A stretch of 64,000 nt of DNA from a virus. The translations under genes and the position numbers were made by a program. Every line of letters starts with the position of its first letter. Within the stretch, counting starts at the first letter, position 1. The stretch is from positions 1 to 64,000 of IMG/VR virus record IMGVR_UViG_3300048930_001424, one strand, 5' to 3'. A model generated the notes under the pieces. It had not been told where the DNA came from and did not search any database. It saw only the letters and a program-made list of their open reading frames with translations. Of the stretch, positions 1-64,000 are shown piece after piece.

Positions 1-768
1 ATGCCGCTCAAAAACCCCTTCCCCATAGCCACACTGCCGGAGCTCAAGCAGCCTCCGATTGAGTTGATCATCGGCCAAATTCGAGTGCCGATGATCGTGG
101 CTCTTTTGGAGCCAGGTGGTATCGCCGCATTCCAGAAACTGGCAAAGGCCGACTATCCGCACCTGCGGCGGGAGGAGCAAGTAGCGATTCGTCTGAGCGC
201 CGAAGAGTCGCCCAAGAGTCAATCTGTCGGGCTGTGGCGTCTTGAGGACGCCAACCACGCATGGACGGTCACTGTCGCACCTGACTTCGTCGCCCTTGAA
301 GCTCGTGAGTACAAGAACTTCGGCGAGTTCCGCGATCGCCTCGTCACGATCTCGGAGTGGTTCCGAATCGCGTATGACGAATCTCTAAGGGTTCGAGTTG
401 GCTTGCGGTACGTTGATCGGTTCGACTCGAAGAAGTACCCCTCGCTAGGAGCGAATTGGATCGAGAAGGCCAATCCAGCCCTCCTGACGTTTGTACGAAT
501 GGCCGCTGGCCATGAACATCGGACCTTTTGGGAGCACCGGTTCTCGCTCGGGGACGGCTGGGGCATGACCTTTCGGGCGAGCCTAGGCGTAGCCTCAACT
601 GAGGGGACTGGAGACACCGAGTTGCTGCTTGATGTAGATGCGTTCAACAATGAAGAGTCCGATTTCAGCGGGCTAGCGAACATTCTCGATTCACTGAAGC
701 AGGTTGATTATGGAGCGTTTGCCTGGGCCACTGCATCGCTGCTCGACCTACTGGAGAAGAAGACGTGA
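1..768 (+). CDS. TIGR04255-family protein
   Basis: N-terminal PPIELIIGQIR, central RVGLRYVDRF and C-terminal LLLDVDAF match the TIGR04255 pattern; the ORF starts at window base 1. Confidence 0.7.
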   Translation: MPLKNPFPIATLPELKQPPIELIIGQIRVPMIVALLEPGGIAAFQKLAKADYPHLRREEQVAIRLSAEESPKSQSVGLWRLEDANHAWTVTVAPDFVALEAREYKNFGEFRDRLVTISEWFRIAYDESLRVRVGLRYVDRFDSKKYPSLGANWIEKANPALLTFVRMAAGHEHRTFWEHRFSLGDGWGMTFRASLGVASTEGTGDTELLLDVDAFNNEESDFSGLANILDSLKQVDYGAFAWATASLLDLLEKKT

Positions 769-1268
769 GTGCACTCGCAACGCGGCCGTGGTCGGTGACT
801 AGTACTGGTCCCGAAGAGGGGCCGAGTGACCATTTCGCCGTTCTCAATGATGAGCGCACAACCGATTCAGAATCAATGAGGCTCCAGTCCAATGACGGGA
901 CGTCTGGCGTACGGCTTCGTGCGATGGGGCAACGCCGCGAGTGGTATCTGCACCTACAAGGTGCGCCTGCTGAGTTGATGCGCCTCGCATCCGTTCGCGT
1001 AGGCAACGAAACAGTTGGCTCTCGCCTCCGGCCAACGCAAGTCCACATGGATGAATTGTGGGGCATCCAGAATCGTCGCCGTGGCGAGTTGCTATTCAAG
1101 CGTGTGACCTGCGCACTCACCATCGCCGAGCGCAGAGAACTCGACGTGCTGGAGACGATCGCCGAACAGAGGTTGATCCCCATTGCCCAAAGATCGATGT
1201 CGCGTCTGAGAGACTTCCCATCGCCCCCAAGCCACATCGTGAACATCGTCTCGCCCCCGTCGCCATGA
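765..1268 (+). CDS. hypothetical protein
   Basis: GTGA overlap with the upstream stop and ATGA overlap with the downstream HNH start indicate a coupled operon. Confidence 0.55.
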   Translation: MSALATRPWSVTSTGPEEGPSDHFAVLNDERTTDSESMRLQSNDGTSGVRLRAMGQRREWYLHLQGAPAELMRLASVRVGNETVGSRLRPTQVHMDELWGIQNRRRGELLFKRVTCALTIAERRELDVLETIAEQRLIPIAQRSMSRLRDFPSPPSHIVNIVSPPSP

Positions 1269-1906
1269 CTTCCGTGCAGTCCCGTCCACCCTGGCCCTTC
1301 GCGTTCGATCACGGCCCTGCCTCTAACCGGAGGCATGGCCCGAAGGGATATGCTGACTACACGGGATTCAAGGACTGGCTGCGCGACGAGTTCTCGTTTC
1401 GATGCGTGTACTGTCTTGCCAGAGAACAGTGGGAGCGCGATCCGCGGGCCTCTTTTGGAATAGAGCACCTCACCCCGCAGGCAGTCGATCAGTCCAAATC
1501 GCTTGACTACGACAATTTGGCATTTGCCTGCAATAGCTGCAACTCCGCTCGCAGGCAGTGTCCGTTGCCACCGGAGCTGCTGAACTCAACCATGGGCGAC
1601 CACGTCAGGCTCGATGGCAACGGCACGTACTCGCATCTCACTGAGGTGGGCCGTTCGATGATCGACCTGTTGAAGCTCAACCTGAACTTCTTCGTAGAGG
1701 CAAGACGGCGAGTCTTGTTCGCTTACGGTCGGGCCATCGGCGAGTTCCCTGGCGTGCAGGGGGTCGACTTCGACCTATTCAGGTTTCCAAACGATCTACC
1801 GGATCTCTCTACTCTGAGGCCCCCTAACGGCAATGATCGGCCGGCAGGGCTGACCGAAACTGCATTTCGGCGGCGCACCGAAGGTCGATTGCCAGAGTTC
1901 TATTGA
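1265..1906 (+). CDS. HNH endonuclease
   Basis: CVYC...IEHLTP...YDNLAFACNSCN; ATG at 1265 overlaps the previous stop. Confidence 0.8.
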   Translation: MTSVQSRPPWPFAFDHGPASNRRHGPKGYADYTGFKDWLRDEFSFRCVYCLAREQWERDPRASFGIEHLTPQAVDQSKSLDYDNLAFACNSCNSARRQCPLPPELLNSTMGDHVRLDGNGTYSHLTEVGRSMIDLLKLNLNFFVEARRRVLFAYGRAIGEFPGVQGVDFDLFRFPNDLPDLSTLRPPNGNDRPAGLTETAFRRRTEGRLPEFY

Positions 1907-2084
1907 GTAGGGCGTGCTTGTCGTCGCGATTCAGCTCGCCGATCAGGATGACAAGCCTCGCCTGAGAGAACATACCGCCACTGGGTTGCTCTCGCTCCCC
2001 TCGCGCGCGACTTCGGAATCCCATCGCGTAGGCATTCAGTAGCTAGCGGCGGCGTGCAGCAACAGACCGTTCCGATCGGTCCCT

Positions 2085-2114
2085 CCGCCACGATCGGAAC
2101 CTTTCGCGTAGATG
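2085..2114 (+). promoter_or_regulatory. Bipartite promoter-like motif CCGCCAC-N12-TCGCGTAGATG, copy 1
   Basis: Identical boxes and spacing recur at 8922 and 17967; lies upstream of the recombinase operon. Confidence 0.7.
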
Positions 2115-2402
2115 GTGGTTGACGCCCCCTCGGAGGGCGGAACCGACCCACCATCGCAGGCTCGCAAAAGCGCGGGCACGCTCACGGATGCACCTATGAC
2201 GAATGGCCCCGACGAGGCGGTCGAGCGCGATGATCTCGCGCCGACCAAGCGGCTGCACATCATCGCCGAACTTCTGGCCGAAGGCATCCGCCGTCAGCGT
2301 GCCGACGCTCGCCGCATGGGCGAGAATCCGCAGCATCAAGAAAGAGAGGCCGATGGACTTGAATCGTTTGAGCCGGTTCGCCTTGATCGTCCGCTTGGTT
2401 GA
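2112..2402 (+). CDS. small hypothetical protein (start uncertain)
   Basis: IAELLAEG...GLE resembles the paralogous ORF at 57739-58008 in the same position of element 2. Confidence 0.45.
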   Translation: MVVDAPSEGGTDPPSQARKSAGTLTDAPMTNGPDEAVERDDLAPTKRLHIIAELLAEGIRRQRADARRMGENPQHQEREADGLESFEPVRLDRPLG

Positions 2403-2426
2403 CGCCTTGCGAACCGGAGAGTCCAC

Positions 2427-2936
2427 ATGCCCGATGACACCAACTCGACGGTCCTGGCCCTTGGCCGATTGACCGTGCCCGAACTGAAGCAACGCTACGC
2501 CGAGGTCTTCGGCGAGCCCACGCGAACGAACCACAAGCAGTACCTCGTCAAGCGGATCGTCTGGCGGATGCAGGCGCTCCGCGAAGGCGGCCTCTCTGAA
2601 CGGGCACGCCGTCGGGCGGTCGAGTTGGCCGACGATGCCGAAATCCGGCTGAGCGCCCCGAAAGCGCCGCTCAAGGGGCCGGGCACGGTGATCACAGCAG
2701 CGTTCGACGCGGGACGCCCCGCCGCGTTCCCCAAGCCGGGCAGCGTCATCCGCCGCGAATACAAGGGGAAGGTGATCGTCGTGCGGGTGTTGCCCCGCGG
2801 GTTTGAGTACGAGGGGGAGGTCTATCGCTCGCTCACCGCCATCGCCCAGAAGGTGACCGGGGCGCACTGGAACGGGGTCAGCTTCTTCGGGCTGCCGTCC
2901 GCACGCGGCAAGAAGGGATCGGAGGCGGACGAATGA
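2427..2936 (+). CDS. DUF2924 domain protein
   Basis: ELKQRYAEVFGE...RIVWRMQA...GFEYEGEVYRSLTAIAQKVTGAHWNGVSFFGL; typical partner of serine recombinases. Confidence 0.85.
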   Translation: MPDDTNSTVLALGRLTVPELKQRYAEVFGEPTRTNHKQYLVKRIVWRMQALREGGLSERARRRAVELADDAEIRLSAPKAPLKGPGTVITAAFDAGRPAAFPKPGSVIRREYKGKVIVVRVLPRGFEYEGEVYRSLTAIAQKVTGAHWNGVSFFGLPSARGKKGSEADE

Positions 2937-4498
2937 GCAAGCGACCGGAGCCAAAGCCAACCACGCGGGTGCGGTGCGCCATCTACACCCGCAAGAGCAC
3001 GCAGGACGGCCTCGAGCAGGAGTTCAACTCGCTCGACGCGCAGCGGGAAAGCGCCGAGGCGTACATCGCCAGCCAGAAGGCCGAGGGGTGGCAGTGCCTT
3101 CCCGATCGGTACGACGACGGCGGATTCACGGGCGGCAACATGGACCGCCCCGCCGTGGCCCGTTTGATGGCGGACATCGAAGCGGGCAAGGTGGACTGCG
3201 TGGTGGTCTACAAGGTGGACCGGCTCAGCCGCTCGCTGATCGACTTCGCCCGGATGATGGAGTTGTTCGAGCGCAAGAAGATTTCGTTCGTCTCTGTCAC
3301 GCAGCAGTTCAACACCACGCAGTCGATGGGGCGGCTCACGCTCAACATCCTGCTCTCGTTCGCGCAGTTCGAGCGAGAAATCATCTCTGAGCGCACGCGG
3401 GACAAGATCGCGGCGGCGCGACGGAAGGGCAAATGGTCGGGGGGCCGCTCTGTGCTCGGTTATGACGTAGACCCCGTCACGAAGAAGCTCGTGGTCAATG
3501 CCGCCGACGCAGAGTTGGTCCGCGACATCTTCCGAATGTACCTCCAGCGCCGTTCGCTCCTGGATGTGTGCCGCGAGTTGAACCGTCGCGGCCTGAAGAC
3601 CAAGGCGGTCCAGACGCGGAAGGGCGCGGCGTACGGCGGGCGCGTGTGGGACAAGCCCGCCGTGCTCAAGGTCCTCGCCAACGTCCTCTATCGCGGGAAG
3701 GTGCGGTACAAGGCCGAAACGTTCCCGGGCGAGCACGCCGCCATCGTTGAAGAAGGGCTCTGGACGAAGGTCCACGAGTTGCTGCGGTCGAACGGGCGCG
3801 CGGGTGGGATGCTCGTGCGGAACAAGTACGGCGCGCTGCTGAAGGGGCTCGTTCACTGCGGCCCGTGTGGCCTCTCAATGGGGCACACCACCGCCAACAA
3901 GGGCAAGGACCGCGTCTACCGCTACTACGTCTGCTACAAGGCCCAGAAGCAGGGCTGGGACGCGTGCCCGTGTCGGTCCCTTCCCGCCGAGCAGATCGAG
4001 GGCTTCGTGGTCGAGCAGATCAAGCGGATCGGCAAAGACCCGGCGCTGCTGTCGCTCACGCTTTCGAAGTGCCGCCAGCAACTGACGCACCAGCGGGCCG
4101 AGGCCGAACGTGAGTTGGGCGTGGTCGAGCGGGAACTCGCCCGCCTTCACGCCGACCTTGGCCGCACGGCGGGGGACGCCGCAACCGACGGTCACGCCGC
4201 CGCCCGTCTGGCCGATCTCCACCAGCGGGTCCAGGCGGCGGACGACCGAGCGGCCGCGCTCCGGCGCGATATCACGGACGCCGACGCCGCCCAAATCACG
4301 AAGGCCGAGGTCGATGCCGCGCTCGGGGAGTTCGACGGGGTCTGGTCGCGGCTGTCTCCGAAGGAGCAGGCCAAACTCATGCGGATGTTGGTCCAGCGCG
4401 TTGACTACGACGCCGCGAAGGGGTCGGTTTCGATCACGTTCCATCCGCTGGGCCTGCGGTCGATCGGCCAGCACGCGAATGAGGAGGTGTCGGTATGA
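2933..4498 (+). CDS. large serine recombinase (resolvase + recombinase + Zn ribbon)
   Basis: CAIYTRKS catalytic Ser, VVVYKVDRLSRS, FAQFEREIISERTRD, LLKGLVHCGPCG...YYVC. Confidence 0.95.
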   Translation: MSKRPEPKPTTRVRCAIYTRKSTQDGLEQEFNSLDAQRESAEAYIASQKAEGWQCLPDRYDDGGFTGGNMDRPAVARLMADIEAGKVDCVVVYKVDRLSRSLIDFARMMELFERKKISFVSVTQQFNTTQSMGRLTLNILLSFAQFEREIISERTRDKIAAARRKGKWSGGRSVLGYDVDPVTKKLVVNAADAELVRDIFRMYLQRRSLLDVCRELNRRGLKTKAVQTRKGAAYGGRVWDKPAVLKVLANVLYRGKVRYKAETFPGEHAAIVEEGLWTKVHELLRSNGRAGGMLVRNKYGALLKGLVHCGPCGLSMGHTTANKGKDRVYRYYVCYKAQKQGWDACPCRSLPAEQIEGFVVEQIKRIGKDPALLSLTLSKCRQQLTHQRAEAERELGVVERELARLHADLGRTAGDAATDGHAAARLADLHQRVQAADDRAAALRRDITDADAAQITKAEVDAALGEFDGVWSRLSPKEQAKLMRMLVQRVDYDAAKGSVSITFHPLGLRSIGQHANEEVSV

Positions 4499-4902
4499 AC
4501 GACGGCGTGACGCTCGATTTCACGGTTCACTTCACCACGGGGCGCACCGGCCAGCGGGTTTTGAACGCCGGTGAGAAGCCGCCCCCGACCCCCGTGCCCG
4601 ACGGGAGGGTGCCGCGCGTCTCGCGGTTGATGGCTCTGGCCATCCGGTTCGACAACCTCGTCCGACTCGGGGAGGTTGCCGACTTTGCCGACATCGCAGA
4701 ACTGGGGCAGGTCACCCGCGCCCGCGTGAGCCAGATCGTGAACCTGCTCAATCTCGCCCCGGACATTCAGGAGGACATTCTCTTCCTGCCGCCGGTAGCG
4801 GGTGACCGGGACGCCGTGTCGGAGCGCGAGGTCCGGAGCATCGCCGGGGAGCCCGATTGGGGTCGGCAACGTGCCCTTTGGCAGCGGGCCGGGAAAGCCT
4901 GA
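4495..4902 (+). CDS. recombinase-associated HTH protein (possible directionality factor)
   Basis: RVSRLMALAIRF...VTRARVSQIVNLLNLAPDIQE HTH-like motif; paralog at 60103. Confidence 0.7.
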   Translation: MNDGVTLDFTVHFTTGRTGQRVLNAGEKPPPTPVPDGRVPRVSRLMALAIRFDNLVRLGEVADFADIAELGQVTRARVSQIVNLLNLAPDIQEDILFLPPVAGDRDAVSEREVRSIAGEPDWGRQRALWQRAGKA

Positions 4903-4969
4903 TCGCCCGGAGCGGTCGCCGTAAACTTGATCATCGGAACCCCGGTTCCGACCGGAGCCGCCCCGTCCG

Positions 4970-7900
4970 ATGAGCAAATGGATCGTTTTCATCACTGTCG
5001 TTCACGAGGAACTGACCTTCAGCGCCGACCTGCGCTCCGAGGGTGAACGCTCCGTGGCGACCTATCCGCTGCTCGCCGCACCGACGAACGCCATCGCCGA
5101 GCTCGTGGTCGCTCGGCTCAACCATCAACACGGATTGCCGGAAGAGGCCGGGGCGGACGACTGGCAGGAGTTCTCATTCAAGGCAGAGACGGAACTGACG
5201 CCCCAAGAGGTGGCGATGGCTCTGGACCTGAATGATCCCGCATACCCCAAGAACGGACGGCACCCTTCCTGGCTCTCCGGGATGGTGACCGCCGCGAAGA
5301 CGGCGATGGCCGACGTGGTTAAGCATCGCGCCTCTTCCCCGAAACACGATGATCCTGCGTACCTGTTCGTTGGGACGGGCGCGACGGCGACGCCATCGAC
5401 CGTGTTCCATCGCGCTGGCACCGCGGGCGCTGCCGCAACGCTTCGCGGGTTGTTCGCCAAGGAGTACTCGGCAAACGGCTCGCCTGCGTTCAACTTTCAA
5501 GCCGCGGGCGCTTTGCCACCGGACGAACGTCTGTTGCTGGACGAGGCGATCGATGAGTTGGCGATATACGACGACCCAGACCCGGGGGTCTACGACCCGC
5601 CAGCATCGAAGGCTTTGCTTGCACGGGCGGAGTATGCGAGACGGGCGGATCGGTGGGAGGCGATGCTGCTCAACAAGGCGTCAGCCGCCACGGGCGTTGC
5701 GTCGGTGACCGATCGCGTGAACGATCTTCTCCGCGCCGTCGAGCGTCATCGTCTGATGTTCCTGTACTGGGCCGCCGCCTGCCGTCGCAACCCGCTTGCG
5801 GTGAGGAGCCGTACCGGCATCAATGAGCGCGTTTCGCGCGACGACGTTCGCGGCTGGAAGGAGATGGTGGAGGCGATCGACGCGGAAGGCGCGTTCCTCT
5901 GGACGCATCGAAGCGTGCTCGACCGATACGCACAGGAAGCCATCGGCATGTTCGGCCCGGGCGAGGGATCGCGGCCCGGTGAGCCCGACGAAAGCGGCCG
6001 CAGTGTTCCTGTGGATGGCGGCACCTACCCCTACTGGTCGATCGATGAAGGCAGCACGAGCTACCTCGAAGAGTCGAGCGACGCGATTCTTGAAGCATGC
6101 CGCTCACTGGCTGAGGCCGGACAGCACGAGGTTGTCTTCGCGTTGGTGAAAGACGCAAGCGCCGCGGCGCGACCTGAACATCACGACCGTTGGTACGCCA
6201 ACGTCGTAGTGAAGTGGTCCTACCTCTCGGCGCTCGATTCACTCATCTCTCGCATCAAGGCGGTCCGTGTGGAGTTGGCGCTACCGCCCCGCTCCGAGAA
6301 GGCAGGGCCGTCCAAGCCGGAGGTCGTCAAACCCGATCCCCAAAGCGTGGCCGACGTGGTCGTGCTGTTCATGGTCACCCGCGATCTCGTTCGGATCGGC
6401 CGCGACTACCCGGACGCGATGCCTCAGGCCGACCACAAGGCCTGGGTTGACGAGGTCACCGCCCACGCCAACCTTATCTTGAAGCGGCCCGGCTTCGAGG
6501 GCATCAAGAAGCTGATGAAGGAGCCGACGCTCCTAGAAATGAATGTCCCTGAGCGATTCGGCATGCTGATGTCTGCCGCGATGATGGCGCACCCAGCGAT
6601 GGCAGCACCCGCGGGAACACCTGCCGAGATTCAAGCGGCGGTCGAGAAGGCCATGAGCGCCTGCCAGGAAACGGCGTCCCCTCACATCAAGGAACAGATG
6701 TCTCGCCTCGCCAACCTGATGGTGGTGTCGTGCCGCTGCCCGACCGGTACGGCTGTGAAGGACTTCGCTGACCCCGCACGGTTCTTGCAGATGCTCCACC
6801 GGTACTGGATGCTGGCAAGCGCGATGGTGCAAGCGCAGGCCACGGTTCACGTTGGCTTCAACCCGCATCCTCTGCTGCATCTGATCGAGAACGTGCGAGA
6901 TCGCCTGAGCACCTGCTTCTCGCGTGTTGTCCACCTCGATGGCGCTGGTGAGGCGCAGCAGGCGTGCGACCAGCTTGTTGGCATGCTCACGGAAGGCGAC
7001 ATTGACGATCTGTCAGCGGTGCCGGAGTGGACCAACGGCGAACTTCAGAGGGTGGAACGGTTCATCGCGAGGGCAAGGCTGAAGACTGGTCCTCGCGTGT
7101 TTGAGTTGACGGCCGCGGAAGAGTTCTTCATCAAACAGTCCGAGCACCTCATCGCAGAGCACGAGAAGCGCTGCCGTGCGGCATGGAAGCAGATGCTGGC
7201 CCGAGCAGACGCGCAGGCGGCGGCACGCAGGCCCGCCGATAGTTCGCCAACAACGCCGCCCGGTTCCGGGGCTGCGGCGCAACCGGCAGGGACGCCGGAG
7301 CAACGGATAGAGCGGATCGGTCCTCTCTTGTCTTCCCTTGTTGCGGCGGACAACGGGATCATGTCGCTGGGCGCGAGATTGCGTTCGCTGTCTACGCGCG
7401 GCACTGCCGCGAACACGCACGCCCTCACCGTGAAGGTGCAGGAGCAGCTTCACAAGTGGATTGACCCAATCGTTCAGCATCTGAAGGACGCCGAGACGGC
7501 CAGCAGTGGCGTCGGGCCGCATCTCGTTGGCCTCATCGCCGAGCCTGTCGCCTGGGAGGTTGACACGCGACTCGCGATCCGCACACTCAAAGATCAACTT
7601 GTCGGTCTCATTTACTCGAACGGCGGCGAGAACGAGGAGTCATTCGTCGTGGGCGCAGCAAGCAGCCTGTGTGACAGAGGACAACGCCTCCAAGCGGCAT
7701 TCGAGGCGCTCAATGCGCAGGCGGTGCCCCATCAACCCCATGCGTCCTCGAACGGGACGAAACCTGCTCCAAACGTCCAGCCGACTCCAATGGTGGTGCT
7801 GGGCCGCGCGGGCGATCCTTGCACCGTGAAAGGCAAGCCGAAGAAGGCGCTGACGGACGGTCAACACGCTGTTGTGGCCGCATTGATCGAGGCCGGCGAT

Positions 7901-8041
7901 GAAGGTCTCACCAAGGACGCCATCGAGGCAGTGCGTTCGAGCGCCCGCCGCATGCTTGACGATCTTCGCAAGGACAGTGATTGGGCGGGCGTGATCATCA
8001 TGCCCGGGCAGACGAACGGGCGCTATCGCGTTCGGACGTGA
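4970..8041 (+). CDS. large hypothetical protein with C-terminal winged-helix-like domain
   Basis: 1023-aa ORF; the C-terminal ~85 aa (LTDGQHAVVAALIEAGDEGLT...GRYRV) look like a wHTH. Confidence 0.65.
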   Translation: MSKWIVFITVVHEELTFSADLRSEGERSVATYPLLAAPTNAIAELVVARLNHQHGLPEEAGADDWQEFSFKAETELTPQEVAMALDLNDPAYPKNGRHPSWLSGMVTAAKTAMADVVKHRASSPKHDDPAYLFVGTGATATPSTVFHRAGTAGAAATLRGLFAKEYSANGSPAFNFQAAGALPPDERLLLDEAIDELAIYDDPDPGVYDPPASKALLARAEYARRADRWEAMLLNKASAATGVASVTDRVNDLLRAVERHRLMFLYWAAACRRNPLAVRSRTGINERVSRDDVRGWKEMVEAIDAEGAFLWTHRSVLDRYAQEAIGMFGPGEGSRPGEPDESGRSVPVDGGTYPYWSIDEGSTSYLEESSDAILEACRSLAEAGQHEVVFALVKDASAAARPEHHDRWYANVVVKWSYLSALDSLISRIKAVRVELALPPRSEKAGPSKPEVVKPDPQSVADVVVLFMVTRDLVRIGRDYPDAMPQADHKAWVDEVTAHANLILKRPGFEGIKKLMKEPTLLEMNVPERFGMLMSAAMMAHPAMAAPAGTPAEIQAAVEKAMSACQETASPHIKEQMSRLANLMVVSCRCPTGTAVKDFADPARFLQMLHRYWMLASAMVQAQATVHVGFNPHPLLHLIENVRDRLSTCFSRVVHLDGAGEAQQACDQLVGMLTEGDIDDLSAVPEWTNGELQRVERFIARARLKTGPRVFELTAAEEFFIKQSEHLIAEHEKRCRAAWKQMLARADAQAAARRPADSSPTTPPGSGAAAQPAGTPEQRIERIGPLLSSLVAADNGIMSLGARLRSLSTRGTAANTHALTVKVQEQLHKWIDPIVQHLKDAETASSGVGPHLVGLIAEPVAWEVDTRLAIRTLKDQLVGLIYSNGGENEESFVVGAASSLCDRGQRLQAAFEALNAQAVPHQPHASSNGTKPAPNVQPTPMVVLGRAGDPCTVKGKPKKALTDGQHAVVAALIEAGDEGLTKDAIEAVRSSARRMLDDLRKDSDWAGVIIMPGQTNGRYRVRT

Positions 8042-8393
8042 CGGCAGCCCTTGCGGCCTGTCCACCTTTGATCACCTCGACGTGCACGAACATGCACCAC
8101 CCACGCGCGGAAACTCTGGTCCTCATCGTGATAGTGCGATGACGAACCAGAAAGGCCGACGCCGTGATACCACGCCCCCGACCACCCGATCCGTCGCTCG
8201 CCGCTGCCCCGAACGCGGAGCGCGGTCCGTAGCGCCCGACACCTTGCACACCGACCTCTGCCGCGCCGACACCGAGCCTGATCGGTCGTCAGCAGGCGCG
8301 GCTCTCATCTCGTAATCGCCCGTCAACCCCGACCGCTCTCAACGTGGCCCCGCGCCCCGGCGCTGTGGCTGCGCCCATGAAGGACTCGCCAGC

Positions 8394-8915
8394 ATGCAAA
8401 TCGACCCCAAGGACCTCCAGTTCACCAACATCGTCATCTCCGCAGAAATGAAGAAACTCCACCTCCGCGGCATCCTGCGCAGCGACGAGATGGAACCGTT
8501 CGCCAGCGAAGTGCTGGCACGCCTCCTGGCCGTGTGGGACTCCTTCGACTCCGCTCGCGGGCCGCGCGAGGCGTTCATCAACACCGTCGTGAGCAACCTG
8601 ATCGCCTCCCTCCTGCGCGAGCGGTACGCCCAGAAGCGCCGGGGAACGACCCAGCCGCTGGATGGCGTCGCCGACGTGCTTGTGGATCGCGCGACCTCCG
8701 ACGGCAGGCAGGAACACATCATCAACCTGCGGATCGACCTCGCCAACGCCTTGCCGCGATTGACGCCCTTCCAGCGCCAGATCGTGGACCTCCTCCAGCG
8801 GGACGCGTTGACGCCAGTGGCGGAGCAGTTGGGTATCCCCCGCCGGACTCTTCGTGACCAGTGCGCCCGCATCCGGGATGTCTTCCGCGACGCTGGGCTG
8901 GAGGAGTACCTGTGA
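8394..8915 (+). CDS. sigma-70/ECF-like RNA polymerase sigma factor
   Basis: Region-2-like FDSARGPREAFINTVV and region-4 HTH LPRLTPFQRQIV...VAEQLGIPRRTL; AAGGA RBS upstream. Confidence 0.75.
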   Translation: MQIDPKDLQFTNIVISAEMKKLHLRGILRSDEMEPFASEVLARLLAVWDSFDSARGPREAFINTVVSNLIASLLRERYAQKRRGTTQPLDGVADVLVDRATSDGRQEHIINLRIDLANALPRLTPFQRQIVDLLQRDALTPVAEQLGIPRRTLRDQCARIRDVFRDAGLEEYL

Positions 8916-8921
8916 TCGCCT

Positions 8922-8951
8922 CCGCCACTCGTTTCCCCGTTCGCGTAGATG
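8922..8951 (+). promoter_or_regulatory. Bipartite promoter-like motif, copy 2
   Basis: CCGCCAC-tcgtttccccgt-TCGCGTAGATG, immediately upstream of the RBS of the replication operon. Confidence 0.7.
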
Positions 8952-8968
8952 TGCTCAGGAGGCTCAAC

Positions 8969-9292
8969 ATGACCACCAAGGACGAACGCTCTGGCCGTTC
9001 CGTGTATCGCATTCAGTTCAACGAGACGACCGACATGGGCGCGGTCGAAGACACCCTGCTGCTTGCCATTCTCTCCGTGGGCTGCCTGCACGGGGAATCC
9101 GCCGTCCGCCTGGAGGCCGGTTACGCCATCAACGCCGAGGAACGGCTCGTCGTCCTCGACGCCGGTGCCCCGCTCGCGCTCGCCGTGGCACGAGTGTTCG
9201 TCGGCATGTGCTCGCACGAACTCGGGAACGACGCTTTCCGCGTCCTTCGTGGCGAGGGAACTGTCCCGAAGGAGGTTGCGGTTGCATCGTGA
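8969..9292 (+). CDS. hypothetical phage protein
   Basis: AGGAGG RBS and ATG at 8969; stop overlaps the primase GTG. Confidence 0.7.
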   Translation: MTTKDERSGRSVYRIQFNETTDMGAVEDTLLLAILSVGCLHGESAVRLEAGYAINAEERLVVLDAGAPLALAVARVFVGMCSHELGNDAFRVLRGEGTVPKEVAVAS

Positions 9293-11739
9293 CCACCGAA
9301 TCTTCCGGCGACGCGGAGCCCAATGACCCGACGGCGGGCCGCGAGACATCCTCAACCCTCGCGGCCCTCGACCCGACCCGCATCCCCGCAGCCCTGCGTG
9401 AACGTTCGCAGTGGGTGTGCTGGAAGTACATCACCCGGGGCGGGAAGCAGACCAAGTGCCCCGTCAACGCGCGGGGGGGCGGGCGCGCGGATTCGACTGA
9501 TCCGGCAACCTGGGCCTCATTCGATGAGGTGGTCGCGGCGTGGAAGACGGGTGGGTACGCCGGTATCGGTTACGTCTTCACTGCCGACGGCCCGTTCGCC
9601 GGGATCGACCTGGACGGGTGTATCGACGACGCCGGGAACATCGTCTCGGCCGCACGCCAGATCATCGACTCGCTGAACTCCTACACCGAGATCTCGCCCA
9701 GCGGGCGCGGCGTGAAGGTGTTTATCGCCGGGCGCAAGCCGGATGGCGTCGGCTGCAAGTCCAAGGCCATCGCAGGATTCAAGGAATCCGAGGTTTACGA
9801 CCGGGATCGGTTCTTCACCGTTACGGGTCAGCGCGTGCCGGACACGCCGGATGGCGTTGAGGAGCGGCAGACCGCACTCAACACGCTCTGCACGCGGCTT
9901 TGGCCGAAGAAGCCGAAGCCGCATCTGAATGGAGCAGTCGTCGGCACAGGCTTCGGTGGTGACGACGCCGCGCTGATCAAGCGTGCCAGCGCCGCGAAGA
10001 ACGGCGATCGCTTCGGAAAACTGTGGGCGGGCGACACGTCTCTGCACGGCGACGACGCCAGCGGGGCCGATCAGGCGCTGTGCAACTCCCTCGCGTTCTG
10101 GACCGGCAAGGACGCCGACCGGATGGATCGCCTGTTCCGTGGCTCGGGCCTGTTCCGTGAGAAATGGGACGAGAAGCGCGGTGCCCGAACCTACGGACAG
10201 ATGACAATCGAGAAGGCGATTGCGGACTGCCAGGAGACATATGCACCGCGCCGCCGTGCCGCGTCAACGACCGCCGCGCCCGATGGCAGCGCAGAACCCG
10301 AGCCCGGCGAGGGCGGTGATTCGCTCGTGCCACTCGGCCAGCACGACCCCGCGACCGGCCGGTTGGTGCTCTCGCCCCGGCGCACGCTTCCGACGGCCGA
10401 GGCATACGCCCGCGAGTTCAACCAGCACGCCGAAGGCCGAACGCTGCACGGCTATGGCGGCCTGCTCATGGAATGGCGCGGCAACCGCTACTGCCAAGTG
10501 GAGGAGGAATGGCTCAAGCAGCGGCTCCAGCCGTGGCTGCACAAGGCGCTGCGGTATGTGCTCAACAAGCAGACGGGCGAGATGGAACTGGTGGACTTCG
10601 AGTCCAACCCGACGACGGTCAAGCAGGCGCTCGACACCATCCGAGCGTTCGTTCACCTCCCCGCTTCGACGGTGTCTCCATCATGGCTCGGCAGCGGCAA
10701 GGACCGTCCGCCCGCGCTCGAACTGCTGCCCTGCAAGTCGCTGAATCTGCATATCCCGACCGGGCGCGTGTTGGCCCCGACGCCCGCGCTGTTCACCATC
10801 AACGCGCTCGACTTCGACTACGAACCCAACCCCGAGCCGCCCGAGCGGTGGATCAAGTTCCTCGAGCAGTTGTTCGGGGACGACCTCGAATCCGTGGACC
10901 TGCTCCAGGAATGGATGGGCTACTGCCTCACGGGCGACACGAGCCAGCAGAAGATGCTGCTCCTCGTGGGGCCGAGGCGGTCGGGCAAGGGCACGATCGG
11001 CCGCATCGTCACACGCCTGGTCGGCGCGGGCAACGTCGTGGGGCCAACGACCAGCAGTCTGGCCGGGAACTTCGGCCTCCAGCCCCTGATCGAGAAGTCC
11101 CTGGCCATCGTCAGCGACGCTCGCTTCGGCGGCGACAACGTCGGCACCGTCGTCGAACGCCTGCTGTGCATTTCTGGCGAGGACACCCTGACCATCGACC
11201 GCAAGTTCCTCGGGTCCGTCAGCATGAAACTGGCGACGCGGTTCATGTTCCTGACGAACGAACTGCCCCGCCTCAACGACGCCAGCACGGCGTTGGCCGG
11301 GCGATTCCTTGTGCTGCGGCTTTCCAACACGTTCTACGGCACCGAGGACGTGACGCTCACCGACCAACTGCTCGCCGAGTTGCCGGGAATCCTGCTCTGG
11401 GCGATTGAGGGGTGGAAGCGGCTGCGGGCGCGCGGTCGGTTCATCCAGCCCAAGAGCGGCGAGGACGCCATCCGCGACATGGAGGACCTCGGCTCCCCTG
11501 TCGGCGCCTTCATCCGCGACCGCTGCGTTGTCGGCGTGGGCCATCGAGCATGGGTGGACAACCTCTACGACGCCTGGAAGGGGTGGTGCGAGCAGGACGG
11601 GCGCAATGCAGTCAGCACGAAGCAGGCGTTCGGACGCGACCTCATGGCCGCCGCGCCGGGCGTTGCGCGCCGTCGCGGAACAGGCATGGTCTCGTTCTAC
11701 GAGGGCATCGGGCTACGCGGGGAGGTGCCGCCCGTATGA
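9289..11739 (+). CDS. primase-polymerase (NrS-1-like) fused to P4/D5-family SF3 helicase
   Basis: QWVCWK, GIDLDGC, YTEISPSGRG, RFFTVTG; Walker A GPRRSGKGT; FMFLTNELP; GTG start with AAGGAGG RBS. Confidence 0.9.
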   Translation: MTTESSGDAEPNDPTAGRETSSTLAALDPTRIPAALRERSQWVCWKYITRGGKQTKCPVNARGGGRADSTDPATWASFDEVVAAWKTGGYAGIGYVFTADGPFAGIDLDGCIDDAGNIVSAARQIIDSLNSYTEISPSGRGVKVFIAGRKPDGVGCKSKAIAGFKESEVYDRDRFFTVTGQRVPDTPDGVEERQTALNTLCTRLWPKKPKPHLNGAVVGTGFGGDDAALIKRASAAKNGDRFGKLWAGDTSLHGDDASGADQALCNSLAFWTGKDADRMDRLFRGSGLFREKWDEKRGARTYGQMTIEKAIADCQETYAPRRRAASTTAAPDGSAEPEPGEGGDSLVPLGQHDPATGRLVLSPRRTLPTAEAYAREFNQHAEGRTLHGYGGLLMEWRGNRYCQVEEEWLKQRLQPWLHKALRYVLNKQTGEMELVDFESNPTTVKQALDTIRAFVHLPASTVSPSWLGSGKDRPPALELLPCKSLNLHIPTGRVLAPTPALFTINALDFDYEPNPEPPERWIKFLEQLFGDDLESVDLLQEWMGYCLTGDTSQQKMLLLVGPRRSGKGTIGRIVTRLVGAGNVVGPTTSSLAGNFGLQPLIEKSLAIVSDARFGGDNVGTVVERLLCISGEDTLTIDRKFLGSVSMKLATRFMFLTNELPRLNDASTALAGRFLVLRLSNTFYGTEDVTLTDQLLAELPGILLWAIEGWKRLRARGRFIQPKSGEDAIRDMEDLGSPVGAFIRDRCVVGVGHRAWVDNLYDAWKGWCEQDGRNAVSTKQAFGRDLMAAAPGVARRRGTGMVSFYEGIGLRGEVPPV

Positions 11740-11762
11740 GCCCCGCTGCCCCGCACTGTCAC

Positions 11763-11870
11763 GAACTGTCGCGTCAGTCGCCATCGTTGCCGACCGCACC
11801 CCGCGTGCGTGCGTGCGCGTGCGATGGCGCGCCCGCGTGCATAGGTATCAATAGGAACTGTCGCGTCAGT
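11763..11870. repeat. 16-bp direct repeat GAACTGTCGCGTCAGT x2 (candidate replication origin)
   Basis: Copies at 11763-11778 and 11855-11870 flank a (GCGT)n tract and a short AT-rich patch, right after the primase-helicase. Confidence 0.55.
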
Positions 11871-12349
11871 GCGCGGCAGTGCGCCGCAGCACCGCCCCCT
11901 TGCGGGCTCCCGCCCGTGGGCCACGACGTTGGCCCGGGTCGCGGCGTTGCGGACGGCTCGGGGCGTTGCCCCGCCGTCGCGCTCGCGGCCCACGGCCCAA
12001 CGTCGCCCAGCAGGGCGCGACGGGGCGGATTGTGGGTAACAGGGTCGGGTGGGCGCGGGTTAGGTACTTCCCGAGGGGGGACCGGCCCCCTACGCCCGCG
12101 GGAACAGCCGCGCTTGGCGACTGAGTTTGTTTGCGCGTCCGAGCGCCGGGCGGGGGGCGTCGCGGCGTTCTCCGCCCGCTCCGGCCAGGCCGCGACGTGG
12201 GCCAACGTGGGCGAATCCGTGGCCAACGGGCGGGGCCGGGAACGGGCAACCCGACGCCAATCCGACGCAGATCCAACAGCAAACCGACAGGTCCGGCCGC
12301 GCGTGCGGCGGGGCATGAACGGAATCGCAATCGCCGCAAGGAGCGAGGC

Positions 12350-13717
12350 ATGAAGATCGAGATGTGGCCGCTGGCCAAGGTCAAGCCGTACGAGAAGAAC
12401 CCGCGCAAGAACGAGGGCGCGATCGACGCGGTCGCCAAGAGCATCCAGGAGTTCGGGTTCCGCGTCCCGATCGTCGTCGATGGCGATGGCGTCGTCATCG
12501 CCGGACACACCCGGCTCAAGGCCGCTGAGAAACTCGGGCTGGAAAAGGTGCCCGTGCATGTCGCGCGGGAACTCAGCGCCGACAAGGTGCGGGCGCTGCG
12601 CATCGCCGACAACAAACTCCACGAACTCTCGTCGTGGGACATGGAGCTGCTGCCGATCGAACTGGGCGACCTTCAGAGCGCCGACTTCGATCTGTCGCTT
12701 CTGGGATTCAGCGAAGAGGACCTGAGCGCGCTCATGGCCCCAGCCGGGAACGATGGGCTCACCGATCCCGACGATGTTCCCGGTCCACCCGACGCCGCGA
12801 CGACCGTGCCCGGCGACATCTGGGTGCTCGGCAACCACCGACTCATGTGCGGCGATAGCAGCAAGCCTGCGGACCTCGACCGTCTGCTCGGCGGCCAGCA
12901 GATCCATCTCGTCAACACGGACCCACCGTACAACGTCAAGGTCGAGCCGCGCTCGAACAACGCCATCGTCGCGGGCCTGAGTTCATTCGCGTTGCCCGGC
13001 AAGTCCGACCAGCACGACCAGCAGAGTGCCGACCTCAACCGCTACCCCGAGAAGAGCAGGGCCACGCACAAGAAGCTCCGCGCGAAGGACCGCCCGCTCA
13101 TGAACGACTTCATGACTGACGAGGCGTTCGACATGCTGCTCGACGCCTGGTTCGGCAACATCGCCCGCGTCCTGATTCCCGGCGGCGGGTTCTACATCTG
13201 GGGCGGCTACGCCAACTGCGGCAACTACCCGCCCGTGCTGAAGCGTCACGAGCTCTACTTCGCGCAGGCGGTCATCTGGGTGAAGGAGCACCCCGTGCTC
13301 ACGCGCAAGGACTTCATGGGCAACCACGAATGGTGTTTCTACGGCTGGAAGGAGGGCGCTGCCCACCGCTTCTTCGGCCCCGCCAACGTTCCGGATGTGT
13401 GGTCGATCAAGAAGGTCAACCCGCAGAGCATGGTCCACCTCACGGAGAAGCCCGTCGAGTTGGCGCGTCGCGCCATTGAGTTCTCGTCGCGCCCCGGCGA
13501 AAACGTGCTCGACCTCTTCGGCGGGAGCGGCAGCACGCTCATTGGCGCAGAGATGACCGGGCGGCGCGCCTTCCTCATGGAACTCGACGCGCTCTACTGC
13601 GATGTCATCGTGCAGCGGTGGGAGAAGTTCACGGGCCGGAAGGCGGAGCGGCTGGGCTCAAACGCTGTGGCCGAAGAGAAAGCCGCGACCCGTGTCGCGG
13701 CAAAGGGGAAGGCGTGA
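12350..13717 (+). CDS. ParB/Srx N-terminal domain + DNA (N6-A/N4-C) methyltransferase
   Basis: PYEKNPRKN...IAGHTRLKAA...LRIADNK; NTDPPYN; HLTEKPVEL; LDLFGGSGST. Confidence 0.9.
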   Translation: MKIEMWPLAKVKPYEKNPRKNEGAIDAVAKSIQEFGFRVPIVVDGDGVVIAGHTRLKAAEKLGLEKVPVHVARELSADKVRALRIADNKLHELSSWDMELLPIELGDLQSADFDLSLLGFSEEDLSALMAPAGNDGLTDPDDVPGPPDAATTVPGDIWVLGNHRLMCGDSSKPADLDRLLGGQQIHLVNTDPPYNVKVEPRSNNAIVAGLSSFALPGKSDQHDQQSADLNRYPEKSRATHKKLRAKDRPLMNDFMTDEAFDMLLDAWFGNIARVLIPGGGFYIWGGYANCGNYPPVLKRHELYFAQAVIWVKEHPVLTRKDFMGNHEWCFYGWKEGAAHRFFGPANVPDVWSIKKVNPQSMVHLTEKPVELARRAIEFSSRPGENVLDLFGGSGSTLIGAEMTGRRAFLMELDALYCDVIVQRWEKFTGRKAERLGSNAVAEEKAATRVAAKGKA

Positions 13718-13725
13718 TGCACCCC

Positions 13726-13971
13726 TCAGTTCTCGTCGCTGGCGGGGAGCGGCCCGTCGCTCGCCTCGTCCCATTCGAGGGCGTAGCGCTCGGCGATGTC
13801 CGCAAGGTCATGCTCCGTCAGGTAGTCCGCCGTCTTGCGGTCTTGGCAAGCGGCAACCGCTCGCGCGAGGTCAGCCCACTCTTCGATGGTCAGCATCTGG
13901 TCCTGCCGTGCGCCGAGCACATAGAGAGCGGCTTGAAGAACGGCTTCGAGTTGGGCGGGCGTCGCGGTCAT
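13726..13971 (-). CDS. hypothetical protein
   Basis: 81-aa ORF, last gene of a three-gene minus-strand cluster. Confidence 0.6.
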   Translation of the reverse strand: MTATPAQLEAVLQAALYVLGARQDQMLTIEEWADLARAVAACQDRKTADYLTEHDLADIAERYALEWDEASDGPLPASDEN

Positions 13972-13974
13972 AGT

Positions 13975-14439
13975 TCAAGCCCCCTTTCCCGCGACGAAGA
14001 CGCCGCGCTCGTGCTTCTTGAAGCGGGCCGCGTTTCCCTTGGCGGCGATCTCGCGGATGATGGCGGCGTAGAGCGTGGCCTCGGGTGTCTTGCCGCCGGG
14101 GCTCTTCCAGAGTCCCTTGGCCTCCATCTCCGCGATCATGTCCGTCGCCCGCATGGGCTTGGTGGCCTTGGCGAGCACCTGCGCGGCGGCGTCGAGGGCG
14201 CTCACGCGCTTGGGCTTCTTCTCCTTCGCGGGCTTCGGGGCCTTGGGCGTTTTGGGGGCCTTGCCGCCCGTGGCCTTCGCGGCGGGCTTCCCGTCCAGGC
14301 GGTTCTGAATCTCGGCGATCGCCTCCTTGCGGGCCTTGTCCGTCGTGGCGGACATCGCGTGCTTCTGCTTCTGGGCAGCGATGGCGCGGGCGGCGCTCTT
14401 GGACATCCGGGCGGGCTTCTTGGTCGTCTTCGTACTCAT
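13975..14439 (-). CDS. HARE-type winged HTH protein with Lys/Ala-rich N-terminus
   Basis: [10 protein letters not shown]...[23 protein letters not shown]...RFKK; GGAG RBS. Confidence 0.75.
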
Positions 14440-14529
14440 GCTGATCTCCAAACTACAGGTGCGGAATCCCGCCGCACACTGCGGCGGGGAATCGCGTGCG
14501 GCGCGGTGTCCCGCGTCGTCGCGTGCTGG

Positions 14530-15066
14530 TCACTTCCCGAAGATGTGTTCGGCGAGGCCCGCGGCGAGCAGGCCGACGATGGCCTTGGCCGCGTCGGTCG
14601 TGGGCTTGCGATCCCAGCCCCGGTCGAAGCACGCGACCTCGGTGTGCGTGAAATGCTCCTGCAACCAGAGCTTCGAGATGCGGCTGTCGTCGAGTTCGTA
14701 GGCGGCGTCGGTGGCGTGCTCGGGGAAGACCAGCGCCTCGAAGGCGTGGCCCGCGATGTTCCCCTTGACCCAGGTTCCGCCCGTCGGGCGTCCGGTCTTC
14801 TTGGTGATCTCCAGCGTGTCGAGCATCTCGCTGGGGTCCGTCGGCGTGGTCGGGATGGGCTTCCCGCTCGCGGCGGCGAATCCGGCCTCGAAGGCAAGCG
14901 CGATCGCGTCGCGGATGCTGGCCACCGAGATGTCGTGGAAGTCGAGCGCGTCGCGCTTGCGGTCCTTGAGCGTCTCCAACCCGAGCCGGTTGCGGACCGC
15001 TTCCGTCGCCATGTGGAGGGCCTTGGCCTTGTTCGTCGTCGTCTTCGTGCTCTTTTTCGCGTTCAT
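14530..15066 (-). CDS. DUF6900-like domain protein
   Basis: LGLETL...RDALDFHDISVASIRDAIALAFEAG, followed by a WVKG...SRISKLWL...FDRGWD domain; AAGGAG RBS. Confidence 0.65.
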   Translation of the reverse strand: MNAKKSTKTTTNKAKALHMATEAVRNRLGLETLKDRKRDALDFHDISVASIRDAIALAFEAGFAAASGKPIPTTPTDPSEMLDTLEITKKTGRPTGGTWVKGNIAGHAFEALVFPEHATDAAYELDDSRISKLWLQEHFTHTEVACFDRGWDRKPTTDAAKAIVGLLAAGLAEHIFGK

Positions 15067-15174
15067 GTTCGTGTTCTCCTTTGCGGGGTTCCGCCCCGCG
15101 TTGTGACACATGAAGCCATGACACTCGCCAACCGGCAAGGCAAAGCGGCGAGGATTCGCCGTGAATCTCGCTGT

Positions 15175-15206
15175 TGTGGGCAACTACGCGAACGATGTGG
15201 GCAACT
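15175..15206. repeat. direct repeat TGTGGGCAACT x2 in divergent intergenic region
   Basis: Copies at 15175-15185 and 15196-15206 (21-bp period); related TGTGGGTAAC at 12031. Confidence 0.55.
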
Positions 15207-15235
15207 GGCGGGACGTGCAGGTCCGGGAGGTGGGC

Positions 15236-15475
15236 ATGACTCCCGAACACGCGCCTAGTCCCGGGCCAGCACAGGGGATGTCCCGGCTCAACCCGGCCGC
15301 GTTGCCCGTGGCGGATGCGGCCCGCGTCCTGTCCCGGCTCGGCGGCAAAGCCGTCACCGAAGCGATGCTGCGCGCTGACATCGATGCGGGCGCTCCCGCA
15401 AACGCCGACGGCAGCATCAACCTCGTGCACTACGCCGCATGGCTCGTGAAGGAGTTGTCCGCCGGTGGCGATTAA
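15236..15475 (+). CDS. small DNA-binding protein, candidate terminase small subunit
   Basis: HTH-like (LPVADAARVLS...INLVHYAAWL), directly upstream of and overlapping the terminase. Confidence 0.55.
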   Translation: MTPEHAPSPGPAQGMSRLNPAALPVADAARVLSRLGGKAVTEAMLRADIDAGAPANADGSINLVHYAAWLVKELSAGGD

Positions 15476-17750
15476 CCCGCGCAAACTGAAGCCCGGCGAA
15501 CTTGCGCGACTGTTGAACTCCACGCCCCTGGGCGACGTGATCAACGAGCGGCAGTTGCTTCGTCACCGCACGAGCGCGGGGTTCCGCGTCGCTGCGGACG
15601 GCGACGCTGGCAAGGTCGATCTCTTCCGATACGTCGCGTGGCTGGTGACCTCGCGCCAGGAGGCCATCGCCGAGGCGGAGAAAGATGCGTGTGGTCTGAC
15701 CGGCTATGAGGCGCTCAAGGAGCGTGCCCGGCAGCGCAACGCCACGCTCTCCCTGTCCGGCCGCGACATCGGCGAACTCCCAGCCGTCGCCGACGCTGAC
15801 CGGCGGGCGAAGGCCGAGCGGGACTTCCGTTTCTTCTGCGAGGCGCACTTCCCGCAGACGTTCCATCTCAAGTGGTCGGACGACCACCTGAAGGTGATTG
15901 CCAAGATCGAGCAGGCCGTGCTAGAGGGCGGGCTGTTTGCGATGGCGATGCCGCGTGGTTCGGGCAAGACTTCGCTCTGCGAGACGGCGTGCTTGTGGGC
16001 ATTGCTCTATGGCCACCGAGAGTTCGTCACGCTGATCGGCTCGGACGAGGAGCACGCCTCCGGCATGCTGGAGAGCATCAAGGCGGAGCTGGAGAACAGC
16101 GAGCTACTCGCGGGAGACTTCCCCGAGGTCTGCCACCCCATCCGTTCTCTCGAGGGCATTCACCAGCGGGCGGCGGGGCAGCTCTACCTGGGCGAGCAGA
16201 CGCATATCGGCTGGACCGCGAAGGAGATCGTGCTGCCGACCATCGCCGGCTCGCGGGCATCGGGCGCGATCATCCGCGTGGCGGGCATCACGGGACGCAT
16301 CCGTGGCATGAAGCACAAGCGAGCCGACGGCGCAAGCGTGCGCCCATCCCTCGTGCTGATCGACGACCCGCAGACGGACGAATCGGCGCGATCGCCGTCA
16401 CAGTGCGCTACCCGCGAACGCATCCTCGCGGGAGCGATCCTGGGTTTGGGAGGACCGGGGAAGAAGATCGCGGGGTTGATGACGCTCACCGTGGTGCGGC
16501 CAGACGACATGGCCGACCGCATTCTCGATCGGGACAAGCACCCGCAATGGCAGGGCGAGCGGACGAAGATGGTGTACTCGTTCCCCGTGCGCGATGCGAT
16601 ATGGCAGCAGTACGCCCAACTGCGCGCCGATGGCCTCCGCAACGACAGGGGCATCGTCGAGGCGACCGCGTTCTACGGCCAGCACAAGACCGCGATGGAC
16701 GAAGGCGCTCGGATCGCGTGGCCCGAGCGATTCAATCACGACGAACTGTCTGCCATCCAGCACGCGATGAACCTGCGTCTCCAGGATGAGCACGCCTTCT
16801 TTGCCGAGTATCAGAACGAGCCCCTGCCTGAGGTCGCGGCCGACGACGACCTGCTCAGTGCAGACCAGATCGCGGCCAAGGTCAGCGGGCACGCCCGCGG
16901 GGAACTCCCCATCGGTTGCACGCGCCTCACCATGTTCGTGGACGTGCAGGGGAAAGCCCTCTTCTACTTGGTCGCGGCGTGGGAGGACGACTTCACCGGC
17001 TACGTCATCGACTACGGCACCGAGCCCGACCAGAAGGCTCCGTATTTCACGCTGCGAGATGTGCGACGCACTCTCGCGGCGGCAACTCCCCGCGCGGGGG
17101 TTGAGGGCGCGATCTTCGCCGGGCTCGAACGCCTGACCGGGGCGTACCTGGCCCGCGAGTGGCGACGCGACGACGGCGCGATGGTCCGCATCGACCGCTG
17201 CCTGATCGACGCGAACTGGGGTTCATCGACGGACGTGGTCTACCAGTTCTGCCGCCAGTCACCCCACGCTGGTGTGCTCACGCCCAGCCACGGTCGGTAC
17301 GTCGGCGCATCGAGCATCCCGTTCTCGGAGTACAAGCGGAAGCGAGGAGATCGCGTCGGGCTCAACTGGCGCATTCCTGTGGTGACCGGGAAGCGGGCCG
17401 TCCGTCATGTGATCTTCGACACGAACTACTGGAAGTCGTTCTCGCACGCACGGCTCGCCGTTCCGATGGGTGATCCAGGCTGTCTCTCCCTGTTCGGCAG
17501 CAAGCCGGAGCCGCATCGCCTGCTATCCGAGCATCTGACCAGTGAGTACCGGGTGAAGACCGAGGGGCGCGGTCGGACGGTGGACGAGTGGAAGCTCCGC
17601 GTCGAGGGTCTTGACAACCACTGGCTCGACTGCCTCGTGGGTTCGGCCGTTGCGGCGTCGATGCAGGGCGCGATTCTGTTCGGAACAGACCGGCTGGCCG
17701 TCGCGCGTCCGCGGGTCAAACTGTCCGAGCTTCGGGGAGGGCGACGCTGA
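15465..17750 (+). CDS. terminase large subunit (GpA-like)
   Basis: AMPRGSGKT Walker A, LVLIDDPQT Walker B, MFVDVQ nuclease Asp, DNHWLDCLV. Confidence 0.9.
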   Translation: MAINPRKLKPGELARLLNSTPLGDVINERQLLRHRTSAGFRVAADGDAGKVDLFRYVAWLVTSRQEAIAEAEKDACGLTGYEALKERARQRNATLSLSGRDIGELPAVADADRRAKAERDFRFFCEAHFPQTFHLKWSDDHLKVIAKIEQAVLEGGLFAMAMPRGSGKTSLCETACLWALLYGHREFVTLIGSDEEHASGMLESIKAELENSELLAGDFPEVCHPIRSLEGIHQRAAGQLYLGEQTHIGWTAKEIVLPTIAGSRASGAIIRVAGITGRIRGMKHKRADGASVRPSLVLIDDPQTDESARSPSQCATRERILAGAILGLGGPGKKIAGLMTLTVVRPDDMADRILDRDKHPQWQGERTKMVYSFPVRDAIWQQYAQLRADGLRNDRGIVEATAFYGQHKTAMDEGARIAWPERFNHDELSAIQHAMNLRLQDEHAFFAEYQNEPLPEVAADDDLLSADQIAAKVSGHARGELPIGCTRLTMFVDVQGKALFYLVAAWEDDFTGYVIDYGTEPDQKAPYFTLRDVRRTLAAATPRAGVEGAIFAGLERLTGAYLAREWRRDDGAMVRIDRCLIDANWGSSTDVVYQFCRQSPHAGVLTPSHGRYVGASSIPFSEYKRKRGDRVGLNWRIPVVTGKRAVRHVIFDTNYWKSFSHARLAVPMGDPGCLSLFGSKPEPHRLLSEHLTSEYRVKTEGRGRTVDEWKLRVEGLDNHWLDCLVGSAVAASMQGAILFGTDRLAVARPRVKLSELRGGRR

Positions 17751-17935
17751 TGCCCAGACCCAAGCGAGACATGCCAGTCCAGGGAGGCCAGAAGGTCGGC
17801 CTCGTGTGCAGAGAGTGCGGGTGCCAACACTTCCGTGTGGTGTACCTGAAGCGTCGCCCCGGTGGGATCGTGGTGCGTCGGCGCGAGTGCCGCAACTGCG
17901 GACGGTGGACGCTCACCCGCGAGACGCAGGTTTAG
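17750..17935 (+). CDS. small Zn-ribbon protein (NrdR-N/Ogr-like)
   Basis: CRECGC...RRRECRNCG...TRE. Confidence 0.7.
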   Translation: MPRPKRDMPVQGGQKVGLVCRECGCQHFRVVYLKRRPGGIVVRRRECRNCGRWTLTRETQV

Positions 17936-17966
17936 GTCGATCTATCGACCGACATCGGCCCGCAGC

Positions 17967-17996
17967 CCGCCACATCGCGGAGGCTTCGCGTAGATG
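17967..17996 (+). promoter_or_regulatory. Bipartite promoter-like motif, copy 3 (late/head operon)
   Basis: CCGCCAC-atcgcggaggct-TCGCGTAGATG upstream of the head genes. Confidence 0.7.
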
Positions 17997-18034
17997 ACTC
18001 ATGGACGCACACGCCACTGCGTCGCGGAGCATCG

Positions 18035-18247
18035 ATGCCGGACCCCACCCCAGATCTCGAACAAGCGATCCGCGACAACGCGGCCGGACCCGCCAAGGCG
18101 GCGGGTGACTCCGGCAGCGTCGAGCAGCATTCGCTGCACGACCAGATCGAAGCGGATCGGTATCTCGCCTCCAAGCAGGTGGCAAAGACGCCCACAAGGT
18201 CATTGCGCCTGACGCGGCTCATCCCGCCCGGCGCGGATGGAGGCTGA
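18035..18247 (+). CDS. head completion (gpW-like) protein
   Basis: 70 aa, at the lambda gpW position between terminase and portal. Confidence 0.55.
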   Translation: MPDPTPDLEQAIRDNAAGPAKAAGDSGSVEQHSLHDQIEADRYLASKQVAKTPTRSLRLTRLIPPGADGG

Positions 18248-19704
18248 TGTTCGGATTGTTCCGATCCAAATCGACCGGCCCGAAGCCCTTGGCACCCGCC
18301 AAGGGTGGTGTCATTCATCGGCTGATCCGCGCGGGCTTTGACTCCGCCGTGACCAACGATGGCAACCGCAAGCACTGGGCAGGCGCTGACGGTCTCAGCG
18401 CCGACGCAGCAGCGTCGCCCGAGGTGCGGCGAACCCTCCGCAATCGCGCCCGATACGAGGCCGCGAATAACTCCTATGCCAAGGGCATCGTGCTCACGCT
18501 CGCCAACGACGTGATCGGCACCGGCCCGCGTTTGCAGTTGCTGTCGGACGACGATGGTGGCAACGAGCGGATCGAGCAGGCGTTCATGGCGTGGGCGAAG
18601 GCCATCGGGCTCCCCGAGAAGCTCCGCACCATGCGTGCGTCCCGCGCTACCGACGGCGAAGTGTTCGCGGTACTGGTGAACAACCCCCGCTTGCCGACGC
18701 CCGTCAAACTCGACATCCGCCTGGTCGAGGCCGATCAGGTGACCACGCCGGACCTTTCGTTCTTCGACGCCAACGCCGTGGACGGCATCGTGTTCGACGA
18801 CGTTGGCAACCCGTCGGAATATCACATTCTCAGGGGCCATCCGGGCGACACCCGCACTGGCTTCATGGGCCTCGAGTACGACCGCGTCCCCGCCGAAGCC
18901 GTCATCCACTACTTCCGTGCGGATCGGCCCGGCCAGAGCCGTGGCGTTCCGGACATCACCCCGGCGCTCCCGCTCTTCGCGCAGCTCCGCCGGTTCACGC
19001 TGGCCGTGCTCGGCGCGGCGGAAACCGCCGCGGACTTTGCGGGCATCCTCTATACCGACACCCCTGCGAGTGGCGAGGCCGAAAGCGTCGAGCCGATGGA
19101 CGCCATCGAACTCGAGGCCCGCTCGCTGCTCACCATGCCGGGCGGCTGGAAGATGGCGCAGGTCCAGGCCGAGCAGCCCGCGACCACCTACGCAGAGTTC
19201 AAGCGCGAACTCCTCAACGAGATCGCACGCTGCCTGAACATGCCGTTCAACGTCGCGGCGTGCAACTCGTCCGGGTACAACTACGCCAGCGGTCGCCTAG
19301 ACCACCAGACCTACTTCAAGAGCATCCGCGTCGATCAAGACCAGTTGGCGTGCGCCGTGCTGGACCGCCTTCTGCTGGCGTGGCTCCGCGAGGCGGTGCT
19401 GGTCTCCAACCTGCTTCCGCTCCGCGTTCGCACGCTCATCGCCAACGGCGAGGCCCTCCCCCACCAGTGGTTCTGGGATGGCAACGAGCATGTGGACCCC
19501 GCCAAGGAAGCGACCGCGCAGCAGACGCGGCTCGCATCGCACACGACGACGCTGGCCAGCGAGTACGCCAAGCAGGGCCGCGACTGGGAATCCGAACTTC
19601 GGCAGCGGGCCAAAGAGGTCGCGCTGATGAAGGAACTCGGGCTCCAGCCCGAGGAGGCCCAGCCGCTCCAGCCCGCGGGCAAGGAGGGCGGCAGTGGCGA
19701 CTAA
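18247..19704 (+). CDS. portal protein, lambda family
   Basis: LRNRARYEAANNSYAKG, RPGQSRGVP, YNYASGRLD, HVDPAKEA. Confidence 0.9.
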   Translation: MFGLFRSKSTGPKPLAPAKGGVIHRLIRAGFDSAVTNDGNRKHWAGADGLSADAAASPEVRRTLRNRARYEAANNSYAKGIVLTLANDVIGTGPRLQLLSDDDGGNERIEQAFMAWAKAIGLPEKLRTMRASRATDGEVFAVLVNNPRLPTPVKLDIRLVEADQVTTPDLSFFDANAVDGIVFDDVGNPSEYHILRGHPGDTRTGFMGLEYDRVPAEAVIHYFRADRPGQSRGVPDITPALPLFAQLRRFTLAVLGAAETAADFAGILYTDTPASGEAESVEPMDAIELEARSLLTMPGGWKMAQVQAEQPATTYAEFKRELLNEIARCLNMPFNVAACNSSGYNYASGRLDHQTYFKSIRVDQDQLACAVLDRLLLAWLREAVLVSNLLPLRVRTLIANGEALPHQWFWDGNEHVDPAKEATAQQTRLASHTTTLASEYAKQGRDWESELRQRAKEVALMKELGLQPEEAQPLQPAGKEGGSGD

Positions 19705-21796
19705 ACGCATTCTCAACCTGTGCGCTCCCGTTGATGGCTGGCTCGAAGCGTCGGCCGACGGTGCCGCGCCCGCGGATGGCAAGCCCGTGCTTCGCCGCTT
19801 CGCCATGACGGCGTACACCGGCGGCCCCATGACGCTGGCGGGTTGGTCGCATCCCGTGGTCGTGGACCTCGCGGGGCTTCAGGTCTCCGCGAAGAGCCGT
19901 CCCATCCTCAAGGACCACAACCGCTCGCTCATCGTCGGGCACACCGAATCGGTCAGCGTGCAGGGTTCGCGGCTGCTGGTGTCCGGGGTGATCTCCGGCG
20001 CTGGCCCCGTCGCCCGCGAGATCGTGGATAGCAGCCGGAACGGATTCCCGTGGCAGGCATCGCTCGGCGCGGTCGCCAATCCCGGCGCGATGGAGTTCGT
20101 GGCCAAGGGCCGCACGGCGGCAGCCAACGGGCAGCAGTTCGAGGGGCCGGTTCACATCGCTCGCCGCAGCGTGCTGGGCGAGGTGAGCTTTGTGGCGCTC
20201 GGAGCAGACGACAACACGACCGCGAACGTCGCGGCGGCAGCGATCAAGGAGGACGACATGACCTTCGACCAGTGGCTTGCGGCAAAGGGCTTCGATCCCG
20301 CTTCTCTCAACGACACCCAGAAAGCCAGCCTCCAGGCGATGTTCGATGCCGCGACGCAGGAGCCCAAGCCTGGCGCGGTGACCGCAACGGCGACTGATGT
20401 CGATCCCGGCTCCGGCGGTGACACCGATGTTGTCGCCCGCATCCGGGCCGAGACCGCCGCCGAGACCAAGCGGATCGGCGAGGTCCGACGGGTGTGCGCG
20501 GTGGGCGGCGGCAGGCACACCGACCTCGAAGCCAAGGCCATCGCCGAGGGCTGGGACGTGAACAAGACCGAACTGGAGGTGCTCCGTGCCGATCGTCCGG
20601 TCTACACCGGAGTCCGCCGTGACGCGGATGCCGCTCAGTCCGCTCGCGCGGTCGAGGCGGCGCTCTGTATCTCGGCGGGCCTCCCCGACACGCAGGTCAG
20701 CAGGTGGTATGACGAGCGCACCATGAACGCGGCGCTCGCCCGCGACCTGCGGGGTGCCGGTCTGCACACCCTCCTCTATGAAACCATCCGAGCCAGCGGG
20801 GAGTACATCCGCCCCGGCCGCGTGGACAACGACACCATCAAGGCAGCGTTCTCAGCCGACCGTCGCCTCATCCAGGCGTCGGGCAGCGGCGGGAGCAGTT
20901 TCAGCACGATCTCCCTTTCGGGCATCCTCTCCAACGTCGCCAACAAAACCATGCTCGCCGCGTACACCGCCGTCGAGAGCGTGGTCGCCATGTTCTGCGC
21001 CGAGACGGACGTGAACGACTTCAAGGAAGTGACCCGCTATCGGCTGACCGGCACGGGCATCTTTGAGAAGGTCGGTCCCGATGGCGAACTCAAGCACGCA
21101 GGACTGTCCGAGCAGGCGTACACGAACAAGGTCGAGACCTTCGGACGCATGATTGCCCTGACCCGGCAGATGATGATCAACGACGACCTGGGGGCCTTCC
21201 TCCAGATCCCTCGCATCATCGGCCGCATGTCCGCGCTCAAGCGCGAGGAAGCGGTGTTCGAGTTGCTTCTGTCGAACCCGGCCTCGTTCTTCAGCGTCGG
21301 CAACAAGAACTTCATCTCGGGCGCGGCCACCAACCTCAGCATCGACTCGCTCACGCAGGGCGAACAGTTGTTCCTCGACCAGACGGACACCGACGGCAAG
21401 CCCATCCTGCTCTCGCCCGCCGTGTTGCTGGTGCCGTCGGCCCTCAAGGTCACGGCCCAGGTGCTGATGACCGAGACGCGGATCAACGAGACCACGTCCA
21501 CGGACAAGGGCAAGCCCGCCACCAACCCGCACGCGGGCAAGTGGAAGCCCGTCGCCACGCCCTATCTCAACTCGCAGGGCTTCAGCGGTTCCAGCGCCAA
21601 AGCGTGGTATCTCTTCGCCAACCCGGCGGACGTGGCCGCGCTTGAGATCGCGTACCTGCGCGGCAAGCGCACCCCCACCATCGAAAGCGGGGACACAGAT
21701 TTCAACACGCTCGGCATGCAGTGGCGCGGCTACTTCGACTTCGGTGTGGCCATGCAGGACTCGCGCGCGGCGATCAAGAGCAAGGGTGAGGTCTGA
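19694..21796 (+). CDS. prohead protease / scaffold / major capsid fusion
   Basis: AYTGG...PILKDH...GFPWQASLG...EVSFVALGAD protease; C-terminal Mu gpT-like capsid (VNDFKEV, TFGRMIALTRQMMINDDLGAF). Confidence 0.85.
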   Translation: MATKRILNLCAPVDGWLEASADGAAPADGKPVLRRFAMTAYTGGPMTLAGWSHPVVVDLAGLQVSAKSRPILKDHNRSLIVGHTESVSVQGSRLLVSGVISGAGPVAREIVDSSRNGFPWQASLGAVANPGAMEFVAKGRTAAANGQQFEGPVHIARRSVLGEVSFVALGADDNTTANVAAAAIKEDDMTFDQWLAAKGFDPASLNDTQKASLQAMFDAATQEPKPGAVTATATDVDPGSGGDTDVVARIRAETAAETKRIGEVRRVCAVGGGRHTDLEAKAIAEGWDVNKTELEVLRADRPVYTGVRRDADAAQSARAVEAALCISAGLPDTQVSRWYDERTMNAALARDLRGAGLHTLLYETIRASGEYIRPGRVDNDTIKAAFSADRRLIQASGSGGSSFSTISLSGILSNVANKTMLAAYTAVESVVAMFCAETDVNDFKEVTRYRLTGTGIFEKVGPDGELKHAGLSEQAYTNKVETFGRMIALTRQMMINDDLGAFLQIPRIIGRMSALKREEAVFELLLSNPASFFSVGNKNFISGAATNLSIDSLTQGEQLFLDQTDTDGKPILLSPAVLLVPSALKVTAQVLMTETRINETTSTDKGKPATNPHAGKWKPVATPYLNSQGFSGSSAKAWYLFANPADVAALEIAYLRGKRTPTIESGDTDFNTLGMQWRGYFDFGVAMQDSRAAIKSKGEV

Positions 21797-21873
21797 GTGT
21801 GTCGGGTGATTCCCAAGCGGCAAGCGGCGTCGAAGAAGAGTCCGGGATCGACCCCGGCAACGGAGATTCAGAC

Positions 21874-22221
21874 ATGGCGGCATACACAGTCAAGTTCGTT
21901 CACGAGGGCGCGGCGATCGATTACACCCCGGGTGCGGACGCGACCGCGGGCACCGTGGTGGTCCAGGCCGACCTCGTGGGCATCACGCGCGTCGATCTGA
22001 AGGCGGGCCAACTGGGGTCCCTTGCCGTCACGGGCGTGTTCGACTTCCCGAAGGCGGGCGGCGTCGGGAGCGCGATCCCGGTGGGCACGTTGACCTACTG
22101 GGACGCGACCAACACCGTCGCCACGAAGAACGCTGCCGCGGGCGCAAACAAACTCATCGGCAAAGCGGTCAAGACCACGGTGGACGCGGACGCCATTGTC
22201 CGCGTGCGCCTCCAGCAGTAA
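21874..22221 (+). CDS. DUF2190 capsid cement/decoration protein
   Basis: IDYTP...LGSLAVTGVFDFPK...YWD...IGKAV...VRVRL. Confidence 0.8.
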   Translation: MAAYTVKFVHEGAAIDYTPGADATAGTVVVQADLVGITRVDLKAGQLGSLAVTGVFDFPKAGGVGSAIPVGTLTYWDATNTVATKNAAAGANKLIGKAVKTTVDADAIVRVRLQQ

Positions 22222-22232
22222 GGAGGCGGCGC

Positions 22233-22613
22233 GTGGCAGACCTGCTCGAACAAGGCGCGGCTTTTCTGGATGATCAGCGGCACCGGCACATGAGCCGGAC
22301 GGTGGTCTACCGGCGCGGTGTCGAGACGAAGGAGGTCTTGGCCACGATCGGGAAGACAGAGTTCGAGCAGGCCGACGATGCGGGCCTGATCCACCGCACG
22401 GAGTCGCGCGACTTCCTGATCCGGACTGCGGACCTCGACCTGGGCTCCGGTCCCATGCTCCCTCGGGCAGGCGATCAGATCCGCGAGGCCGTCGGCGTGA
22501 CGGTGCTCGTGTACGAGGTGAATGCACCGGGCGGCCAACCGCCGTTCAGGTACAGCGACCCGTACCGCAAGGCACTGCGGATTCACACCAAGCACATCGA
22601 CACGGAGTCATGA
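22233..22613 (+). CDS. head-tail joining protein
   Basis: Synteny after DUF2190; AAGGAGG RBS with GTG start. Confidence 0.6.
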   Translation: MADLLEQGAAFLDDQRHRHMSRTVVYRRGVETKEVLATIGKTEFEQADDAGLIHRTESRDFLIRTADLDLGSGPMLPRAGDQIREAVGVTVLVYEVNAPGGQPPFRYSDPYRKALRIHTKHIDTES

Positions 22614-22632
22614 ACATGGCTGGAGCCCACCC

Positions 22633-23055
22633 CTGAGCACGATCCTCGCCATCGCCGATGCCGTCGCCGCCCACGTCAACGCTGGCACCTTCAGCCAATC
22701 GGTGGCTGCGGTGCGGATGTTTCAACCTGCGTTCACGCTTGAGGACCTCAAGGAGCTCCGCGTGTCCGTGGTCCCCCGCACGACGGGAATCTCGACAGCG
22801 AGCCGGGACAGCAGCACGTTTGAGTGCGCGATCGACGTGGGCGTGCAGAAGAAGGTGGCGGATGAGTCGGAGATAGACGGCCTGCTTGACCTGGTCGAGG
22901 AACTCGCGGATCACATTCGGCTCACGCGCCTTCCCGGTATGCCGGACGCCGCATGGGTTGGAATCACCCACGATCCCGTGGTGTCCAGTGAGGCCCTTGA
23001 ACAACACCGTGCGTTCACGAGCGTTCTGAGTGTCACCTACCGAGTGCGGAGATAG
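22633..23055 (+). CDS. putative tail terminator/completion protein (probable CTG start)
   Basis: Coding-like from (L)STILAIADAV; GGAG lies 7 nt before the CTG at 22633. Confidence 0.55.
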   Translation: MSTILAIADAVAAHVNAGTFSQSVAAVRMFQPAFTLEDLKELRVSVVPRTTGISTASRDSSTFECAIDVGVQKKVADESEIDGLLDLVEELADHIRLTRLPGMPDAAWVGITHDPVVSSEALEQHRAFTSVLSVTYRVRR

Positions 23056-23058
23056 CCC

Positions 23059-23313
23059 ATGAGGAACCTCGTACTTCTCAAGGTGGAGTTGACGGACGAG
23101 TTCAAACCGCTCTCCGAGGACCGGCTCATCGCGACGTTTTCACTCGTGGCATCAGAGAAGAACACGGCCGACGCGATCTTGTCGGACGGCAAGGGAGCGG
23201 AGATCGATCTGCCCGCGGGAATGCAGTTTCGGTTCGAGCGCGTGGACCTGTCTGAACTGGTCGTCAAGAGCAAGGTCGGTGAGGTGGTTTTTGTGGTCGG
23301 GCATACGGCCTGA
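23059..23313 (+). CDS. hypothetical virion-module protein
   Basis: 84-aa ORF within the structural operon. Confidence 0.55.
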   Translation: MRNLVLLKVELTDEFKPLSEDRLIATFSLVASEKNTADAILSDGKGAEIDLPAGMQFRFERVDLSELVVKSKVGEVVFVVGHTA

Positions 23314-23337
23314 TCTGGCAGCTCAAGGAGTACGGCG

Positions 23338-23766
23338 ATGGCAATCAAACTCGGCATGGAAGCCAAGCTGCTCTACAAGGTTGGCGGCCAAGGCGGCGGC
23401 GGGGCGTGGACCGCGCTGGGCAACACGCGCGATGTGACGCTCAACCTCGAGGCGGGCGAGGCGGACGTGACGACCCGCGCCAATGCGGGATGGCGAGCCA
23501 CCGTCGCCACGCTCAAGGAAGCCAGCGTCGAGTTCGAAATGGTGTGGGACACGGCCGATGCGGGCTTCACCGCGATCAAGAACGCCTTCTTCGGTAACGA
23601 CCCCATCGGCTTCCAGATCCTCGACGAAACCGCCGGGCAGGGCCTTCAGGCGGACTTCTCTATTACCAACTTCTCTCGGAACGAGGCGCTGGAGGAGGCC
23701 ATCACGGTCTCCGTCACGGCGAAGGTCACCTACTCGATCACAGCACCATCGTGGATCGGCGGCTAA
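23338..23766 (+). CDS. major tail tube protein
   Basis: DVTLNLEAGEADVTTR...GWRAT...FSITNFSRNEALEEAITVSVT; AAGGAG RBS. Confidence 0.75.
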   Translation: MAIKLGMEAKLLYKVGGQGGGGAWTALGNTRDVTLNLEAGEADVTTRANAGWRATVATLKEASVEFEMVWDTADAGFTAIKNAFFGNDPIGFQILDETAGQGLQADFSITNFSRNEALEEAITVSVTAKVTYSITAPSWIGG

Positions 23767-23778
23767 GCGGAGGCACGC

Positions 23779-24264
23779 ATGCGGTCATTCAAAGACAACG
23801 CGGGCAGGCAGTGGTCGGTCGAGATCAACGTGGCCGCGCTCAAGCGCGTCCGCGGGCTCACCGGCACGGACCTGATGCAGGTCATCGAGGGGACGCTGAT
23901 CGAGAAGTTGATCCGCGACCCCGTCCTGTTGTGCGACGTGGTCTACGCCCTCTGCAAGCCCGAGGCTGACACACGCAGTGTCTCCGACGAGGACTTCGGC
24001 AAGGCGATGGCGGGTGACGCCATCGAAACCGCGACGACGGCGGTGCTGGAGGAACTCGTGGGTTTCTGCCCGAGCCCGAGGGACCGGGCCAACCTCGGGC
24101 GGGTGCTGCAGGCCACGACAAAGGTGATGGAACGGGCGCGGGATCTGGTGGAGAAGAAGCTGGACAGCGGGGAACTGGATCGGCTCGCGGATCAGTTGCT
24201 GGAGACTGCTGGCGCCTCATCTATCAGTGCGCCGGAGCCCTCGGCATCGACCCGGGACCCCTGA
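23779..24264 (+). CDS. tail assembly chaperone (gpG-like)
   Basis: Position between tail tube and tape measure genes. Confidence 0.65.
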   Translation: MRSFKDNAGRQWSVEINVAALKRVRGLTGTDLMQVIEGTLIEKLIRDPVLLCDVVYALCKPEADTRSVSDEDFGKAMAGDAIETATTAVLEELVGFCPSPRDRANLGRVLQATTKVMERARDLVEKKLDSGELDRLADQLLETAGASSISAPEPSASTRDP

Positions 24265-24278
24265 CGCTCCGCGAGCTG

Positions 24279-24503
24279 GTGGCCATGCTCGACGGCAGGC
24301 AGCGCCACGACTGGTCGATCGCGGCCACGGTCATGTCCGTGCTGGCCAACATCCACCGTGATCCGAAGCGGTCCCGGCAGATGAAGCCCAGCGACTTCGA
24401 TCCCTTCGCCAAGCAATCCCGACCCGTCAAGGTTGACGTTTCGGTCCTCAAAGACGTGTTCATCGATCGGCGAGTGCCGCCGGTCGTGAAGGAAGCCCAG
24501 TGA
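24279..24503 (+). CDS. tail assembly chaperone gpT-like segment (-1 frame; probably extends upstream)
   Basis: The -1 frame is open upstream (WRLIYQCAGALGIDPGPLTLREL), overlapping the 3' end of gpG. Confidence 0.55.
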   Translation: MAMLDGRQRHDWSIAATVMSVLANIHRDPKRSRQMKPSDFDPFAKQSRPVKVDVSVLKDVFIDRRVPPVVKEAQ

Positions 24504-24943
24504 TGATCACCATGCGGATCAAGGACATGTTCTTCGACCGTGCCACGGTGGTTCGCGCCGTTGATGGGGCCAAGCGCAAGGTGCTCAGCAAGGCCGGCGC
24601 GTTTATCCGCACCGCCGCGCGGACGAGCATCCGCAAGCGCAAGGCGTCCGCTCCAGCGGGCATGCCCCCGCACTCGCACGAGGGGAGTCTGCGGAGGTTG
24701 ATCCTCTTCGGGTATGACCGTGCCGCCGACTCTGTGGTCGTCGGCCCCGTCGGGTTCAAGAAGAGCGTCGCCCCCAACGTGCTTGAGTACGGCGGCGAAA
24801 CCGTCGTGCTCTCGCGGCGCGGCGGACGGCTGACATCGCGGAAGGTCAAGGTCGCCCCCCGGCCCTACATGGCCCCAGCGCTGGAGAAGGAACGGCCAAA
24901 GTTGCCGTTGTTGTGGCGGAACTCGATCAGGAAGGGTGCTTGA
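24500..24943 (+). CDS. HK97 gp10-like tail-component protein
   Basis: Basic protein with SAPAGMPP...GSLRR...LEYGG...PRPYMAPALE. Confidence 0.65.
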   Translation: MMITMRIKDMFFDRATVVRAVDGAKRKVLSKAGAFIRTAARTSIRKRKASAPAGMPPHSHEGSLRRLILFGYDRAADSVVVGPVGFKKSVAPNVLEYGGETVVLSRRGGRLTSRKVKVAPRPYMAPALEKERPKLPLLWRNSIRKGA

Positions 24944-24955
24944 TAGGAGACGTTC

Positions 24956-26941
24956 TTGGCGGACACGAAGGGCATCAGGGCTGGACGAGCGTTCGTCGAA
25001 CTCGGAGTGAGCGACAAGCTCAGCGCCGGGCTTCGCCGCGCACAGAAGCAGCTCGAAGCCTTCGGCGCTGGGCTGCGATCGGTTGGCATCCGCATGGCGG
25101 GGATCGGGGCGGCGGCGGTAACTTCCCTGTTCGGGGCGGCGCGGATGTTCGCCACGGTCGGTGACGACCTCGAGGAGATGAGCCAGCGCACCGGCGTGAG
25201 CGTGGAGGCCCTCTCCGAACTGGGCTTTGCGGCCGACATTGCGGGCAGCGACCTGGAGACGCTGGAAACCGGCATCAAGCACATGCAGCGCGCCATCGTC
25301 GAGGCTGCTGGCGGGTCCGAGTCCGCACAGCAGGCGCTGGCGAAGCTCGGCCTCTCCGCAGCGGACCTGACGGGCCTGTCCCCGGACGAGCAGTTCAAGC
25401 GGATGGCCGACGGAATCGCAAGGATCGAGGACCCGGCGTTGCGGGTCGCGGTGGCGATGCAGATCTTCGGGCGCTCGGGCACGAAGCTGATCCCGCTCCT
25501 CGCGGAAGGGTCGTCAGGAATCGAGGCGCTCCAGGAGCAGGCGCGGCGGCTCGGCCTCACGATCAGCGCCGAAACCGCCCATGATGCCGCAGAACTCAAC
25601 GATGCTCTCGACAGCCTCTGGCGTGTGGTCAGGCAGGGCGTGTTCACCATCGGCTCGGCCCTCGCGCCCACGCTTAAGGAACTCGTCGAGCGGATCACCC
25701 GCATCATCGTCACCGCCACGGATTGGATCAAACGCAACCGCGAGGTCGTGGTGTGGGCGTTGAAGGTGGCGGCGGCCGTCGCGGCCACGGGCATCGCGAT
25801 GATCGTGCTCGGCGTCGCCGTCTCCGGCATCGGTGCGGCGCTTGGCCTATTGGCCGGAGTCATCTCCGGCGTCGGCACGGTCTTCGGCATCATCGGCGCT
25901 GCGATCGGCGCGCTGCTCTCCCCCATCGGCCTGGTAGTTGCCGCCGTGGTCGGCCTGGGCGGGGCGCTACTGATCAGCAGTGGCGCGGGCGGCGAGGCGC
26001 TGTCGTGGCTCATGGCCCAGTTCACCCGCCTGCGGGATTGGGTGGGCAAGGTCGTGGGCGGCATCTCCGATGCCCTTGCCGCCGGAGACATCGCCCTCGC
26101 GGCACAGGTGCTCTGGCTCAGCCTCAAGGTCATCTGGCAACAGGGTGTTGCGGCTCTCAACAAGGCGTGGCTCGGGGCCAAGGAGTTCTTCGTATCGACC
26201 GCGTACTCCATGTGGTACGGCGCGCTTGCGGCGGCAGAGATCGTCTTTCACGCCCTCGAAGTCTCGTGGATCGAGACGACATCGTTCCTCAGCAAGACCT
26301 GGACTCGGTTCACCAGCGGCTTCCAGAAAGTCTGGGAGTCGGCCTCATCATGGGTCGCCAAGCGCATGCTGGAGATTCAGGGGGCGTTCGACTCAGGGCT
26401 CGATGTGGAGGCCGCCAAGCGGGCGGTGGACCAGCAGCTCGAAGCGCGGTTCGCGGAGATCGATCAGGGGTCGCAGCGCGACCTCGCCGAGCGAGAGAGC
26501 CGCCGCGTCAGCGAACGCGATCAGGCGGCCGCGATTCACGAAGCGACGCTCGCGGAGATCGGCCAGAGCTTTGAGGACGCACAGGCTGCGCTCAAGGCCA
26601 ACACCGAGGCGGGCATCGCGGAGTCCCAGGCCGCGCTCGATGAGGCCAAGCAACGGTTGGAACAGGCGCTCGCCGAAGCCCGCGCCAAGCGTGAGGCGGC
26701 GGAAGCGGCGGGTGGACCTTCGCGGCTGCCCGGCGACCTGCTTCACGACCAGATTGAGGGGCTAGGCGATTTGATCGCCAAGGGGATCAGTGTGCGCGGC
26801 ACGTTCAACGCTCTTGCCACTCAGGGGCTGGAGTCCGACGGCGGCGCGGCAGAGCGCACAGCCCGCGCCACCGAACAGACCGCCAAGCACACCAAGCGCC
26901 TTGTAGACGCCGCTCAGAGCGGCGGGCTGACGTTCGCCTAA
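24956..26941 (+). CDS. tail tape measure protein
   Basis: IRAGRAFVEL, MSQRTGVSVEALSEL, AMQIFGRSG; Ala/Gly-rich helical repeats and Trp-periodic region. Confidence 0.85.
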   Translation: MADTKGIRAGRAFVELGVSDKLSAGLRRAQKQLEAFGAGLRSVGIRMAGIGAAAVTSLFGAARMFATVGDDLEEMSQRTGVSVEALSELGFAADIAGSDLETLETGIKHMQRAIVEAAGGSESAQQALAKLGLSAADLTGLSPDEQFKRMADGIARIEDPALRVAVAMQIFGRSGTKLIPLLAEGSSGIEALQEQARRLGLTISAETAHDAAELNDALDSLWRVVRQGVFTIGSALAPTLKELVERITRIIVTATDWIKRNREVVVWALKVAAAVAATGIAMIVLGVAVSGIGAALGLLAGVISGVGTVFGIIGAAIGALLSPIGLVVAAVVGLGGALLISSGAGGEALSWLMAQFTRLRDWVGKVVGGISDALAAGDIALAAQVLWLSLKVIWQQGVAALNKAWLGAKEFFVSTAYSMWYGALAAAEIVFHALEVSWIETTSFLSKTWTRFTSGFQKVWESASSWVAKRMLEIQGAFDSGLDVEAAKRAVDQQLEARFAEIDQGSQRDLAERESRRVSERDQAAAIHEATLAEIGQSFEDAQAALKANTEAGIAESQAALDEAKQRLEQALAEARAKREAAEAAGGPSRLPGDLLHDQIEGLGDLIAKGISVRGTFNALATQGLESDGGAAERTARATEQTAKHTKRLVDAAQSGGLTFA

Positions 26942-26953
26942 GGAGACACGTTC

Positions 26954-27763
26954 GTGCCGATCACGGTGACGGAGAAGTTCGAGAGCCGCAAGTCCACCAA
27001 GGGCGACAACCCTTCGGCGGAGTTGGTCTACACCGTGCGCGGCACCAACGACGACCTCGCCGCGCGTGCCCAGGCAGAGACGACCAGCCCTGCGACCTAC
27101 GACAACCTGCCGCGACAGTCGGTCTCAGTCGAGCCCGTGGGCGATGAGTTGTGGGAGGCGATTGTCCGCTATGCGAAGAACCAGGCCGGGTCGCTGCCAG
27201 AACCTGGGGAGAGCATCTTCTCTTTCGATACCGGCGGCGGCACTCAGCACATCACCCAGAGCAAGGACACCGTCTCGACGCATGCGGCATCGGGCGCGAC
27301 GGCTCCCGACTTCGAGGGAGCGATCGGCGTCACTGCCGACGGGGTCGAGGGCGTGGACATCACCGTCCCCGTCTACCAGTTCTCCGAGACGCATTACTTC
27401 ACCAACGACCAGGTGACGCCCTCGTACAAGGGCACGCTGTTCTCGCTCACCGGCAAGGTCAACTCGGGCGCGTTCAAAGGATTTCAACCCGGCGAGGTGC
27501 TTTTCCTCGGCGCATCCGGCTCGAAGCGTGGCACGGACCCCGACGACGACTGGGAAATCACCTTCCGGTTCGCGGCCAGCCCCAATGCCACTGGCATCAC
27601 GGTCGGCTCGATCAACGGGATCAGCAAGAAGGGGTGGGAATACCTCTGGGTGCGGTACGCCGACCAAGAGGACACCGGGTCGCACGCGATCGTGAAGCGC
27701 CCCGTCGCGGCGTATGTCGAACGCGTGTACGACGAGGGCAGCTTCGCCGGATTGGGAATCTGA
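26954..27763 (+). CDS. distal tail/baseplate-region protein
   Basis: Follows the tape measure gene; GKVNSGAFKGFQPGEVLFLGASG...KKGWEYLW. Confidence 0.6.
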   Translation: MPITVTEKFESRKSTKGDNPSAELVYTVRGTNDDLAARAQAETTSPATYDNLPRQSVSVEPVGDELWEAIVRYAKNQAGSLPEPGESIFSFDTGGGTQHITQSKDTVSTHAASGATAPDFEGAIGVTADGVEGVDITVPVYQFSETHYFTNDQVTPSYKGTLFSLTGKVNSGAFKGFQPGEVLFLGASGSKRGTDPDDDWEITFRFAASPNATGITVGSINGISKKGWEYLWVRYADQEDTGSHAIVKRPVAAYVERVYDEGSFAGLGI

Positions 27764-27766
27764 ACG

Positions 27767-28795
27767 ATGGGTGACGTGTTCCGCAAAGTCCGGTCCGGCC
27801 AACCGCTCCGCATCCCCGCTGCGGCGTACAACGCCTTCGTCGATGCGGCGGTCGATCTGCGCCGACGCGAGCGTAACGCGAACGCCGGGCCAGCGATGGA
27901 ACCCGCGCAGCGCGGCATCGTGCTGGTTCGCAACGACTCCGATGACGACATCGAGCCGTACCACGCGCTGGCGATAACGGGCGTGCTTGTCCAGCCCGAC
28001 AACGAGGATCAGGAGCGAACGTTTCATAGTCGGACACCGCTGACGGGCGAGATTGCCACCGAGGAGTCCCCGTCGCTCTCGTTCGTGCTGGCCCTCCAAC
28101 CGATCAAGCCGGGCGACCTCGGACGGTGCGTGCTCACGGGTGTGACGCCCGCGCGGGTCTTCATCACCAACGAGACGGATACGACGTGCGAGCTGGCTCC
28201 CGAGGAGTCCATGCTGGCCAGCACGCCCATGGGCGGCATCCCGATCCTATGGAAGGAAGAGGGCACCGGCGAGAAGTGGGCGGTCATCGAGATGGGTCAG
28301 CCTTCGCCCGGCCGCGTCACGGCGATCCTCGGGGCAGCGCAGCCCATTCCCACCGAGAACAACCGCTGGCGCTATCCGTGGGTCGAGGCCCGGATCGACG
28401 GCGACCCCGGCAGCGACACCTACCTCCGCTATGTCCCCGTGCCCGAGGGACTTTCGTCGCAACTGGCCGGTGGCGGCGAGGACCCGACGCGGCTGGCGAT
28501 CAACCGCTTCGAGGCTCATCACATGAACGACTTCGACCCGGGCTCCGGCTTTGGAGGGCTGCTCGGCCTGGGGCCGGTGTGCGAGTTGCCCGGCGTGCTT
28601 CCGAAGTGCCCGCCCGCGCGGTCGCTCAAGCCCAGGCTCGTTCCCATCCCCGAAGGGGTTTGCGTGCAGCTCACCTGCGAGCGCAACAGCAAGGGCAGGC
28701 CGGTGTGGGTGTTCGAGGCGATGAGCCTGATCGAGATCGCCGACCCGGCCGACGAGGACCGCAAGTTCAACATCTACATCGAGGGGGGAGCATGA
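27767..28795 (+). CDS. putative tail tip protein
   Basis: Synteny within the coupled structural operon. Confidence 0.5.
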   Translation: MGDVFRKVRSGQPLRIPAAAYNAFVDAAVDLRRRERNANAGPAMEPAQRGIVLVRNDSDDDIEPYHALAITGVLVQPDNEDQERTFHSRTPLTGEIATEESPSLSFVLALQPIKPGDLGRCVLTGVTPARVFITNETDTTCELAPEESMLASTPMGGIPILWKEEGTGEKWAVIEMGQPSPGRVTAILGAAQPIPTENNRWRYPWVEARIDGDPGSDTYLRYVPVPEGLSSQLAGGGEDPTRLAINRFEAHHMNDFDPGSGFGGLLGLGPVCELPGVLPKCPPARSLKPRLVPIPEGVCVQLTCERNSKGRPVWVFEAMSLIEIADPADEDRKFNIYIEGGA

Positions 28796-29391
28796 CCACG
28801 ACCTCCCCGACTAAGCCCACACTCGACGCCCGCCGCGAGCACGAGCGGAAGAAGTACGTCGCCCTCGCCGCGCGACACGCCGCGCCCGGAACTGGGTACG
28901 GCGCAACCAACCACGGAGCGGCGGCTTTCCCGCTGGTGCAGCGGATGAAGCCCCGCTTCGTGGTGGACTTCGGGTGCGGGCGGAACGCTTTCATCGGCGC
29001 GCTGCGGCGGATCGGCGTGGACGGGCTTGGTATTGACTTCGCCTTTCCCGAAGCGGACATCCCGCGGGCGATGCACAAGACCGGCGTGCTCGACGACGTT
29101 GCCGATGTGGTGACGAGCTTCGATGCCCTGGAGCACCTACTTCCGGAGGATGTGGACGCGGTGCTTGCCGAGATGCGCCGGGTGGCACGCCCGCGGGCGC
29201 ACTTCGTGTTCTCGATCTGCACGCGCCCGAGCCGGACCACCGTCGCAGGCGAGGGTCTGCACCCGACAGTGCGACCGCTGGCGTGGTGGCTGGATCGCAT
29301 CGGTCAGGTTGGAACGGTGACGGCACCGAAGGCCGAGGGGCGGTACATCGTCGGACGCTTCGCTGCCAAGGAGGGCTGCGGCTGTGCGTGA
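28792..29391 (+). CDS. class I SAM-dependent methyltransferase
   Basis: VVDFGCGRN motif I; DVVTSFDALEHL...LAEMRRV; ATGA overlap. Confidence 0.85.
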   Translation: MTTTSPTKPTLDARREHERKKYVALAARHAAPGTGYGATNHGAAAFPLVQRMKPRFVVDFGCGRNAFIGALRRIGVDGLGIDFAFPEADIPRAMHKTGVLDDVADVVTSFDALEHLLPEDVDAVLAEMRRVARPRAHFVFSICTRPSRTTVAGEGLHPTVRPLAWWLDRIGQVGTVTAPKAEGRYIVGRFAAKEGCGCA

Positions 29392-30286
29392 GAACCAGTC
29401 GGACATCGCGGCGCTCCAGGCGGGGCTCAAGGCGCGGAAGCCCGCGCGGGACGGTCTGCGCCTCTACACCGCCGACTTCGACTCGGTGTCGCTGGCGGGG
29501 TTCTACCGCGGGCGTTCGGCGTTCCTGATCTTGTCGGGGCCGTCACTCACGCAGGTGGATCTGTCGCAGCTCAACAAGCGAGGCATCGTCACGATGGGGG
29601 TGAACAACTCCTGGTCCGTGCATAGGCCGACGCTTTGGACGTGCGTGGACGATCCCGGCCGCTTCATCGACACAGGCTGGAAGGACCCCGGCATCCTGAA
29701 GTTCGTGCCGACGTGCTGCGTGGACAAGCGGCTCCGCATCCAGAACCCCGACGGCACCATGCGCAACAGCGCGTTCCGCGTCCGGCAGATGCCCAGCGTC
29801 CTGTTCTTCCGCCGCGCCGATCACTTCGACCATGAGCGGTTCCTGACGGGCGACTCGGTCCCGTGGGGGAACGACGCCAAGCACGCGGACTCGCTCGGGA
29901 TCACCGGTAAGCGGAGCGTGATGCTCGTGGCGCTGCGGCTCCTGCACCATCTCGGGTTCGGCACGGTGTACCTGCTCGGGTGCGACTTCAAGATGGCCGC
30001 TGACCGCAGGTACGCGTTCGATGAGCACCGGGCACCCAACGCAATCCGGCACAACAACGTCCTGTACGATTCGCTGGCCCGGCGATTCGAAGCCCTGCGG
30101 CCACACTTCGACAAGCACCGCTTCCGAGTCATCAACTGCTCGCCGGGAAGCGAGCTCCAGGCGTTCGACCGCTTGGACTTCGACGTGGCGGTGAAAGCCG
30201 CGTCCGCCGAGTGCGGCAAGCCCGTGAGCACGCAGGGCTGGTACGAACCCAATCCGAAGCCGACCCCGCAGGAGGCCGCCCGATGA
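29384..30286 (+). CDS. Maf/DUF115/CstII-like glycosyltransferase-fold protein
   Basis: AFLILSGPSL...MGVNN...WTCVDDP...LGFGTVYLLGCDF...VINCSPGS resembles the GxGPS / GF-x-IYLLG-x-D motifs of Maf and GT42-like enzymes. Confidence 0.6.
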   Translation: MRENQSDIAALQAGLKARKPARDGLRLYTADFDSVSLAGFYRGRSAFLILSGPSLTQVDLSQLNKRGIVTMGVNNSWSVHRPTLWTCVDDPGRFIDTGWKDPGILKFVPTCCVDKRLRIQNPDGTMRNSAFRVRQMPSVLFFRRADHFDHERFLTGDSVPWGNDAKHADSLGITGKRSVMLVALRLLHHLGFGTVYLLGCDFKMAADRRYAFDEHRAPNAIRHNNVLYDSLARRFEALRPHFDKHRFRVINCSPGSELQAFDRLDFDVAVKAASAECGKPVSTQGWYEPNPKPTPQEAAR

Positions 30287-31719
30287 GCGACGGCCCGACC
30301 CGATACTACTTATACATCCCCGTGTGGGCGACGGGCCGCCCGCCCACGGGAGGCGGGTCGAGCAACTACTCCACACCGTCGGGATCGACGCCCGAGAGCA
30401 CCTACTCGACGCCGACCAGCACCCCGAGCATGCCGCCGAGCTACTCGACGACCGGAGATGTCATCTACACGACCGGCCCGAGCGGAACGCCCACGCTCAC
30501 GTTTTACACCACCGGCGCCTTCACGAGCAACACGTCGGGGACGACCCACACTCCGTCGAGCAGCGGGTCGAGCGACTCCATGTCTTCAGGGTCGTCTGGT
30601 TCGAGCAGCGGTACGCCCACTTCCTCGTCGGGAAGTTCGTCATCGGGATCGATGTCGTCCAGCGGATCGTCCTCCGGATCATCTTCGAGCGGGTCGTCCG
30701 GCAGCGGGTCCGGCTCTTCAAGCGGATCGGGTTCGTCCAGCGGATCGGGGTCGTCTGCCTCGGGGAGCAGCGGTCAGAGCAGCGGCATGTCCAGCGGTGC
30801 TTCCTCGGGTGCCAGCAGCGGCATGAGTTCCGGAGGATCATCCGGCGGCGGATCGTCTGGTGGAGGCTCGTCCGGCGGCGGTGGTTCCAGCGGGGGTGGC
30901 TCCGGCCCAGGTGGGTCCGGCCCCGGCGGCTCGGGACCGGGCGGGAGCGGGCCGGGTTCCGGCCCCGGCAGCAACTGCCTCCTCTTCGGCACCCTCGTGC
31001 GCCTCGAGGACGGCCGCCTTACGCCCATCGAGAACCTCAAGCCCGGCGATCGCGTGGCATCCATCCAGGTGCCCGGCCTCGAGGTCGATGTTCCCTACCG
31101 CGCCCAATACAACTGGCTCTCGCACCACGGTCTGCACGGCGCGACACCCGTCACGGCCCGGGTGGCCAGCATCCGCCTGGGCGAGCACAACGGCTTCGTG
31201 GTCATCAACCGTCGCCTCAAGGCGACACCCGAACATCCATGCTTGATCCGCCGTGGCGACGAGTGGGGCTTCGCGTCCGCCGAGTTCATCCAGCCCGGCG
31301 ATTTCCTGATCGACGAGCACATGAACGAGGAAGAGGTCGAGTCGGCCGTGCGCATCGACGCCCCGACCCGCACCGTCGCCATCCACATCCCTGGCACGAA
31401 CACCCTGCTCGCCGAAGGTGTGTGGATCCACAACGACATGCCGGCGAACCAAACTGCCGTGAGCGGGTCATCGACGCTGACCAGTGGCTCCGGGTCCGGA
31501 AGCGCCTCGTCTGCGGACTCCGAGTCGGGCAGCGGATCGATGTCCGGATCGACCAGCGGCTCCTCGAGCAGTGGGTCGTCGTCAGGAAGCAAGTCGAGCG
31601 GGTCGTCGTCGTTCTCGACTTCGGGATCGACCTCCGGGTCAACATCCGGTAGCGGATCGGGCAGCATCATCCGAACGAGTCTGACGGGATCGGGAGGCAC
31701 AGGAACATACTCCCTGTAA
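30283..31719 (+). CDS. Ser/Thr/Gly-rich protein with embedded Hint (intein-like) domain
   Basis: Hint at 30976-31434: CLLFGTLV...IENLKPGDRV...ATPEHP...LAEGVWIHN; flanked by low-complexity S/G/T tracts. Confidence 0.85.
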   Translation: MSDGPTRYYLYIPVWATGRPPTGGGSSNYSTPSGSTPESTYSTPTSTPSMPPSYSTTGDVIYTTGPSGTPTLTFYTTGAFTSNTSGTTHTPSSSGSSDSMSSGSSGSSSGTPTSSSGSSSSGSMSSSGSSSGSSSSGSSGSGSGSSSGSGSSSGSGSSASGSSGQSSGMSSGASSGASSGMSSGGSSGGGSSGGGSSGGGGSSGGGSGPGGSGPGGSGPGGSGPGSGPGSNCLLFGTLVRLEDGRLTPIENLKPGDRVASIQVPGLEVDVPYRAQYNWLSHHGLHGATPVTARVASIRLGEHNGFVVINRRLKATPEHPCLIRRGDEWGFASAEFIQPGDFLIDEHMNEEEVESAVRIDAPTRTVAIHIPGTNTLLAEGVWIHNDMPANQTAVSGSSTLTSGSGSGSASSADSESGSGSMSGSTSGSSSSGSSSGSKSSGSSSFSTSGSTSGSTSGSGSGSIIRTSLTGSGGTGTYSL

Positions 31720-31732
31720 CCCACGGTTGCGT

Positions 31733-32788
31733 TCACATTGAGAGTCGCAGTTCGCCGGGCTTGCGTTCGAATCGGCTGACAAAATCAGCCTCATGCAAGC
31801 AGAGCAATTGCGCCAGGCTCTCCGTAGTGTGCCCCGCCGAATCACGCAGTTCTCGGAGCAGATCATCGACCAGTACTGGCTCCTCGCCCGCTATTTCAAC
31901 GAGTTCCTTCTTCCGCTGGCCCGTCACGCTGAGGCGACGGAACATGTGCTCGAAGTCGTTGTCCGAAATCCGACCAAGATCGCGAGCGCGATACACAAGT
32001 GAGGCCATCGAGACGCGCCACACAGGCTTGAGGCTCGCCGCACGGGTGAGAGTCAAACCCGAGAGCTCTGAACCGATAAGGCTCTCAGGCATGAGAAACT
32101 CCGAGGCGAAGCGGTTCGCTTCGTCCTCCATCGTCTCCGTCGCCGTCTCGTGCATCACGACGTGTCCGAGTTCGTGGCACAACGAGAACCTCACGCGATC
32201 CGCTGGTGCCTCGGCATTGATGAAGAACAGGGGCGGAGTGTCCTTTGGCCACATGCTGATCGCGTCGATGTCGCGTGTGCCGAACGCAAATTTGAAGACG
32301 ATGCCGCCAGCCGCCTCAATGACGCGGACGAGATTCTGCACCGGGCCGCTGGGCAGCTGCCAACTGGCGCGAACCAGAGCCGCAATCTTCTCGGGATCGT
32401 GACCATGCTCGTCGATGTCGAGAAACTCGACGCTGTGGGGGGTCGAAATATCCACTTCACTGATCAATCGACGGACCAGCATCCGCCGAATATTGACCTC
32501 TGCTTCCAGACGATGGATGTCCGCGGCTTTGGTGGCCGCTTTCTTCCGGTAGAACATGACGCTGAGGCCGAGACCACGCCGCTCGTCCTGCTGGAAAAAG
32601 AATGAACGTGGATACCCGAGAGTGGTGCAGATTCGATCCAGAACTTCTTCGGATGGCTCGCGGTGGCCTCCCTCCATGTGGCTGACGTAGGGCTGAGAGA
32701 CTCTGAGTCGCTCGGCAAGCTCTGTTCGATTCATGGCACGCGATTCTCGCGCGAGCACAAGCATGTCGTGGTTGAACGTGCCGGTCAT
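31733..32788 (-). CDS. XRE HTH + ImmA/IrrE metallopeptidase
   Basis: ELAERLRVSQPYVSHMEGG HTH; RFSLCHELGH HExxH; EDEANRFASEFLMP. Confidence 0.9.
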   Translation of the reverse strand: MTGTFNHDMLVLARESRAMNRTELAERLRVSQPYVSHMEGGHREPSEEVLDRICTTLGYPRSFFFQQDERRGLGLSVMFYRKKAATKAADIHRLEAEVNIRRMLVRRLISEVDISTPHSVEFLDIDEHGHDPEKIAALVRASWQLPSGPVQNLVRVIEAAGGIVFKFAFGTRDIDAISMWPKDTPPLFFINAEAPADRVRFSLCHELGHVVMHETATETMEDEANRFASEFLMPESLIGSELSGLTLTRAASLKPVWRVSMASLVYRARDLGRISDNDFEHMFRRLSVTGQRKKELVEIAGEEPVLVDDLLRELRDSAGHTTESLAQLLCLHEADFVSRFERKPGELRLSM

Positions 32789-33426
32789 GCGGATTCAACA
32801 CCCTTCCTCCGCGCCGACTTGGCGCGAACCGTGATCTTCGATCGCAAATCATCTGCAGCGACCGCGGGTTGCAGCAGTGGCGTCGCGTCGGTCTTCGGCT
32901 CTTCGATGGCCTCGACCCAGTGATTCTCGTCCCAGCTCTTCGGGCAGGTGAGGTAGCGTCCTGCGATCTCCGTACCCACCGAGTTGACGCGATATCCGAA
33001 AATCAATCGCGTAGGCGAGCTCGGCTCCAGTCCTTCGATAAACATCTGGCCCTGGAAGTAGTCGCGCTCCTGGCTGGGCGTGCGGATGTTGCGGGCACAC
33101 AGATCAGAGCCCAACTTCTTGAAACGCACCGCGACGCGGCCGTCGATCAACAGAAGCAGCATCCGCCCGCGCCTCCCGATGCGCACACGGTGATCACCAT
33201 CAAATCGCGCGGCCGCCAACTGGCTCCAGCGATCATGGAGCATGCTCGCCTTGGTGATATCGTTGAATGCCACGCGGCGCGTCGCGTCGTCCGCGTAGAC
33301 GGACTCGACGTACTCCCACGCTTCGTCAAGCAGCTCGTCGAACTGGGGCATGTAGTCAGTGAGGAGCGCGAGTGCGTCTTCTCGGCTGACGATCCGGCGT
33401 TGGATGATGCGGTTTGTCAAGTTCAT
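32785..33426 (-). CDS. hypothetical protein coupled to the XRE-ImmA gene
   Basis: ATGA overlap with the ImmA gene; VRFKKL motif. Confidence 0.6.
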   Translation of the reverse strand: MNLTNRIIQRRIVSREDALALLTDYMPQFDELLDEAWEYVESVYADDATRRVAFNDITKASMLHDRWSQLAAARFDGDHRVRIGRRGRMLLLLIDGRVAVRFKKLGSDLCARNIRTPSQERDYFQGQMFIEGLEPSSPTRLIFGYRVNSVGTEIAGRYLTCPKSWDENHWVEAIEEPKTDATPLLQPAVAADDLRSKITVRAKSARRKGVESA

Positions 33427-33539
33427 GGATGTGAGTGTAGGCAGCCAATCGAGCAAACGGAGTATTTCAATACACAAATCATTACAGACGGGTCACGGGG
33501 GCACCAGAGGTCCCCGCCTAATCTCATCAGCCGCCGACA

Positions 33540-33567
33540 TTGACGGCACTATCGCATGTGCTATACT
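33540..33567 (+). promoter_or_regulatory. sigma70-type promoter TTGACG-N16-TATACT with extended TG
   Basis: Near-consensus hexamers about 45 nt upstream of the helicase ATG. Confidence 0.6.
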
Positions 33568-33611
33568 CGTTCCAAGTGAAGCACGCGATAGACTCCAATC
33601 AGGAACTGCCG

Positions 33612-36600
33612 ATGCCTCCTGCCCGTCCAAGCAGCCCGGTCCCTGCGGACTACGGTGCGAAGATCAAGGAACTGCGCGGCCGCCTCGGCCTCACGCAGGT
33701 CAGGTTGTCTGAGCGTTTAGGAGTCTCGTTCGCCACCGTGAACCGGTGGGAGAACGCCCAAAGCCGTCCCTCTCCCTTGGCGTGGCAACAGATCCTGGAA
33801 CTGGGTGGCGACGAAGAAGCCGTCGCCGAGGTACCCGAGGATCGCCCACGTTCAGCGGTCATGGATTTCACTGGCCGCCCTGATGCGATCAGGGCGCTGG
33901 CGGAGGGGGAGCGGCTCTCGTTTGGCCACATGACGAATCCCGTGTTCGCCACCGAAATCGCTCAGATCGACCCGCTGCCGCACCAGCGCATCGCCGTCTA
34001 CGACCACATGCTCAAGCAGCCTCGGCTCCGATTCCTGCTCGCCGACGACGCGGGCGCGGGCAAGACGATCATGTCGGGACTCTACATCCGCGAGATGTTG
34101 TCCCGGCGACTGCTGCGGCGCATTTTGGTGGTGCCGCCAGCCGGGCTCGTGGGGAACTGGCGGCGCGAACTCTCGACGCTTTTCAGCCTGTCGTTCCGAA
34201 TCGTCGAAGGCTCCGAAGCCGCGTCGGGCAATCCCTTCATTGGCGACGACAGTGACCGCGTCATCGTGAGCGTGGACACCTTGTCCGGCCCGCGCGTGTT
34301 CGGCCGTCTCCGCGAACCAGAGGTGCAGCCCTACGACCTCGTGATCTTCGACGAGGCCCACAAGCTCGCCGCTGATCGCGGCGGCGACCTTAGGGTCCGC
34401 AGAACTGAGCGTTACCGACTGGCCGAGGCGTTGGCGGGCGTGCCAGATCTTGACGAGGCGTGGACGCTTCCCTGGAGCGCGGCCAACCTGCTGCTGCTGA
34501 CGGCGACGCCGCACATGGGTAAGGACTATCCGTACTTTGCGCTGTGGCGGCTGCTCAATCCTTCTGTCATCTCCACGCCTGAAGCGTTCAACGAGTATCC
34601 CCCGGACCAGCGGGGGCTCCACTTCATCCGGCGCACCAAAGAGGAAATGGTCACGCTGACGGGTCGTCCGCTTTACCCAACGCGAATCTCCGACACGCTC
34701 GGCTACGCCCTGTCGCAGGGTGAAGTCAGCGAGCAGGCACTCTACGACGGCACCACGGAGTACCTGCGATTCATCTACAACAAGGCGAAAATGCTGAACC
34801 GCTCGGCTGCTCGCCTGGCCATGAGCGTGTTCCAGCGCCGCTTGGCGAGTTCCACATTCGCACTCCTGCGGTCCTTCGAGCGGCGGATAGAACGCTTGAC
34901 GACGCTCATCGAGGATGTTCAGGCGGGCAAGATCACGATGGAGCAAATCATCACGCTCCAGCGCCGCATCTCTGACGATGACGACGTGTTCGACTCAAAG
35001 ACGGCTGACGACGAACGGTCCCCGGTAGACGGCGGCGAGGAGAATGAAAAGGCCGAGCAGTCGCTGCTGCAGGGGGTGATCGCCGCGTCGATCGCCGACC
35101 TCATCGCCGAGCGCGACCAGGTGCAGGAACTCCGCGATCTCGCCCAGCGGGTGTACGACAAGGGCGTCGAGTCCAAGTTCGAGAAGCTCCGGGAAGTCAT
35201 CCTCGAGGACCGCTTCGCGCATGAGAAACTGATCGTCTTTACCGAGCACCGCGACACACTCACATTTCTTGTCCGACGCCTCAATGGCATGGGGTACACC
35301 GGCCAGGTCGCTCAAATCCACGGCGGGATGCACTACAGCGAGCGCGAGGAACAGGTTGAAAAGTTCCGCAAGCCCATCGCCGAAGGCGGGGCACGGTTCA
35401 TGATCTGTACCGACGCGGCCGCTGAGGGCATCAACCTTCAGTTCTGTTGGGTGATGATCAACTACGACGTGCCCTGGAATCCCGCGCGGCTCGAACAGCG
35501 CATGGGCCGCATCCACCGCTACGGTCAGCAGCACGATCCCGTGATCATCATGAACCTCATCGCCCCCGAGACGCGCGAGGGCAAGGTGATGGAGACGCTC
35601 CTAGAGAAACTGGAGCGCATCCGTAAGCAGCTCAAGTCCGACAAGGTCTTCGACGTGATCGGACGGCTGTTCCAGGGTGTTTCGATCAAGCAGTACATGG
35701 AGGCCGCCGTCGAAGAGGATGACGCCGCAGCTGTCGCCGCCAAACTCGGTGGTATCCTGACCGCCGAGCAGGTCGAAGCGTTGGCCGAGCGAGAGAAGTC
35801 GCTCTTTGGGGATGGCGGCGATGTGAAGCGGGAACTGCCCCGTATCCGTGCTGAGATCGACAACGAGGCATATCGCCGACTGCTGCCCGGCTATGTCCGC
35901 CAATACATCGAGAACGCCGCCCCGCTCGTGGACATCGAGATCGACGGAGATGCACGCTCGTTTTTTTCGTTCAAGCCCGCTCGTCGCGGCGCGATCGACC
36001 GCATCTTGCCCACGTTGGACTTCTACCCCACGCGCCTTCACGAACTCCTGACGGTCTCCCGCCCGCCCAGCAAAGCGGACGGTATCTGGGTGCATCCCGG
36101 CGAGCCCGTCTTTGAGCAGTTCCGGGCCATCGTGTCCGACCGGCTGAGCGCCGAGGCCGCGAAGGGCGGGGTGTTCGTCGATCCCGACGCGGAGCGCCCG
36201 TACCTATTCCACCTCGCGCTTGTGTCGGTCGTCCGCGACGCCGATCCGCAGATGCCCGAGCTCGGTGCAGCATCCACGTTTGAATCCCGTCTCGTCGGCG
36301 TCAAGCAGTTCGAAGGGACTGAACTTCAGGTCTGTCCCGTCGAGCACTTGCTGTTGCTCAAGGGAGGCACAGGGCTTCCAGCAGCGGCGCAACGGCTGGC
36401 GGTCGCGGCACCGGGACTCCGAGATCAGGCGGCCGCGTTCATCGTCGAACGCGTCGCCCGGCAGTTGGCCATCGACCGCAAGAACCGACTGCTCTCCACG
36501 ATCGAGGAACGCGAAGCCTTCCTGCGGCGGGGCTTCAGCTACCAGGAGGCCGAACTCGCCGCCGCCCGCGGCAAGCAGGCCGAAAAGGCGCGATCAGGCA

Positions 36601-37181
36601 ACCGCACCGCCGCGAAAGAACTGGAGGAGATCAAGCGGGCGCAGCGTGATCTCACGGCCCGCCGTGACCGAGCCATCGCGGTCATCCGCCGCGAGCCGGA
36701 ACTGATCGGTCTTGCCCCGATTCATTTCGTCGCTCACGCTCTCGTGGTGCCATCCTCAGACCCGCTCGATCGCGAGCGACACGACGCTGATGTTGAGCAT
36801 GTCGCCATGCAGATCGCTTGGGCATGGGAGGAATCAGAGGGAGCCGTCGTCAAGGACGTGCATACGCCAGAACTCGCGCGGGCGGCGGGCTTGCCGGATT
36901 ACCCGGGCTTCGATCTGTTGTCGGTGCGGCCGAGCGGTGAGAAACGGGGCATCGAGGTCAAGGGCCGTGCCGCGACCGGCGACGTGGAGTTGTTCTCCAA
37001 CGAGTGGGCCAAGGCGTGCAACATGGGGCCGTCTTACTGGCTTTATGTGGTCTACGACTGCGCCACTCCAACGCCGCGACGTGCGCGCGTCCGCGACCCA
37101 TTCAATCGTCTGCTCGCCAAGGCAAAGGGCAGCATCCTCATCAGCGCTAAGCAGATTCTCTCTGTGGAAGGCGATGCCTGA
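33612..37181 (+). CDS. XRE-HTH + SNF2 helicase + DUF3883 nuclease
   Basis: LGVSFATVNRWEN; LLADDAGAGKT; DEAH; LLTATPH; WNPARLEQRMGRIHRYGQ; GFDLLS...IEVKG...NEW. Confidence 0.9.
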   Translation: MPPARPSSPVPADYGAKIKELRGRLGLTQVRLSERLGVSFATVNRWENAQSRPSPLAWQQILELGGDEEAVAEVPEDRPRSAVMDFTGRPDAIRALAEGERLSFGHMTNPVFATEIAQIDPLPHQRIAVYDHMLKQPRLRFLLADDAGAGKTIMSGLYIREMLSRRLLRRILVVPPAGLVGNWRRELSTLFSLSFRIVEGSEAASGNPFIGDDSDRVIVSVDTLSGPRVFGRLREPEVQPYDLVIFDEAHKLAADRGGDLRVRRTERYRLAEALAGVPDLDEAWTLPWSAANLLLLTATPHMGKDYPYFALWRLLNPSVISTPEAFNEYPPDQRGLHFIRRTKEEMVTLTGRPLYPTRISDTLGYALSQGEVSEQALYDGTTEYLRFIYNKAKMLNRSAARLAMSVFQRRLASSTFALLRSFERRIERLTTLIEDVQAGKITMEQIITLQRRISDDDDVFDSKTADDERSPVDGGEENEKAEQSLLQGVIAASIADLIAERDQVQELRDLAQRVYDKGVESKFEKLREVILEDRFAHEKLIVFTEHRDTLTFLVRRLNGMGYTGQVAQIHGGMHYSEREEQVEKFRKPIAEGGARFMICTDAAAEGINLQFCWVMINYDVPWNPARLEQRMGRIHRYGQQHDPVIIMNLIAPETREGKVMETLLEKLERIRKQLKSDKVFDVIGRLFQGVSIKQYMEAAVEEDDAAAVAAKLGGILTAEQVEALAEREKSLFGDGGDVKRELPRIRAEIDNEAYRRLLPGYVRQYIENAAPLVDIEIDGDARSFFSFKPARRGAIDRILPTLDFYPTRLHELLTVSRPPSKADGIWVHPGEPVFEQFRAIVSDRLSAEAAKGGVFVDPDAERPYLFHLALVSVVRDADPQMPELGAASTFESRLVGVKQFEGTELQVCPVEHLLLLKGGTGLPAAAQRLAVAAPGLRDQAAAFIVERVARQLAIDRKNRLLSTIEEREAFLRRGFSYQEAELAAARGKQAEKARSGNRTAAKELEEIKRAQRDLTARRDRAIAVIRREPELIGLAPIHFVAHALVVPSSDPLDRERHDADVEHVAMQIAWAWEESEGAVVKDVHTPELARAAGLPDYPGFDLLSVRPSGEKRGIEVKGRAATGDVELFSNEWAKACNMGPSYWLYVVYDCATPTPRRARVRDPFNRLLAKAKGSILISAKQILSVEGDA

Positions 37182-37217
37182 GATTGTCCTGGTCGGATTC
37201 TCGTGGGAAGCTCCCTT

Positions 37218-38288
37218 ATGGCAGACACACACTCCAAGTCCATTTGTGCAACTCTGGCAGACTACCGGCATGGCGAGATCGCTGCTCGAACGCCAGCCGA
37301 TGTCGATCGATGGATTAATCAGTTTGACAAGGGCGATCGAGACGTGGTCCTTCAGGAGACGGACCGGTTATTGCAAAAGCACTACGTCAGCGGAAAGGCC
37401 GCCAGGGCGTTCATCGACAGCATCTGGGCGACACAGAAGCTGATGGGAGCGTCGGCCGCATCAACAGTTGGCGGGTTCAAGTTCTTGGAGGTTGCCCGTA
37501 AGGGGGCAAGCCAAGGCGCCATGATCGAGTTGGCGAGATCTAGCCTCAAGCAGGCTCTCCGACTTGATCTCGATGCGTGCGGCAAGAGCCCTACGGCATA
37601 CGTCTATTTAGATGACTGCCTTTTTTCCGGCAACACCGTTGTGCACGATCTCAAGGATCACGTTGACGACCTGGCCAAGAACTCGACTGTCCACATGGTG
37701 TTCCTCGGCGGACACAACGGCGGGGTCAGGTACATCACGAAAGCTCTCGCACCCATCCTCGCCAAGCGTGGGATCAAGCACAACGTATGGACGATCCCCA
37801 CTCACACCTTTCAGAATCTACCCTGGGAGCCGGAGTCCTTCCAGCCGATGTGGCCCACCGAGGTGAAGGGTGACAAGCTGGTCGATGCCTACCTGGCTCG
37901 CGTGCAGAAAGCGTGTGAGGGCAAGTCCTTCACGCCCAGGCTGTTCCGGCCTCAGGCACGGACCAAAGAGGACGTGTTCTCTTCCCCTGCGGCGCGTCAA
38001 GCTGTTGAGACCGCGTTTCTGCGCAAGGGAGCATTCATTGTCGCGCAGTGCCAGAACCCGAAGGACAGCATGCGTCCGCTCGGCTACGAGTATCTGAGCT
38101 CACTCGGGTTTGGGGCGTTGATTGTGACCTACCGCAACATCGCGAACAACTGCCCCTTGGCGCTGTGGTGGGGCGATCCGAATGCCGCCAAGTCACATCC
38201 GCTCTCGAAGTGGTTCCCGTTGATCCCCCGTAGAAGCAATCAGGAGACTGCGAGCTCATCCTTCAGTGCTGACGATTACGACTTCTGA
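37218..38288 (+). CDS. phosphoribosyltransferase-like (PRTase-CE-type) protein
   Basis: PRPP-loop-like YVYLDDCLFSGNTV; C-terminal PLGY...NIANNCPLALWW...WFPLIPR. Confidence 0.65.
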   Translation: MADTHSKSICATLADYRHGEIAARTPADVDRWINQFDKGDRDVVLQETDRLLQKHYVSGKAARAFIDSIWATQKLMGASAASTVGGFKFLEVARKGASQGAMIELARSSLKQALRLDLDACGKSPTAYVYLDDCLFSGNTVVHDLKDHVDDLAKNSTVHMVFLGGHNGGVRYITKALAPILAKRGIKHNVWTIPTHTFQNLPWEPESFQPMWPTEVKGDKLVDAYLARVQKACEGKSFTPRLFRPQARTKEDVFSSPAARQAVETAFLRKGAFIVAQCQNPKDSMRPLGYEYLSSLGFGALIVTYRNIANNCPLALWWGDPNAAKSHPLSKWFPLIPRRSNQETASSSFSADDYDF

Positions 38289-38301
38289 ATCGAACACCCA
38301 C

Positions 38302-41300
38302 ATGGCCAGAACACCAGAAACCCGCACCTACGACCGCGCGACCTCTGTGGTCTTCCTGAAGACCAAAGAGCGATTCGGTGGGCTGTCGAACATGGCGGGA
38401 GGGTTTCCATTGCAAGTTTGTGGCCGTCGCATCTTGACATCTGAGGCGTTGTACCAAGCGTGCCGGTTCCCGCACATGCCGGACATTCAGGAACTCATCG
38501 TCGATCAGTCGAGCCCGATGACTGCGAAGATGAAGAGCAAGCCCTACCGGAGTCAGTCCCGGGCGGATTGGGATGCTGTCCGCGTCACCATCATGCGCTG
38601 GTGTTTGCGCGTGAAGCTGGCTCAGAACTTCAAGTCGTTTAGCCGACTCCTGCGAGAGACGGGTGATCGGCCGATTGTCGAGGAGTCCCGCAAGGACGAC
38701 TTCTGGGGCGCGAAGCCCTCCACGCCAGACCGGCTTGAAGGCAAGAACGTCCTCGGTCGCTTGCTTATGGAGCTTCGCCAACTCGTTCTGGCGACGGCGG
38801 ACGACACGCTTCAGTCCGTCGACCCACCGGCCTTGCGTGAGTTTCTGATTTTTGGTCAACCGATCGGGCGGATTGGCGCGGGCGCGGCGGCACCCGCGCC
38901 CATGTCTGTCGCGGCGCTGTTCGCCGACGCTCCCGAGACATTGGAAGAAGCAAAGCCCATCACGGCCTCATCCGCTGGTCTCATCTCGCCCCCTGTGCCT
39001 GCTGTCGTTCCCGTGAGCATCACAATGACCGACCACCCACGCCTCATCGAACACGCCTTCCCATTGAAACAGGCGTCATTGGACTCCGTTCATGAGAAGA
39101 ACGTGCGCCATGGCCACATTTCTACGATCCATCTCTGGCCAGCACGGCGACCCCTCGCTGCTTGCCGGGCGGCACTGATCGCCACTCTACTGCCGGACCC
39201 CGGCACGCCCGAAGGCCGTCTGGCGCTGTGTGAGAAGATTGGCGGACGAGTGGTCAAGCGGATCGAGAAGAAGAAAATGCCGAACGGCTCCACGGTCGAG
39301 CGAGAAAAGCTCGACACTGAAGGGGGCATCCTCCACTGGGGGCGAGAAGTTGAGAACGTGGAGGCGATGGAGTGGTTCCGCCAGGAGATTCGCAAGGCCC
39401 ACGGCGGCCGCGCTCCAAAGGTGCTTGACCCTTTTTCGGGTGGTGGCGCAATCCCGCTCGAAGCCATGCGACTGGGATGCGAAGCGACGGCCGTGGACAT
39501 CAACCCGGTCGCATGGTTCACGCTCAAGTGCACTCTTGAATACCCGCAAAACCTCGCTGGTCAGACGTGTAGGCTCCCCGCATTCATTCTGCGCAATGAG
39601 GCCTTCATGTTCGAGTTCTTCACGAAGGCAAAGGGGATGAGCAAGGGCCAGGCCGCCAAGGCGATGGAACGGCTGGGACGGAAGCTCAAAGACGGAGAGC
39701 AGACTAACTTGGATTTCGGAGCCGCCGCGGGCGAACTCGACGCAGACATGGCATGGCACGTGCGGGCGTGGGGGCGATGGGTCCTAGAACGCGCCCGGCA
39801 CGACCTATTCAAGTACTACCCGACTTACGCTGACTTCGAACCGCTTAAAGACAGCGGTAAGGTCTACGAGCGCCAGCCGATGCGCCTCGTTCCTGCGAAT
39901 GAGAGCGGCGTTGCCGATTGTGATTCGCTCAACAGGGAGTTCTCAAAGGACTACCTGGCAGTCGCGGGCAATCCGCGGTGGTTGTCCAAACCGACAGTGG
40001 CGTATCTCTGGGCCCGCACAGTCACCTGCAAGAACTGTCGGGCAACGGTCCCATTGCTAAAGACACGCTGGCTTTGCAAGAGCGACAGAAAGCGGGTCGT
40101 TCTGACGATGACGCCACGTGCAGACGGGACTGGCGTTGTGTTCGGTATCGACAGCCAGGTTGAGAGCAAGGGTGGCAACGCAGCGCAGAAGAGGGAGCAC
40201 GACAAAAAGGTCGGCGCGGGCACCATGAGCCGCGCCGGTGCCAAATGCCCCTGCTGTCCGAGCATCATGACGATGGAGGACATTCGCTTGGAGGGACAGG
40301 CCGGGCGACTCGGAAGTGTGATGACCGCAGTCGTCGCGGATGAACCTCAGGGCAAGACTGGAAAGTCGTATCGCTTGCCGACTCGAGAGGAGCTCGAAGC
40401 GGCATCACTTGAGGAAGAGGCGATCAAGTCTGCATTCGCGGCCGTGCCGTTTGGCGTGCCTGAAGAGCCGACGCCCAGCGCTGATGCACTGGGCATGCGC
40501 ATCCCGCTCTACGGATTCAACAAATGGAGAACGCTTTTCACTCCTCGGCAGTTGCTTGCCCTTGGTGTTTTCGTCACCGACACGCGCGACGCTCGCAACG
40601 AAATGACCACTCACGGATACTCAGAAGAGTGGGTCGAAGCGGTTGGGGCTTACCTAGCGTGTGGCATCGATCGCCTATTGGATTTCGCCAACTGCGGCAC
40701 GCAATGGAAGCTCGACGCGAGCACCATCAACCACTCGTTCGTCCGCTTCGCTTTACCGATTACCTGGGACTACGCAGAGGGGAATCTCCTCGGCGAAAGC
40801 GCGGGAAGTTATCTGATTTGCCAAGATCGGATCGCCACGGCCTTGGACACGTTTTGCGAGTGGAAGTTCAGGTCTCCGGCACCGAAGATCATCCGCCAGT
40901 CATCTGTGCAGCCCACGCGAGGCGAATTTGATCTCATCCTGACAGATCCACCGTACTACGACGCAATCCCCTATTCGGATCTCATGGATTTTTTCTATGT
41001 GTGGCTTCGTCGAATGGTCGCCGGAGTAAGCAAGGACATCGATCTGGCATTTCAGGGCGACCTGTCGCCAAAATGGAGCGATGACGAGAACGATGGCGAG
41101 CTCGTTGACGACTCCAGCCGCCACAAGGGCGATGCGGCGAAGAGCAAACAAGTCTACGAGGACGGCATGGCCCGCGTCTTCACTCAATGCGCGGCCGTCC
41201 TCAAACCACAAGGCCGCCTGGTAATCGTTTTCGCCAACAAACAGCCCGACGCCTGGGAAACGCTCGTCTCAGCGATCATTCGTGCGGGGTTCACAGTGGA

Positions 41301-42348
41301 CGGAACCTGGCCCATCCAGACGGAGCAGGCGAGCCGAATGCGAGCGATTTCCTCTGCCGCCCTCGCGTCTTCCGTTTGGCTTGTGTGCAAGAAGCGTTCT
41401 GCGACCGCCACTGCGGGATGGGACAACCGCGTCGTCGAAGAGATGCGGACAAACATCGGCAGGCGACTTCAAGAGTACTGGGATGCGGGGATCAAGGGGC
41501 CGGACTTCATCTGGGCAGCGACTGGCCCGGCTCTTGAAGCATTCAGCAAACATCCGGTCGTCAAGAAGGCCAACGGCCCCGGCACCATGAGTGTCACCGA
41601 GTTCCTCACGCACGTCCGTCGCCTCGTGGTGGACTACGTCGTCGGCCAGGTGCTTTCGGGCACGGATGGTGCCAGCGGAGTAGTTGGGAGTGGTGCGGCC
41701 GCCGACAGGTTGGATGAAGCCACGGCCTACTACTTACTTCACCGCAACGATTTTGGTCTCGGTGAAGCTGCCGTGGGCACCGTCATCCTCTACGCCGTCT
41801 CGTGCGGACTCTCCGACCGCGACTTGGTTGATACTTGGGAATTGGCCGTCATGGTCGGTGATGACACTGTCACAGCCGATGATGCAGAAGACGAAGCTCA
41901 AGACGGTGGTGACGGACCTTCCGAGGATGAGTCAGGTAGCAAGGGGAGCACCATCCGCCTAAAGCGATGGAGTGAACGCACAGGTCGGAGCAGCGCCTCC
42001 ATCGGCTACGAAGCCCCCGGCGGACGACCCGTGCCGCTCATCGATCGTGTCCACCGCGTGATGCAGTTGTACAAGGCTGGCGACATCGGTAAGGTTGACG
42101 AGTATCTTGACGAGCACGGTCTGCGCCGTCACGAACTGTTTAAGCGTGTAATCCAGTCACTGATCGAGGTGTCGCGCCGGGAGCGAGGGACGGCCGCGGG
42201 CGGTCGTGATGATCACGGCGACGAGACGACGCTACTCGAAGCTCTCAGCAACCACATCGGGGCCAAGGGTGCGAAGCGGCAGACAGGCCAGCGCGAACTA
42301 AGCGAGACCACCGACAATTGGACGCCGACCTCGGCGTCGGCGGAGTAA
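38302..42348 (+). CDS. NADAR domain fused to DUF1156 adenine-specific DNA methyltransferase
   Basis: NADAR: GGLSNM...SEALYQACRF...W...IVEES..DDFWG...GKNVLGRLLMELR; DUF1156 HLWPARRPLAACRA; LDPFSGGG; TDPPYYD. Confidence 0.85.
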   Translation: MARTPETRTYDRATSVVFLKTKERFGGLSNMAGGFPLQVCGRRILTSEALYQACRFPHMPDIQELIVDQSSPMTAKMKSKPYRSQSRADWDAVRVTIMRWCLRVKLAQNFKSFSRLLRETGDRPIVEESRKDDFWGAKPSTPDRLEGKNVLGRLLMELRQLVLATADDTLQSVDPPALREFLIFGQPIGRIGAGAAAPAPMSVAALFADAPETLEEAKPITASSAGLISPPVPAVVPVSITMTDHPRLIEHAFPLKQASLDSVHEKNVRHGHISTIHLWPARRPLAACRAALIATLLPDPGTPEGRLALCEKIGGRVVKRIEKKKMPNGSTVEREKLDTEGGILHWGREVENVEAMEWFRQEIRKAHGGRAPKVLDPFSGGGAIPLEAMRLGCEATAVDINPVAWFTLKCTLEYPQNLAGQTCRLPAFILRNEAFMFEFFTKAKGMSKGQAAKAMERLGRKLKDGEQTNLDFGAAAGELDADMAWHVRAWGRWVLERARHDLFKYYPTYADFEPLKDSGKVYERQPMRLVPANESGVADCDSLNREFSKDYLAVAGNPRWLSKPTVAYLWARTVTCKNCRATVPLLKTRWLCKSDRKRVVLTMTPRADGTGVVFGIDSQVESKGGNAAQKREHDKKVGAGTMSRAGAKCPCCPSIMTMEDIRLEGQAGRLGSVMTAVVADEPQGKTGKSYRLPTREELEAASLEEEAIKSAFAAVPFGVPEEPTPSADALGMRIPLYGFNKWRTLFTPRQLLALGVFVTDTRDARNEMTTHGYSEEWVEAVGAYLACGIDRLLDFANCGTQWKLDASTINHSFVRFALPITWDYAEGNLLGESAGSYLICQDRIATALDTFCEWKFRSPAPKIIRQSSVQPTRGEFDLILTDPPYYDAIPYSDLMDFFYVWLRRMVAGVSKDIDLAFQGDLSPKWSDDENDGELVDDSSRHKGDAAKSKQVYEDGMARVFTQCAAVLKPQGRLVIVFANKQPDAWETLVSAIIRAGFTVDGTWPIQTEQASRMRAISSAALASSVWLVCKKRSATATAGWDNRVVEEMRTNIGRRLQEYWDAGIKGPDFIWAATGPALEAFSKHPVVKKANGPGTMSVTEFLTHVRRLVVDYVVGQVLSGTDGASGVVGSGAAADRLDEATAYYLLHRNDFGLGEAAVGTVILYAVSCGLSDRDLVDTWELAVMVGDDTVTADDAEDEAQDGGDGPSEDESGSKGSTIRLKRWSERTGRSSASIGYEAPGGRPVPLIDRVHRVMQLYKAGDIGKVDEYLDEHGLRRHELFKRVIQSLIEVSRRERGTAAGGRDDHGDETTLLEALSNHIGAKGAKRQTGQRELSETTDNWTPTSASAE

Positions 42349-42354
42349 TCGAAC

Positions 42355-45300
42355 ATGGCAAAACTACCCTGGAAACCCTGGCACGAAGTGGTCAAGCTGC
42401 GGGACGATCTCAAGTCAGGCGAGCTGCCTCTGCACATGTTCGCTGCGGACCTCTACGAGGTCCTGATGCAGAACGGCAAACGGCCGATCTACGAAAAACC
42501 GGAGAACTTCTTCGCGCTGACTTTCCCGACGCACAACCTGCGCGCCCTGGTTCGTGACGTGGTGCTTCGCGTCGCAGGCAAAAATGACAAGGCTGTGCGC
42601 CAGTTGGAGCTCACATACGGCGGTGGCAAGACGCACACGCTCATCACACTCCGCCATCTCGTGCATGATCCGTCGGCACTGCCGGACGTGCCCGCCGTCG
42701 GCGAGTTCGAGCAAGCGATTGGGATGAAGCCACCGAAGGCCCGCGTCGCTGGCCTGTGCTTTGACAAGCTCGACGTTGAGACGGGAATGGATGTTCGGTC
42801 GCCGGACGGCAAGGTCCGGCGGCTGAAGCAGCCCTGGAGCGTGCTCGCGTACCAGATCGCGGGCGATGACGGGCTCAAGCTCCTGCACGCCGACAAGAAG
42901 GCCGAGGAACGCGAGTCAGCCCCCGCCGAGAACGTCCTCACCGAGTTGCTGGAGATCCCGGTCAAGCAGGGCTTCGGCGTGCTCATCCTCATCGATGAGG
43001 TGCTGATGTATGTGCGCGAGAAGGTCGCCCTCGCGCCCGACTACCGGGCGCGTATGGTGAACTTCTTCCAGTACCTGACGCAGGCGGCTACAAAGGTGGA
43101 CCGCTGCTGCATCGTGGCCTCGCTTCTGGCCAGCGACCCCAAGAAGAATGACGCCTTCGGCAACGAACTCAAGGCCGAGCTCTACGACATCTTCCAACGC
43201 CAACGAGAAGAGGCCGTCGAGCCGGTCGTAAAGGAGGACGTGGCCGAGGTGCTTCGGCGGCGGTTCTTCACGACCGAGTCCATCAAGACCCCCGGCGACT
43301 TCAAGCAGCATGTGATCGCCGCAATCAAGGGCATCGCCGACCTAGACGAGCAGACCGCCAAGCAGGGACTCGCGACGGAGGACCGCTACCTCAAGAGCTT
43401 CCCCTTCCACCCCGAACTGACGGAAGTCTTCTACAGCAAGTGGACCCAACTGGATGGCTTCCAGCGCACCCGTGGCGTGCTGCGGACGTTCGCGCTCGCG
43501 CTCCGCGAAGCGGAGAAGTGGGATACCAGCCCCCTCGTTGGTCCTGCGGCGTTCCTGACCGCGCCGGGCAAGAGCGGTCTTTCAGAGGCGGTGGGCGAAC
43601 TCGTCACGGTGGCCGACACCGGCGGAGGCGACGGCGGCCGCCGCCAGGCGTGGACTGGCATCCTCGTGGGCGAGTTGGCGCAGGCCCAGAACATCCAGTT
43701 GGAGTCGGTCGGCCTGAGGTTCCGTGAGATCGAGGAGGCCGTGATCGCCACGTTCCTTCACTCTCAGCCCATCGGTCAGACAGCCAAGACGCGGGAACTC
43801 ATGCTCCTGCTGGGGCCGACCCGCCCGTTCCGAATCGATTTGGAGAAGGGCCTCACCCGCTGGGCACAAACGAGTCATTGGCTCGACGACCGCCTCGCAC
43901 CCGGAGGGAACGACCTGCCCGCCCAGTGGCGGCTGGGCAACCGCCCGAACCTCAACCAGATGCACTCCAAGGCTGCGGGCGAGATCTCCGATGATGTAGC
44001 TCGCGCCCGCCTGATCGATGAGATCGGCAAGACTAAGGCCCTGACCTCCGGCGCCTCAGCCGCTGGTGTGCGCGTTCACACGCTCCCTGCCAAGCCAAAG
44101 GAAATCGACGATGACGGCGTGTTCCGGTACGCAGTGCTGGGACCGAGCGCGGCCTCGGAATCGGGCAAGCCGAGCGCCGAGGCCAAACGGTTCCTTGACG
44201 AGACCACAGGCGCGGAAAAGCCCCGCGTGTTTCGCAACTCCGTGCTGCTGCTGACCCCGTCAAAGGACGGGCTCGAAGTGGCGATGGCCCGCGTGCGCGA
44301 GCTCATGGCGTGGGACGTGGTCCAGAAGGACCTCAAGGAGCAGGAGAAAGAGGGGAACGTCGATGCGTCGCGGTTGGCGACGTTGGCCATGAACATCGAC
44401 AAAGCCAAGGGCCGCATTCCCGAAGCGGTGAAGCAGGCGTACTGCATCGTCGTGACCGTGAACGACAAGGACGATGTCCACGCCTTCAAGATCACGGTCA
44501 CCGACGATCCAATCTTTCAGACAATCAAAGAGGATCAGCGGTCACGCATTCAGGACACGGCGATCACCGCAGAGGCCCTCCTCCCCGATGGTCCGTATAG
44601 CCTCTGGAAAGAGGGCGAAACCAGTCGTCGCGTGAAGGACCTCGCCGGGGCGTTTGCGCAGATGCCGCACCTTCCGAAGATGCTCAAGTCGCAGGCGATC
44701 GTGGACACGTTGGTGGAAGGCTGCGCACAGGGTGCGTTCGTTTTGCGCCTGATGCGCCCCGACCGGACGTTCCGTACCTGGTGGAGGAGTCGCCCCGACG
44801 AGGCGGCGCTTAACGATCCCGCGCTCGAACTCGTGTTGCCGAAGGCAGCTGAACTCACAGACGTGGATTCTGATCTGCTGCGGCAAGGCGCGCTGCCGAG
44901 CCTCTGGGCTGGCACTCAGATCACGGTTGCGGATGTGAAGTCGTATTTCAACGGCTCCAAGGTCGTTCAGGTTCAACGGGATGGGTACGAGGAACCCGTG
45001 CTGATTCCCAAGGCATCGAGCGAGGCGATCGAGCGGGGGGTGACGGAGGCAGTTGAGGCAGGGGCCATCTGGCTCACGTCTGGCCCGGCGAGCCTTTTGG
45101 GCGAACCGATCCCAGCAGGAATCCTCACCGACGCTGCGACGCTGCTCCCACCACCCGCGGCGATCACCGCTCCCGAAATCCTGCCCGAAAATCTGCCGTC
45201 GGCGTGGCAGGGCGGCGAAGCAACCGCCCTGGCGCTGGCCACCGCGCTGTCGCAGAACGTGGGGAGGACGCTGCCGTGGAAAACCGTTCGAGACGTGATC

Positions 45301-45669
45301 GGCGGCGCGATCGCAGCGAGGTTTGTGTCCGTTGGTTCCGGGACATGGCCATGTGACTTGGCCGGTGCGGGAGTCGTGCGGCTCAAGGTTGTCGCCGCTT
45401 CTGGCGGCGGAGGCGGAGGCGGGGGTGGCCCCGGCGAAGGCCGCAAGCAGAACGTTGCCATCGCCGCTGCGGACTTCGAGCCGTCTGAGATTCAGGACCT
45501 GAGCGACCACATGGCGCGGCTGCTTGAGATTCGTGCAAAGGCCAACGTGCCGATTCGCTTCCATGTCCGCGTGGAGCTTGGCGATGGGGCCAAGCCCCTG
45601 GACAAGAAACTCCTCGCGGAGTTCAACCAGGAACTGGCATCCCTCAAGGACGGGTTCTCTGTTCAATAA
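42355..45669 (+). CDS. DUF499 AAA+ ATPase
   Basis: KPWHEVVKLRDD, FAADL, YGGGKTH, LILIDE, FPFHPEL, FQRTRGVLR. Confidence 0.85.
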   Translation: MAKLPWKPWHEVVKLRDDLKSGELPLHMFAADLYEVLMQNGKRPIYEKPENFFALTFPTHNLRALVRDVVLRVAGKNDKAVRQLELTYGGGKTHTLITLRHLVHDPSALPDVPAVGEFEQAIGMKPPKARVAGLCFDKLDVETGMDVRSPDGKVRRLKQPWSVLAYQIAGDDGLKLLHADKKAEERESAPAENVLTELLEIPVKQGFGVLILIDEVLMYVREKVALAPDYRARMVNFFQYLTQAATKVDRCCIVASLLASDPKKNDAFGNELKAELYDIFQRQREEAVEPVVKEDVAEVLRRRFFTTESIKTPGDFKQHVIAAIKGIADLDEQTAKQGLATEDRYLKSFPFHPELTEVFYSKWTQLDGFQRTRGVLRTFALALREAEKWDTSPLVGPAAFLTAPGKSGLSEAVGELVTVADTGGGDGGRRQAWTGILVGELAQAQNIQLESVGLRFREIEEAVIATFLHSQPIGQTAKTRELMLLLGPTRPFRIDLEKGLTRWAQTSHWLDDRLAPGGNDLPAQWRLGNRPNLNQMHSKAAGEISDDVARARLIDEIGKTKALTSGASAAGVRVHTLPAKPKEIDDDGVFRYAVLGPSAASESGKPSAEAKRFLDETTGAEKPRVFRNSVLLLTPSKDGLEVAMARVRELMAWDVVQKDLKEQEKEGNVDASRLATLAMNIDKAKGRIPEAVKQAYCIVVTVNDKDDVHAFKITVTDDPIFQTIKEDQRSRIQDTAITAEALLPDGPYSLWKEGETSRRVKDLAGAFAQMPHLPKMLKSQAIVDTLVEGCAQGAFVLRLMRPDRTFRTWWRSRPDEAALNDPALELVLPKAAELTDVDSDLLRQGALPSLWAGTQITVADVKSYFNGSKVVQVQRDGYEEPVLIPKASSEAIERGVTEAVEAGAIWLTSGPASLLGEPIPAGILTDAATLLPPPAAITAPEILPENLPSAWQGGEATALALATALSQNVGRTLPWKTVRDVIGGAIAARFVSVGSGTWPCDLAGAGVVRLKVVAASGGGGGGGGGPGEGRKQNVAIAAADFEPSEIQDLSDHMARLLEIRAKANVPIRFHVRVELGDGAKPLDKKLLAEFNQELASLKDGFSVQ

Positions 45670-45701
45670 ATCCAGATGACGGGCATCGCTAAAGGAGCCC
45701 C

Positions 45702-46496
45702 ATGCCAGCTAATGCACGAGATACATTCCGGATCGACATCGCCCGCGCTCAGGCTTTGGTAGATCATGCGGCGTCGCTCCCGAGTGGCTCAGACCCGGAA
45801 CATCTGTTGCGGGACGATGTGCTGCGTTCCGGCTGGATGTTCGCGGTTGGGGCGATGGATGCCTATTTCTGCGATGCCTATGCAGACGTGATTGCCGCGA
45901 CACTGATTTGCAAAGCGAGAGAACCGGGGGTCGTATTACCTGCCTTCGTGCTGAAGATCCAAGTGCCAGTGGCGACGATCCTCGAGGCCTACACGGCTCG
46001 CCCGAACTGGAAGTGGCGCATGGCTGCCCGGGCCATGCTCGAGGAGGAAAACGCCTTGCAGATCGAGACGATTCGGAAGTGGTTCAACCCCTTCTTTGAC
46101 AAGCCCGCAAAAGTGTTCTTTGAAGTCGTTCCAGCATGGCTCGCAGTTGCCCCAGCACCTGACAGGCTCTTTGGCACGACCAATGCTGTCTTTTCCGCAT
46201 TGGTCGGGAAGGCTCGTTCAGATGCCCACACGGAGGCCCGAGACGCGTTTCATGGTCGGTTGACTGAGATGGTCCAGCGGCGGCACGACTGCATCCATGC
46301 CTGCGACCGTCCCGGCAACTCGCCGCAGCCAATTGCGGGGCCGGGCACCGTTGGAAACGTCATTCGCGACATTACCTTTGTGGTCGAGCAGTTCAACACC
46401 CATCTCGATACCGAGTTCCGGCGCTGGCTCGCCTGCGGCGGTGTGCCGGGGTCCACGGGCTTTTCAAACGCCGCGATTCAGCAGGTGGGGTATTGA
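45702..46496 (+). CDS. HEPN-domain protein (putative RNase)
   Basis: LRSGWMFAVGAMDAYF helix and RHDCIH (Rx4H) motif; AAGGAG RBS. Confidence 0.65.
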   Translation: MPANARDTFRIDIARAQALVDHAASLPSGSDPEHLLRDDVLRSGWMFAVGAMDAYFCDAYADVIAATLICKAREPGVVLPAFVLKIQVPVATILEAYTARPNWKWRMAARAMLEEENALQIETIRKWFNPFFDKPAKVFFEVVPAWLAVAPAPDRLFGTTNAVFSALVGKARSDAHTEARDAFHGRLTEMVQRRHDCIHACDRPGNSPQPIAGPGTVGNVIRDITFVVEQFNTHLDTEFRRWLACGGVPGSTGFSNAAIQQVGY

Positions 46497-46914
46497 CAGC
46501 GAGGGCTTGCGATTTGATCGGGCGACGTGAGGTACGGGCAGTGCTGTTAACCAGAGAATCGCCCCTCAGAACGCCCCTGGTGGCCCGGATTCGACGGTTT
46601 GAACCCGTTACGATCGGGGAGCTTCAAGGGCCGCGGCCAAGTGCCGCGGCCCTGTTCGTTTACGGCTCGGGTAGCCCCTGGCCCCTCTGGCACCGCGCCA
46701 GTTCCACGCGGGAATCCGCGAAGTTTGGCGGCCCACGGCAAGCCGAACCGCGTTCTCCGGTTTGCCACCTTTGCCTAGACGGCATCGTTGAACGCGGCTT
46801 CAGGTCGCGCGTGGCGCGCCAAACTCTCGACTCTCGGTAGAGAGCGGTCGAGCGGGTTTACAGGTTGGTTGCCGATAGCCCCGAACGCCCGAGCCGGTTC
46901 GCAACGCGGCCGCG

Positions 46915-48810
46915 TCAGCGCACGGCCTGCTCGCCGGCGAGGATGCGATCGAGCCAGGCAACGTCCCAGATGCGGTCGGCGATCCGGCGGTAGAGCGCCT
47001 GCCGTTCGTCGAGGTCCGCCTTCTTGAACTGACCATGCGCCCGGAACGGAAGTTCCTGATCCCGGACAAAGCGGACGAATCCGGGGTTGTGCTCGTAGGC
47101 GCGAGGGTGCAGCGACTTGGCCAGCGCGTTTTGTCCGAAGTAGTGCTCCAGCTTGTCGGCATAGGGCCGATCCCCGTAGGAGGCGTTGAACGACTTGGGG
47201 AGCAGCAGGAGGCCGCCAAACCGGTTGCGGTAGTCTTCGAAGTCGGTCTTGTGCTGAAACTCGTCGCGGAAATCCTCCGGGTGGTTCGGCCAGATGTGCT
47301 CGACCTCGAATCCCTTCTTCCCCCGAAGCGTGATGTACTCCGCGTAGCGAGACTGGCCGCCGCCGCTCACATCGATGTAGTCCGCCATGCGAGCCAGTAG
47401 ACGCTTGATCGGCTTGTGGCTCCACTGGTTCAGATAAAACCCATCGAACCCCGTGAGCCTCTCGGTTTGCTCTTCGAGCCGCTTGCGCAACGCCGCGGCG
47501 ATCTCCTTCGGGCTGCCGCCCCGGATGTCGCGCACGACGGTGAAGACGTTGTACTGCAGCGAGTTGTAGTCGCAGTTGCGGAAGTTGCACAGTCGGCGCG
47601 ACAGATAGATGTCTGCGTACTTGGCGACGAGCCGCATCTTCAGCCGGATCACGTCGTCGGAATCGCTCCGTGACAGGGCAGCCAGCAACAGCGTCGGCTG
47701 GTGGGTGAACTGGTGCGTGGCGTTGTGGTAGACGTTCTCCAGCCCAGGCGTTGGCTGCATTTCCGCTCGGCGGATGACCATGTACCACTTCGCGTAGAAG
47801 GCCATCTCCGCCGTAATGAAATCCCGGTACGCGGGCGAATGCGGCTGGCTGTTCTTCGCCAGGCCAACACGATCTGCCTGCTCTCGCACCCAGCGGTGGA
47901 ACTCCGTGCCGATCCGGTCCCACGCCTCGGGCCGAGCATCCTTCTTGCGGATGCGGATGTTGTCGGCGTACTGGCTGCGGAGCCACGCCTTGAAGAAGTC
48001 GGAGTCGTACTCCTGGTTGTCGGGCGCCAGCGCCCTCATCTCGGCCAGCATCCTCTTCCACTCGGCGCTCGCAGCGTCGCGGGAACGGGTATCCGCGATG
48101 TTCGCCAGCAGGTACCCCTTGAGCATGTCCGTCGGCGACAGTGATAGGCCGCGGTCATTCATGGTCTCGAAGATCGTGTAGGCGACATCATCGGAGTAGG
48201 CGGTGATCTCGACCAGGTGAACGTTCTTGGTGAGCCAATCCACGAAATAAGGGAGGGCGGCATCATCGATCTCGTCGGGCCAGAGCTCCTCAATCTCGTT
48301 GTACCGGGCCACGATGTTTCTCGACGACTCGGGCAGGTCCTCGTCGTCGATGTCGGTCCCGTCGAATAGCGCCTGCATGATGGCCCGCCGCTCCGGCACA
48401 TCGACGTTGAACGACTTCTCGCCGTACTCCTCTGAGTAGATCATCTCCCCGACGCTGTTCTGTTGTTTCGCGGCCTGCTGCCGCTTCATCAAGAACAGCA
48501 GGACCAGCGTGAGCGTCGTCAATCGCTGCTGGCCGTCGATGATGTAGTCGCGGCCGTCCTTCTGGCTCACGATGATCGAGCCCAGGAAGTACCGGTCATA
48601 GCCGGCGACGGCGCGACGCTCGTGCCCGGGCTCGTAGCTCCGGAAAAACACGTCGGTCAGGTCGCTGATCAACTCCTCCAGCTGCTTGGTCTGCCACTTG
48701 TACTCGCGCTGGTAGTAGTCGATGTAGAACTTCCGGCCGAACAGGATCTCGCGGAGCGTCTTGCCCTTGCCGTCGATGTTCTTCCGCTGGATGGATTGGT
48801 CGTTGCTCAT
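46915..48810 (-). CDS. gmrSD: GmrSD-family type IV restriction endonuclease (DUF262 + DUF1524)
   Basis: YQREYKW, IIDGQQRLTT, IFETMNDRG, VEHIWP...GGLLLL..SFN. Confidence 0.9.
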   Translation of the reverse strand: MSNDQSIQRKNIDGKGKTLREILFGRKFYIDYYQREYKWQTKQLEELISDLTDVFFRSYEPGHERRAVAGYDRYFLGSIIVSQKDGRDYIIDGQQRLTTLTLVLLFLMKRQQAAKQQNSVGEMIYSEEYGEKSFNVDVPERRAIMQALFDGTDIDDEDLPESSRNIVARYNEIEELWPDEIDDAALPYFVDWLTKNVHLVEITAYSDDVAYTIFETMNDRGLSLSPTDMLKGYLLANIADTRSRDAASAEWKRMLAEMRALAPDNQEYDSDFFKAWLRSQYADNIRIRKKDARPEAWDRIGTEFHRWVREQADRVGLAKNSQPHSPAYRDFITAEMAFYAKWYMVIRRAEMQPTPGLENVYHNATHQFTHQPTLLLAALSRSDSDDVIRLKMRLVAKYADIYLSRRLCNFRNCDYNSLQYNVFTVVRDIRGGSPKEIAAALRKRLEEQTERLTGFDGFYLNQWSHKPIKRLLARMADYIDVSGGGQSRYAEYITLRGKKGFEVEHIWPNHPEDFRDEFQHKTDFEDYRNRFGGLLLLPKSFNASYGDRPYADKLEHYFGQNALAKSLHPRAYEHNPGFVRFVRDQELPFRAHGQFKKADLDERQALYRRIADRIWDVAWLDRILAGEQAVR

Positions 48811-48955
48811 CAGGTATCCCAGACAGATGGCGGACAGGGGCCAGGGAGCCGCAGGCGTCCATCGAAGTCGGATGGTACAGGACCCCGCCCTCCTGGGCAG
48901 GAAGGGCCATCAGCCCGTACCATGTCGATTCCCGCATAGCCAGCAACCCTTCCCA

Positions 48956-51337
48956 ATGCCGAACGAAGCCGACACATGCCGCAAGTTCGTCGTCCCCAAG
49001 CTCCAAGCGGCTGGGTGGGACACGGAACCGCACAGGCTGAATGAACAGGTCACGTTCACCGACGGGCGCATCATCGTCGCTGGCCGTCGCGGACGTCGGC
49101 GGCCGGGCAAGCGAGCCGATTACCTCCTCCGGTATCGCACCGACGTATCGATCGGAGTGGTCGAGGCAAAGGCGAGCTATGCCACGCCGGGGCATGGTTT
49201 GCAGCAGGCCAAGGAGTATGCCGAGATTCTCGGCCTGAAGTTTGCTTTCGCCACCAACGGGCACGGCATCCTCGAGTTCGACTTCATCACCGGTCTCGAG
49301 CGCGAGATCGAGACGTTTCCTACGCCGGATGAGCTTTGGCAGCGGCTGACCGCGGGGGAGCAGCTCACACCGGAAGCCGCTGCTCGAATTCTGGCCCCGG
49401 CGAACCGTGTCAGCGGCCGTGTGCCCCGGTACTACCAGGAGATCGCCATCAACCGGGCGATCCAAGGCGCAGTGCAGGGACGAGACAGGTTGTTGCTGAC
49501 AATGGCGACCGGCACCGGCAAGACGGTTGTCGCCTTTCAGATCTGCTGGAAGCTTTGGTCATCGCGATGGAACCGGACGGGCGACTATCGCCGTCCGAGG
49601 ATGCTGTTCCTGGCGGATCGCAGCGTGCTGGTCGACGATCCCATGGGCAAGGACTTTGCCCCGTTCGGCGATGCACGGTGGAAGATCGAGAACGGCGAGG
49701 CGAGCCAAGGGCGAGAGATGTACTTCGCACTCTACCAGGCGATTGCCGAGGACGAGCGGCGTATCGGGCTCTACAAGTCCTACCCGCCCGACTTCTTCGA
49801 CCTCATCGTGGTCGACGAGTGCCATCGTGGCAGCGCCGACGCCAACGGCAGTTGGCGGGAAATCTTGGAGCACTTCAGCGGCGCCTGCCAGATCGGAATG
49901 ACCGCGACGCCCCGTCGCGATGATAATGCTGACACATATGACTACTTCGGCGATCCTATCTATACATACAGCCTCCGACAGGGCATCGAGGACGGCTTCC
50001 TCGCGCCCTACCGCGTCCACCGCGTTGTGACCACATGGGACGCGGCGGGCTGGCGTCCGTCCCAGGGCGAACTGGATCGCTTCGGACGCGAGGTCCCCGA
50101 CGAGGAATACCACACGAACGACTTCGAGCGCCGCGTAGCGCTCCGCGCCCGCACGGAGGCCGTCGCCAAGCACTTGACCGAGTACCTCAAGAAGACCAAT
50201 CGCTACGCCAAGACCATCGTGTTCTGCGTGGATCAGAACCATGCCGATGAGATGCGCCGTGCGCTGAACAACGCCAATGCGGACCTCGTGCAGCAGCACC
50301 CCGACTATGTGTGCCGTGTCACCTCAGATGAGGGAGACACCGGGCGCACGCACCTGAGCAAGTTCCAGGATGTCGAGCGACCAACGCCCGTGATCCTGAC
50401 GACCTCCCAGATGCTCACGACGGGGGTTGATGCGCCAACCGTGCAGAACGTCGTGCTCGTGCGCGTGATCAACTCGATGACCGAGTTCAAACAGATCATC
50501 GGTCGCGGGACGCGCGTGCGCGACGATCACGACAAGCTGTTCTTCAGCATCATGGACTACACGGGCTCTGCGACGCGGCTGTTTGCGGACCCGGACTTCG
50601 ACGGCGGCCCGGTGGTCGAGATCGAGCAGTCCATCAACCAGGAAGGCGAGCCCACCGATGAGGAGGTAGTCGTTACACCCGAGGAGCCCCCGCCGGACGA
50701 CACGATCGTGGACGTGTTCCCACCCGACGTAGACATCGACGACGACGAGGATGACGGACCGAAGCGTGAGCGGTACTTTGTCGACGGCGGGCACGTCGAG
50801 ATTGCTGCCCACCTCGTTTACGAGCTCGATCCCGACGGCAACCAGCTTCGGGTCGTCCAGTTCACCGACTACACCGCAGACAAGGTTCGAACCCTGTTCC
50901 GCTCCGCTGGTGAGCTGCGGGCCGAGTGGGCCGACCCCGACAAGCGTCGCGAGGTGATCGACAAACTCGAAGACCGTGGCATCCGCTTCGAGGACCTGGC
51001 GGAGTTCGCCAACCAGCCCGACGCGGACCCGCTGGACCTGCTGTGCTACCTCGCGTTCAACGCTCCGCTGCGCACTCGCCGCGAGCGCGCACGTCGACTG
51101 CGGTCGGAGAAGAAGGACTTTTTCGAGCAATACGCCCCCGAGGCGAGGGCGATCCTCGACGAACTGCTCGACAAGTACACCGATCATGGACTCGCTGAGT
51201 TCTCGCTGCCCGAAGTGCTCAAGCTCCCGCCGATCAACGCGCACGGAAACACACTTCAGATCGCCCGCCTGTTCGGAGGCGAAGATCGGCTCATGGACGC
51301 CGTCCGTGAGTTGCAGTCCCTTCTCTATGCCGCGTAG
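48956..51337 (+). CDS. hsdR: type I restriction enzyme R subunit (EcoAI-like)
   Basis: NEADTC, VVEAK, RYYQEIAI, MATGTGKT, DECHRG, GMTATP, FKQIIGRGTR. Confidence 0.92.
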   Translation: MPNEADTCRKFVVPKLQAAGWDTEPHRLNEQVTFTDGRIIVAGRRGRRRPGKRADYLLRYRTDVSIGVVEAKASYATPGHGLQQAKEYAEILGLKFAFATNGHGILEFDFITGLEREIETFPTPDELWQRLTAGEQLTPEAAARILAPANRVSGRVPRYYQEIAINRAIQGAVQGRDRLLLTMATGTGKTVVAFQICWKLWSSRWNRTGDYRRPRMLFLADRSVLVDDPMGKDFAPFGDARWKIENGEASQGREMYFALYQAIAEDERRIGLYKSYPPDFFDLIVVDECHRGSADANGSWREILEHFSGACQIGMTATPRRDDNADTYDYFGDPIYTYSLRQGIEDGFLAPYRVHRVVTTWDAAGWRPSQGELDRFGREVPDEEYHTNDFERRVALRARTEAVAKHLTEYLKKTNRYAKTIVFCVDQNHADEMRRALNNANADLVQQHPDYVCRVTSDEGDTGRTHLSKFQDVERPTPVILTTSQMLTTGVDAPTVQNVVLVRVINSMTEFKQIIGRGTRVRDDHDKLFFSIMDYTGSATRLFADPDFDGGPVVEIEQSINQEGEPTDEEVVVTPEEPPPDDTIVDVFPPDVDIDDDEDDGPKRERYFVDGGHVEIAAHLVYELDPDGNQLRVVQFTDYTADKVRTLFRSAGELRAEWADPDKRREVIDKLEDRGIRFEDLAEFANQPDADPLDLLCYLAFNAPLRTRRERARRLRSEKKDFFEQYAPEARAILDELLDKYTDHGLAEFSLPEVLKLPPINAHGNTLQIARLFGGEDRLMDAVRELQSLLYAA

Positions 51338-51411
51338 TCGCCCTACAACCCGCCCCTGTCCCTCGTCTCCACCCCCGCTCCCCTGACCTCACAGATGAAC
51401 TGAACCCCGCG

Positions 51412-53343
51412 ATGGCAAAGAAGACTCGAAAGCCCGAATCAGCAACTCACGCCAGCGCGAACGATTCGTCCGCGACGAAACGCGGCCGCAAGCCGAAGAC
51501 CCCGAAGACGCCGCCGACGACAGCCGAGCGATTGGGCAGTGTCGTGAAGTCCTGCCGCAAGATCATGCGGAAAGACAAGGGCCTCAACGGTGACCTCGAT
51601 CGGTTGCCGATGCTCACCTGGATCATGTTCCTGAAGTTCCTCGACGACATGGAGCAGATCGAGGAATCCGACGCCAAGATGAAGAAGGCCCGGTACCACT
51701 CGGCGATCGAATCGCCATATCGCTGGCGGGATTGGGCGGCGAAGGAGAACGGGATCACCGGCCCTGAGCTGCTGTCGTTCATCACACAGGAGAAGACCAG
51801 GCGGCCCGACGGCACGGAGGGACCCGGACTACTCAAGTACCTTGGCACGCTCCAGAACGGCAAGGGCAGCCGTCGGCAGGTCATCGGCACGGTGTTCGGT
51901 GGCGCGGACGGCACCGGTGGCGGCATCACCAGCCGGATGCAGTCTGGCTACCTCCTCCGTGACGTGATCAACGCTGTCAACTCGATCAACTTCCTCCAGC
52001 AGGATGAACTCTTCACGCTCGGCTTCCTCTACGAATCCATGTTGCGAGAGATGCGGGACGCCGCCGGCGACTCTGGCGAGTTCTACACGCCGCGCCCAGT
52101 GGTTCGTTTCATGGTCGAAGCGGTGGACCCTCGCCTCGGTGAAGTGGTGCTCGACCCCGCGTGCGGCACCGGCGGCTTTCTTGTTGAGGCGTTCAGCCAC
52201 CTCCAGAAGCAGGCCAAGAGCGTTCAGCAGCGTGAGACCCTCCAGTCCACGTCGATCCGAGGCGGCGAGCCCAAGTCGCTGCCGTACCTGCTCTGCCAGA
52301 TGAACTTGTTGCTGCATGGCGTCGAGCGCCCGCAGATCGACCCCGCCAACTCGCTGGACGTGAAAGTCACGGAGCTGGGCGACAAGGACCGCGTCGATGC
52401 CATCCTCACCAATCCGCCATTCGGCGGTGAGGAAGAACGCGGCATTCTCTCGAACTTCCCGGCGGACATGCAGACGACCGAAACGGCGATGCTGTTCCTG
52501 CAGCTCATCATGCGGAAGTTGCGGCGAGCGCCCAAGCCTGGGCGGGCGGCGGTCATCGTTCCCAACGGCACGCTCTTTGGCGACGGCGTGTGCGCGAAGA
52601 TCAAGGAAGACCTGATCCTCAACTACAACCTGCACACGGTGGTACGCCTGCCGCAGGGTGTGTTTGAGCCATACACGCCTATCCCCACCAATGTTCTCTT
52701 CTTCGAAGCGGGCGAGCCAACACGGACGATCTGGTACTACGAGCTCGCGCTGCCCGAGGGCCGCAAGAAGTACACCAAGACGCAGCCCATGCAGTTCGAG
52801 GAATTCGCGGCCTGTCTGAAGTGGTTCAAGCAGGCGCGGCGGACGGAATCGACCACAGCAGAGAACGGCAAGGGCTGGGCGTGGAAGGTGGACATGGCGG
52901 CGAAGGTGGCGGAGGCGAAGAAGAAGGCCGCTCCGCACTGGAAGGAAGCCGACGCTGCCCGCGAGCGCGCGAGCCTGTGCGAGAAACAGGCCCGCGAGGC
53001 GGCGGCCGACGCCGTCGCGCTGCGAAAGACCGGAGGAGCATCCTCCGCGATCGATGCGTTGTGGGATCGGGAGAAGGCGCTGAAGGACAAGGCCAAGGCC
53101 GAACTCGTGACGGCGAAGACAGAGCAGGAGGCGGGCGACGCGATCTATTGGCCGATCTTCAACCTGGACATCAAGAACCCGTTCAGCGCGGAGGCGCTGG
53201 AGCACCTGCCGCCGGAGACGCTGGCCGACAGCATCGCGCAGAAGTCCATGCGAATCTCCGCGATCATGGATGAAGTGAAGGGGATTCTCGGTATCTCGTC
53301 CGATACTGCTGCTGGCCTCGCGACGGCGGGGGCGGGTACATGA
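51412..53343 (+). CDS. hsdM: type I RM methyltransferase subunit
   Basis: GEFYTPRPV, DPACGTGGFL, TNPPFGG. Confidence 0.93.
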   Translation: MAKKTRKPESATHASANDSSATKRGRKPKTPKTPPTTAERLGSVVKSCRKIMRKDKGLNGDLDRLPMLTWIMFLKFLDDMEQIEESDAKMKKARYHSAIESPYRWRDWAAKENGITGPELLSFITQEKTRRPDGTEGPGLLKYLGTLQNGKGSRRQVIGTVFGGADGTGGGITSRMQSGYLLRDVINAVNSINFLQQDELFTLGFLYESMLREMRDAAGDSGEFYTPRPVVRFMVEAVDPRLGEVVLDPACGTGGFLVEAFSHLQKQAKSVQQRETLQSTSIRGGEPKSLPYLLCQMNLLLHGVERPQIDPANSLDVKVTELGDKDRVDAILTNPPFGGEEERGILSNFPADMQTTETAMLFLQLIMRKLRRAPKPGRAAVIVPNGTLFGDGVCAKIKEDLILNYNLHTVVRLPQGVFEPYTPIPTNVLFFEAGEPTRTIWYYELALPEGRKKYTKTQPMQFEEFAACLKWFKQARRTESTTAENGKGWAWKVDMAAKVAEAKKKAAPHWKEADAARERASLCEKQAREAAADAVALRKTGGASSAIDALWDREKALKDKAKAELVTAKTEQEAGDAIYWPIFNLDIKNPFSAEALEHLPPETLADSIAQKSMRISAIMDEVKGILGISSDTAAGLATAGAGT

Positions 53344-55355
53344 GTGACGCTGGGCCACAGACGCCGCTTGGCGAGTGCATTCGGCATCGCTCGGAGATCA
53401 TCCGGCTCGATGATCGAGAGACCTACCTGCGCTGCCGTGTTCAGTTGAACGGCCGTGGCGTCGTTCTCCGCGATCGCGTCCTGGGGGTGGATGTCAAGAC
53501 GAAGGAGCAACAGGTCTGTCGTGCTGGCGAGTTGCTGGTAGCCGAGATCGACGCGAAGATGGGCGGCGTCGGGATCGTGCCCGACGACTTGGCAGGCGCG
53601 ATCGTGAGCAGCCACTACTTTCTGTTTCAAATAGATGAGTCGAAGTTGCGGCGCAAGTTTCTGGACTACTACCTGCGCACTCCAGACTTCCAGACGCAGG
53701 TGAAGGCACGCGGTTCGACCAACTACTCGGCGATCAGACCATACCACGTCCTCGCGTACACGATACCGCTGCCGTTGCCCGACGAGCAGGACCGCATCGT
53801 GGCGACGTTAGATGCCGCCGCGGCGCGAGTCACGGAAGCGCAGCGATTGTGCCGCGAGATCGACGAGGAGGCGGATGCGCTTTGCCGGTCAATCCTCTCA
53901 GATCCTCGGCACCCCACCGCGCCTACCCCGATGCGTGAGCTTGTGACCCTGCGCCCGCCTGATGTCGATGTCAAAGCCGCAGAGTCGTACCACTTCGCGG
54001 GAATCTACTGTTTCGGCAAGGGCATGTTCCGCGGGCAGACGCGGCTCGGCGCGGAGTTCTCATACGACACGCTCTCGCGCGTCCGCGCCGGCGAATTCAC
54101 CTATCCGAAGTTGATGGCGTGGGAGGGTGCTCTGTGCGTTGTCCCGCCCGAGTGCGATGGCCTCTATGTCTCCACCGAGTACCCGGTGTTCGAGATCAAC
54201 ACAGACCGCGTGCTGCCTGATGTGCTCGACGTGTACTTCCGCTCGCCCGAAGTCTGGCCGAAGTTGTCCGGCACGAGCAAGGGCACCAATGTCCGCCGTC
54301 GCCGCTTGAATCCACAGCAGTTCCTGAGCTACATCATGCCGCTGCCCAAGCGGGAAGTTCAGGGGCGCGTCGCAGCGGTTCGCGCGAAGCTCGCGGGTAT
54401 CAAGGCGCAACACGCAGGGCTCGTGACCGAACTCGAGGCCCTCATGCCCGCGATCCTCGACCGCGCCTTCAAGGGAGAGTTGGCGGGGATGGCGGCGGCC
54501 ACTCAATCTGGACGTGTCTTCGCGGCTGCCGACCCTTCGGCGACGATCATCAAAGGGTCTACGGTCGCCGTCGAGGGTTCGGCAAGGGTTGTCGAGCCTT
54601 CCTTTGTTCCCGTCGAAGGGTCGAACACGAGCATCGAAGGGTCATCGGCAACGGTCGAAGGTTCTTCAACGGGTGGGCACGCGACGAGAACGGCAGACTC
54701 TGCGCGTTCCGTGGTGTCCATCACCGTGCAGACCTGGAACATCCCGGAGCTCGCCGCGATCCAGGCCGAGTTGGTCCGCCGCAACGGCGGCAGCGCCACG
54801 CTGGGCCGCAAGAAGATCTCCAAAGGGGCCTATCTCGCCGCCGCCTTGCTTGGCGCGAGACAGAATCCGCCGCCGCTTCGCAAAGCGGCCGGACCGTTCA
54901 ACACCCAGGGGCAGAACGAGGTCGAGGCATATGCCACGCAGGCGGGCTGGTTCCGCGACTTCGCGCCGCCATCCGGGCAGCGATCGTCATCACGCTATCG
55001 CGCGGGCGACCGCATCGCAGAAGCCGCAGCGAAGGCGAAGGGGCTGGTCGCGGCCCGGGCCGCGGAGTTCGAACGGTTCATCGGCGTCTTCGTCAAATGG
55101 GACTCAGACACAGCGGAACTGCACGCGACGGCGCACGCCGCGTGGAACGGCCTGATCGCGGCGGGCAAGCCGGTGAGCGAGACTGCCATCATCGAGACGT
55201 TCTTTGAGTGGAGCGAGGAGAAGGCCAAGTTCAAAACGACGCAGATCCGCTCTGCACTGGCGACGCTGCGCTCCCTCGGCTTGGAACCGAACGGTGGCGG
55301 GCCCGTGGTGTCGGGGGTAGGCGAGTCGAACCTGTTCAGCGGTGCGAGTCGATGA
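53340..55355 (+). CDS. hsdS: type I RM specificity subunit with C-terminal extension
   Basis: Two TRDs with IPLPLPDEQDRIV and AILDRAFKGEL conserved regions, followed by about 290 extra aa. Confidence 0.8.
   Translation: MSDAGPQTPLGECIRHRSEIIRLDDRETYLRCRVQLNGRGVVLRDRVLGVDVKTKEQQVCRAGELLVAEIDAKMGGVGIVPDDLAGAIVSSHYFLFQIDESKLRRKFLDYYLRTPDFQTQVKARGSTNYSAIRPYHVLAYTIPLPLPDEQDRIVATLDAAAARVTEAQRLCREIDEEADALCRSILSDPRHPTAPTPMRELVTLRPPDVDVKAAESYHFAGIYCFGKGMFRGQTRLGAEFSYDTLSRVRAGEFTYPKLMAWEGALCVVPPECDGLYVSTEYPVFEINTDRVLPDVLDVYFRSPEVWPKLSGTSKGTNVRRRRLNPQQFLSYIMPLPKREVQGRVAAVRAKLAGIKAQHAGLVTELEALMPAILDRAFKGELAGMAAATQSGRVFAAADPSATIIKGSTVAVEGSARVVEPSFVPVEGSNTSIEGSSATVEGSSTGGHATRTADSARSVVSITVQTWNIPELAAIQAELVRRNGGSATLGRKKISKGAYLAAALLGARQNPPPLRKAAGPFNTQGQNEVEAYATQAGWFRDFAPPSGQRSSSRYRAGDRIAEAAAKAKGLVAARAAEFERFIGVFVKWDSDTAELHATAHAAWNGLIAAGKPVSETAIIETFFEWSEEKAKFKTTQIRSALATLRSLGLEPNGGGPVVSGVGESNLFSGASR
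54549..54674 (+). repeat. six 21-nt (7-aa) degenerate repeats (V/I)EGSxxx in HsdS linker
   Basis: IKGSTVA VEGSARV VEPSFVP VEGSNTS IEGSSAT VEGSSTG. Confidence 0.7.
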
Positions 55356-55358
55356 ATC

Positions 55359-56819
55359 ATGCGCTTCTACGTCGTTCCATATCGCCACACGCTCCCGCCC
55401 AACGCCAAGTTCCCGTGCGTTCAGCTCACGCGTGACAGTTGGAACGACTTCGGGTACGTCACGCTCTTCACGATGGCGTATCACGCCACCAAGAAGAAAC
55501 AGGTGGAGGTTGGCTCGGTTAAGATCCTTCGTCGCGGCGAATCAGCGCCCAAGCTGGACAGCCCGTTCAACGAGGTAGCCGAAGACTGTTGCTCGCTCGG
55601 GCAGAGTCTGGAGTACTACAAGACGTTGAGCACGATCCCGCAGGACCGGAGAACGGCGATTCTCCGTGGACTACGCGACGTCGTGCATGATCCCACGCTG
55701 GTGCCGCTATTCGAGTCCGAGGAGGGGTGGAAGAAATCCGTGCTGCGATTCAGTGAAGCGGAGCTGGCACTGAAGGAGGGACGCGCTGCCCTAGACGCCA
55801 ACGAGGTGCAGGAGCAGCCCATCTTGTTCACGTTCCAGGCCGTGCTCAAGGGAGCCAGTGCGCCTTTCGTGACCAACTTTCGCTTCAGCGACACCCCGAC
55901 CGTCCCGAGCCGGATCATGGCCCTCGTCGGGAAGAACGGCGCTGGCAAGACCTGGTTCCTGTCGCGATTGGCGGCAGCCGTGAGTGGCGATGACCCAAAG
56001 GGCAGCAGCTTTGGCAGCGGAGACCAGCAGGAAGGGGAGGTCGACGCCGGACGCCCTCGGTTCAGCCGGGCGATAGCCGTCTCCTACAGCGCGCTGGACC
56101 GGTTCCGACGTCCTGGCAAGGAACGCACCTTCAGCTACCGCTACTGCGGGATCTACGACGACACCGGCCGCATCGCCCCGCGCGCACAGATGTTCCGCAA
56201 AATGCGGTCAGCCTTTGAGACTGTAAAGAAGTTGGAGCACGAAGACATTTGGAGCGAAGTGCTCGCCGACGTGCTCGACGATGGCGCGTTCACGCTCGTC
56301 ACCGACTACCTCAAGGCCGGCGGGGACGATCCCAAGCCCAAGGCCCCGGCACTGAGTTCTGGCCAGCTTGTGCTCGCCTCAACACTGACGGGTGTGATCG
56401 CTGTCATCGAGCCTGCATCCCTGTTGTTGTACGACGAGCCGGAACTTCACCTTCACCCCAATGCGATCGCGGGGCTGATGAGGGCGATCGAACGGCTGCT
56501 CTCGCACTTCCGGTCATATGCCGTGATCGCCACGCACTCGCCGATGATCCTGCAGCAGGTGCCGGCACGGTACGTTCGCGTCTTCACGCGGCTGGATCGG
56601 ATGACGAACATCGAGCCACTCGGGATTGAGTCATTCGGCCAGAACCTGACCGTGCTGACCGAGCAGATCTTCAAAGCCGGCGACACGCCGAGCCGCTTTC
56701 GCGATTGGTCACAGCGGGTCGCCCCAGGACGACCGCTGGAAGAGATTCAGGCGGGCTTCGAGTACCCGCTCAGCTTCGAGGCGAAGATGTTCTTGCGTGC
56801 TGATCGAGGGGACGTCTGA
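55359..56819 (+). CDS. ABC/AAA_21 ATPase (Septu PtuA-like)
   Basis: GKNGAGKT, LSSGQ, LLYDEPELHLHP, IATHSP. Confidence 0.8.
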   Translation: MRFYVVPYRHTLPPNAKFPCVQLTRDSWNDFGYVTLFTMAYHATKKKQVEVGSVKILRRGESAPKLDSPFNEVAEDCCSLGQSLEYYKTLSTIPQDRRTAILRGLRDVVHDPTLVPLFESEEGWKKSVLRFSEAELALKEGRAALDANEVQEQPILFTFQAVLKGASAPFVTNFRFSDTPTVPSRIMALVGKNGAGKTWFLSRLAAAVSGDDPKGSSFGSGDQQEGEVDAGRPRFSRAIAVSYSALDRFRRPGKERTFSYRYCGIYDDTGRIAPRAQMFRKMRSAFETVKKLEHEDIWSEVLADVLDDGAFTLVTDYLKAGGDDPKPKAPALSSGQLVLASTLTGVIAVIEPASLLLYDEPELHLHPNAIAGLMRAIERLLSHFRSYAVIATHSPMILQQVPARYVRVFTRLDRMTNIEPLGIESFGQNLTVLTEQIFKAGDTPSRFRDWSQRVAPGRPLEEIQAGFEYPLSFEAKMFLRADRGDV

Positions 56820-57646
56820 TGCCCCGGTTGGTGCCCGTGGAGATCGGCGAGACCGTTCACCTCGATGCCATTATCAAGGGCAAGCACGTCGCCACTCGTG
56901 CCCGGCTTCGGCTGCTCAAGCCGACCTTGGATGCTCGGTACACCGAGTATTCCGGCACCACGGCGGCGTTTGAGGCGCTCGCGGCCAGCACGCTGGTCGG
57001 CACGGCTATAGATGATTGTGTGGACTGCTACAACCTTGATCGCAAGCCCGTCGCGGCGCTGAAGCAGGCGATTCTGGACGCGAGACCTGCGAATCGCAGG
57101 TCGCTGTGCCAGTGGTGCCTGATCGACACCTGGAGTGATCTGGATCACTTCGTGCCAAAGGAAACGTTCCCGGAGTTCTCGGTGATGGCCCGTAATCTTG
57201 CGCCGTGCTGCTCCAAGTGCAACAAGGCGAAGGGTGACTACTGGCCCCCGGTTGGCGTCGTACCCGAGGTGCTGAGCCTCTACTACTCGTCGCTGCTCGA
57301 TCGACCCTATCTCGCCGCGACCGTGACGCATGCCTTGGGTGGTTCGTCCGCGATCCAGTTTGCAATCCGGCGGGACGTCGGGCTGACCGCCGCAGAGATT
57401 GTGACCCTGGAGACCCACTACTCACGGCTGAAGCTGATGCCACGACTACAAGATGCCGGCATTAGCGCATTGTCGCGATTCCGTGAGACTCTTCGCGCAC
57501 ATGGGGTACAGAGGGCAAATGCAGTTCAGTTCCTCAGCGACGAGGCTGTCGGCTTGACGACCGCCTTTGGTGCAAATCACTATGAAGCATTGACGGCGAC
57601 AGCGCTTGCGGCGGCTCCGGCGGCGTTGGATGACTATCTGGCATGA
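56819..57646 (+). CDS. HNH endonuclease (Septu PtuB-like)
   Basis: CQWC...LDHFVPK..FPEFSV..NL.PCCSKCNKAKG; TGATG coupling to the ATPase. Confidence 0.8.
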   Translation: MPRLVPVEIGETVHLDAIIKGKHVATRARLRLLKPTLDARYTEYSGTTAAFEALAASTLVGTAIDDCVDCYNLDRKPVAALKQAILDARPANRRSLCQWCLIDTWSDLDHFVPKETFPEFSVMARNLAPCCSKCNKAKGDYWPPVGVVPEVLSLYYSSLLDRPYLAATVTHALGGSSAIQFAIRRDVGLTAAEIVTLETHYSRLKLMPRLQDAGISALSRFRETLRAHGVQRANAVQFLSDEAVGLTTAFGANHYEALTATALAAAPAALDDYLA

Positions 57647-57738
57647 GTGTCGCCCTACGCAGCGAGCCGTCGATGTTGGGCGCGACAAACCCGGCTGGTT
57701 AGCAGAGGGGTATGGTCGAGGGCTGCGTCCCTCGCCAT

Positions 57739-58008
57739 ATGCCACGACACAAATCGCAGAACAACCCGACGCTGGCGGGCACGCCGTGCGTTCCGGCCCG
57801 CGCCATCGAACTCCTCGCGGCGGGGACGGCCCGGCTGATCGACGCGAGCGCCCACGATTCGAGCGTCATCATTGAACACGCCGGTTCCCTTCGGGCGGGA
57901 CTTGAACTCGCGGATCATGCCGCCCTCAGTGTGCCTACGGGTGAACGCCACCGTCCCGAACCGGAGAACCCGGGACGATGCTGCCCGAAGGAGCCTGAAG
58001 GACGATGA
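57739..58008 (+). CDS. small hypothetical protein (paralog of 2112-2402)
   Basis: AIELLAAG...GLEL; ATGA overlap with DUF2924. Confidence 0.45.
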   Translation: MPRHKSQNNPTLAGTPCVPARAIELLAAGTARLIDASAHDSSVIIEHAGSLRAGLELADHAALSVPTGERHRPEPENPGRCCPKEPEGR

Positions 58009-58517
58009 GGACCACCGCAACCATCCAGCAACAGATCGACGAGCTGCGAGACATGCCCGTGTCGCGGCTCCGCGAGCGCTACGCGGAAGTATTCGGCGAG
58101 CCGACAGCCTCCGGAAATCGCCAGTGGCTTTTCCGGCGGGTGGCCTGGCGAATCCAGTCCTTGGCCGAAGGGGACCTCTCCGAGCGGGCGCGGCGTCGGG
58201 CCGCGGAGTTGGCCCGGGACGTCGACGTCCGGGTCCGGCCGCCGGGGGAACGGGAATCCGACAAAGTCCGCTCCGGCGCGCGGCTCGTGACAATCACTGG
58301 ACGGCTCGCGTCGGCGGGAACCGACCGCCTGCCCGCGCCCGGCACCGTCCTGCGGCGCACGTTCAAGGGCGCTGAGCACGAGGTGACGGTTCTCCCCTAC
58401 GGCTTCGAGTACGAGGGGAAGGCGTACCGATCCCTGTCGGCGGTGGCGACGGCGATCACAGGGTCGCACTGGAACGGGTTCCTGTTCTTCGGGCTGACCA
58501 AGAAGGGAACAACATGA
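58005..58517 (+). CDS. DUF2924 domain protein
   Basis: LRERYAEVFGEPT...GFEYEGKAYRSLSAVATAITGSHWNGFLFFGL. Confidence 0.85.
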   Translation: MRTTATIQQQIDELRDMPVSRLRERYAEVFGEPTASGNRQWLFRRVAWRIQSLAEGDLSERARRRAAELARDVDVRVRPPGERESDKVRSGARLVTITGRLASAGTDRLPAPGTVLRRTFKGAEHEVTVLPYGFEYEGKAYRSLSAVATAITGSHWNGFLFFGLTKKGTT

Positions 58518-60106
58518 GCTCCGCCGTCACCAAGCGTCCCGCCGCTTCGCGCCGCGCCGCCGCGGACGCCGCGCTGGGAAGCTCCTCGCCGTCTAAGTCG
58601 GGCCCGCGGACCATCCGCTGCGCCATCTACACGCGCAAGAGCACCGAGGAGGGCCTCAACCAGGAGTTCAACAGCCTGGACGCCCAGCGCGAGAGCGCCA
58701 TCGCGTACATCGCCAGCCAGAAGAACGAGGGGTGGCTGTGCATCTCCGAGAAGTACGACGACGGTGGATTCACCGGCGGGAACATCGAGCGTCCTGCGCT
58801 CAAGCGGCTGATGGCCGACATCGAAGCGGGGAAGGTCGACTGCGTGGTGGTCTACAAGGTAGACCGGCTCAGCCGATCGCTGATGGATTTCGCGCGGCTG
58901 ATGGCGCTCTTCGACCGCAAGGGCGTGTCGTTCGTCTCCGTCACGCAGCAGTTCAACACGACCCACTCGATGGGCCGCCTGACGCTGAACATCCTGCTGT
59001 CGTTCGCACAGTTCGAGCGGGAGATCATCTCCGAGCGAACGCGGGACAAGATCGCCTCCGCGCGGCGCAAGGGCAAGTACCAGCACGGCAAGCCAATCTT
59101 GGGGTACGACTTCGTGCCCGCGCCGGCTCCATTCACGGGGCGGCGCCTGGTCGTCAACCAGGTCGAGGCGGGTCGCGTCCGGCGCATCTTCGAGTTGTAC
59201 CTCGAGGTCGAGAGCATCCTGCGAGTTGCCGACGAGTGCAACACCCGCGGTTGGACCACGAAGTCGTGGACGACCACCGCTGGGCGCACGGTCGGCAACC
59301 GGGAGTTCGACAAAACCATCATCTCGCGGCTCCTTCGCAACCCGCTCTACCTCGGGAAGGTGCCGCACAACGGTGCGGTGTACGACGGCGAGCACGAAGC
59401 GATCATCGACGAGGATCTGTTCCGCCGCGTCCAAGCCCAACTCAAACTCGCCGGCGAGCGCGGCGGGGCCGGCGTGAAGAACTCGACAGGGTCGCTCCTG
59501 GGCGGGTTGGTCCGGTGCAAGGGGTGCGAGTGCGCGATGTCCCCGAGCAGTGCATCGAAGAAGAAGTCCGACGGGTCACGCACCCGATACCGCTACTACG
59601 TCTGCTGCAACGCGGTGAAGCGCGGGCGGCAGCACTGCGCCGCCCCGTCCTTGCCCGGGCCGGCGCTCGAAGCGTTCGTCCTTGACCAGGTGAAGGCCAT
59701 TCTGGCCGACTCCCCGCAGATGACGGCTGTCGTTGGCCGTGCGATCGATCTCCTCCGCGAGGCCGCCAGCGCTCGGATCGCGGAGCAGACGCGGCTCCGT
59801 GCCGTGCTCGAACGGCTCTCCGGCGAGGAGCCAACGGCCGCCACGCGCCGCGAGATCGAGCGTGTGCGGCGAACGCTCGCGGCGGTTTCCGCGCAGGTGG
59901 CGGCGGACGCCGACCGCCTCATCGACGAGGACGAGGTGGCCGGAGCGGTGGAGGCTTTCGACGGGGTCTGGAACGCGATGACGCAGGCCGAACGCGCCGA
60001 GTTCCTGCACGTCGTGATCGCGTCAGTTGAGTACGACGGCCAGACGCAGGACGTCTCGATCACCTTCAACCCCGAACTCAATCCAGCGGAGACACCCAGC
60101 GAATGA
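58514..60106 (+). CDS. large serine recombinase
   Basis: CAIYTRKST, VVVYKVDRLSRS, FAQFEREIISERTRDK, Zn ribbon. Confidence 0.95.
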   Translation: MSSAVTKRPAASRRAAADAALGSSSPSKSGPRTIRCAIYTRKSTEEGLNQEFNSLDAQRESAIAYIASQKNEGWLCISEKYDDGGFTGGNIERPALKRLMADIEAGKVDCVVVYKVDRLSRSLMDFARLMALFDRKGVSFVSVTQQFNTTHSMGRLTLNILLSFAQFEREIISERTRDKIASARRKGKYQHGKPILGYDFVPAPAPFTGRRLVVNQVEAGRVRRIFELYLEVESILRVADECNTRGWTTKSWTTTAGRTVGNREFDKTIISRLLRNPLYLGKVPHNGAVYDGEHEAIIDEDLFRRVQAQLKLAGERGGAGVKNSTGSLLGGLVRCKGCECAMSPSSASKKKSDGSRTRYRYYVCCNAVKRGRQHCAAPSLPGPALEAFVLDQVKAILADSPQMTAVVGRAIDLLREAASARIAEQTRLRAVLERLSGEEPTAATRREIERVRRTLAAVSAQVAADADRLIDEDEVAGAVEAFDGVWNAMTQAERAEFLHVVIASVEYDGQTQDVSITFNPELNPAETPSE

Positions 60107-60573
60107 CCTCACCCTCCAAACAGGCAGGCCGCGCTTCGGGTTTCGTCCCGATCACGACGACGGCGAGATTCGTCGTGCCGGGACGGGAACGAGCGGTGGC
60201 GCCTTACGGGGTTGCGCAGAAGCCCGTATCACCCGGTCGGGTGCCGCGGGTCGCGCGGTTGATGGCGCTGGCGATCCGGTTCGATGCCCTGGTTCGGGAG
60301 GGAGCGGTGAGCACGCAGGCCGAGCTAGCTGCGGTCGGCCATGTCACGCGGGCGCGTGTGACCCAGATCATGAACCTCCTCCACCTCGCGCCAGACCTGC
60401 AGGAGGCCATCCTTTTTATGCCTCCTGTCGCGCGCGGCCGAGACCCGGTGACCGAGCATGAACTTCGGCCCATCGCGGCTGAGGTCGATTGGGGCCGTCA
60501 GCGTCACTTGTGGCGACGTGCTTATCAGACGTTTTGCGGCGAAACACCTCATCTTGCGGCCAATCCCGGGTGA
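60103..60573 (+). CDS. recombinase-associated HTH protein
   Basis: RVARLMALAIRFD...VTRARVTQIMNLLHLAPDLQE; paralog of 4495-4902. Confidence 0.7.
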   Translation: MTSPSKQAGRASGFVPITTTARFVVPGRERAVAPYGVAQKPVSPGRVPRVARLMALAIRFDALVREGAVSTQAELAAVGHVTRARVTQIMNLLHLAPDLQEAILFMPPVARGRDPVTEHELRPIAAEVDWGRQRHLWRRAYQTFCGETPHLAANPG

Positions 60574-60664
60574 AGATGTGCCTCTCGGCGGTCGATGCCA
60601 ATAACAGCGACCAGACGCCAGCGCGGGCGTGTTTCCCGGAACGGCGGTCGTCGAGGCCGACCGC

Positions 60665-61450
60665 ATGGGACACACCCGATTTGGCAACTTACCGAGATCG
60701 CGGAAGTGGAAAGAGGTGATCGGCCTCATCGCCGCCGGCGCCGGCGCTGATCAGATCGCCAACGCGATTATCCGCGCGGCCGAGTCCGGCCTCATGGCCG
60801 CGGCGCATCATACAGGTCTCGTCGAGGCATTCTGGTCGCTCACGCAGCTCACACAGGCGGCGCGAGAGAAGGACTTTGCCGCCGGCCTTCGAGCCCGTGG
60901 CTTTGATGTCCCTGACAACCCCAGCTTGCCGGCAATCATGAGCGCCGTGTCGGCCGCGATCGACCGCAGCATGCCCAACAACAAGGGCCGTACCGATCTG
61001 GGCGAGATGGCACACGCCGCAGCGATCGAGACCACGAACCGGATCGTAACCGAGCGGGTCTCGTCGTCCCTCTTTGGGGTCTCCGCTCAAGACGTTCAGC
61101 GCGCCTTCCACGACCTCGGCACGGTCAAGAACTTCGGCGACCTCGGCAAGCGGTTCTTCGGCCAGTTGACCAACAAGGTTCTCCAGTCATACGCGAGCCG
61201 CGAGTGCGCGAATCACGTCGGTCAGGGGCAGCGGTTTGCCAACCTCGCCGCGAAGGCCGCCTTCGATGAGGCGATGAACGTGCACTGCAGGCAGGCCGCC
61301 GTGATCGTCCAGAAGTTTGCCGGGGAGTGGCAGTCGAAACAAAACTGGACGAACAAGGACATCGGCGGGATCACGCGCAAGCACGCCGAGGGGTTTGCTC
61401 ACCAGGCGATGAAAAAGATGGTGGCCGAACTAAAGGAGGGGAACAAGTGA
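60665..61450 (+). CDS. QueC-partner protein (QatB-like, N-terminal Gly)
   Basis: MGHTRFGNLPRSRKW...; helical; GTGA-coupled to the QueC-like gene. Confidence 0.55.
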   Translation: MGHTRFGNLPRSRKWKEVIGLIAAGAGADQIANAIIRAAESGLMAAAHHTGLVEAFWSLTQLTQAAREKDFAAGLRARGFDVPDNPSLPAIMSAVSAAIDRSMPNNKGRTDLGEMAHAAAIETTNRIVTERVSSSLFGVSAQDVQRAFHDLGTVKNFGDLGKRFFGQLTNKVLQSYASRECANHVGQGQRFANLAAKAAFDEAMNVHCRQAAVIVQKFAGEWQSKQNWTNKDIGGITRKHAEGFAHQAMKKMVAELKEGNK

Positions 61451-63474
61451 ACCCTCCCGAGATGCTGTTCGCGTGCAATGAGGCCGCTTCGTCCCATCCT
61501 GGTACGGTTGCCGGCGTGTCCAAGCTCCGCACCGCGGGGCCGGGAAAAAACGTCACCGTCGAGATCAACGACATCGGCCGGCAGCTCAACCAAAACATCC
61601 CCGCGCCGCTCATCGACCTGGTCGAGATCGCCGCGCTCGTGTTTGTCGCCGATCAGATGCAGCGTCGCGGCGAGGACGATGTCGAATCGATGGGTGCGTC
61701 CTGGCGTCGCCGCATGCGGTTCGAGATTCCCGTCCGCGTTCCGAAGCTCTGGAGCTCCGCCGAGGTCGGCGATGCGCTTCAGGCACTTCTGAGTTTCCTC
61801 TCGGAGGATGAGTACGAGTTCACGTTCACCCAGTACAAGCATCCTCCCACGCTCGACGCGTACTTGAACTTCGGCTCGCTCATCTCGGCCGACCCTGCCG
61901 AGTCGGTGGTCCTGTTCTCGGGCGGCTTGGATTCTCTGGGCGGCACCCTCGAAGAAGTGGTTCAGGACAAACGATCCACGCTGCTGGTTACGCATGCGTC
62001 GGCCAGCACGAAGCGAGAGCGCCACAAGACCCTGCGGGGCATGATCGCTAGCGCCGCGCCGGGCCCCAAGCCCCAATTCATCAGGATTCGCGCCGACAAG
62101 AAGCACCGATCTGAGCGGGAGTACACGCAGCGGGCTCGGTCCTTTCTCTACGCGTCGTTCGCCGTGGCAGTGGCTCGCATGGCCGGGCTGGACGCCATCC
62201 GGTTCTACGAGAATGGCGTCGTGAGTCTGAATCTGCCCCTCTCACCCCAGGTCGTCGGCTCGCGCGCGACCCGCACGACCCATCCCAGGGTGCTCGCTTG
62301 CATGCAGACGTTCTTTTCGCTCATCACGGGGACATCGTTCAGCGTGGAGAACGGGTTCCTCTGGAAGACCAAGAGCGAAGTGGTCAGCGACATCATTAAG
62401 CTCGGCCACGGCGCGATGATTGACTACTCCACGAGCTGCACGCACACCCGCAAGTACCGCACCGATCAGCCCCACTGTGGCGAGTGTTCCCAATGCATCG
62501 ATCGACGGTTCGCGGTCTTGTCCAGTGGCGGTGAACAGTTCGAGCCCGCGGACCGGTACCGCCACAAGCTGCTGACCGAAGCGCGCGGCGAGGGCGAGTC
62601 ACGGATCATGTTGGCGTCGTACCTGGAGACGGCTCAGCAGGTCGCGGAGATGGACATCACCGCATTCTACAACCGGTATGGAGAAGCAGCCCGCGCGTTC
62701 CCCCACATCAAACTACCTGTGGATGAAGCGGCGAAGCGGATCTTCGAGCTCTACCAGCGCCACGGGAAGCAGGTCGCGTCGGCTATCGACGCAGCCGGCA
62801 AGGCGTACATGTCCGAGATCCGGAAACGCACCCTGCCCGAGACGTGCACGTTGCGCCTCGTGCATGATCCGAACCCCAACACGACGATTGCGAGCGCCCC
62901 GTCGGCGTCGGGCATAGCCGAACCGCCGCCGCCGTCGCACCAGCTCGTTCAGGAGGGCCAGGGCTGGCTGCTGCGGTTCGACGGAATCGACAAGCGATTC
63001 GAGCTCAGCGTGGGCATGGTCTATCTGCAGGCCATGCTGTATCGGCCAAACAAGCGGTTCACGGTGGCCGAGCTCTACTCCATCGCCCGTCCGCACATGA
63101 AGGACATCCCGAGCGCCCGGGCAGAGGCGCAGTTGGATGCGAAGGGAGCGCGTTTAGTCTGGGTGAGGATCACCGAGGTCAACGACGCGATCGCCGCCGC
63201 CATCAAGGCCGGCGATACCACCGCCCAGAAGGTCGCAGAGAACGAGAAGGAGAAACTGCTCGCGTACCTGCGTGAGCACAACTTCGCCGGACGCATGAAG
63301 GTGGAAAGCGCCGACCACAAGCGTCTCAGGGACCGTGTCCGCAATCGGGTGAACGACGCGATCGGAATCATCAAGAAGTATCACGCCACCGCCGGCGACC
63401 ACATCGACGGAGCCATATCTCGTGGCTCTGTCATGGCTTACGCGCCCGTCGACCTGCCGCCGTGGGAGTTCTGA
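61447..63474 (+). CDS. QueC-like (QatC/Cap9-type) PP-loop protein with C-terminal wHTH-like domain
   Basis: LFSGGLDS, QRARSFLY, ENGVVSLNLP, TRTTHP, SC...HCGECSQCIDRR; about 180-aa C-terminal extension. Confidence 0.8.
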   Translation: MNPPEMLFACNEAASSHPGTVAGVSKLRTAGPGKNVTVEINDIGRQLNQNIPAPLIDLVEIAALVFVADQMQRRGEDDVESMGASWRRRMRFEIPVRVPKLWSSAEVGDALQALLSFLSEDEYEFTFTQYKHPPTLDAYLNFGSLISADPAESVVLFSGGLDSLGGTLEEVVQDKRSTLLVTHASASTKRERHKTLRGMIASAAPGPKPQFIRIRADKKHRSEREYTQRARSFLYASFAVAVARMAGLDAIRFYENGVVSLNLPLSPQVVGSRATRTTHPRVLACMQTFFSLITGTSFSVENGFLWKTKSEVVSDIIKLGHGAMIDYSTSCTHTRKYRTDQPHCGECSQCIDRRFAVLSSGGEQFEPADRYRHKLLTEARGEGESRIMLASYLETAQQVAEMDITAFYNRYGEAARAFPHIKLPVDEAAKRIFELYQRHGKQVASAIDAAGKAYMSEIRKRTLPETCTLRLVHDPNPNTTIASAPSASGIAEPPPPSHQLVQEGQGWLLRFDGIDKRFELSVGMVYLQAMLYRPNKRFTVAELYSIARPHMKDIPSARAEAQLDAKGARLVWVRITEVNDAIAAAIKAGDTTAQKVAENEKEKLLAYLREHNFAGRMKVESADHKRLRDRVRNRVNDAIGIIKKYHATAGDHIDGAISRGSVMAYAPVDLPPWEF

Positions 63475-63476
63475 CT

Positions 63477-63519
63477 CCGCTACGCCGAATGTAGCGGCCC
63501 GCTACGCCGCGTGTAGCCC
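63477..63519. promoter_or_regulatory. tandem palindromic operator-like sites CCGCTAC-N7-GTAGC(GG/CC) x2
   Basis: 63477-63497 is a perfect 7-bp inverted repeat; near-identical copy at 63499-63519 (22-bp period). Confidence 0.6.
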
Positions 63520-63630
63520 CGGACGTGCCGGAGCGGCTGCCCGGCAGGACGTCCTCCACGTTTCCTGATCCACATCTCGCACCGAGCTGCTGCCGGGCCC
63601 TGCGGGCGATGTCTGGCACGAGGAGGCATC

Positions 63631-64000
63631 ATGCCTTCGATCGCAGCAGACCGGGCGCTGACGTGCGCCGATCGTAGCGGCTTTGCCGCTTTCCCTTCCC
63701 TCACCGTCCGGCAGATGGAGTTCCGCACCGAGCGTCTCGGACGGCTGTACTCCCTCTTCCCCGACCAGGTCGCCGATCTCCGGCAGGAGTTGGCGGCCGA
63801 GATCGTGCGCGCGCTGCGGCGGTTCGATCCGACGATCGCCTCGCGGACGACGTTCATGAAGGGCGTCATGAACCTCTGGTACCGGCAGAAGTGCAAGCAG
63901 CTGCGCCGCGAAGCGGCGGAACGCGACCGGCTCGTTCCTCTGCCGCCGCTGGGGACCGAGGGCAGGGACTTCGCAGACCGCCGCCTCGGTGGCGTGGCCG
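63631..64000 (+). CDS. sigma-70-like factor (truncated by window end)
   Basis: Translated by hand after the AGGAGG RBS: ...DLRQELAAEIVRALRRFDPTIASRTTFMKGVMN..., region-2-like and similar to 8394-8915; absent from the ORF track because it has no stop. Confidence 0.6.
   Translation, partial: MPSIAADRALTCADRSGFAAFPSLTVRQMEFRTERLGRLYSLFPDQVADLRQELAAEIVRALRRFDPTIASRTTFMKGVMNLWYRQKCKQLRREAAERDRLVPLPPLGTEGRDFADRRLGGVA

What the first reader, a model, noticed from the sequence alone, without database searches (positions are those of the whole stretch)
37218..39030. PRTase-like gene paired with a NADAR domain fused in frame to the DNA methylase
Seen: a NADAR domain (~38302-38870) joined by a Pro/Ala linker to the MTase, which retains a possible own start (ATG 39025, MTDHPRLIE). 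The gene upstream has a PRTase PRPP-loop. No DarT/ART gene was recognised in the window. Known: NADAR enzymes hydrolyse N-glycosidic bonds and reverse DarT1 guanine ADP-ribosylation. Inference: a new toxin-antitoxin chemistry in which the PRTase phosphoribosylates a base or nucleotide and NADAR erases it. Tethering the antitoxin to the methylase would make it a guard that triggers if a phage inhibits or degrades the MTase.
Basis: partly seen in the sequence, partly recalled or inferred. Interest (0 to 1): 0.84.

Follow-up and report, generated by a model that had tools for sequence, protein, structure and literature searches.

The report
DS-32 defence pair fused into Hma
A known two-gene anti-phage pair (a phosphoribosyltransferase and a NADAR sugar-base hydrolase) sits inside a restriction-like Hma operon with the hydrolase fused to the DNA methylase, and this wiring, apparently undescribed in print, hints that the pair works on or near DNA.

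Summary
Gene 37218-38288 is a PRTase-CE protein with an intact PRPP loop. Gene 38302-42348 joins a NADAR domain through a 51-residue Ala/Pro-rich linker to a DUF1156 methylase, with ATG 39025 at the junction.

The pair is not a new chemistry. Both halves pass NCBI's equivalog models for DS-32, a PRTase+NADAR system validated against phages in E. coli, whose mechanism is unknown. The pair is nested in a complete Hma (helicase-methylase-ATPase) operon.

Linkage is near absolute: 79 of 79 readable PRTase loci have the NADAR gene adjacent.

The fusion is real. Contigs from two other studies bridge the junction without indels. NADAR is also fused to seven other, mutually distant Hma methylases, and to the HsdS subunit in 11 Type I systems. 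About a fifth to a third of stand-alone NADARs end in a sliding-clamp-binding-like peptide.

Best reading: a toxin/antidote-like writer-eraser pair whose eraser is tethered to DNA-bound host machinery.

This scan has already met the same architecture on other DNA. I class it as a new variant of known kinds.

The parts
33540..37181 (+). HmaA: N-terminal HTH, SNF2/DEAD helicase and C-terminal NOV_C (DUF3883) module
   Evidence: PADLOC HmaA PDLC00659 E 4.6e-150. Pfam Helicase_C, ResIII, NOV_C (aa 1086-1176) and HTH_3 (aa 42-87).
37218..38288 (+). DS-32A: PRTase-CE phosphoribosyltransferase-like effector. PRPP loop at 37599-37637, NNCP motif at 38145, acidic-aromatic C-terminal tail ...ADDYDF.
   Evidence: NCBIfam NF053875 DS32_1_antiphage 322.3 bits against a cut-off of 250. 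Pfam PF24390 E 1e-48. Motifs.
38302..38871 (+). DS-32B NADAR N-glycosidase domain, the N-terminal part of the fusion protein
   Evidence: NCBIfam NF053876 DS32_2_antiphage 276.6 bits against a cut-off of 240. Pfam PF08719. Nearest solved structure is E. coli YbiA 2B3W, E 5.6e-16. Glu of the SE motif, IVE Glu, and D..WG are conserved in the subfamily.
38872..39024 (+). 51-residue Ala/Pro-rich linker joining NADAR to the methylase
   Evidence: 21 of 51 residues are Ala or Pro. Linkers of different length and sequence occupy the same place in seven other fusions. Contigs from two other studies cross it without indels.
39025..42348 (+). HmaB: DUF1156 N6-adenine DNA methylase part of the fusion. 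It begins at the internal ATG 39025.
   Evidence: PADLOC HmaB PDLC00661 E 1.9e-112. DUF1156 at aa 264-314. FSGGG and DPPY motifs. 72-74% identical to unfused methylases.
42355..45669 (+). HmaC: DUF499 ATPase
   Evidence: PADLOC HmaC PDLC00662 E 4.4e-72. Pfam DUF499 E 1.3e-20.

Best explanation
SHOWN. The locus is a DS-32 anti-phage pair (DS-32A PRTase-CE, DS-32B NADAR) nested in one operon between the helicase and the methylase of a complete Hma / Type-1 DUF499 'BREX-related' system. The NADAR half is genuinely fused to the N-terminus of the HmaB DNA methylase.

INFERRED MECHANISM.
- The PRTase uses PRPP to attach 5-phosphoribose to an amino nitrogen of a nucleobase. My best guess is that the base is in DNA or at the replication fork. 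The alternative is the nucleotide pool. The product is toxic.
- The YbiA-type NADAR hydrolyses that N-ribosyl bond and so acts as the antidote. This mirrors DarT1/NADAR, with PRPP in place of NAD+.
- The antidote is kept on DNA-bound host platforms. Here that is the Hma methylase. Elsewhere it is the Type I HsdS subunit or, through a C-terminal QxxLF-like peptide, probably the beta sliding clamp.
- As a result, host DNA is kept clean. Toxicity would appear where the platform is absent, bypassed or inhibited by a phage. This would give the restriction-like system a second, abortive layer.
For: Identity:
- NF053875 scores 322.3 bits (cut-off 250) and NF053876 scores 276.6 bits (cut-off 240).
- HmaA, HmaB and HmaC match at E 4.6e-150, 1.9e-112 and 4.4e-72.
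- Intergenic gaps are 36, 13 and 6 nt.

Linkage:
- 79 of 80 PRTase-anchored genome loci have the NADAR adjacent, and the 80th is truncated. The order is PRTase then NADAR in 76 and the reverse in 3.
- 13 of 13 viral contigs whose NADAR is at least 55% identical, with upstream DNA present, have the PRTase.
- In a sample of 400 genomes of one class, the same 2 genomes carry both genes and none carries only one.

Antidote-like behaviour:
- The NADAR is more conserved than the PRTase in 78 of 78 loci (median 60.8% against 35.8% identity to the window).
- The catalytic Glu, Glu and Asp-x-x-Trp-Gly positions are kept.
- NADAR is the proven antitoxin of DarT1 (PMC11543638, passages).
- Orphan near-DS-32B NADARs sit in phage structural and RNA-repair neighbourhoods. 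This recalls phage orphan antitoxins against DarTG1 (PMC11825919, abstract in a search listing only).

Chemistry:
- The NADAR is nearer to YbiA, an N-glycosidase of phosphoribosylamino intermediates, than to the DarT1-type NADAR. TIGR02464 scores 72.5 bits and 2B3W matches at E 5.6e-16, against 8BAU at 1.3e-4.

Tethering:
- NADAR is fused to HsdS in 11 genome loci and 6 viral loci.
- NADAR is fused to 8 Hma methylases whose methylase parts are only 27-48% identical to each other. The window's methylase is 72-74% identical to unfused ones, and 119 of its 120 nearest relatives lack NADAR.
- QxxLF occurs in the last 40 residues of 24 of 165 stand-alone NADARs. It occurs in 4 of 473 other ORFs and 0 of 80 PRTases. 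Shuffled tails give a mean of 1.1 and a maximum of 5.
- The E. coli copy ends in QSLSLF.
Against: - No biochemistry exists for DS-32. The preprint reports defence and a structural comparison only.
- The one studied relative of the PRTase, the Retron-Eco11 effector, lowered PRPP by about 50%, and no adduct was shown (PMC12746101).
- ShosT, another defence PRTase, disrupts purine metabolism (PMC11961720, abstract in a listing only).
- Close DS-32A homologues are fused to nucleoside-deoxyribosyltransferase-like domains (P0091, P0111). This points to nucleotides rather than DNA.
- Two of the 150 NADAR representatives are single-chain PRTase::NADAR proteins (P0195, P0245). That suits cooperating enzymes better than a toxin and its antidote, although these may be gene-calling artefacts.
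- The clamp-like peptide is found in only 15-32% of stand-alone NADARs, depending on the pattern used. Binding is not shown.
- Two NADAR fusions are to M78 peptidase domains and one is to an AbiH/SIR2-like region. None of these is an obvious DNA platform.
- The Lys that binds phosphate in DarT1-type NADAR is Arg here.
Confidence: 0.5

Rival explanations
1. Cooperative PRPP drain. The PRTase and the NADAR are both effectors. The PRTase puts phosphoribose on a recyclable acceptor and the NADAR cleaves it off again. The net reaction is PRPP + H2O giving ribose-5-phosphate + PPi. This starves nucleotide synthesis once the pair is switched on. The fusion partners (methylase, HsdS, clamp) would act as regulators or sensors, not as delivery vehicles.
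For: - The Retron-Eco11 PRTase-CE effector depletes PRPP (PMC12746101).
- Single-chain PRTase::NADAR proteins exist (P0195, P0245).
- Neither gene was found without the other in the 400-genome sample.
- Nucleoside-deoxyribosyltransferase-like domains are fused to close PRTase homologues.
Against: - Retron PRTases work without any NADAR.
- It does not explain why the NADAR, and not the PRTase, is the half tethered to DNA-binding partners.
- It does not explain why phages would carry orphan close relatives of the NADAR.
- It does not explain why the NADAR is so much more conserved than the PRTase.
Confidence: 0.2
2. Autonomous passenger. DS-32 works here exactly as the stand-alone pair does. Embedding and fusion only secure co-expression and co-inheritance with Hma, and there is no mechanistic cross-talk with the methylase.
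For: - Defence systems are very often embedded in Hma: 62.7% of 1,485 Hma systems carry embedded genes (Payne et al. preprint 10.1101/2024.01.29.577857, passages).
- The same pair defends as a two-gene unit in E. coli.
- 119 of the 120 nearest methylases are unfused.
Against: - Embedding does not require fusion, yet 22 of the 23 embedded cases seen here are fused. These are 17 HsdS fusions and 5 Hma methylases with locus context. The one exception is L051, which is unfused.
- The Hma fusions arose on methylases only 27-48% identical to each other.
- Stand-alone NADAR copies carry a different tethering-like peptide.
Confidence: 0.2
3. Assembly or annotation artefact. A lost stop codon or a frameshift merged a separate NADAR gene with the methylase gene.
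For: - One relative (L051) has the two as separate genes 15 nt apart.
- ATG 39025 could be the old methylase start.
Against: - Contigs from two other studies (X3, 329 nt; X5, 625 nt) cross 38871-39025 with substitutions only and no gaps. No insertions or deletions are listed in any of the 4 runs.
- Seven other fused proteins from different phyla are known.
Confidence: 0.03
4. Housekeeping metabolite repair. This would be a YbiA-like N-glycosidase that clears reactive riboflavin intermediates, next to a nucleotide-salvage PRTase.
For: TIGR02464 (riboflavin-intermediate N-glycosidase) scores 72.5 bits, just under its cut-off of 73.7.
Against: - The DS-32 equivalog models score far higher.
- The pair is rare (2 of 400 genomes).
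- It is mobile. It occurs in the prophage nin region in 62 of 5,426 E. coli genomes, on plasmids and in viral contigs.
- It sits inside restriction systems.
Confidence: 0.02

Closest known systems
DS-32 (DefensePredictor, DeWeirdt et al.; bioRxiv 10.1101/2025.01.08.631726; NCBIfam NF053875/NF053876)
   Same: Both proteins pass the equivalog cut-offs. The gene order is the same, with the PRTase first, and the genes are tightly coupled. An E. coli prophage pair of the same two families is 30% (PRTase) and 45% (NADAR) identical to the window's pair.
   Different: Here the NADAR is not a roughly 200-aa stand-alone protein. It is the N-terminal domain of a 1,348-aa methylase, and the pair lies inside an Hma operon. 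I could not see the DS-32 sequences themselves because the supplements are closed. The link therefore rests on NCBI's models and on the domain description in the preprint.
Hma system (PADLOC), also called the Type-1 DUF499-centred BREX-related system (PMC12839542)
   Same: All three core genes are present, on one strand and contiguous, with strong model matches.
   Different: An extra gene (the PRTase) lies between hmaA and hmaB, and hmaB has an N-terminal NADAR domain. The BREX-related paper lists only nuclease-type auxiliary effectors in its main text and has no occurrence of NADAR, PRTase, ribosyl or YbiA.
DarTG1 (DarT1 ADP-ribosyltransferase with NADAR antitoxin; PMC11543638)
   Same: The gene order is toxin first and NADAR second. 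The NADAR hydrolyses an N-ribosyl bond to an exocyclic amino group of a base. The system has an anti-phage role.
   Different: No DarT is present. The writer here has a PRPP-type PRTase fold, not an ART fold. The NADAR is of the YbiA branch, with Glu in the last strand and Arg in place of the phosphate-binding Lys.
PrrC embedded in the EcoprrI Type I restriction system
   Same: A suicidal effector module sits inside a restriction-modification operon and is functionally tied to it. [quoted passage not shown]
   Different: PrrC is an anticodon nuclease held latent by protein contacts and is not a writer-eraser pair. Its activation by a phage anti-restriction peptide is recalled from memory and was not checked here. 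In the window the tie is a covalent fusion of the presumed antidote.
Retron type III-A PRTase effectors (for example Retron-Eco11; PMC12746101) and ShosT
   Same: They share the Pfam family PRTase-CE, a PRPP loop, an NNxP-type motif and a functional C-terminal tail. Eco11 defence needs the PRPP motif.
   Different: The neutraliser in retrons is the RT-msDNA complex, not a NADAR. PADLOC retron PRTase models match the window's PRTase only weakly (E 8.6e-07).

Membership tests
DS-32 | PRTase-like protein passing NF053875 (DS32_1_antiphage, equivalog) | tested here: met
   322.3 bits against a cut-off of 250, covering 3-322 of 322 model positions.
DS-32 | NADAR protein passing NF053876 (DS32_2_antiphage, equivalog) | tested here: met
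   276.6 bits against a cut-off of 240, covering 1-181 of 181 positions, for the piece 38302-39024. The whole fusion scores 271.8 bits.
DS-32 | The two genes are adjacent and co-oriented | tested here: met
   The stop is at 38288 and the ATG at 38302. The same arrangement holds in 79 of 79 readable loci.
DS-32 | Stand-alone two-gene unit with a small NADAR protein | tested here: not met
   The NADAR is in frame with a DUF1156 methylase in one ORF, 38266-42348.
DS-32 | Protects against phages | not testable with these tools
   Reported for the E. coli system only (preprint passages).
Hma / Type-1 BREX-related system | SNF2-type helicase with a C-terminal nuclease-like module (HmaA) | tested here: met
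   PDLC00659 E 4.6e-150 over aa 108-1199. NOV_C E 3.9e-13.
Hma / Type-1 BREX-related system | DUF1156 adenine methylase (HmaB) | tested here: met
   PDLC00661 E 1.9e-112, DUF1156 E 8.2e-17, and the FSGGG and DPPY motifs. NCBIfam NF042963 scores only 158 bits against a cut-off of 1000.
Hma / Type-1 BREX-related system | DUF499 ATPase (HmaC), same strand and contiguous | tested here: met
   PDLC00662 E 4.4e-72. The gene starts 6 nt after the hmaB stop.
DarTG1 | DarT ADP-ribosyltransferase next to the NADAR | tested here: not met
   PF14487 has no match in the 90,256-base record. The control genomes also gave none, so the test is weak. The upstream neighbour is a PRTase.
DarTG1 | NADAR of the BC4488 branch (Asp in the last strand, N-terminal extension) | tested here: not met
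   The best solved match is YbiA, E 5.6e-16, against 8BAU at 1.3e-4. The last strand reads IVEES, with an invariant Glu. The branch definition comes from PMC11125620.
Retron type III-A | PRTase-CE effector | tested here: met
   PF24390 E 1e-48.
Retron type III-A | Reverse transcriptase and ncRNA next to the effector | tested here: not met
   The neighbours are HmaA and NADAR-HmaB, and Pfam finds no RT domain in them. The ncRNA was not searched.

The most novel reading that the evidence does not exclude
DS-32A is a PRPP-dependent nucleic-acid phosphoribosyltransferase that writes a so far unknown DNA base adduct, N-(5-phosphoribosyl) on an exocyclic amine. DS-32B NADAR erases it only where it is carried along DNA by host machinery: the Hma methylase here, HsdS in Type I systems and the beta clamp in stand-alone copies. 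Self and non-self would then be told apart by targeted repair. Alternatively, the adduct would be unleashed when a phage anti-restriction protein pulls the methylase off DNA. In both cases a restriction-like system would act as the sensor of an abortive-infection toxin.
Probability: 0.3. Interest if true: 0.85.

Novelty: new variant of a known kind. Interest (0 to 1): 0.55.

Why it matters
DS-32 is a validated defence system with no known mechanism. The comparative pattern found here turns that open question into concrete experiments. The pattern is that the hydrolase half, and never the transferase half, is repeatedly and independently fused to DNA-recognising subunits of restriction-like systems, or else carries a clamp-binding-like tail.

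The experiments that follow are:
- look for a PRPP-derived adduct on DNA;
- test whether the NADAR removes it;
- test whether untethering the NADAR, or inhibiting the methylase, triggers toxicity.

If the reading is right, it would add a PRPP-based counterpart to NAD+-based DNA ADP-ribosylation. It would also be a clear example of a restriction system hard-wired to a toxin-antidote back-up.

Tried and rejected
Tools that did not run:
I used the search for related loci with my own ORF calling instead.
No fold comparison of the PRTase and no test of PRTase-NADAR binding was possible.

Searches that found little or nothing:
- The PRTase profile found nothing meaningful among solved structures (best E 0.078).
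- The phage collection holds no homologue of the PRTase.
- PADLOC has no dedicated model. It gave only weak retron PRTase_III-A matches and a weak PDC-M42C match to the NADAR.
- A hexapeptide clamp pattern (Q...LF) was not enriched: 3 of 165 stand-alone NADARs against 5 of 80 PRTases. I dropped it.
- The Atlas feature search gave only scores below 0.9. I used only its structure rows, and only as leads.
- The 400-genome sample has little power, because only one genome besides the seed carries the pair.

Limits of the read check:
- The runs are held as contigs, so they show continuity and not expression.
- No single contig spans the whole 37100-39400 stretch.
- The substitutions in the two bridging contigs were not all listed. 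I therefore cannot exclude a stop codon in those relatives.

Literature:
- I found no description of a NADAR-methylase or NADAR-HsdS fusion. The searches were 'PRTase'+'NADAR' (4 papers), 'PRTase-CE', 'Hma/DUF1156/DUF499', 'NADAR'+'phosphoribosyltransferase' and 'NADAR'+'restriction-modification'+'fused'. I also read passages in the papers these returned.
- Supplementary tables of the Payne and BREX-related papers may list such cassettes.
- The Science version's main text holds no 'DS-32' string.

Leads not followed:
- An earlier scan note says DarG is fused to an Hma methylase. I did not test it.
- The host was not identified. The nearest methylases carry Planctomycetota names, which is only a hint.


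Full report
WHAT IS THERE

The window is the first 64 kb of a 90,256-base IMG/VR record classed as a provirus. Between 33.5 and 45.7 kb, four co-oriented genes are separated by 36, 13 and 6 nt.
- 33540-37181 is HmaA. It has an HTH, an SNF2/DEAD helicase and a NOV_C module (PADLOC E 4.6e-150).
- 37218-38288 is a PRTase-CE protein (PF24390, E 1e-48).
- 38302-42348 is a single frame made of a NADAR domain (PF08719, E 1.9e-23), a 51-residue linker with 21 Ala or Pro residues, and a DUF1156 adenine methylase (HmaB, E 1.9e-112) with its FSGGG and DPPY motifs.
- 42355-45669 is the DUF499 ATPase HmaC (E 4.4e-72).

The PRPP loop YVYLDDCLFSGNT lies at nt 37599-37637 and its acidic pair and SG are invariant in the family. 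ATG 39025 (MTDHPRLIE) lies 10 codons before DUF1156. No DarT model matches the record, although that search also rang in no control genome.

WHAT THE PAIR IS

NCBI's curated equivalog models settle the identity. The PRTase scores 322.3 bits on NF053875 'DS32_1_antiphage' (cut-off 250). The NADAR piece scores 276.6 bits on NF053876 'DS32_2_antiphage' (cut-off 240).

DS-32 is a two-gene system (PRTase plus NADAR) that the DefensePredictor authors validated against phages in E. coli. They noted that its NADAR structurally resembles the DarTG antitoxin while its PRTase is unrelated to DarT. They called it a possible case of toxin-antitoxin partner swapping (preprint passages). No mechanism is given.

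I located an E. coli pair of the same two families in the nin region of lambdoid prophages. By blastn it is present in 62 of 5,426 complete genomes. It is 30% (PRTase) and 45% (NADAR) identical to the window's proteins.

The PRTase family is also the effector family of type III-A retrons (PMC13712802). In Retron-Eco11, defence needs the PRPP motif and a C-terminal peptide, and activation lowers PRPP by about half (PMC12746101).

LINKAGE

A pattern scan of one genome per species returned 142 relatives of the PRTase, of which the best 80 loci were kept.
- A NADAR homologue lies directly beside the PRTase in 79 loci (E 1e-35 to 1e-82). It is downstream in 76 and upstream in 3.
- The remaining locus ends inside the PRTase gene.

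Anchoring on the NADAR instead, 13 of 13 viral contigs with at least 55% identity and readable upstream DNA have the PRTase. In 400 sampled genomes of one class, the same two genomes carry both genes and none carries only one. All seven plasmid-collection hits were to genes annotated as 'hypothetical protein'. In the two I opened, the next gene is annotated 'NADAR family protein'.

The NADAR is always the better-conserved half. Median identity to the window is 60.8% for the NADAR against 35.8% for the PRTase, and the NADAR is higher in 78 of 78 loci.

IS THE FUSION REAL?

Yes, for three reasons.
- Contigs from other studies cross the junction. X3 (329 nt, 38758-39086, 17 substitutions) and X5 (625 nt, 38561-39119, 30 substitutions) both cross it without gaps. 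No insertion or deletion is listed for any of the four runs laid.
- NADAR-DUF1156 fusions occur in seven further proteins: L070, L078, L079, the truncated L045, P0213, P0226 and P0244. Their linkers differ in length and sequence.
- The methylase parts of these fusions are only 27-48% identical to each other. The window's methylase is 72-74% identical to unfused methylases. L070's methylase is 62% identical to that of L051, where the NADAR and the methylase are separate genes 15 nt apart. Of the 120 nearest relatives of the window's methylase, only its own database copy carries PF08719.

The simplest reading is repeated, independent fusion. A Met near the old methylase start survives in 5 of the 8 fusions but is not universal, so internal initiation remains open.

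A WIDER PATTERN

The NADAR half, and never the PRTase half, carries the variable appendages.
- In 11 genome loci and 6 viral loci it is fused to the N-terminus of a Type I specificity subunit. The operon order is hsdM, PRTase, NADAR::hsdS, hsdR.
- Two NADARs are fused to M78 peptidase domains, and one to a weak AbiH/SIR2-like region.
- Stand-alone NADARs often end in a peptide like the bacterial clamp-binding motif. The consensus is QL[S/D]LF, more generally QxxLF (PMC12309361, Introduction).
- QxxLF lies in the last 40 residues of 24 of 165 stand-alone NADARs. It occurs in 4 of 473 other ORFs of the same loci and in 0 of 80 PRTases. Shuffled tails give a mean of 1.1 and a maximum of 5 in 300 shuffles.
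- Within the last 12 residues the counts are 16 of 165 against 0 of 473.
- A looser pattern gives 52 of 165 against 20 of 473, and 19 of those instances are at the exact C-terminus.
- The E. coli copy ends in QSLSLF.

So in most architectures the hydrolase is attached, or plausibly attached, to something that rides on DNA.

Independent hints of a DNA link on the PRTase side come from Atlas structure neighbours, in which PRTase-CE is fused to RE_LlaJI, OLD-type TOPRIM, HD or wHTH domains (leads only).

HOW IT MOST LIKELY WORKS

Shown: identity, linkage, the fusion, and intact catalytic motifs in the PRTase, the NADAR and the methylase.

Inferred: the PRTase transfers 5-phosphoribose from PRPP to an amino nitrogen of a base, and the NADAR hydrolyses that bond. 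The grounds are as follows.
- NADAR enzymes cleave N-ribosyl bonds to exocyclic amines. Examples are ADP-ribosyl-guanine N2 in DarTG1 and phosphoribosylamino intermediates for YbiA (PMC11543638).
- This NADAR is closer to YbiA than to the DarT1-type enzyme. That suits a phosphoribosyl rather than an ADP-ribosyl substrate.
- The gene order copies DarT-NADAR.
- The extreme conservation of the NADAR fits an antidote whose loss is lethal.
- Phages carry orphan NADARs that score 190-235 bits on the DS-32B model, just under its cut-off. They lie beside baseplate, terminase or RNA-ligase genes, as expected if they serve as counter-defence antidotes.

I put about 0.5 on this writer-eraser and toxin-antidote reading as a whole. 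Within it, I put roughly 0.4 on DNA as the target and 0.35 on the nucleotide or PRPP pool.

For the fusion itself, I put about 0.8 on real functional coupling. Both predict that untethering matters.

AGAINST AND RIVALS

- The only biochemistry on a relative shows PRPP depletion, not an adduct.
- ShosT acts on purine metabolism (abstract in a listing).
- Close PRTase homologues carry nucleoside-deoxyribosyltransferase-like domains.
- Two single-chain PRTase::NADAR proteins exist. These favour a cooperative PRPP-drain model (0.2).
- A pure passenger model (0.2) is weakened by the fact that 22 of the 23 embedded cases seen here are fused.
- Artefact (0.03) and housekeeping (0.02) are disfavoured.

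COMPARISON AND NOVELTY

The pair is a member of DS-32 by NCBI's models but fails the stand-alone architecture. The operon is a full Hma, also called a Type-1 BREX-related system. It is not DarTG1, because there is no DarT and the NADAR is of the YbiA branch. It is not a retron, because there is no RT.

It works most like DarTG1 in logic, and like PrrC-EcoprrI in being wired into a restriction system. PrrC's trigger is recalled from memory, not checked.

Embedding of defence genes in Hma is known. Auxiliary effectors in BREX-related loci are described, but only nucleases. My searches found no printed account of a NADAR-methylase or NADAR-HsdS fusion. Supplements were not visible.

Earlier agents of this scan met the same Hma-plus-DS-32 fusion and the HsdS fusion on other DNA. 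Those notes gave me the NCBIfam accessions, which I then tested myself.

VERDICT

This is a correct observation of a known system in a new, recurrent, fused configuration. It is mechanistically suggestive but unproven.

Noticed in passing
window 31733-32788 (-), 46915-48810 (-), 48761-55355 (+), 55359-56819 (+): The Hma/DS-32 operon lies in a lower-GC defence island (0.59-0.64 GC over 32-58 kb against 0.66-0.68 over 24-32 kb upstream). The island holds an HTH + M78 peptidase gene, a GmrSD Type IV restriction enzyme, a separate Type I system (HsdR, HsdM and a weak HsdS-like gene) and an AAA_21/AbiEii-like ATPase.
   Followed up: partly
window 45702-46496 and 46493-46840 (+): Two overlapping ORFs (264 and 115 aa) directly after hmaC have no Pfam or PADLOC match. 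They could be further riders of the operon.
   Followed up: no
L099-L104 (viral contigs), NADAR genes such as L099:6019-6591: These are orphan NADARs 47-52% identical to the window's domain. They score 190-235 bits on the DS-32B model (cut-off 240) and have no PRTase nearby. They sit next to baseplate, terminase or RNA-ligase genes. They may be phage antidotes against DS-32.
   Followed up: partly
window 38241-38285 (PRTase C-terminus) and 80 homologues: Many DS-32A proteins end in a short acidic tail with a terminal aromatic residue (window ...ADDYDF; others FDDIDF, DDGDDLPF). 20 of 80 meet a simple criterion, against 15 of 609 other ORFs. Retron-Eco11's PRTase has an essential C-terminal peptide. 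The likeness to the SSB tail is from memory only.
   Followed up: partly
Stand-alone NADARs of L002-L081, P0125-P0274 and L084:4963-5574: These carry a C-terminal QxxLF-like (clamp-binding-like) peptide. The E. coli prophage copy ends in QSLSLF and the cyanobacterial copies in QLSLL or QLSLI.
   Followed up: yes
P0195, P0245, P0091, P0111: P0195 and P0245 are single-chain PRTase-CE::NADAR proteins (540 and 544 aa). P0091 and P0111 are close PRTase homologues with an N-terminal nucleoside-deoxyribosyltransferase-like domain. Gene-calling artefacts are not excluded for the first two.
   Followed up: no
L084 (E. coli NZ_AP022482.1 3403983-3405616): The E. coli DS-32-type pair sits between replication gene P and ybcN/ninE of a lambdoid prophage. 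By blastn it is present in 62 of 5,426 complete E. coli genomes.
   Followed up: partly
window 33663-33800 (HmaA aa 42-87): HmaA carries an N-terminal XRE-type HTH (HTH_3, E 1.5e-10). The PADLOC HmaA model starts matching only at aa 108.
   Followed up: no
window 38200-39300 in public runs: Near-identical or roughly 95% identical DNA is held by sludge, biofilm and bioreactor metagenomes from several studies. The nearest methylases bear Planctomycetota names. The host was not determined.
   Followed up: partly
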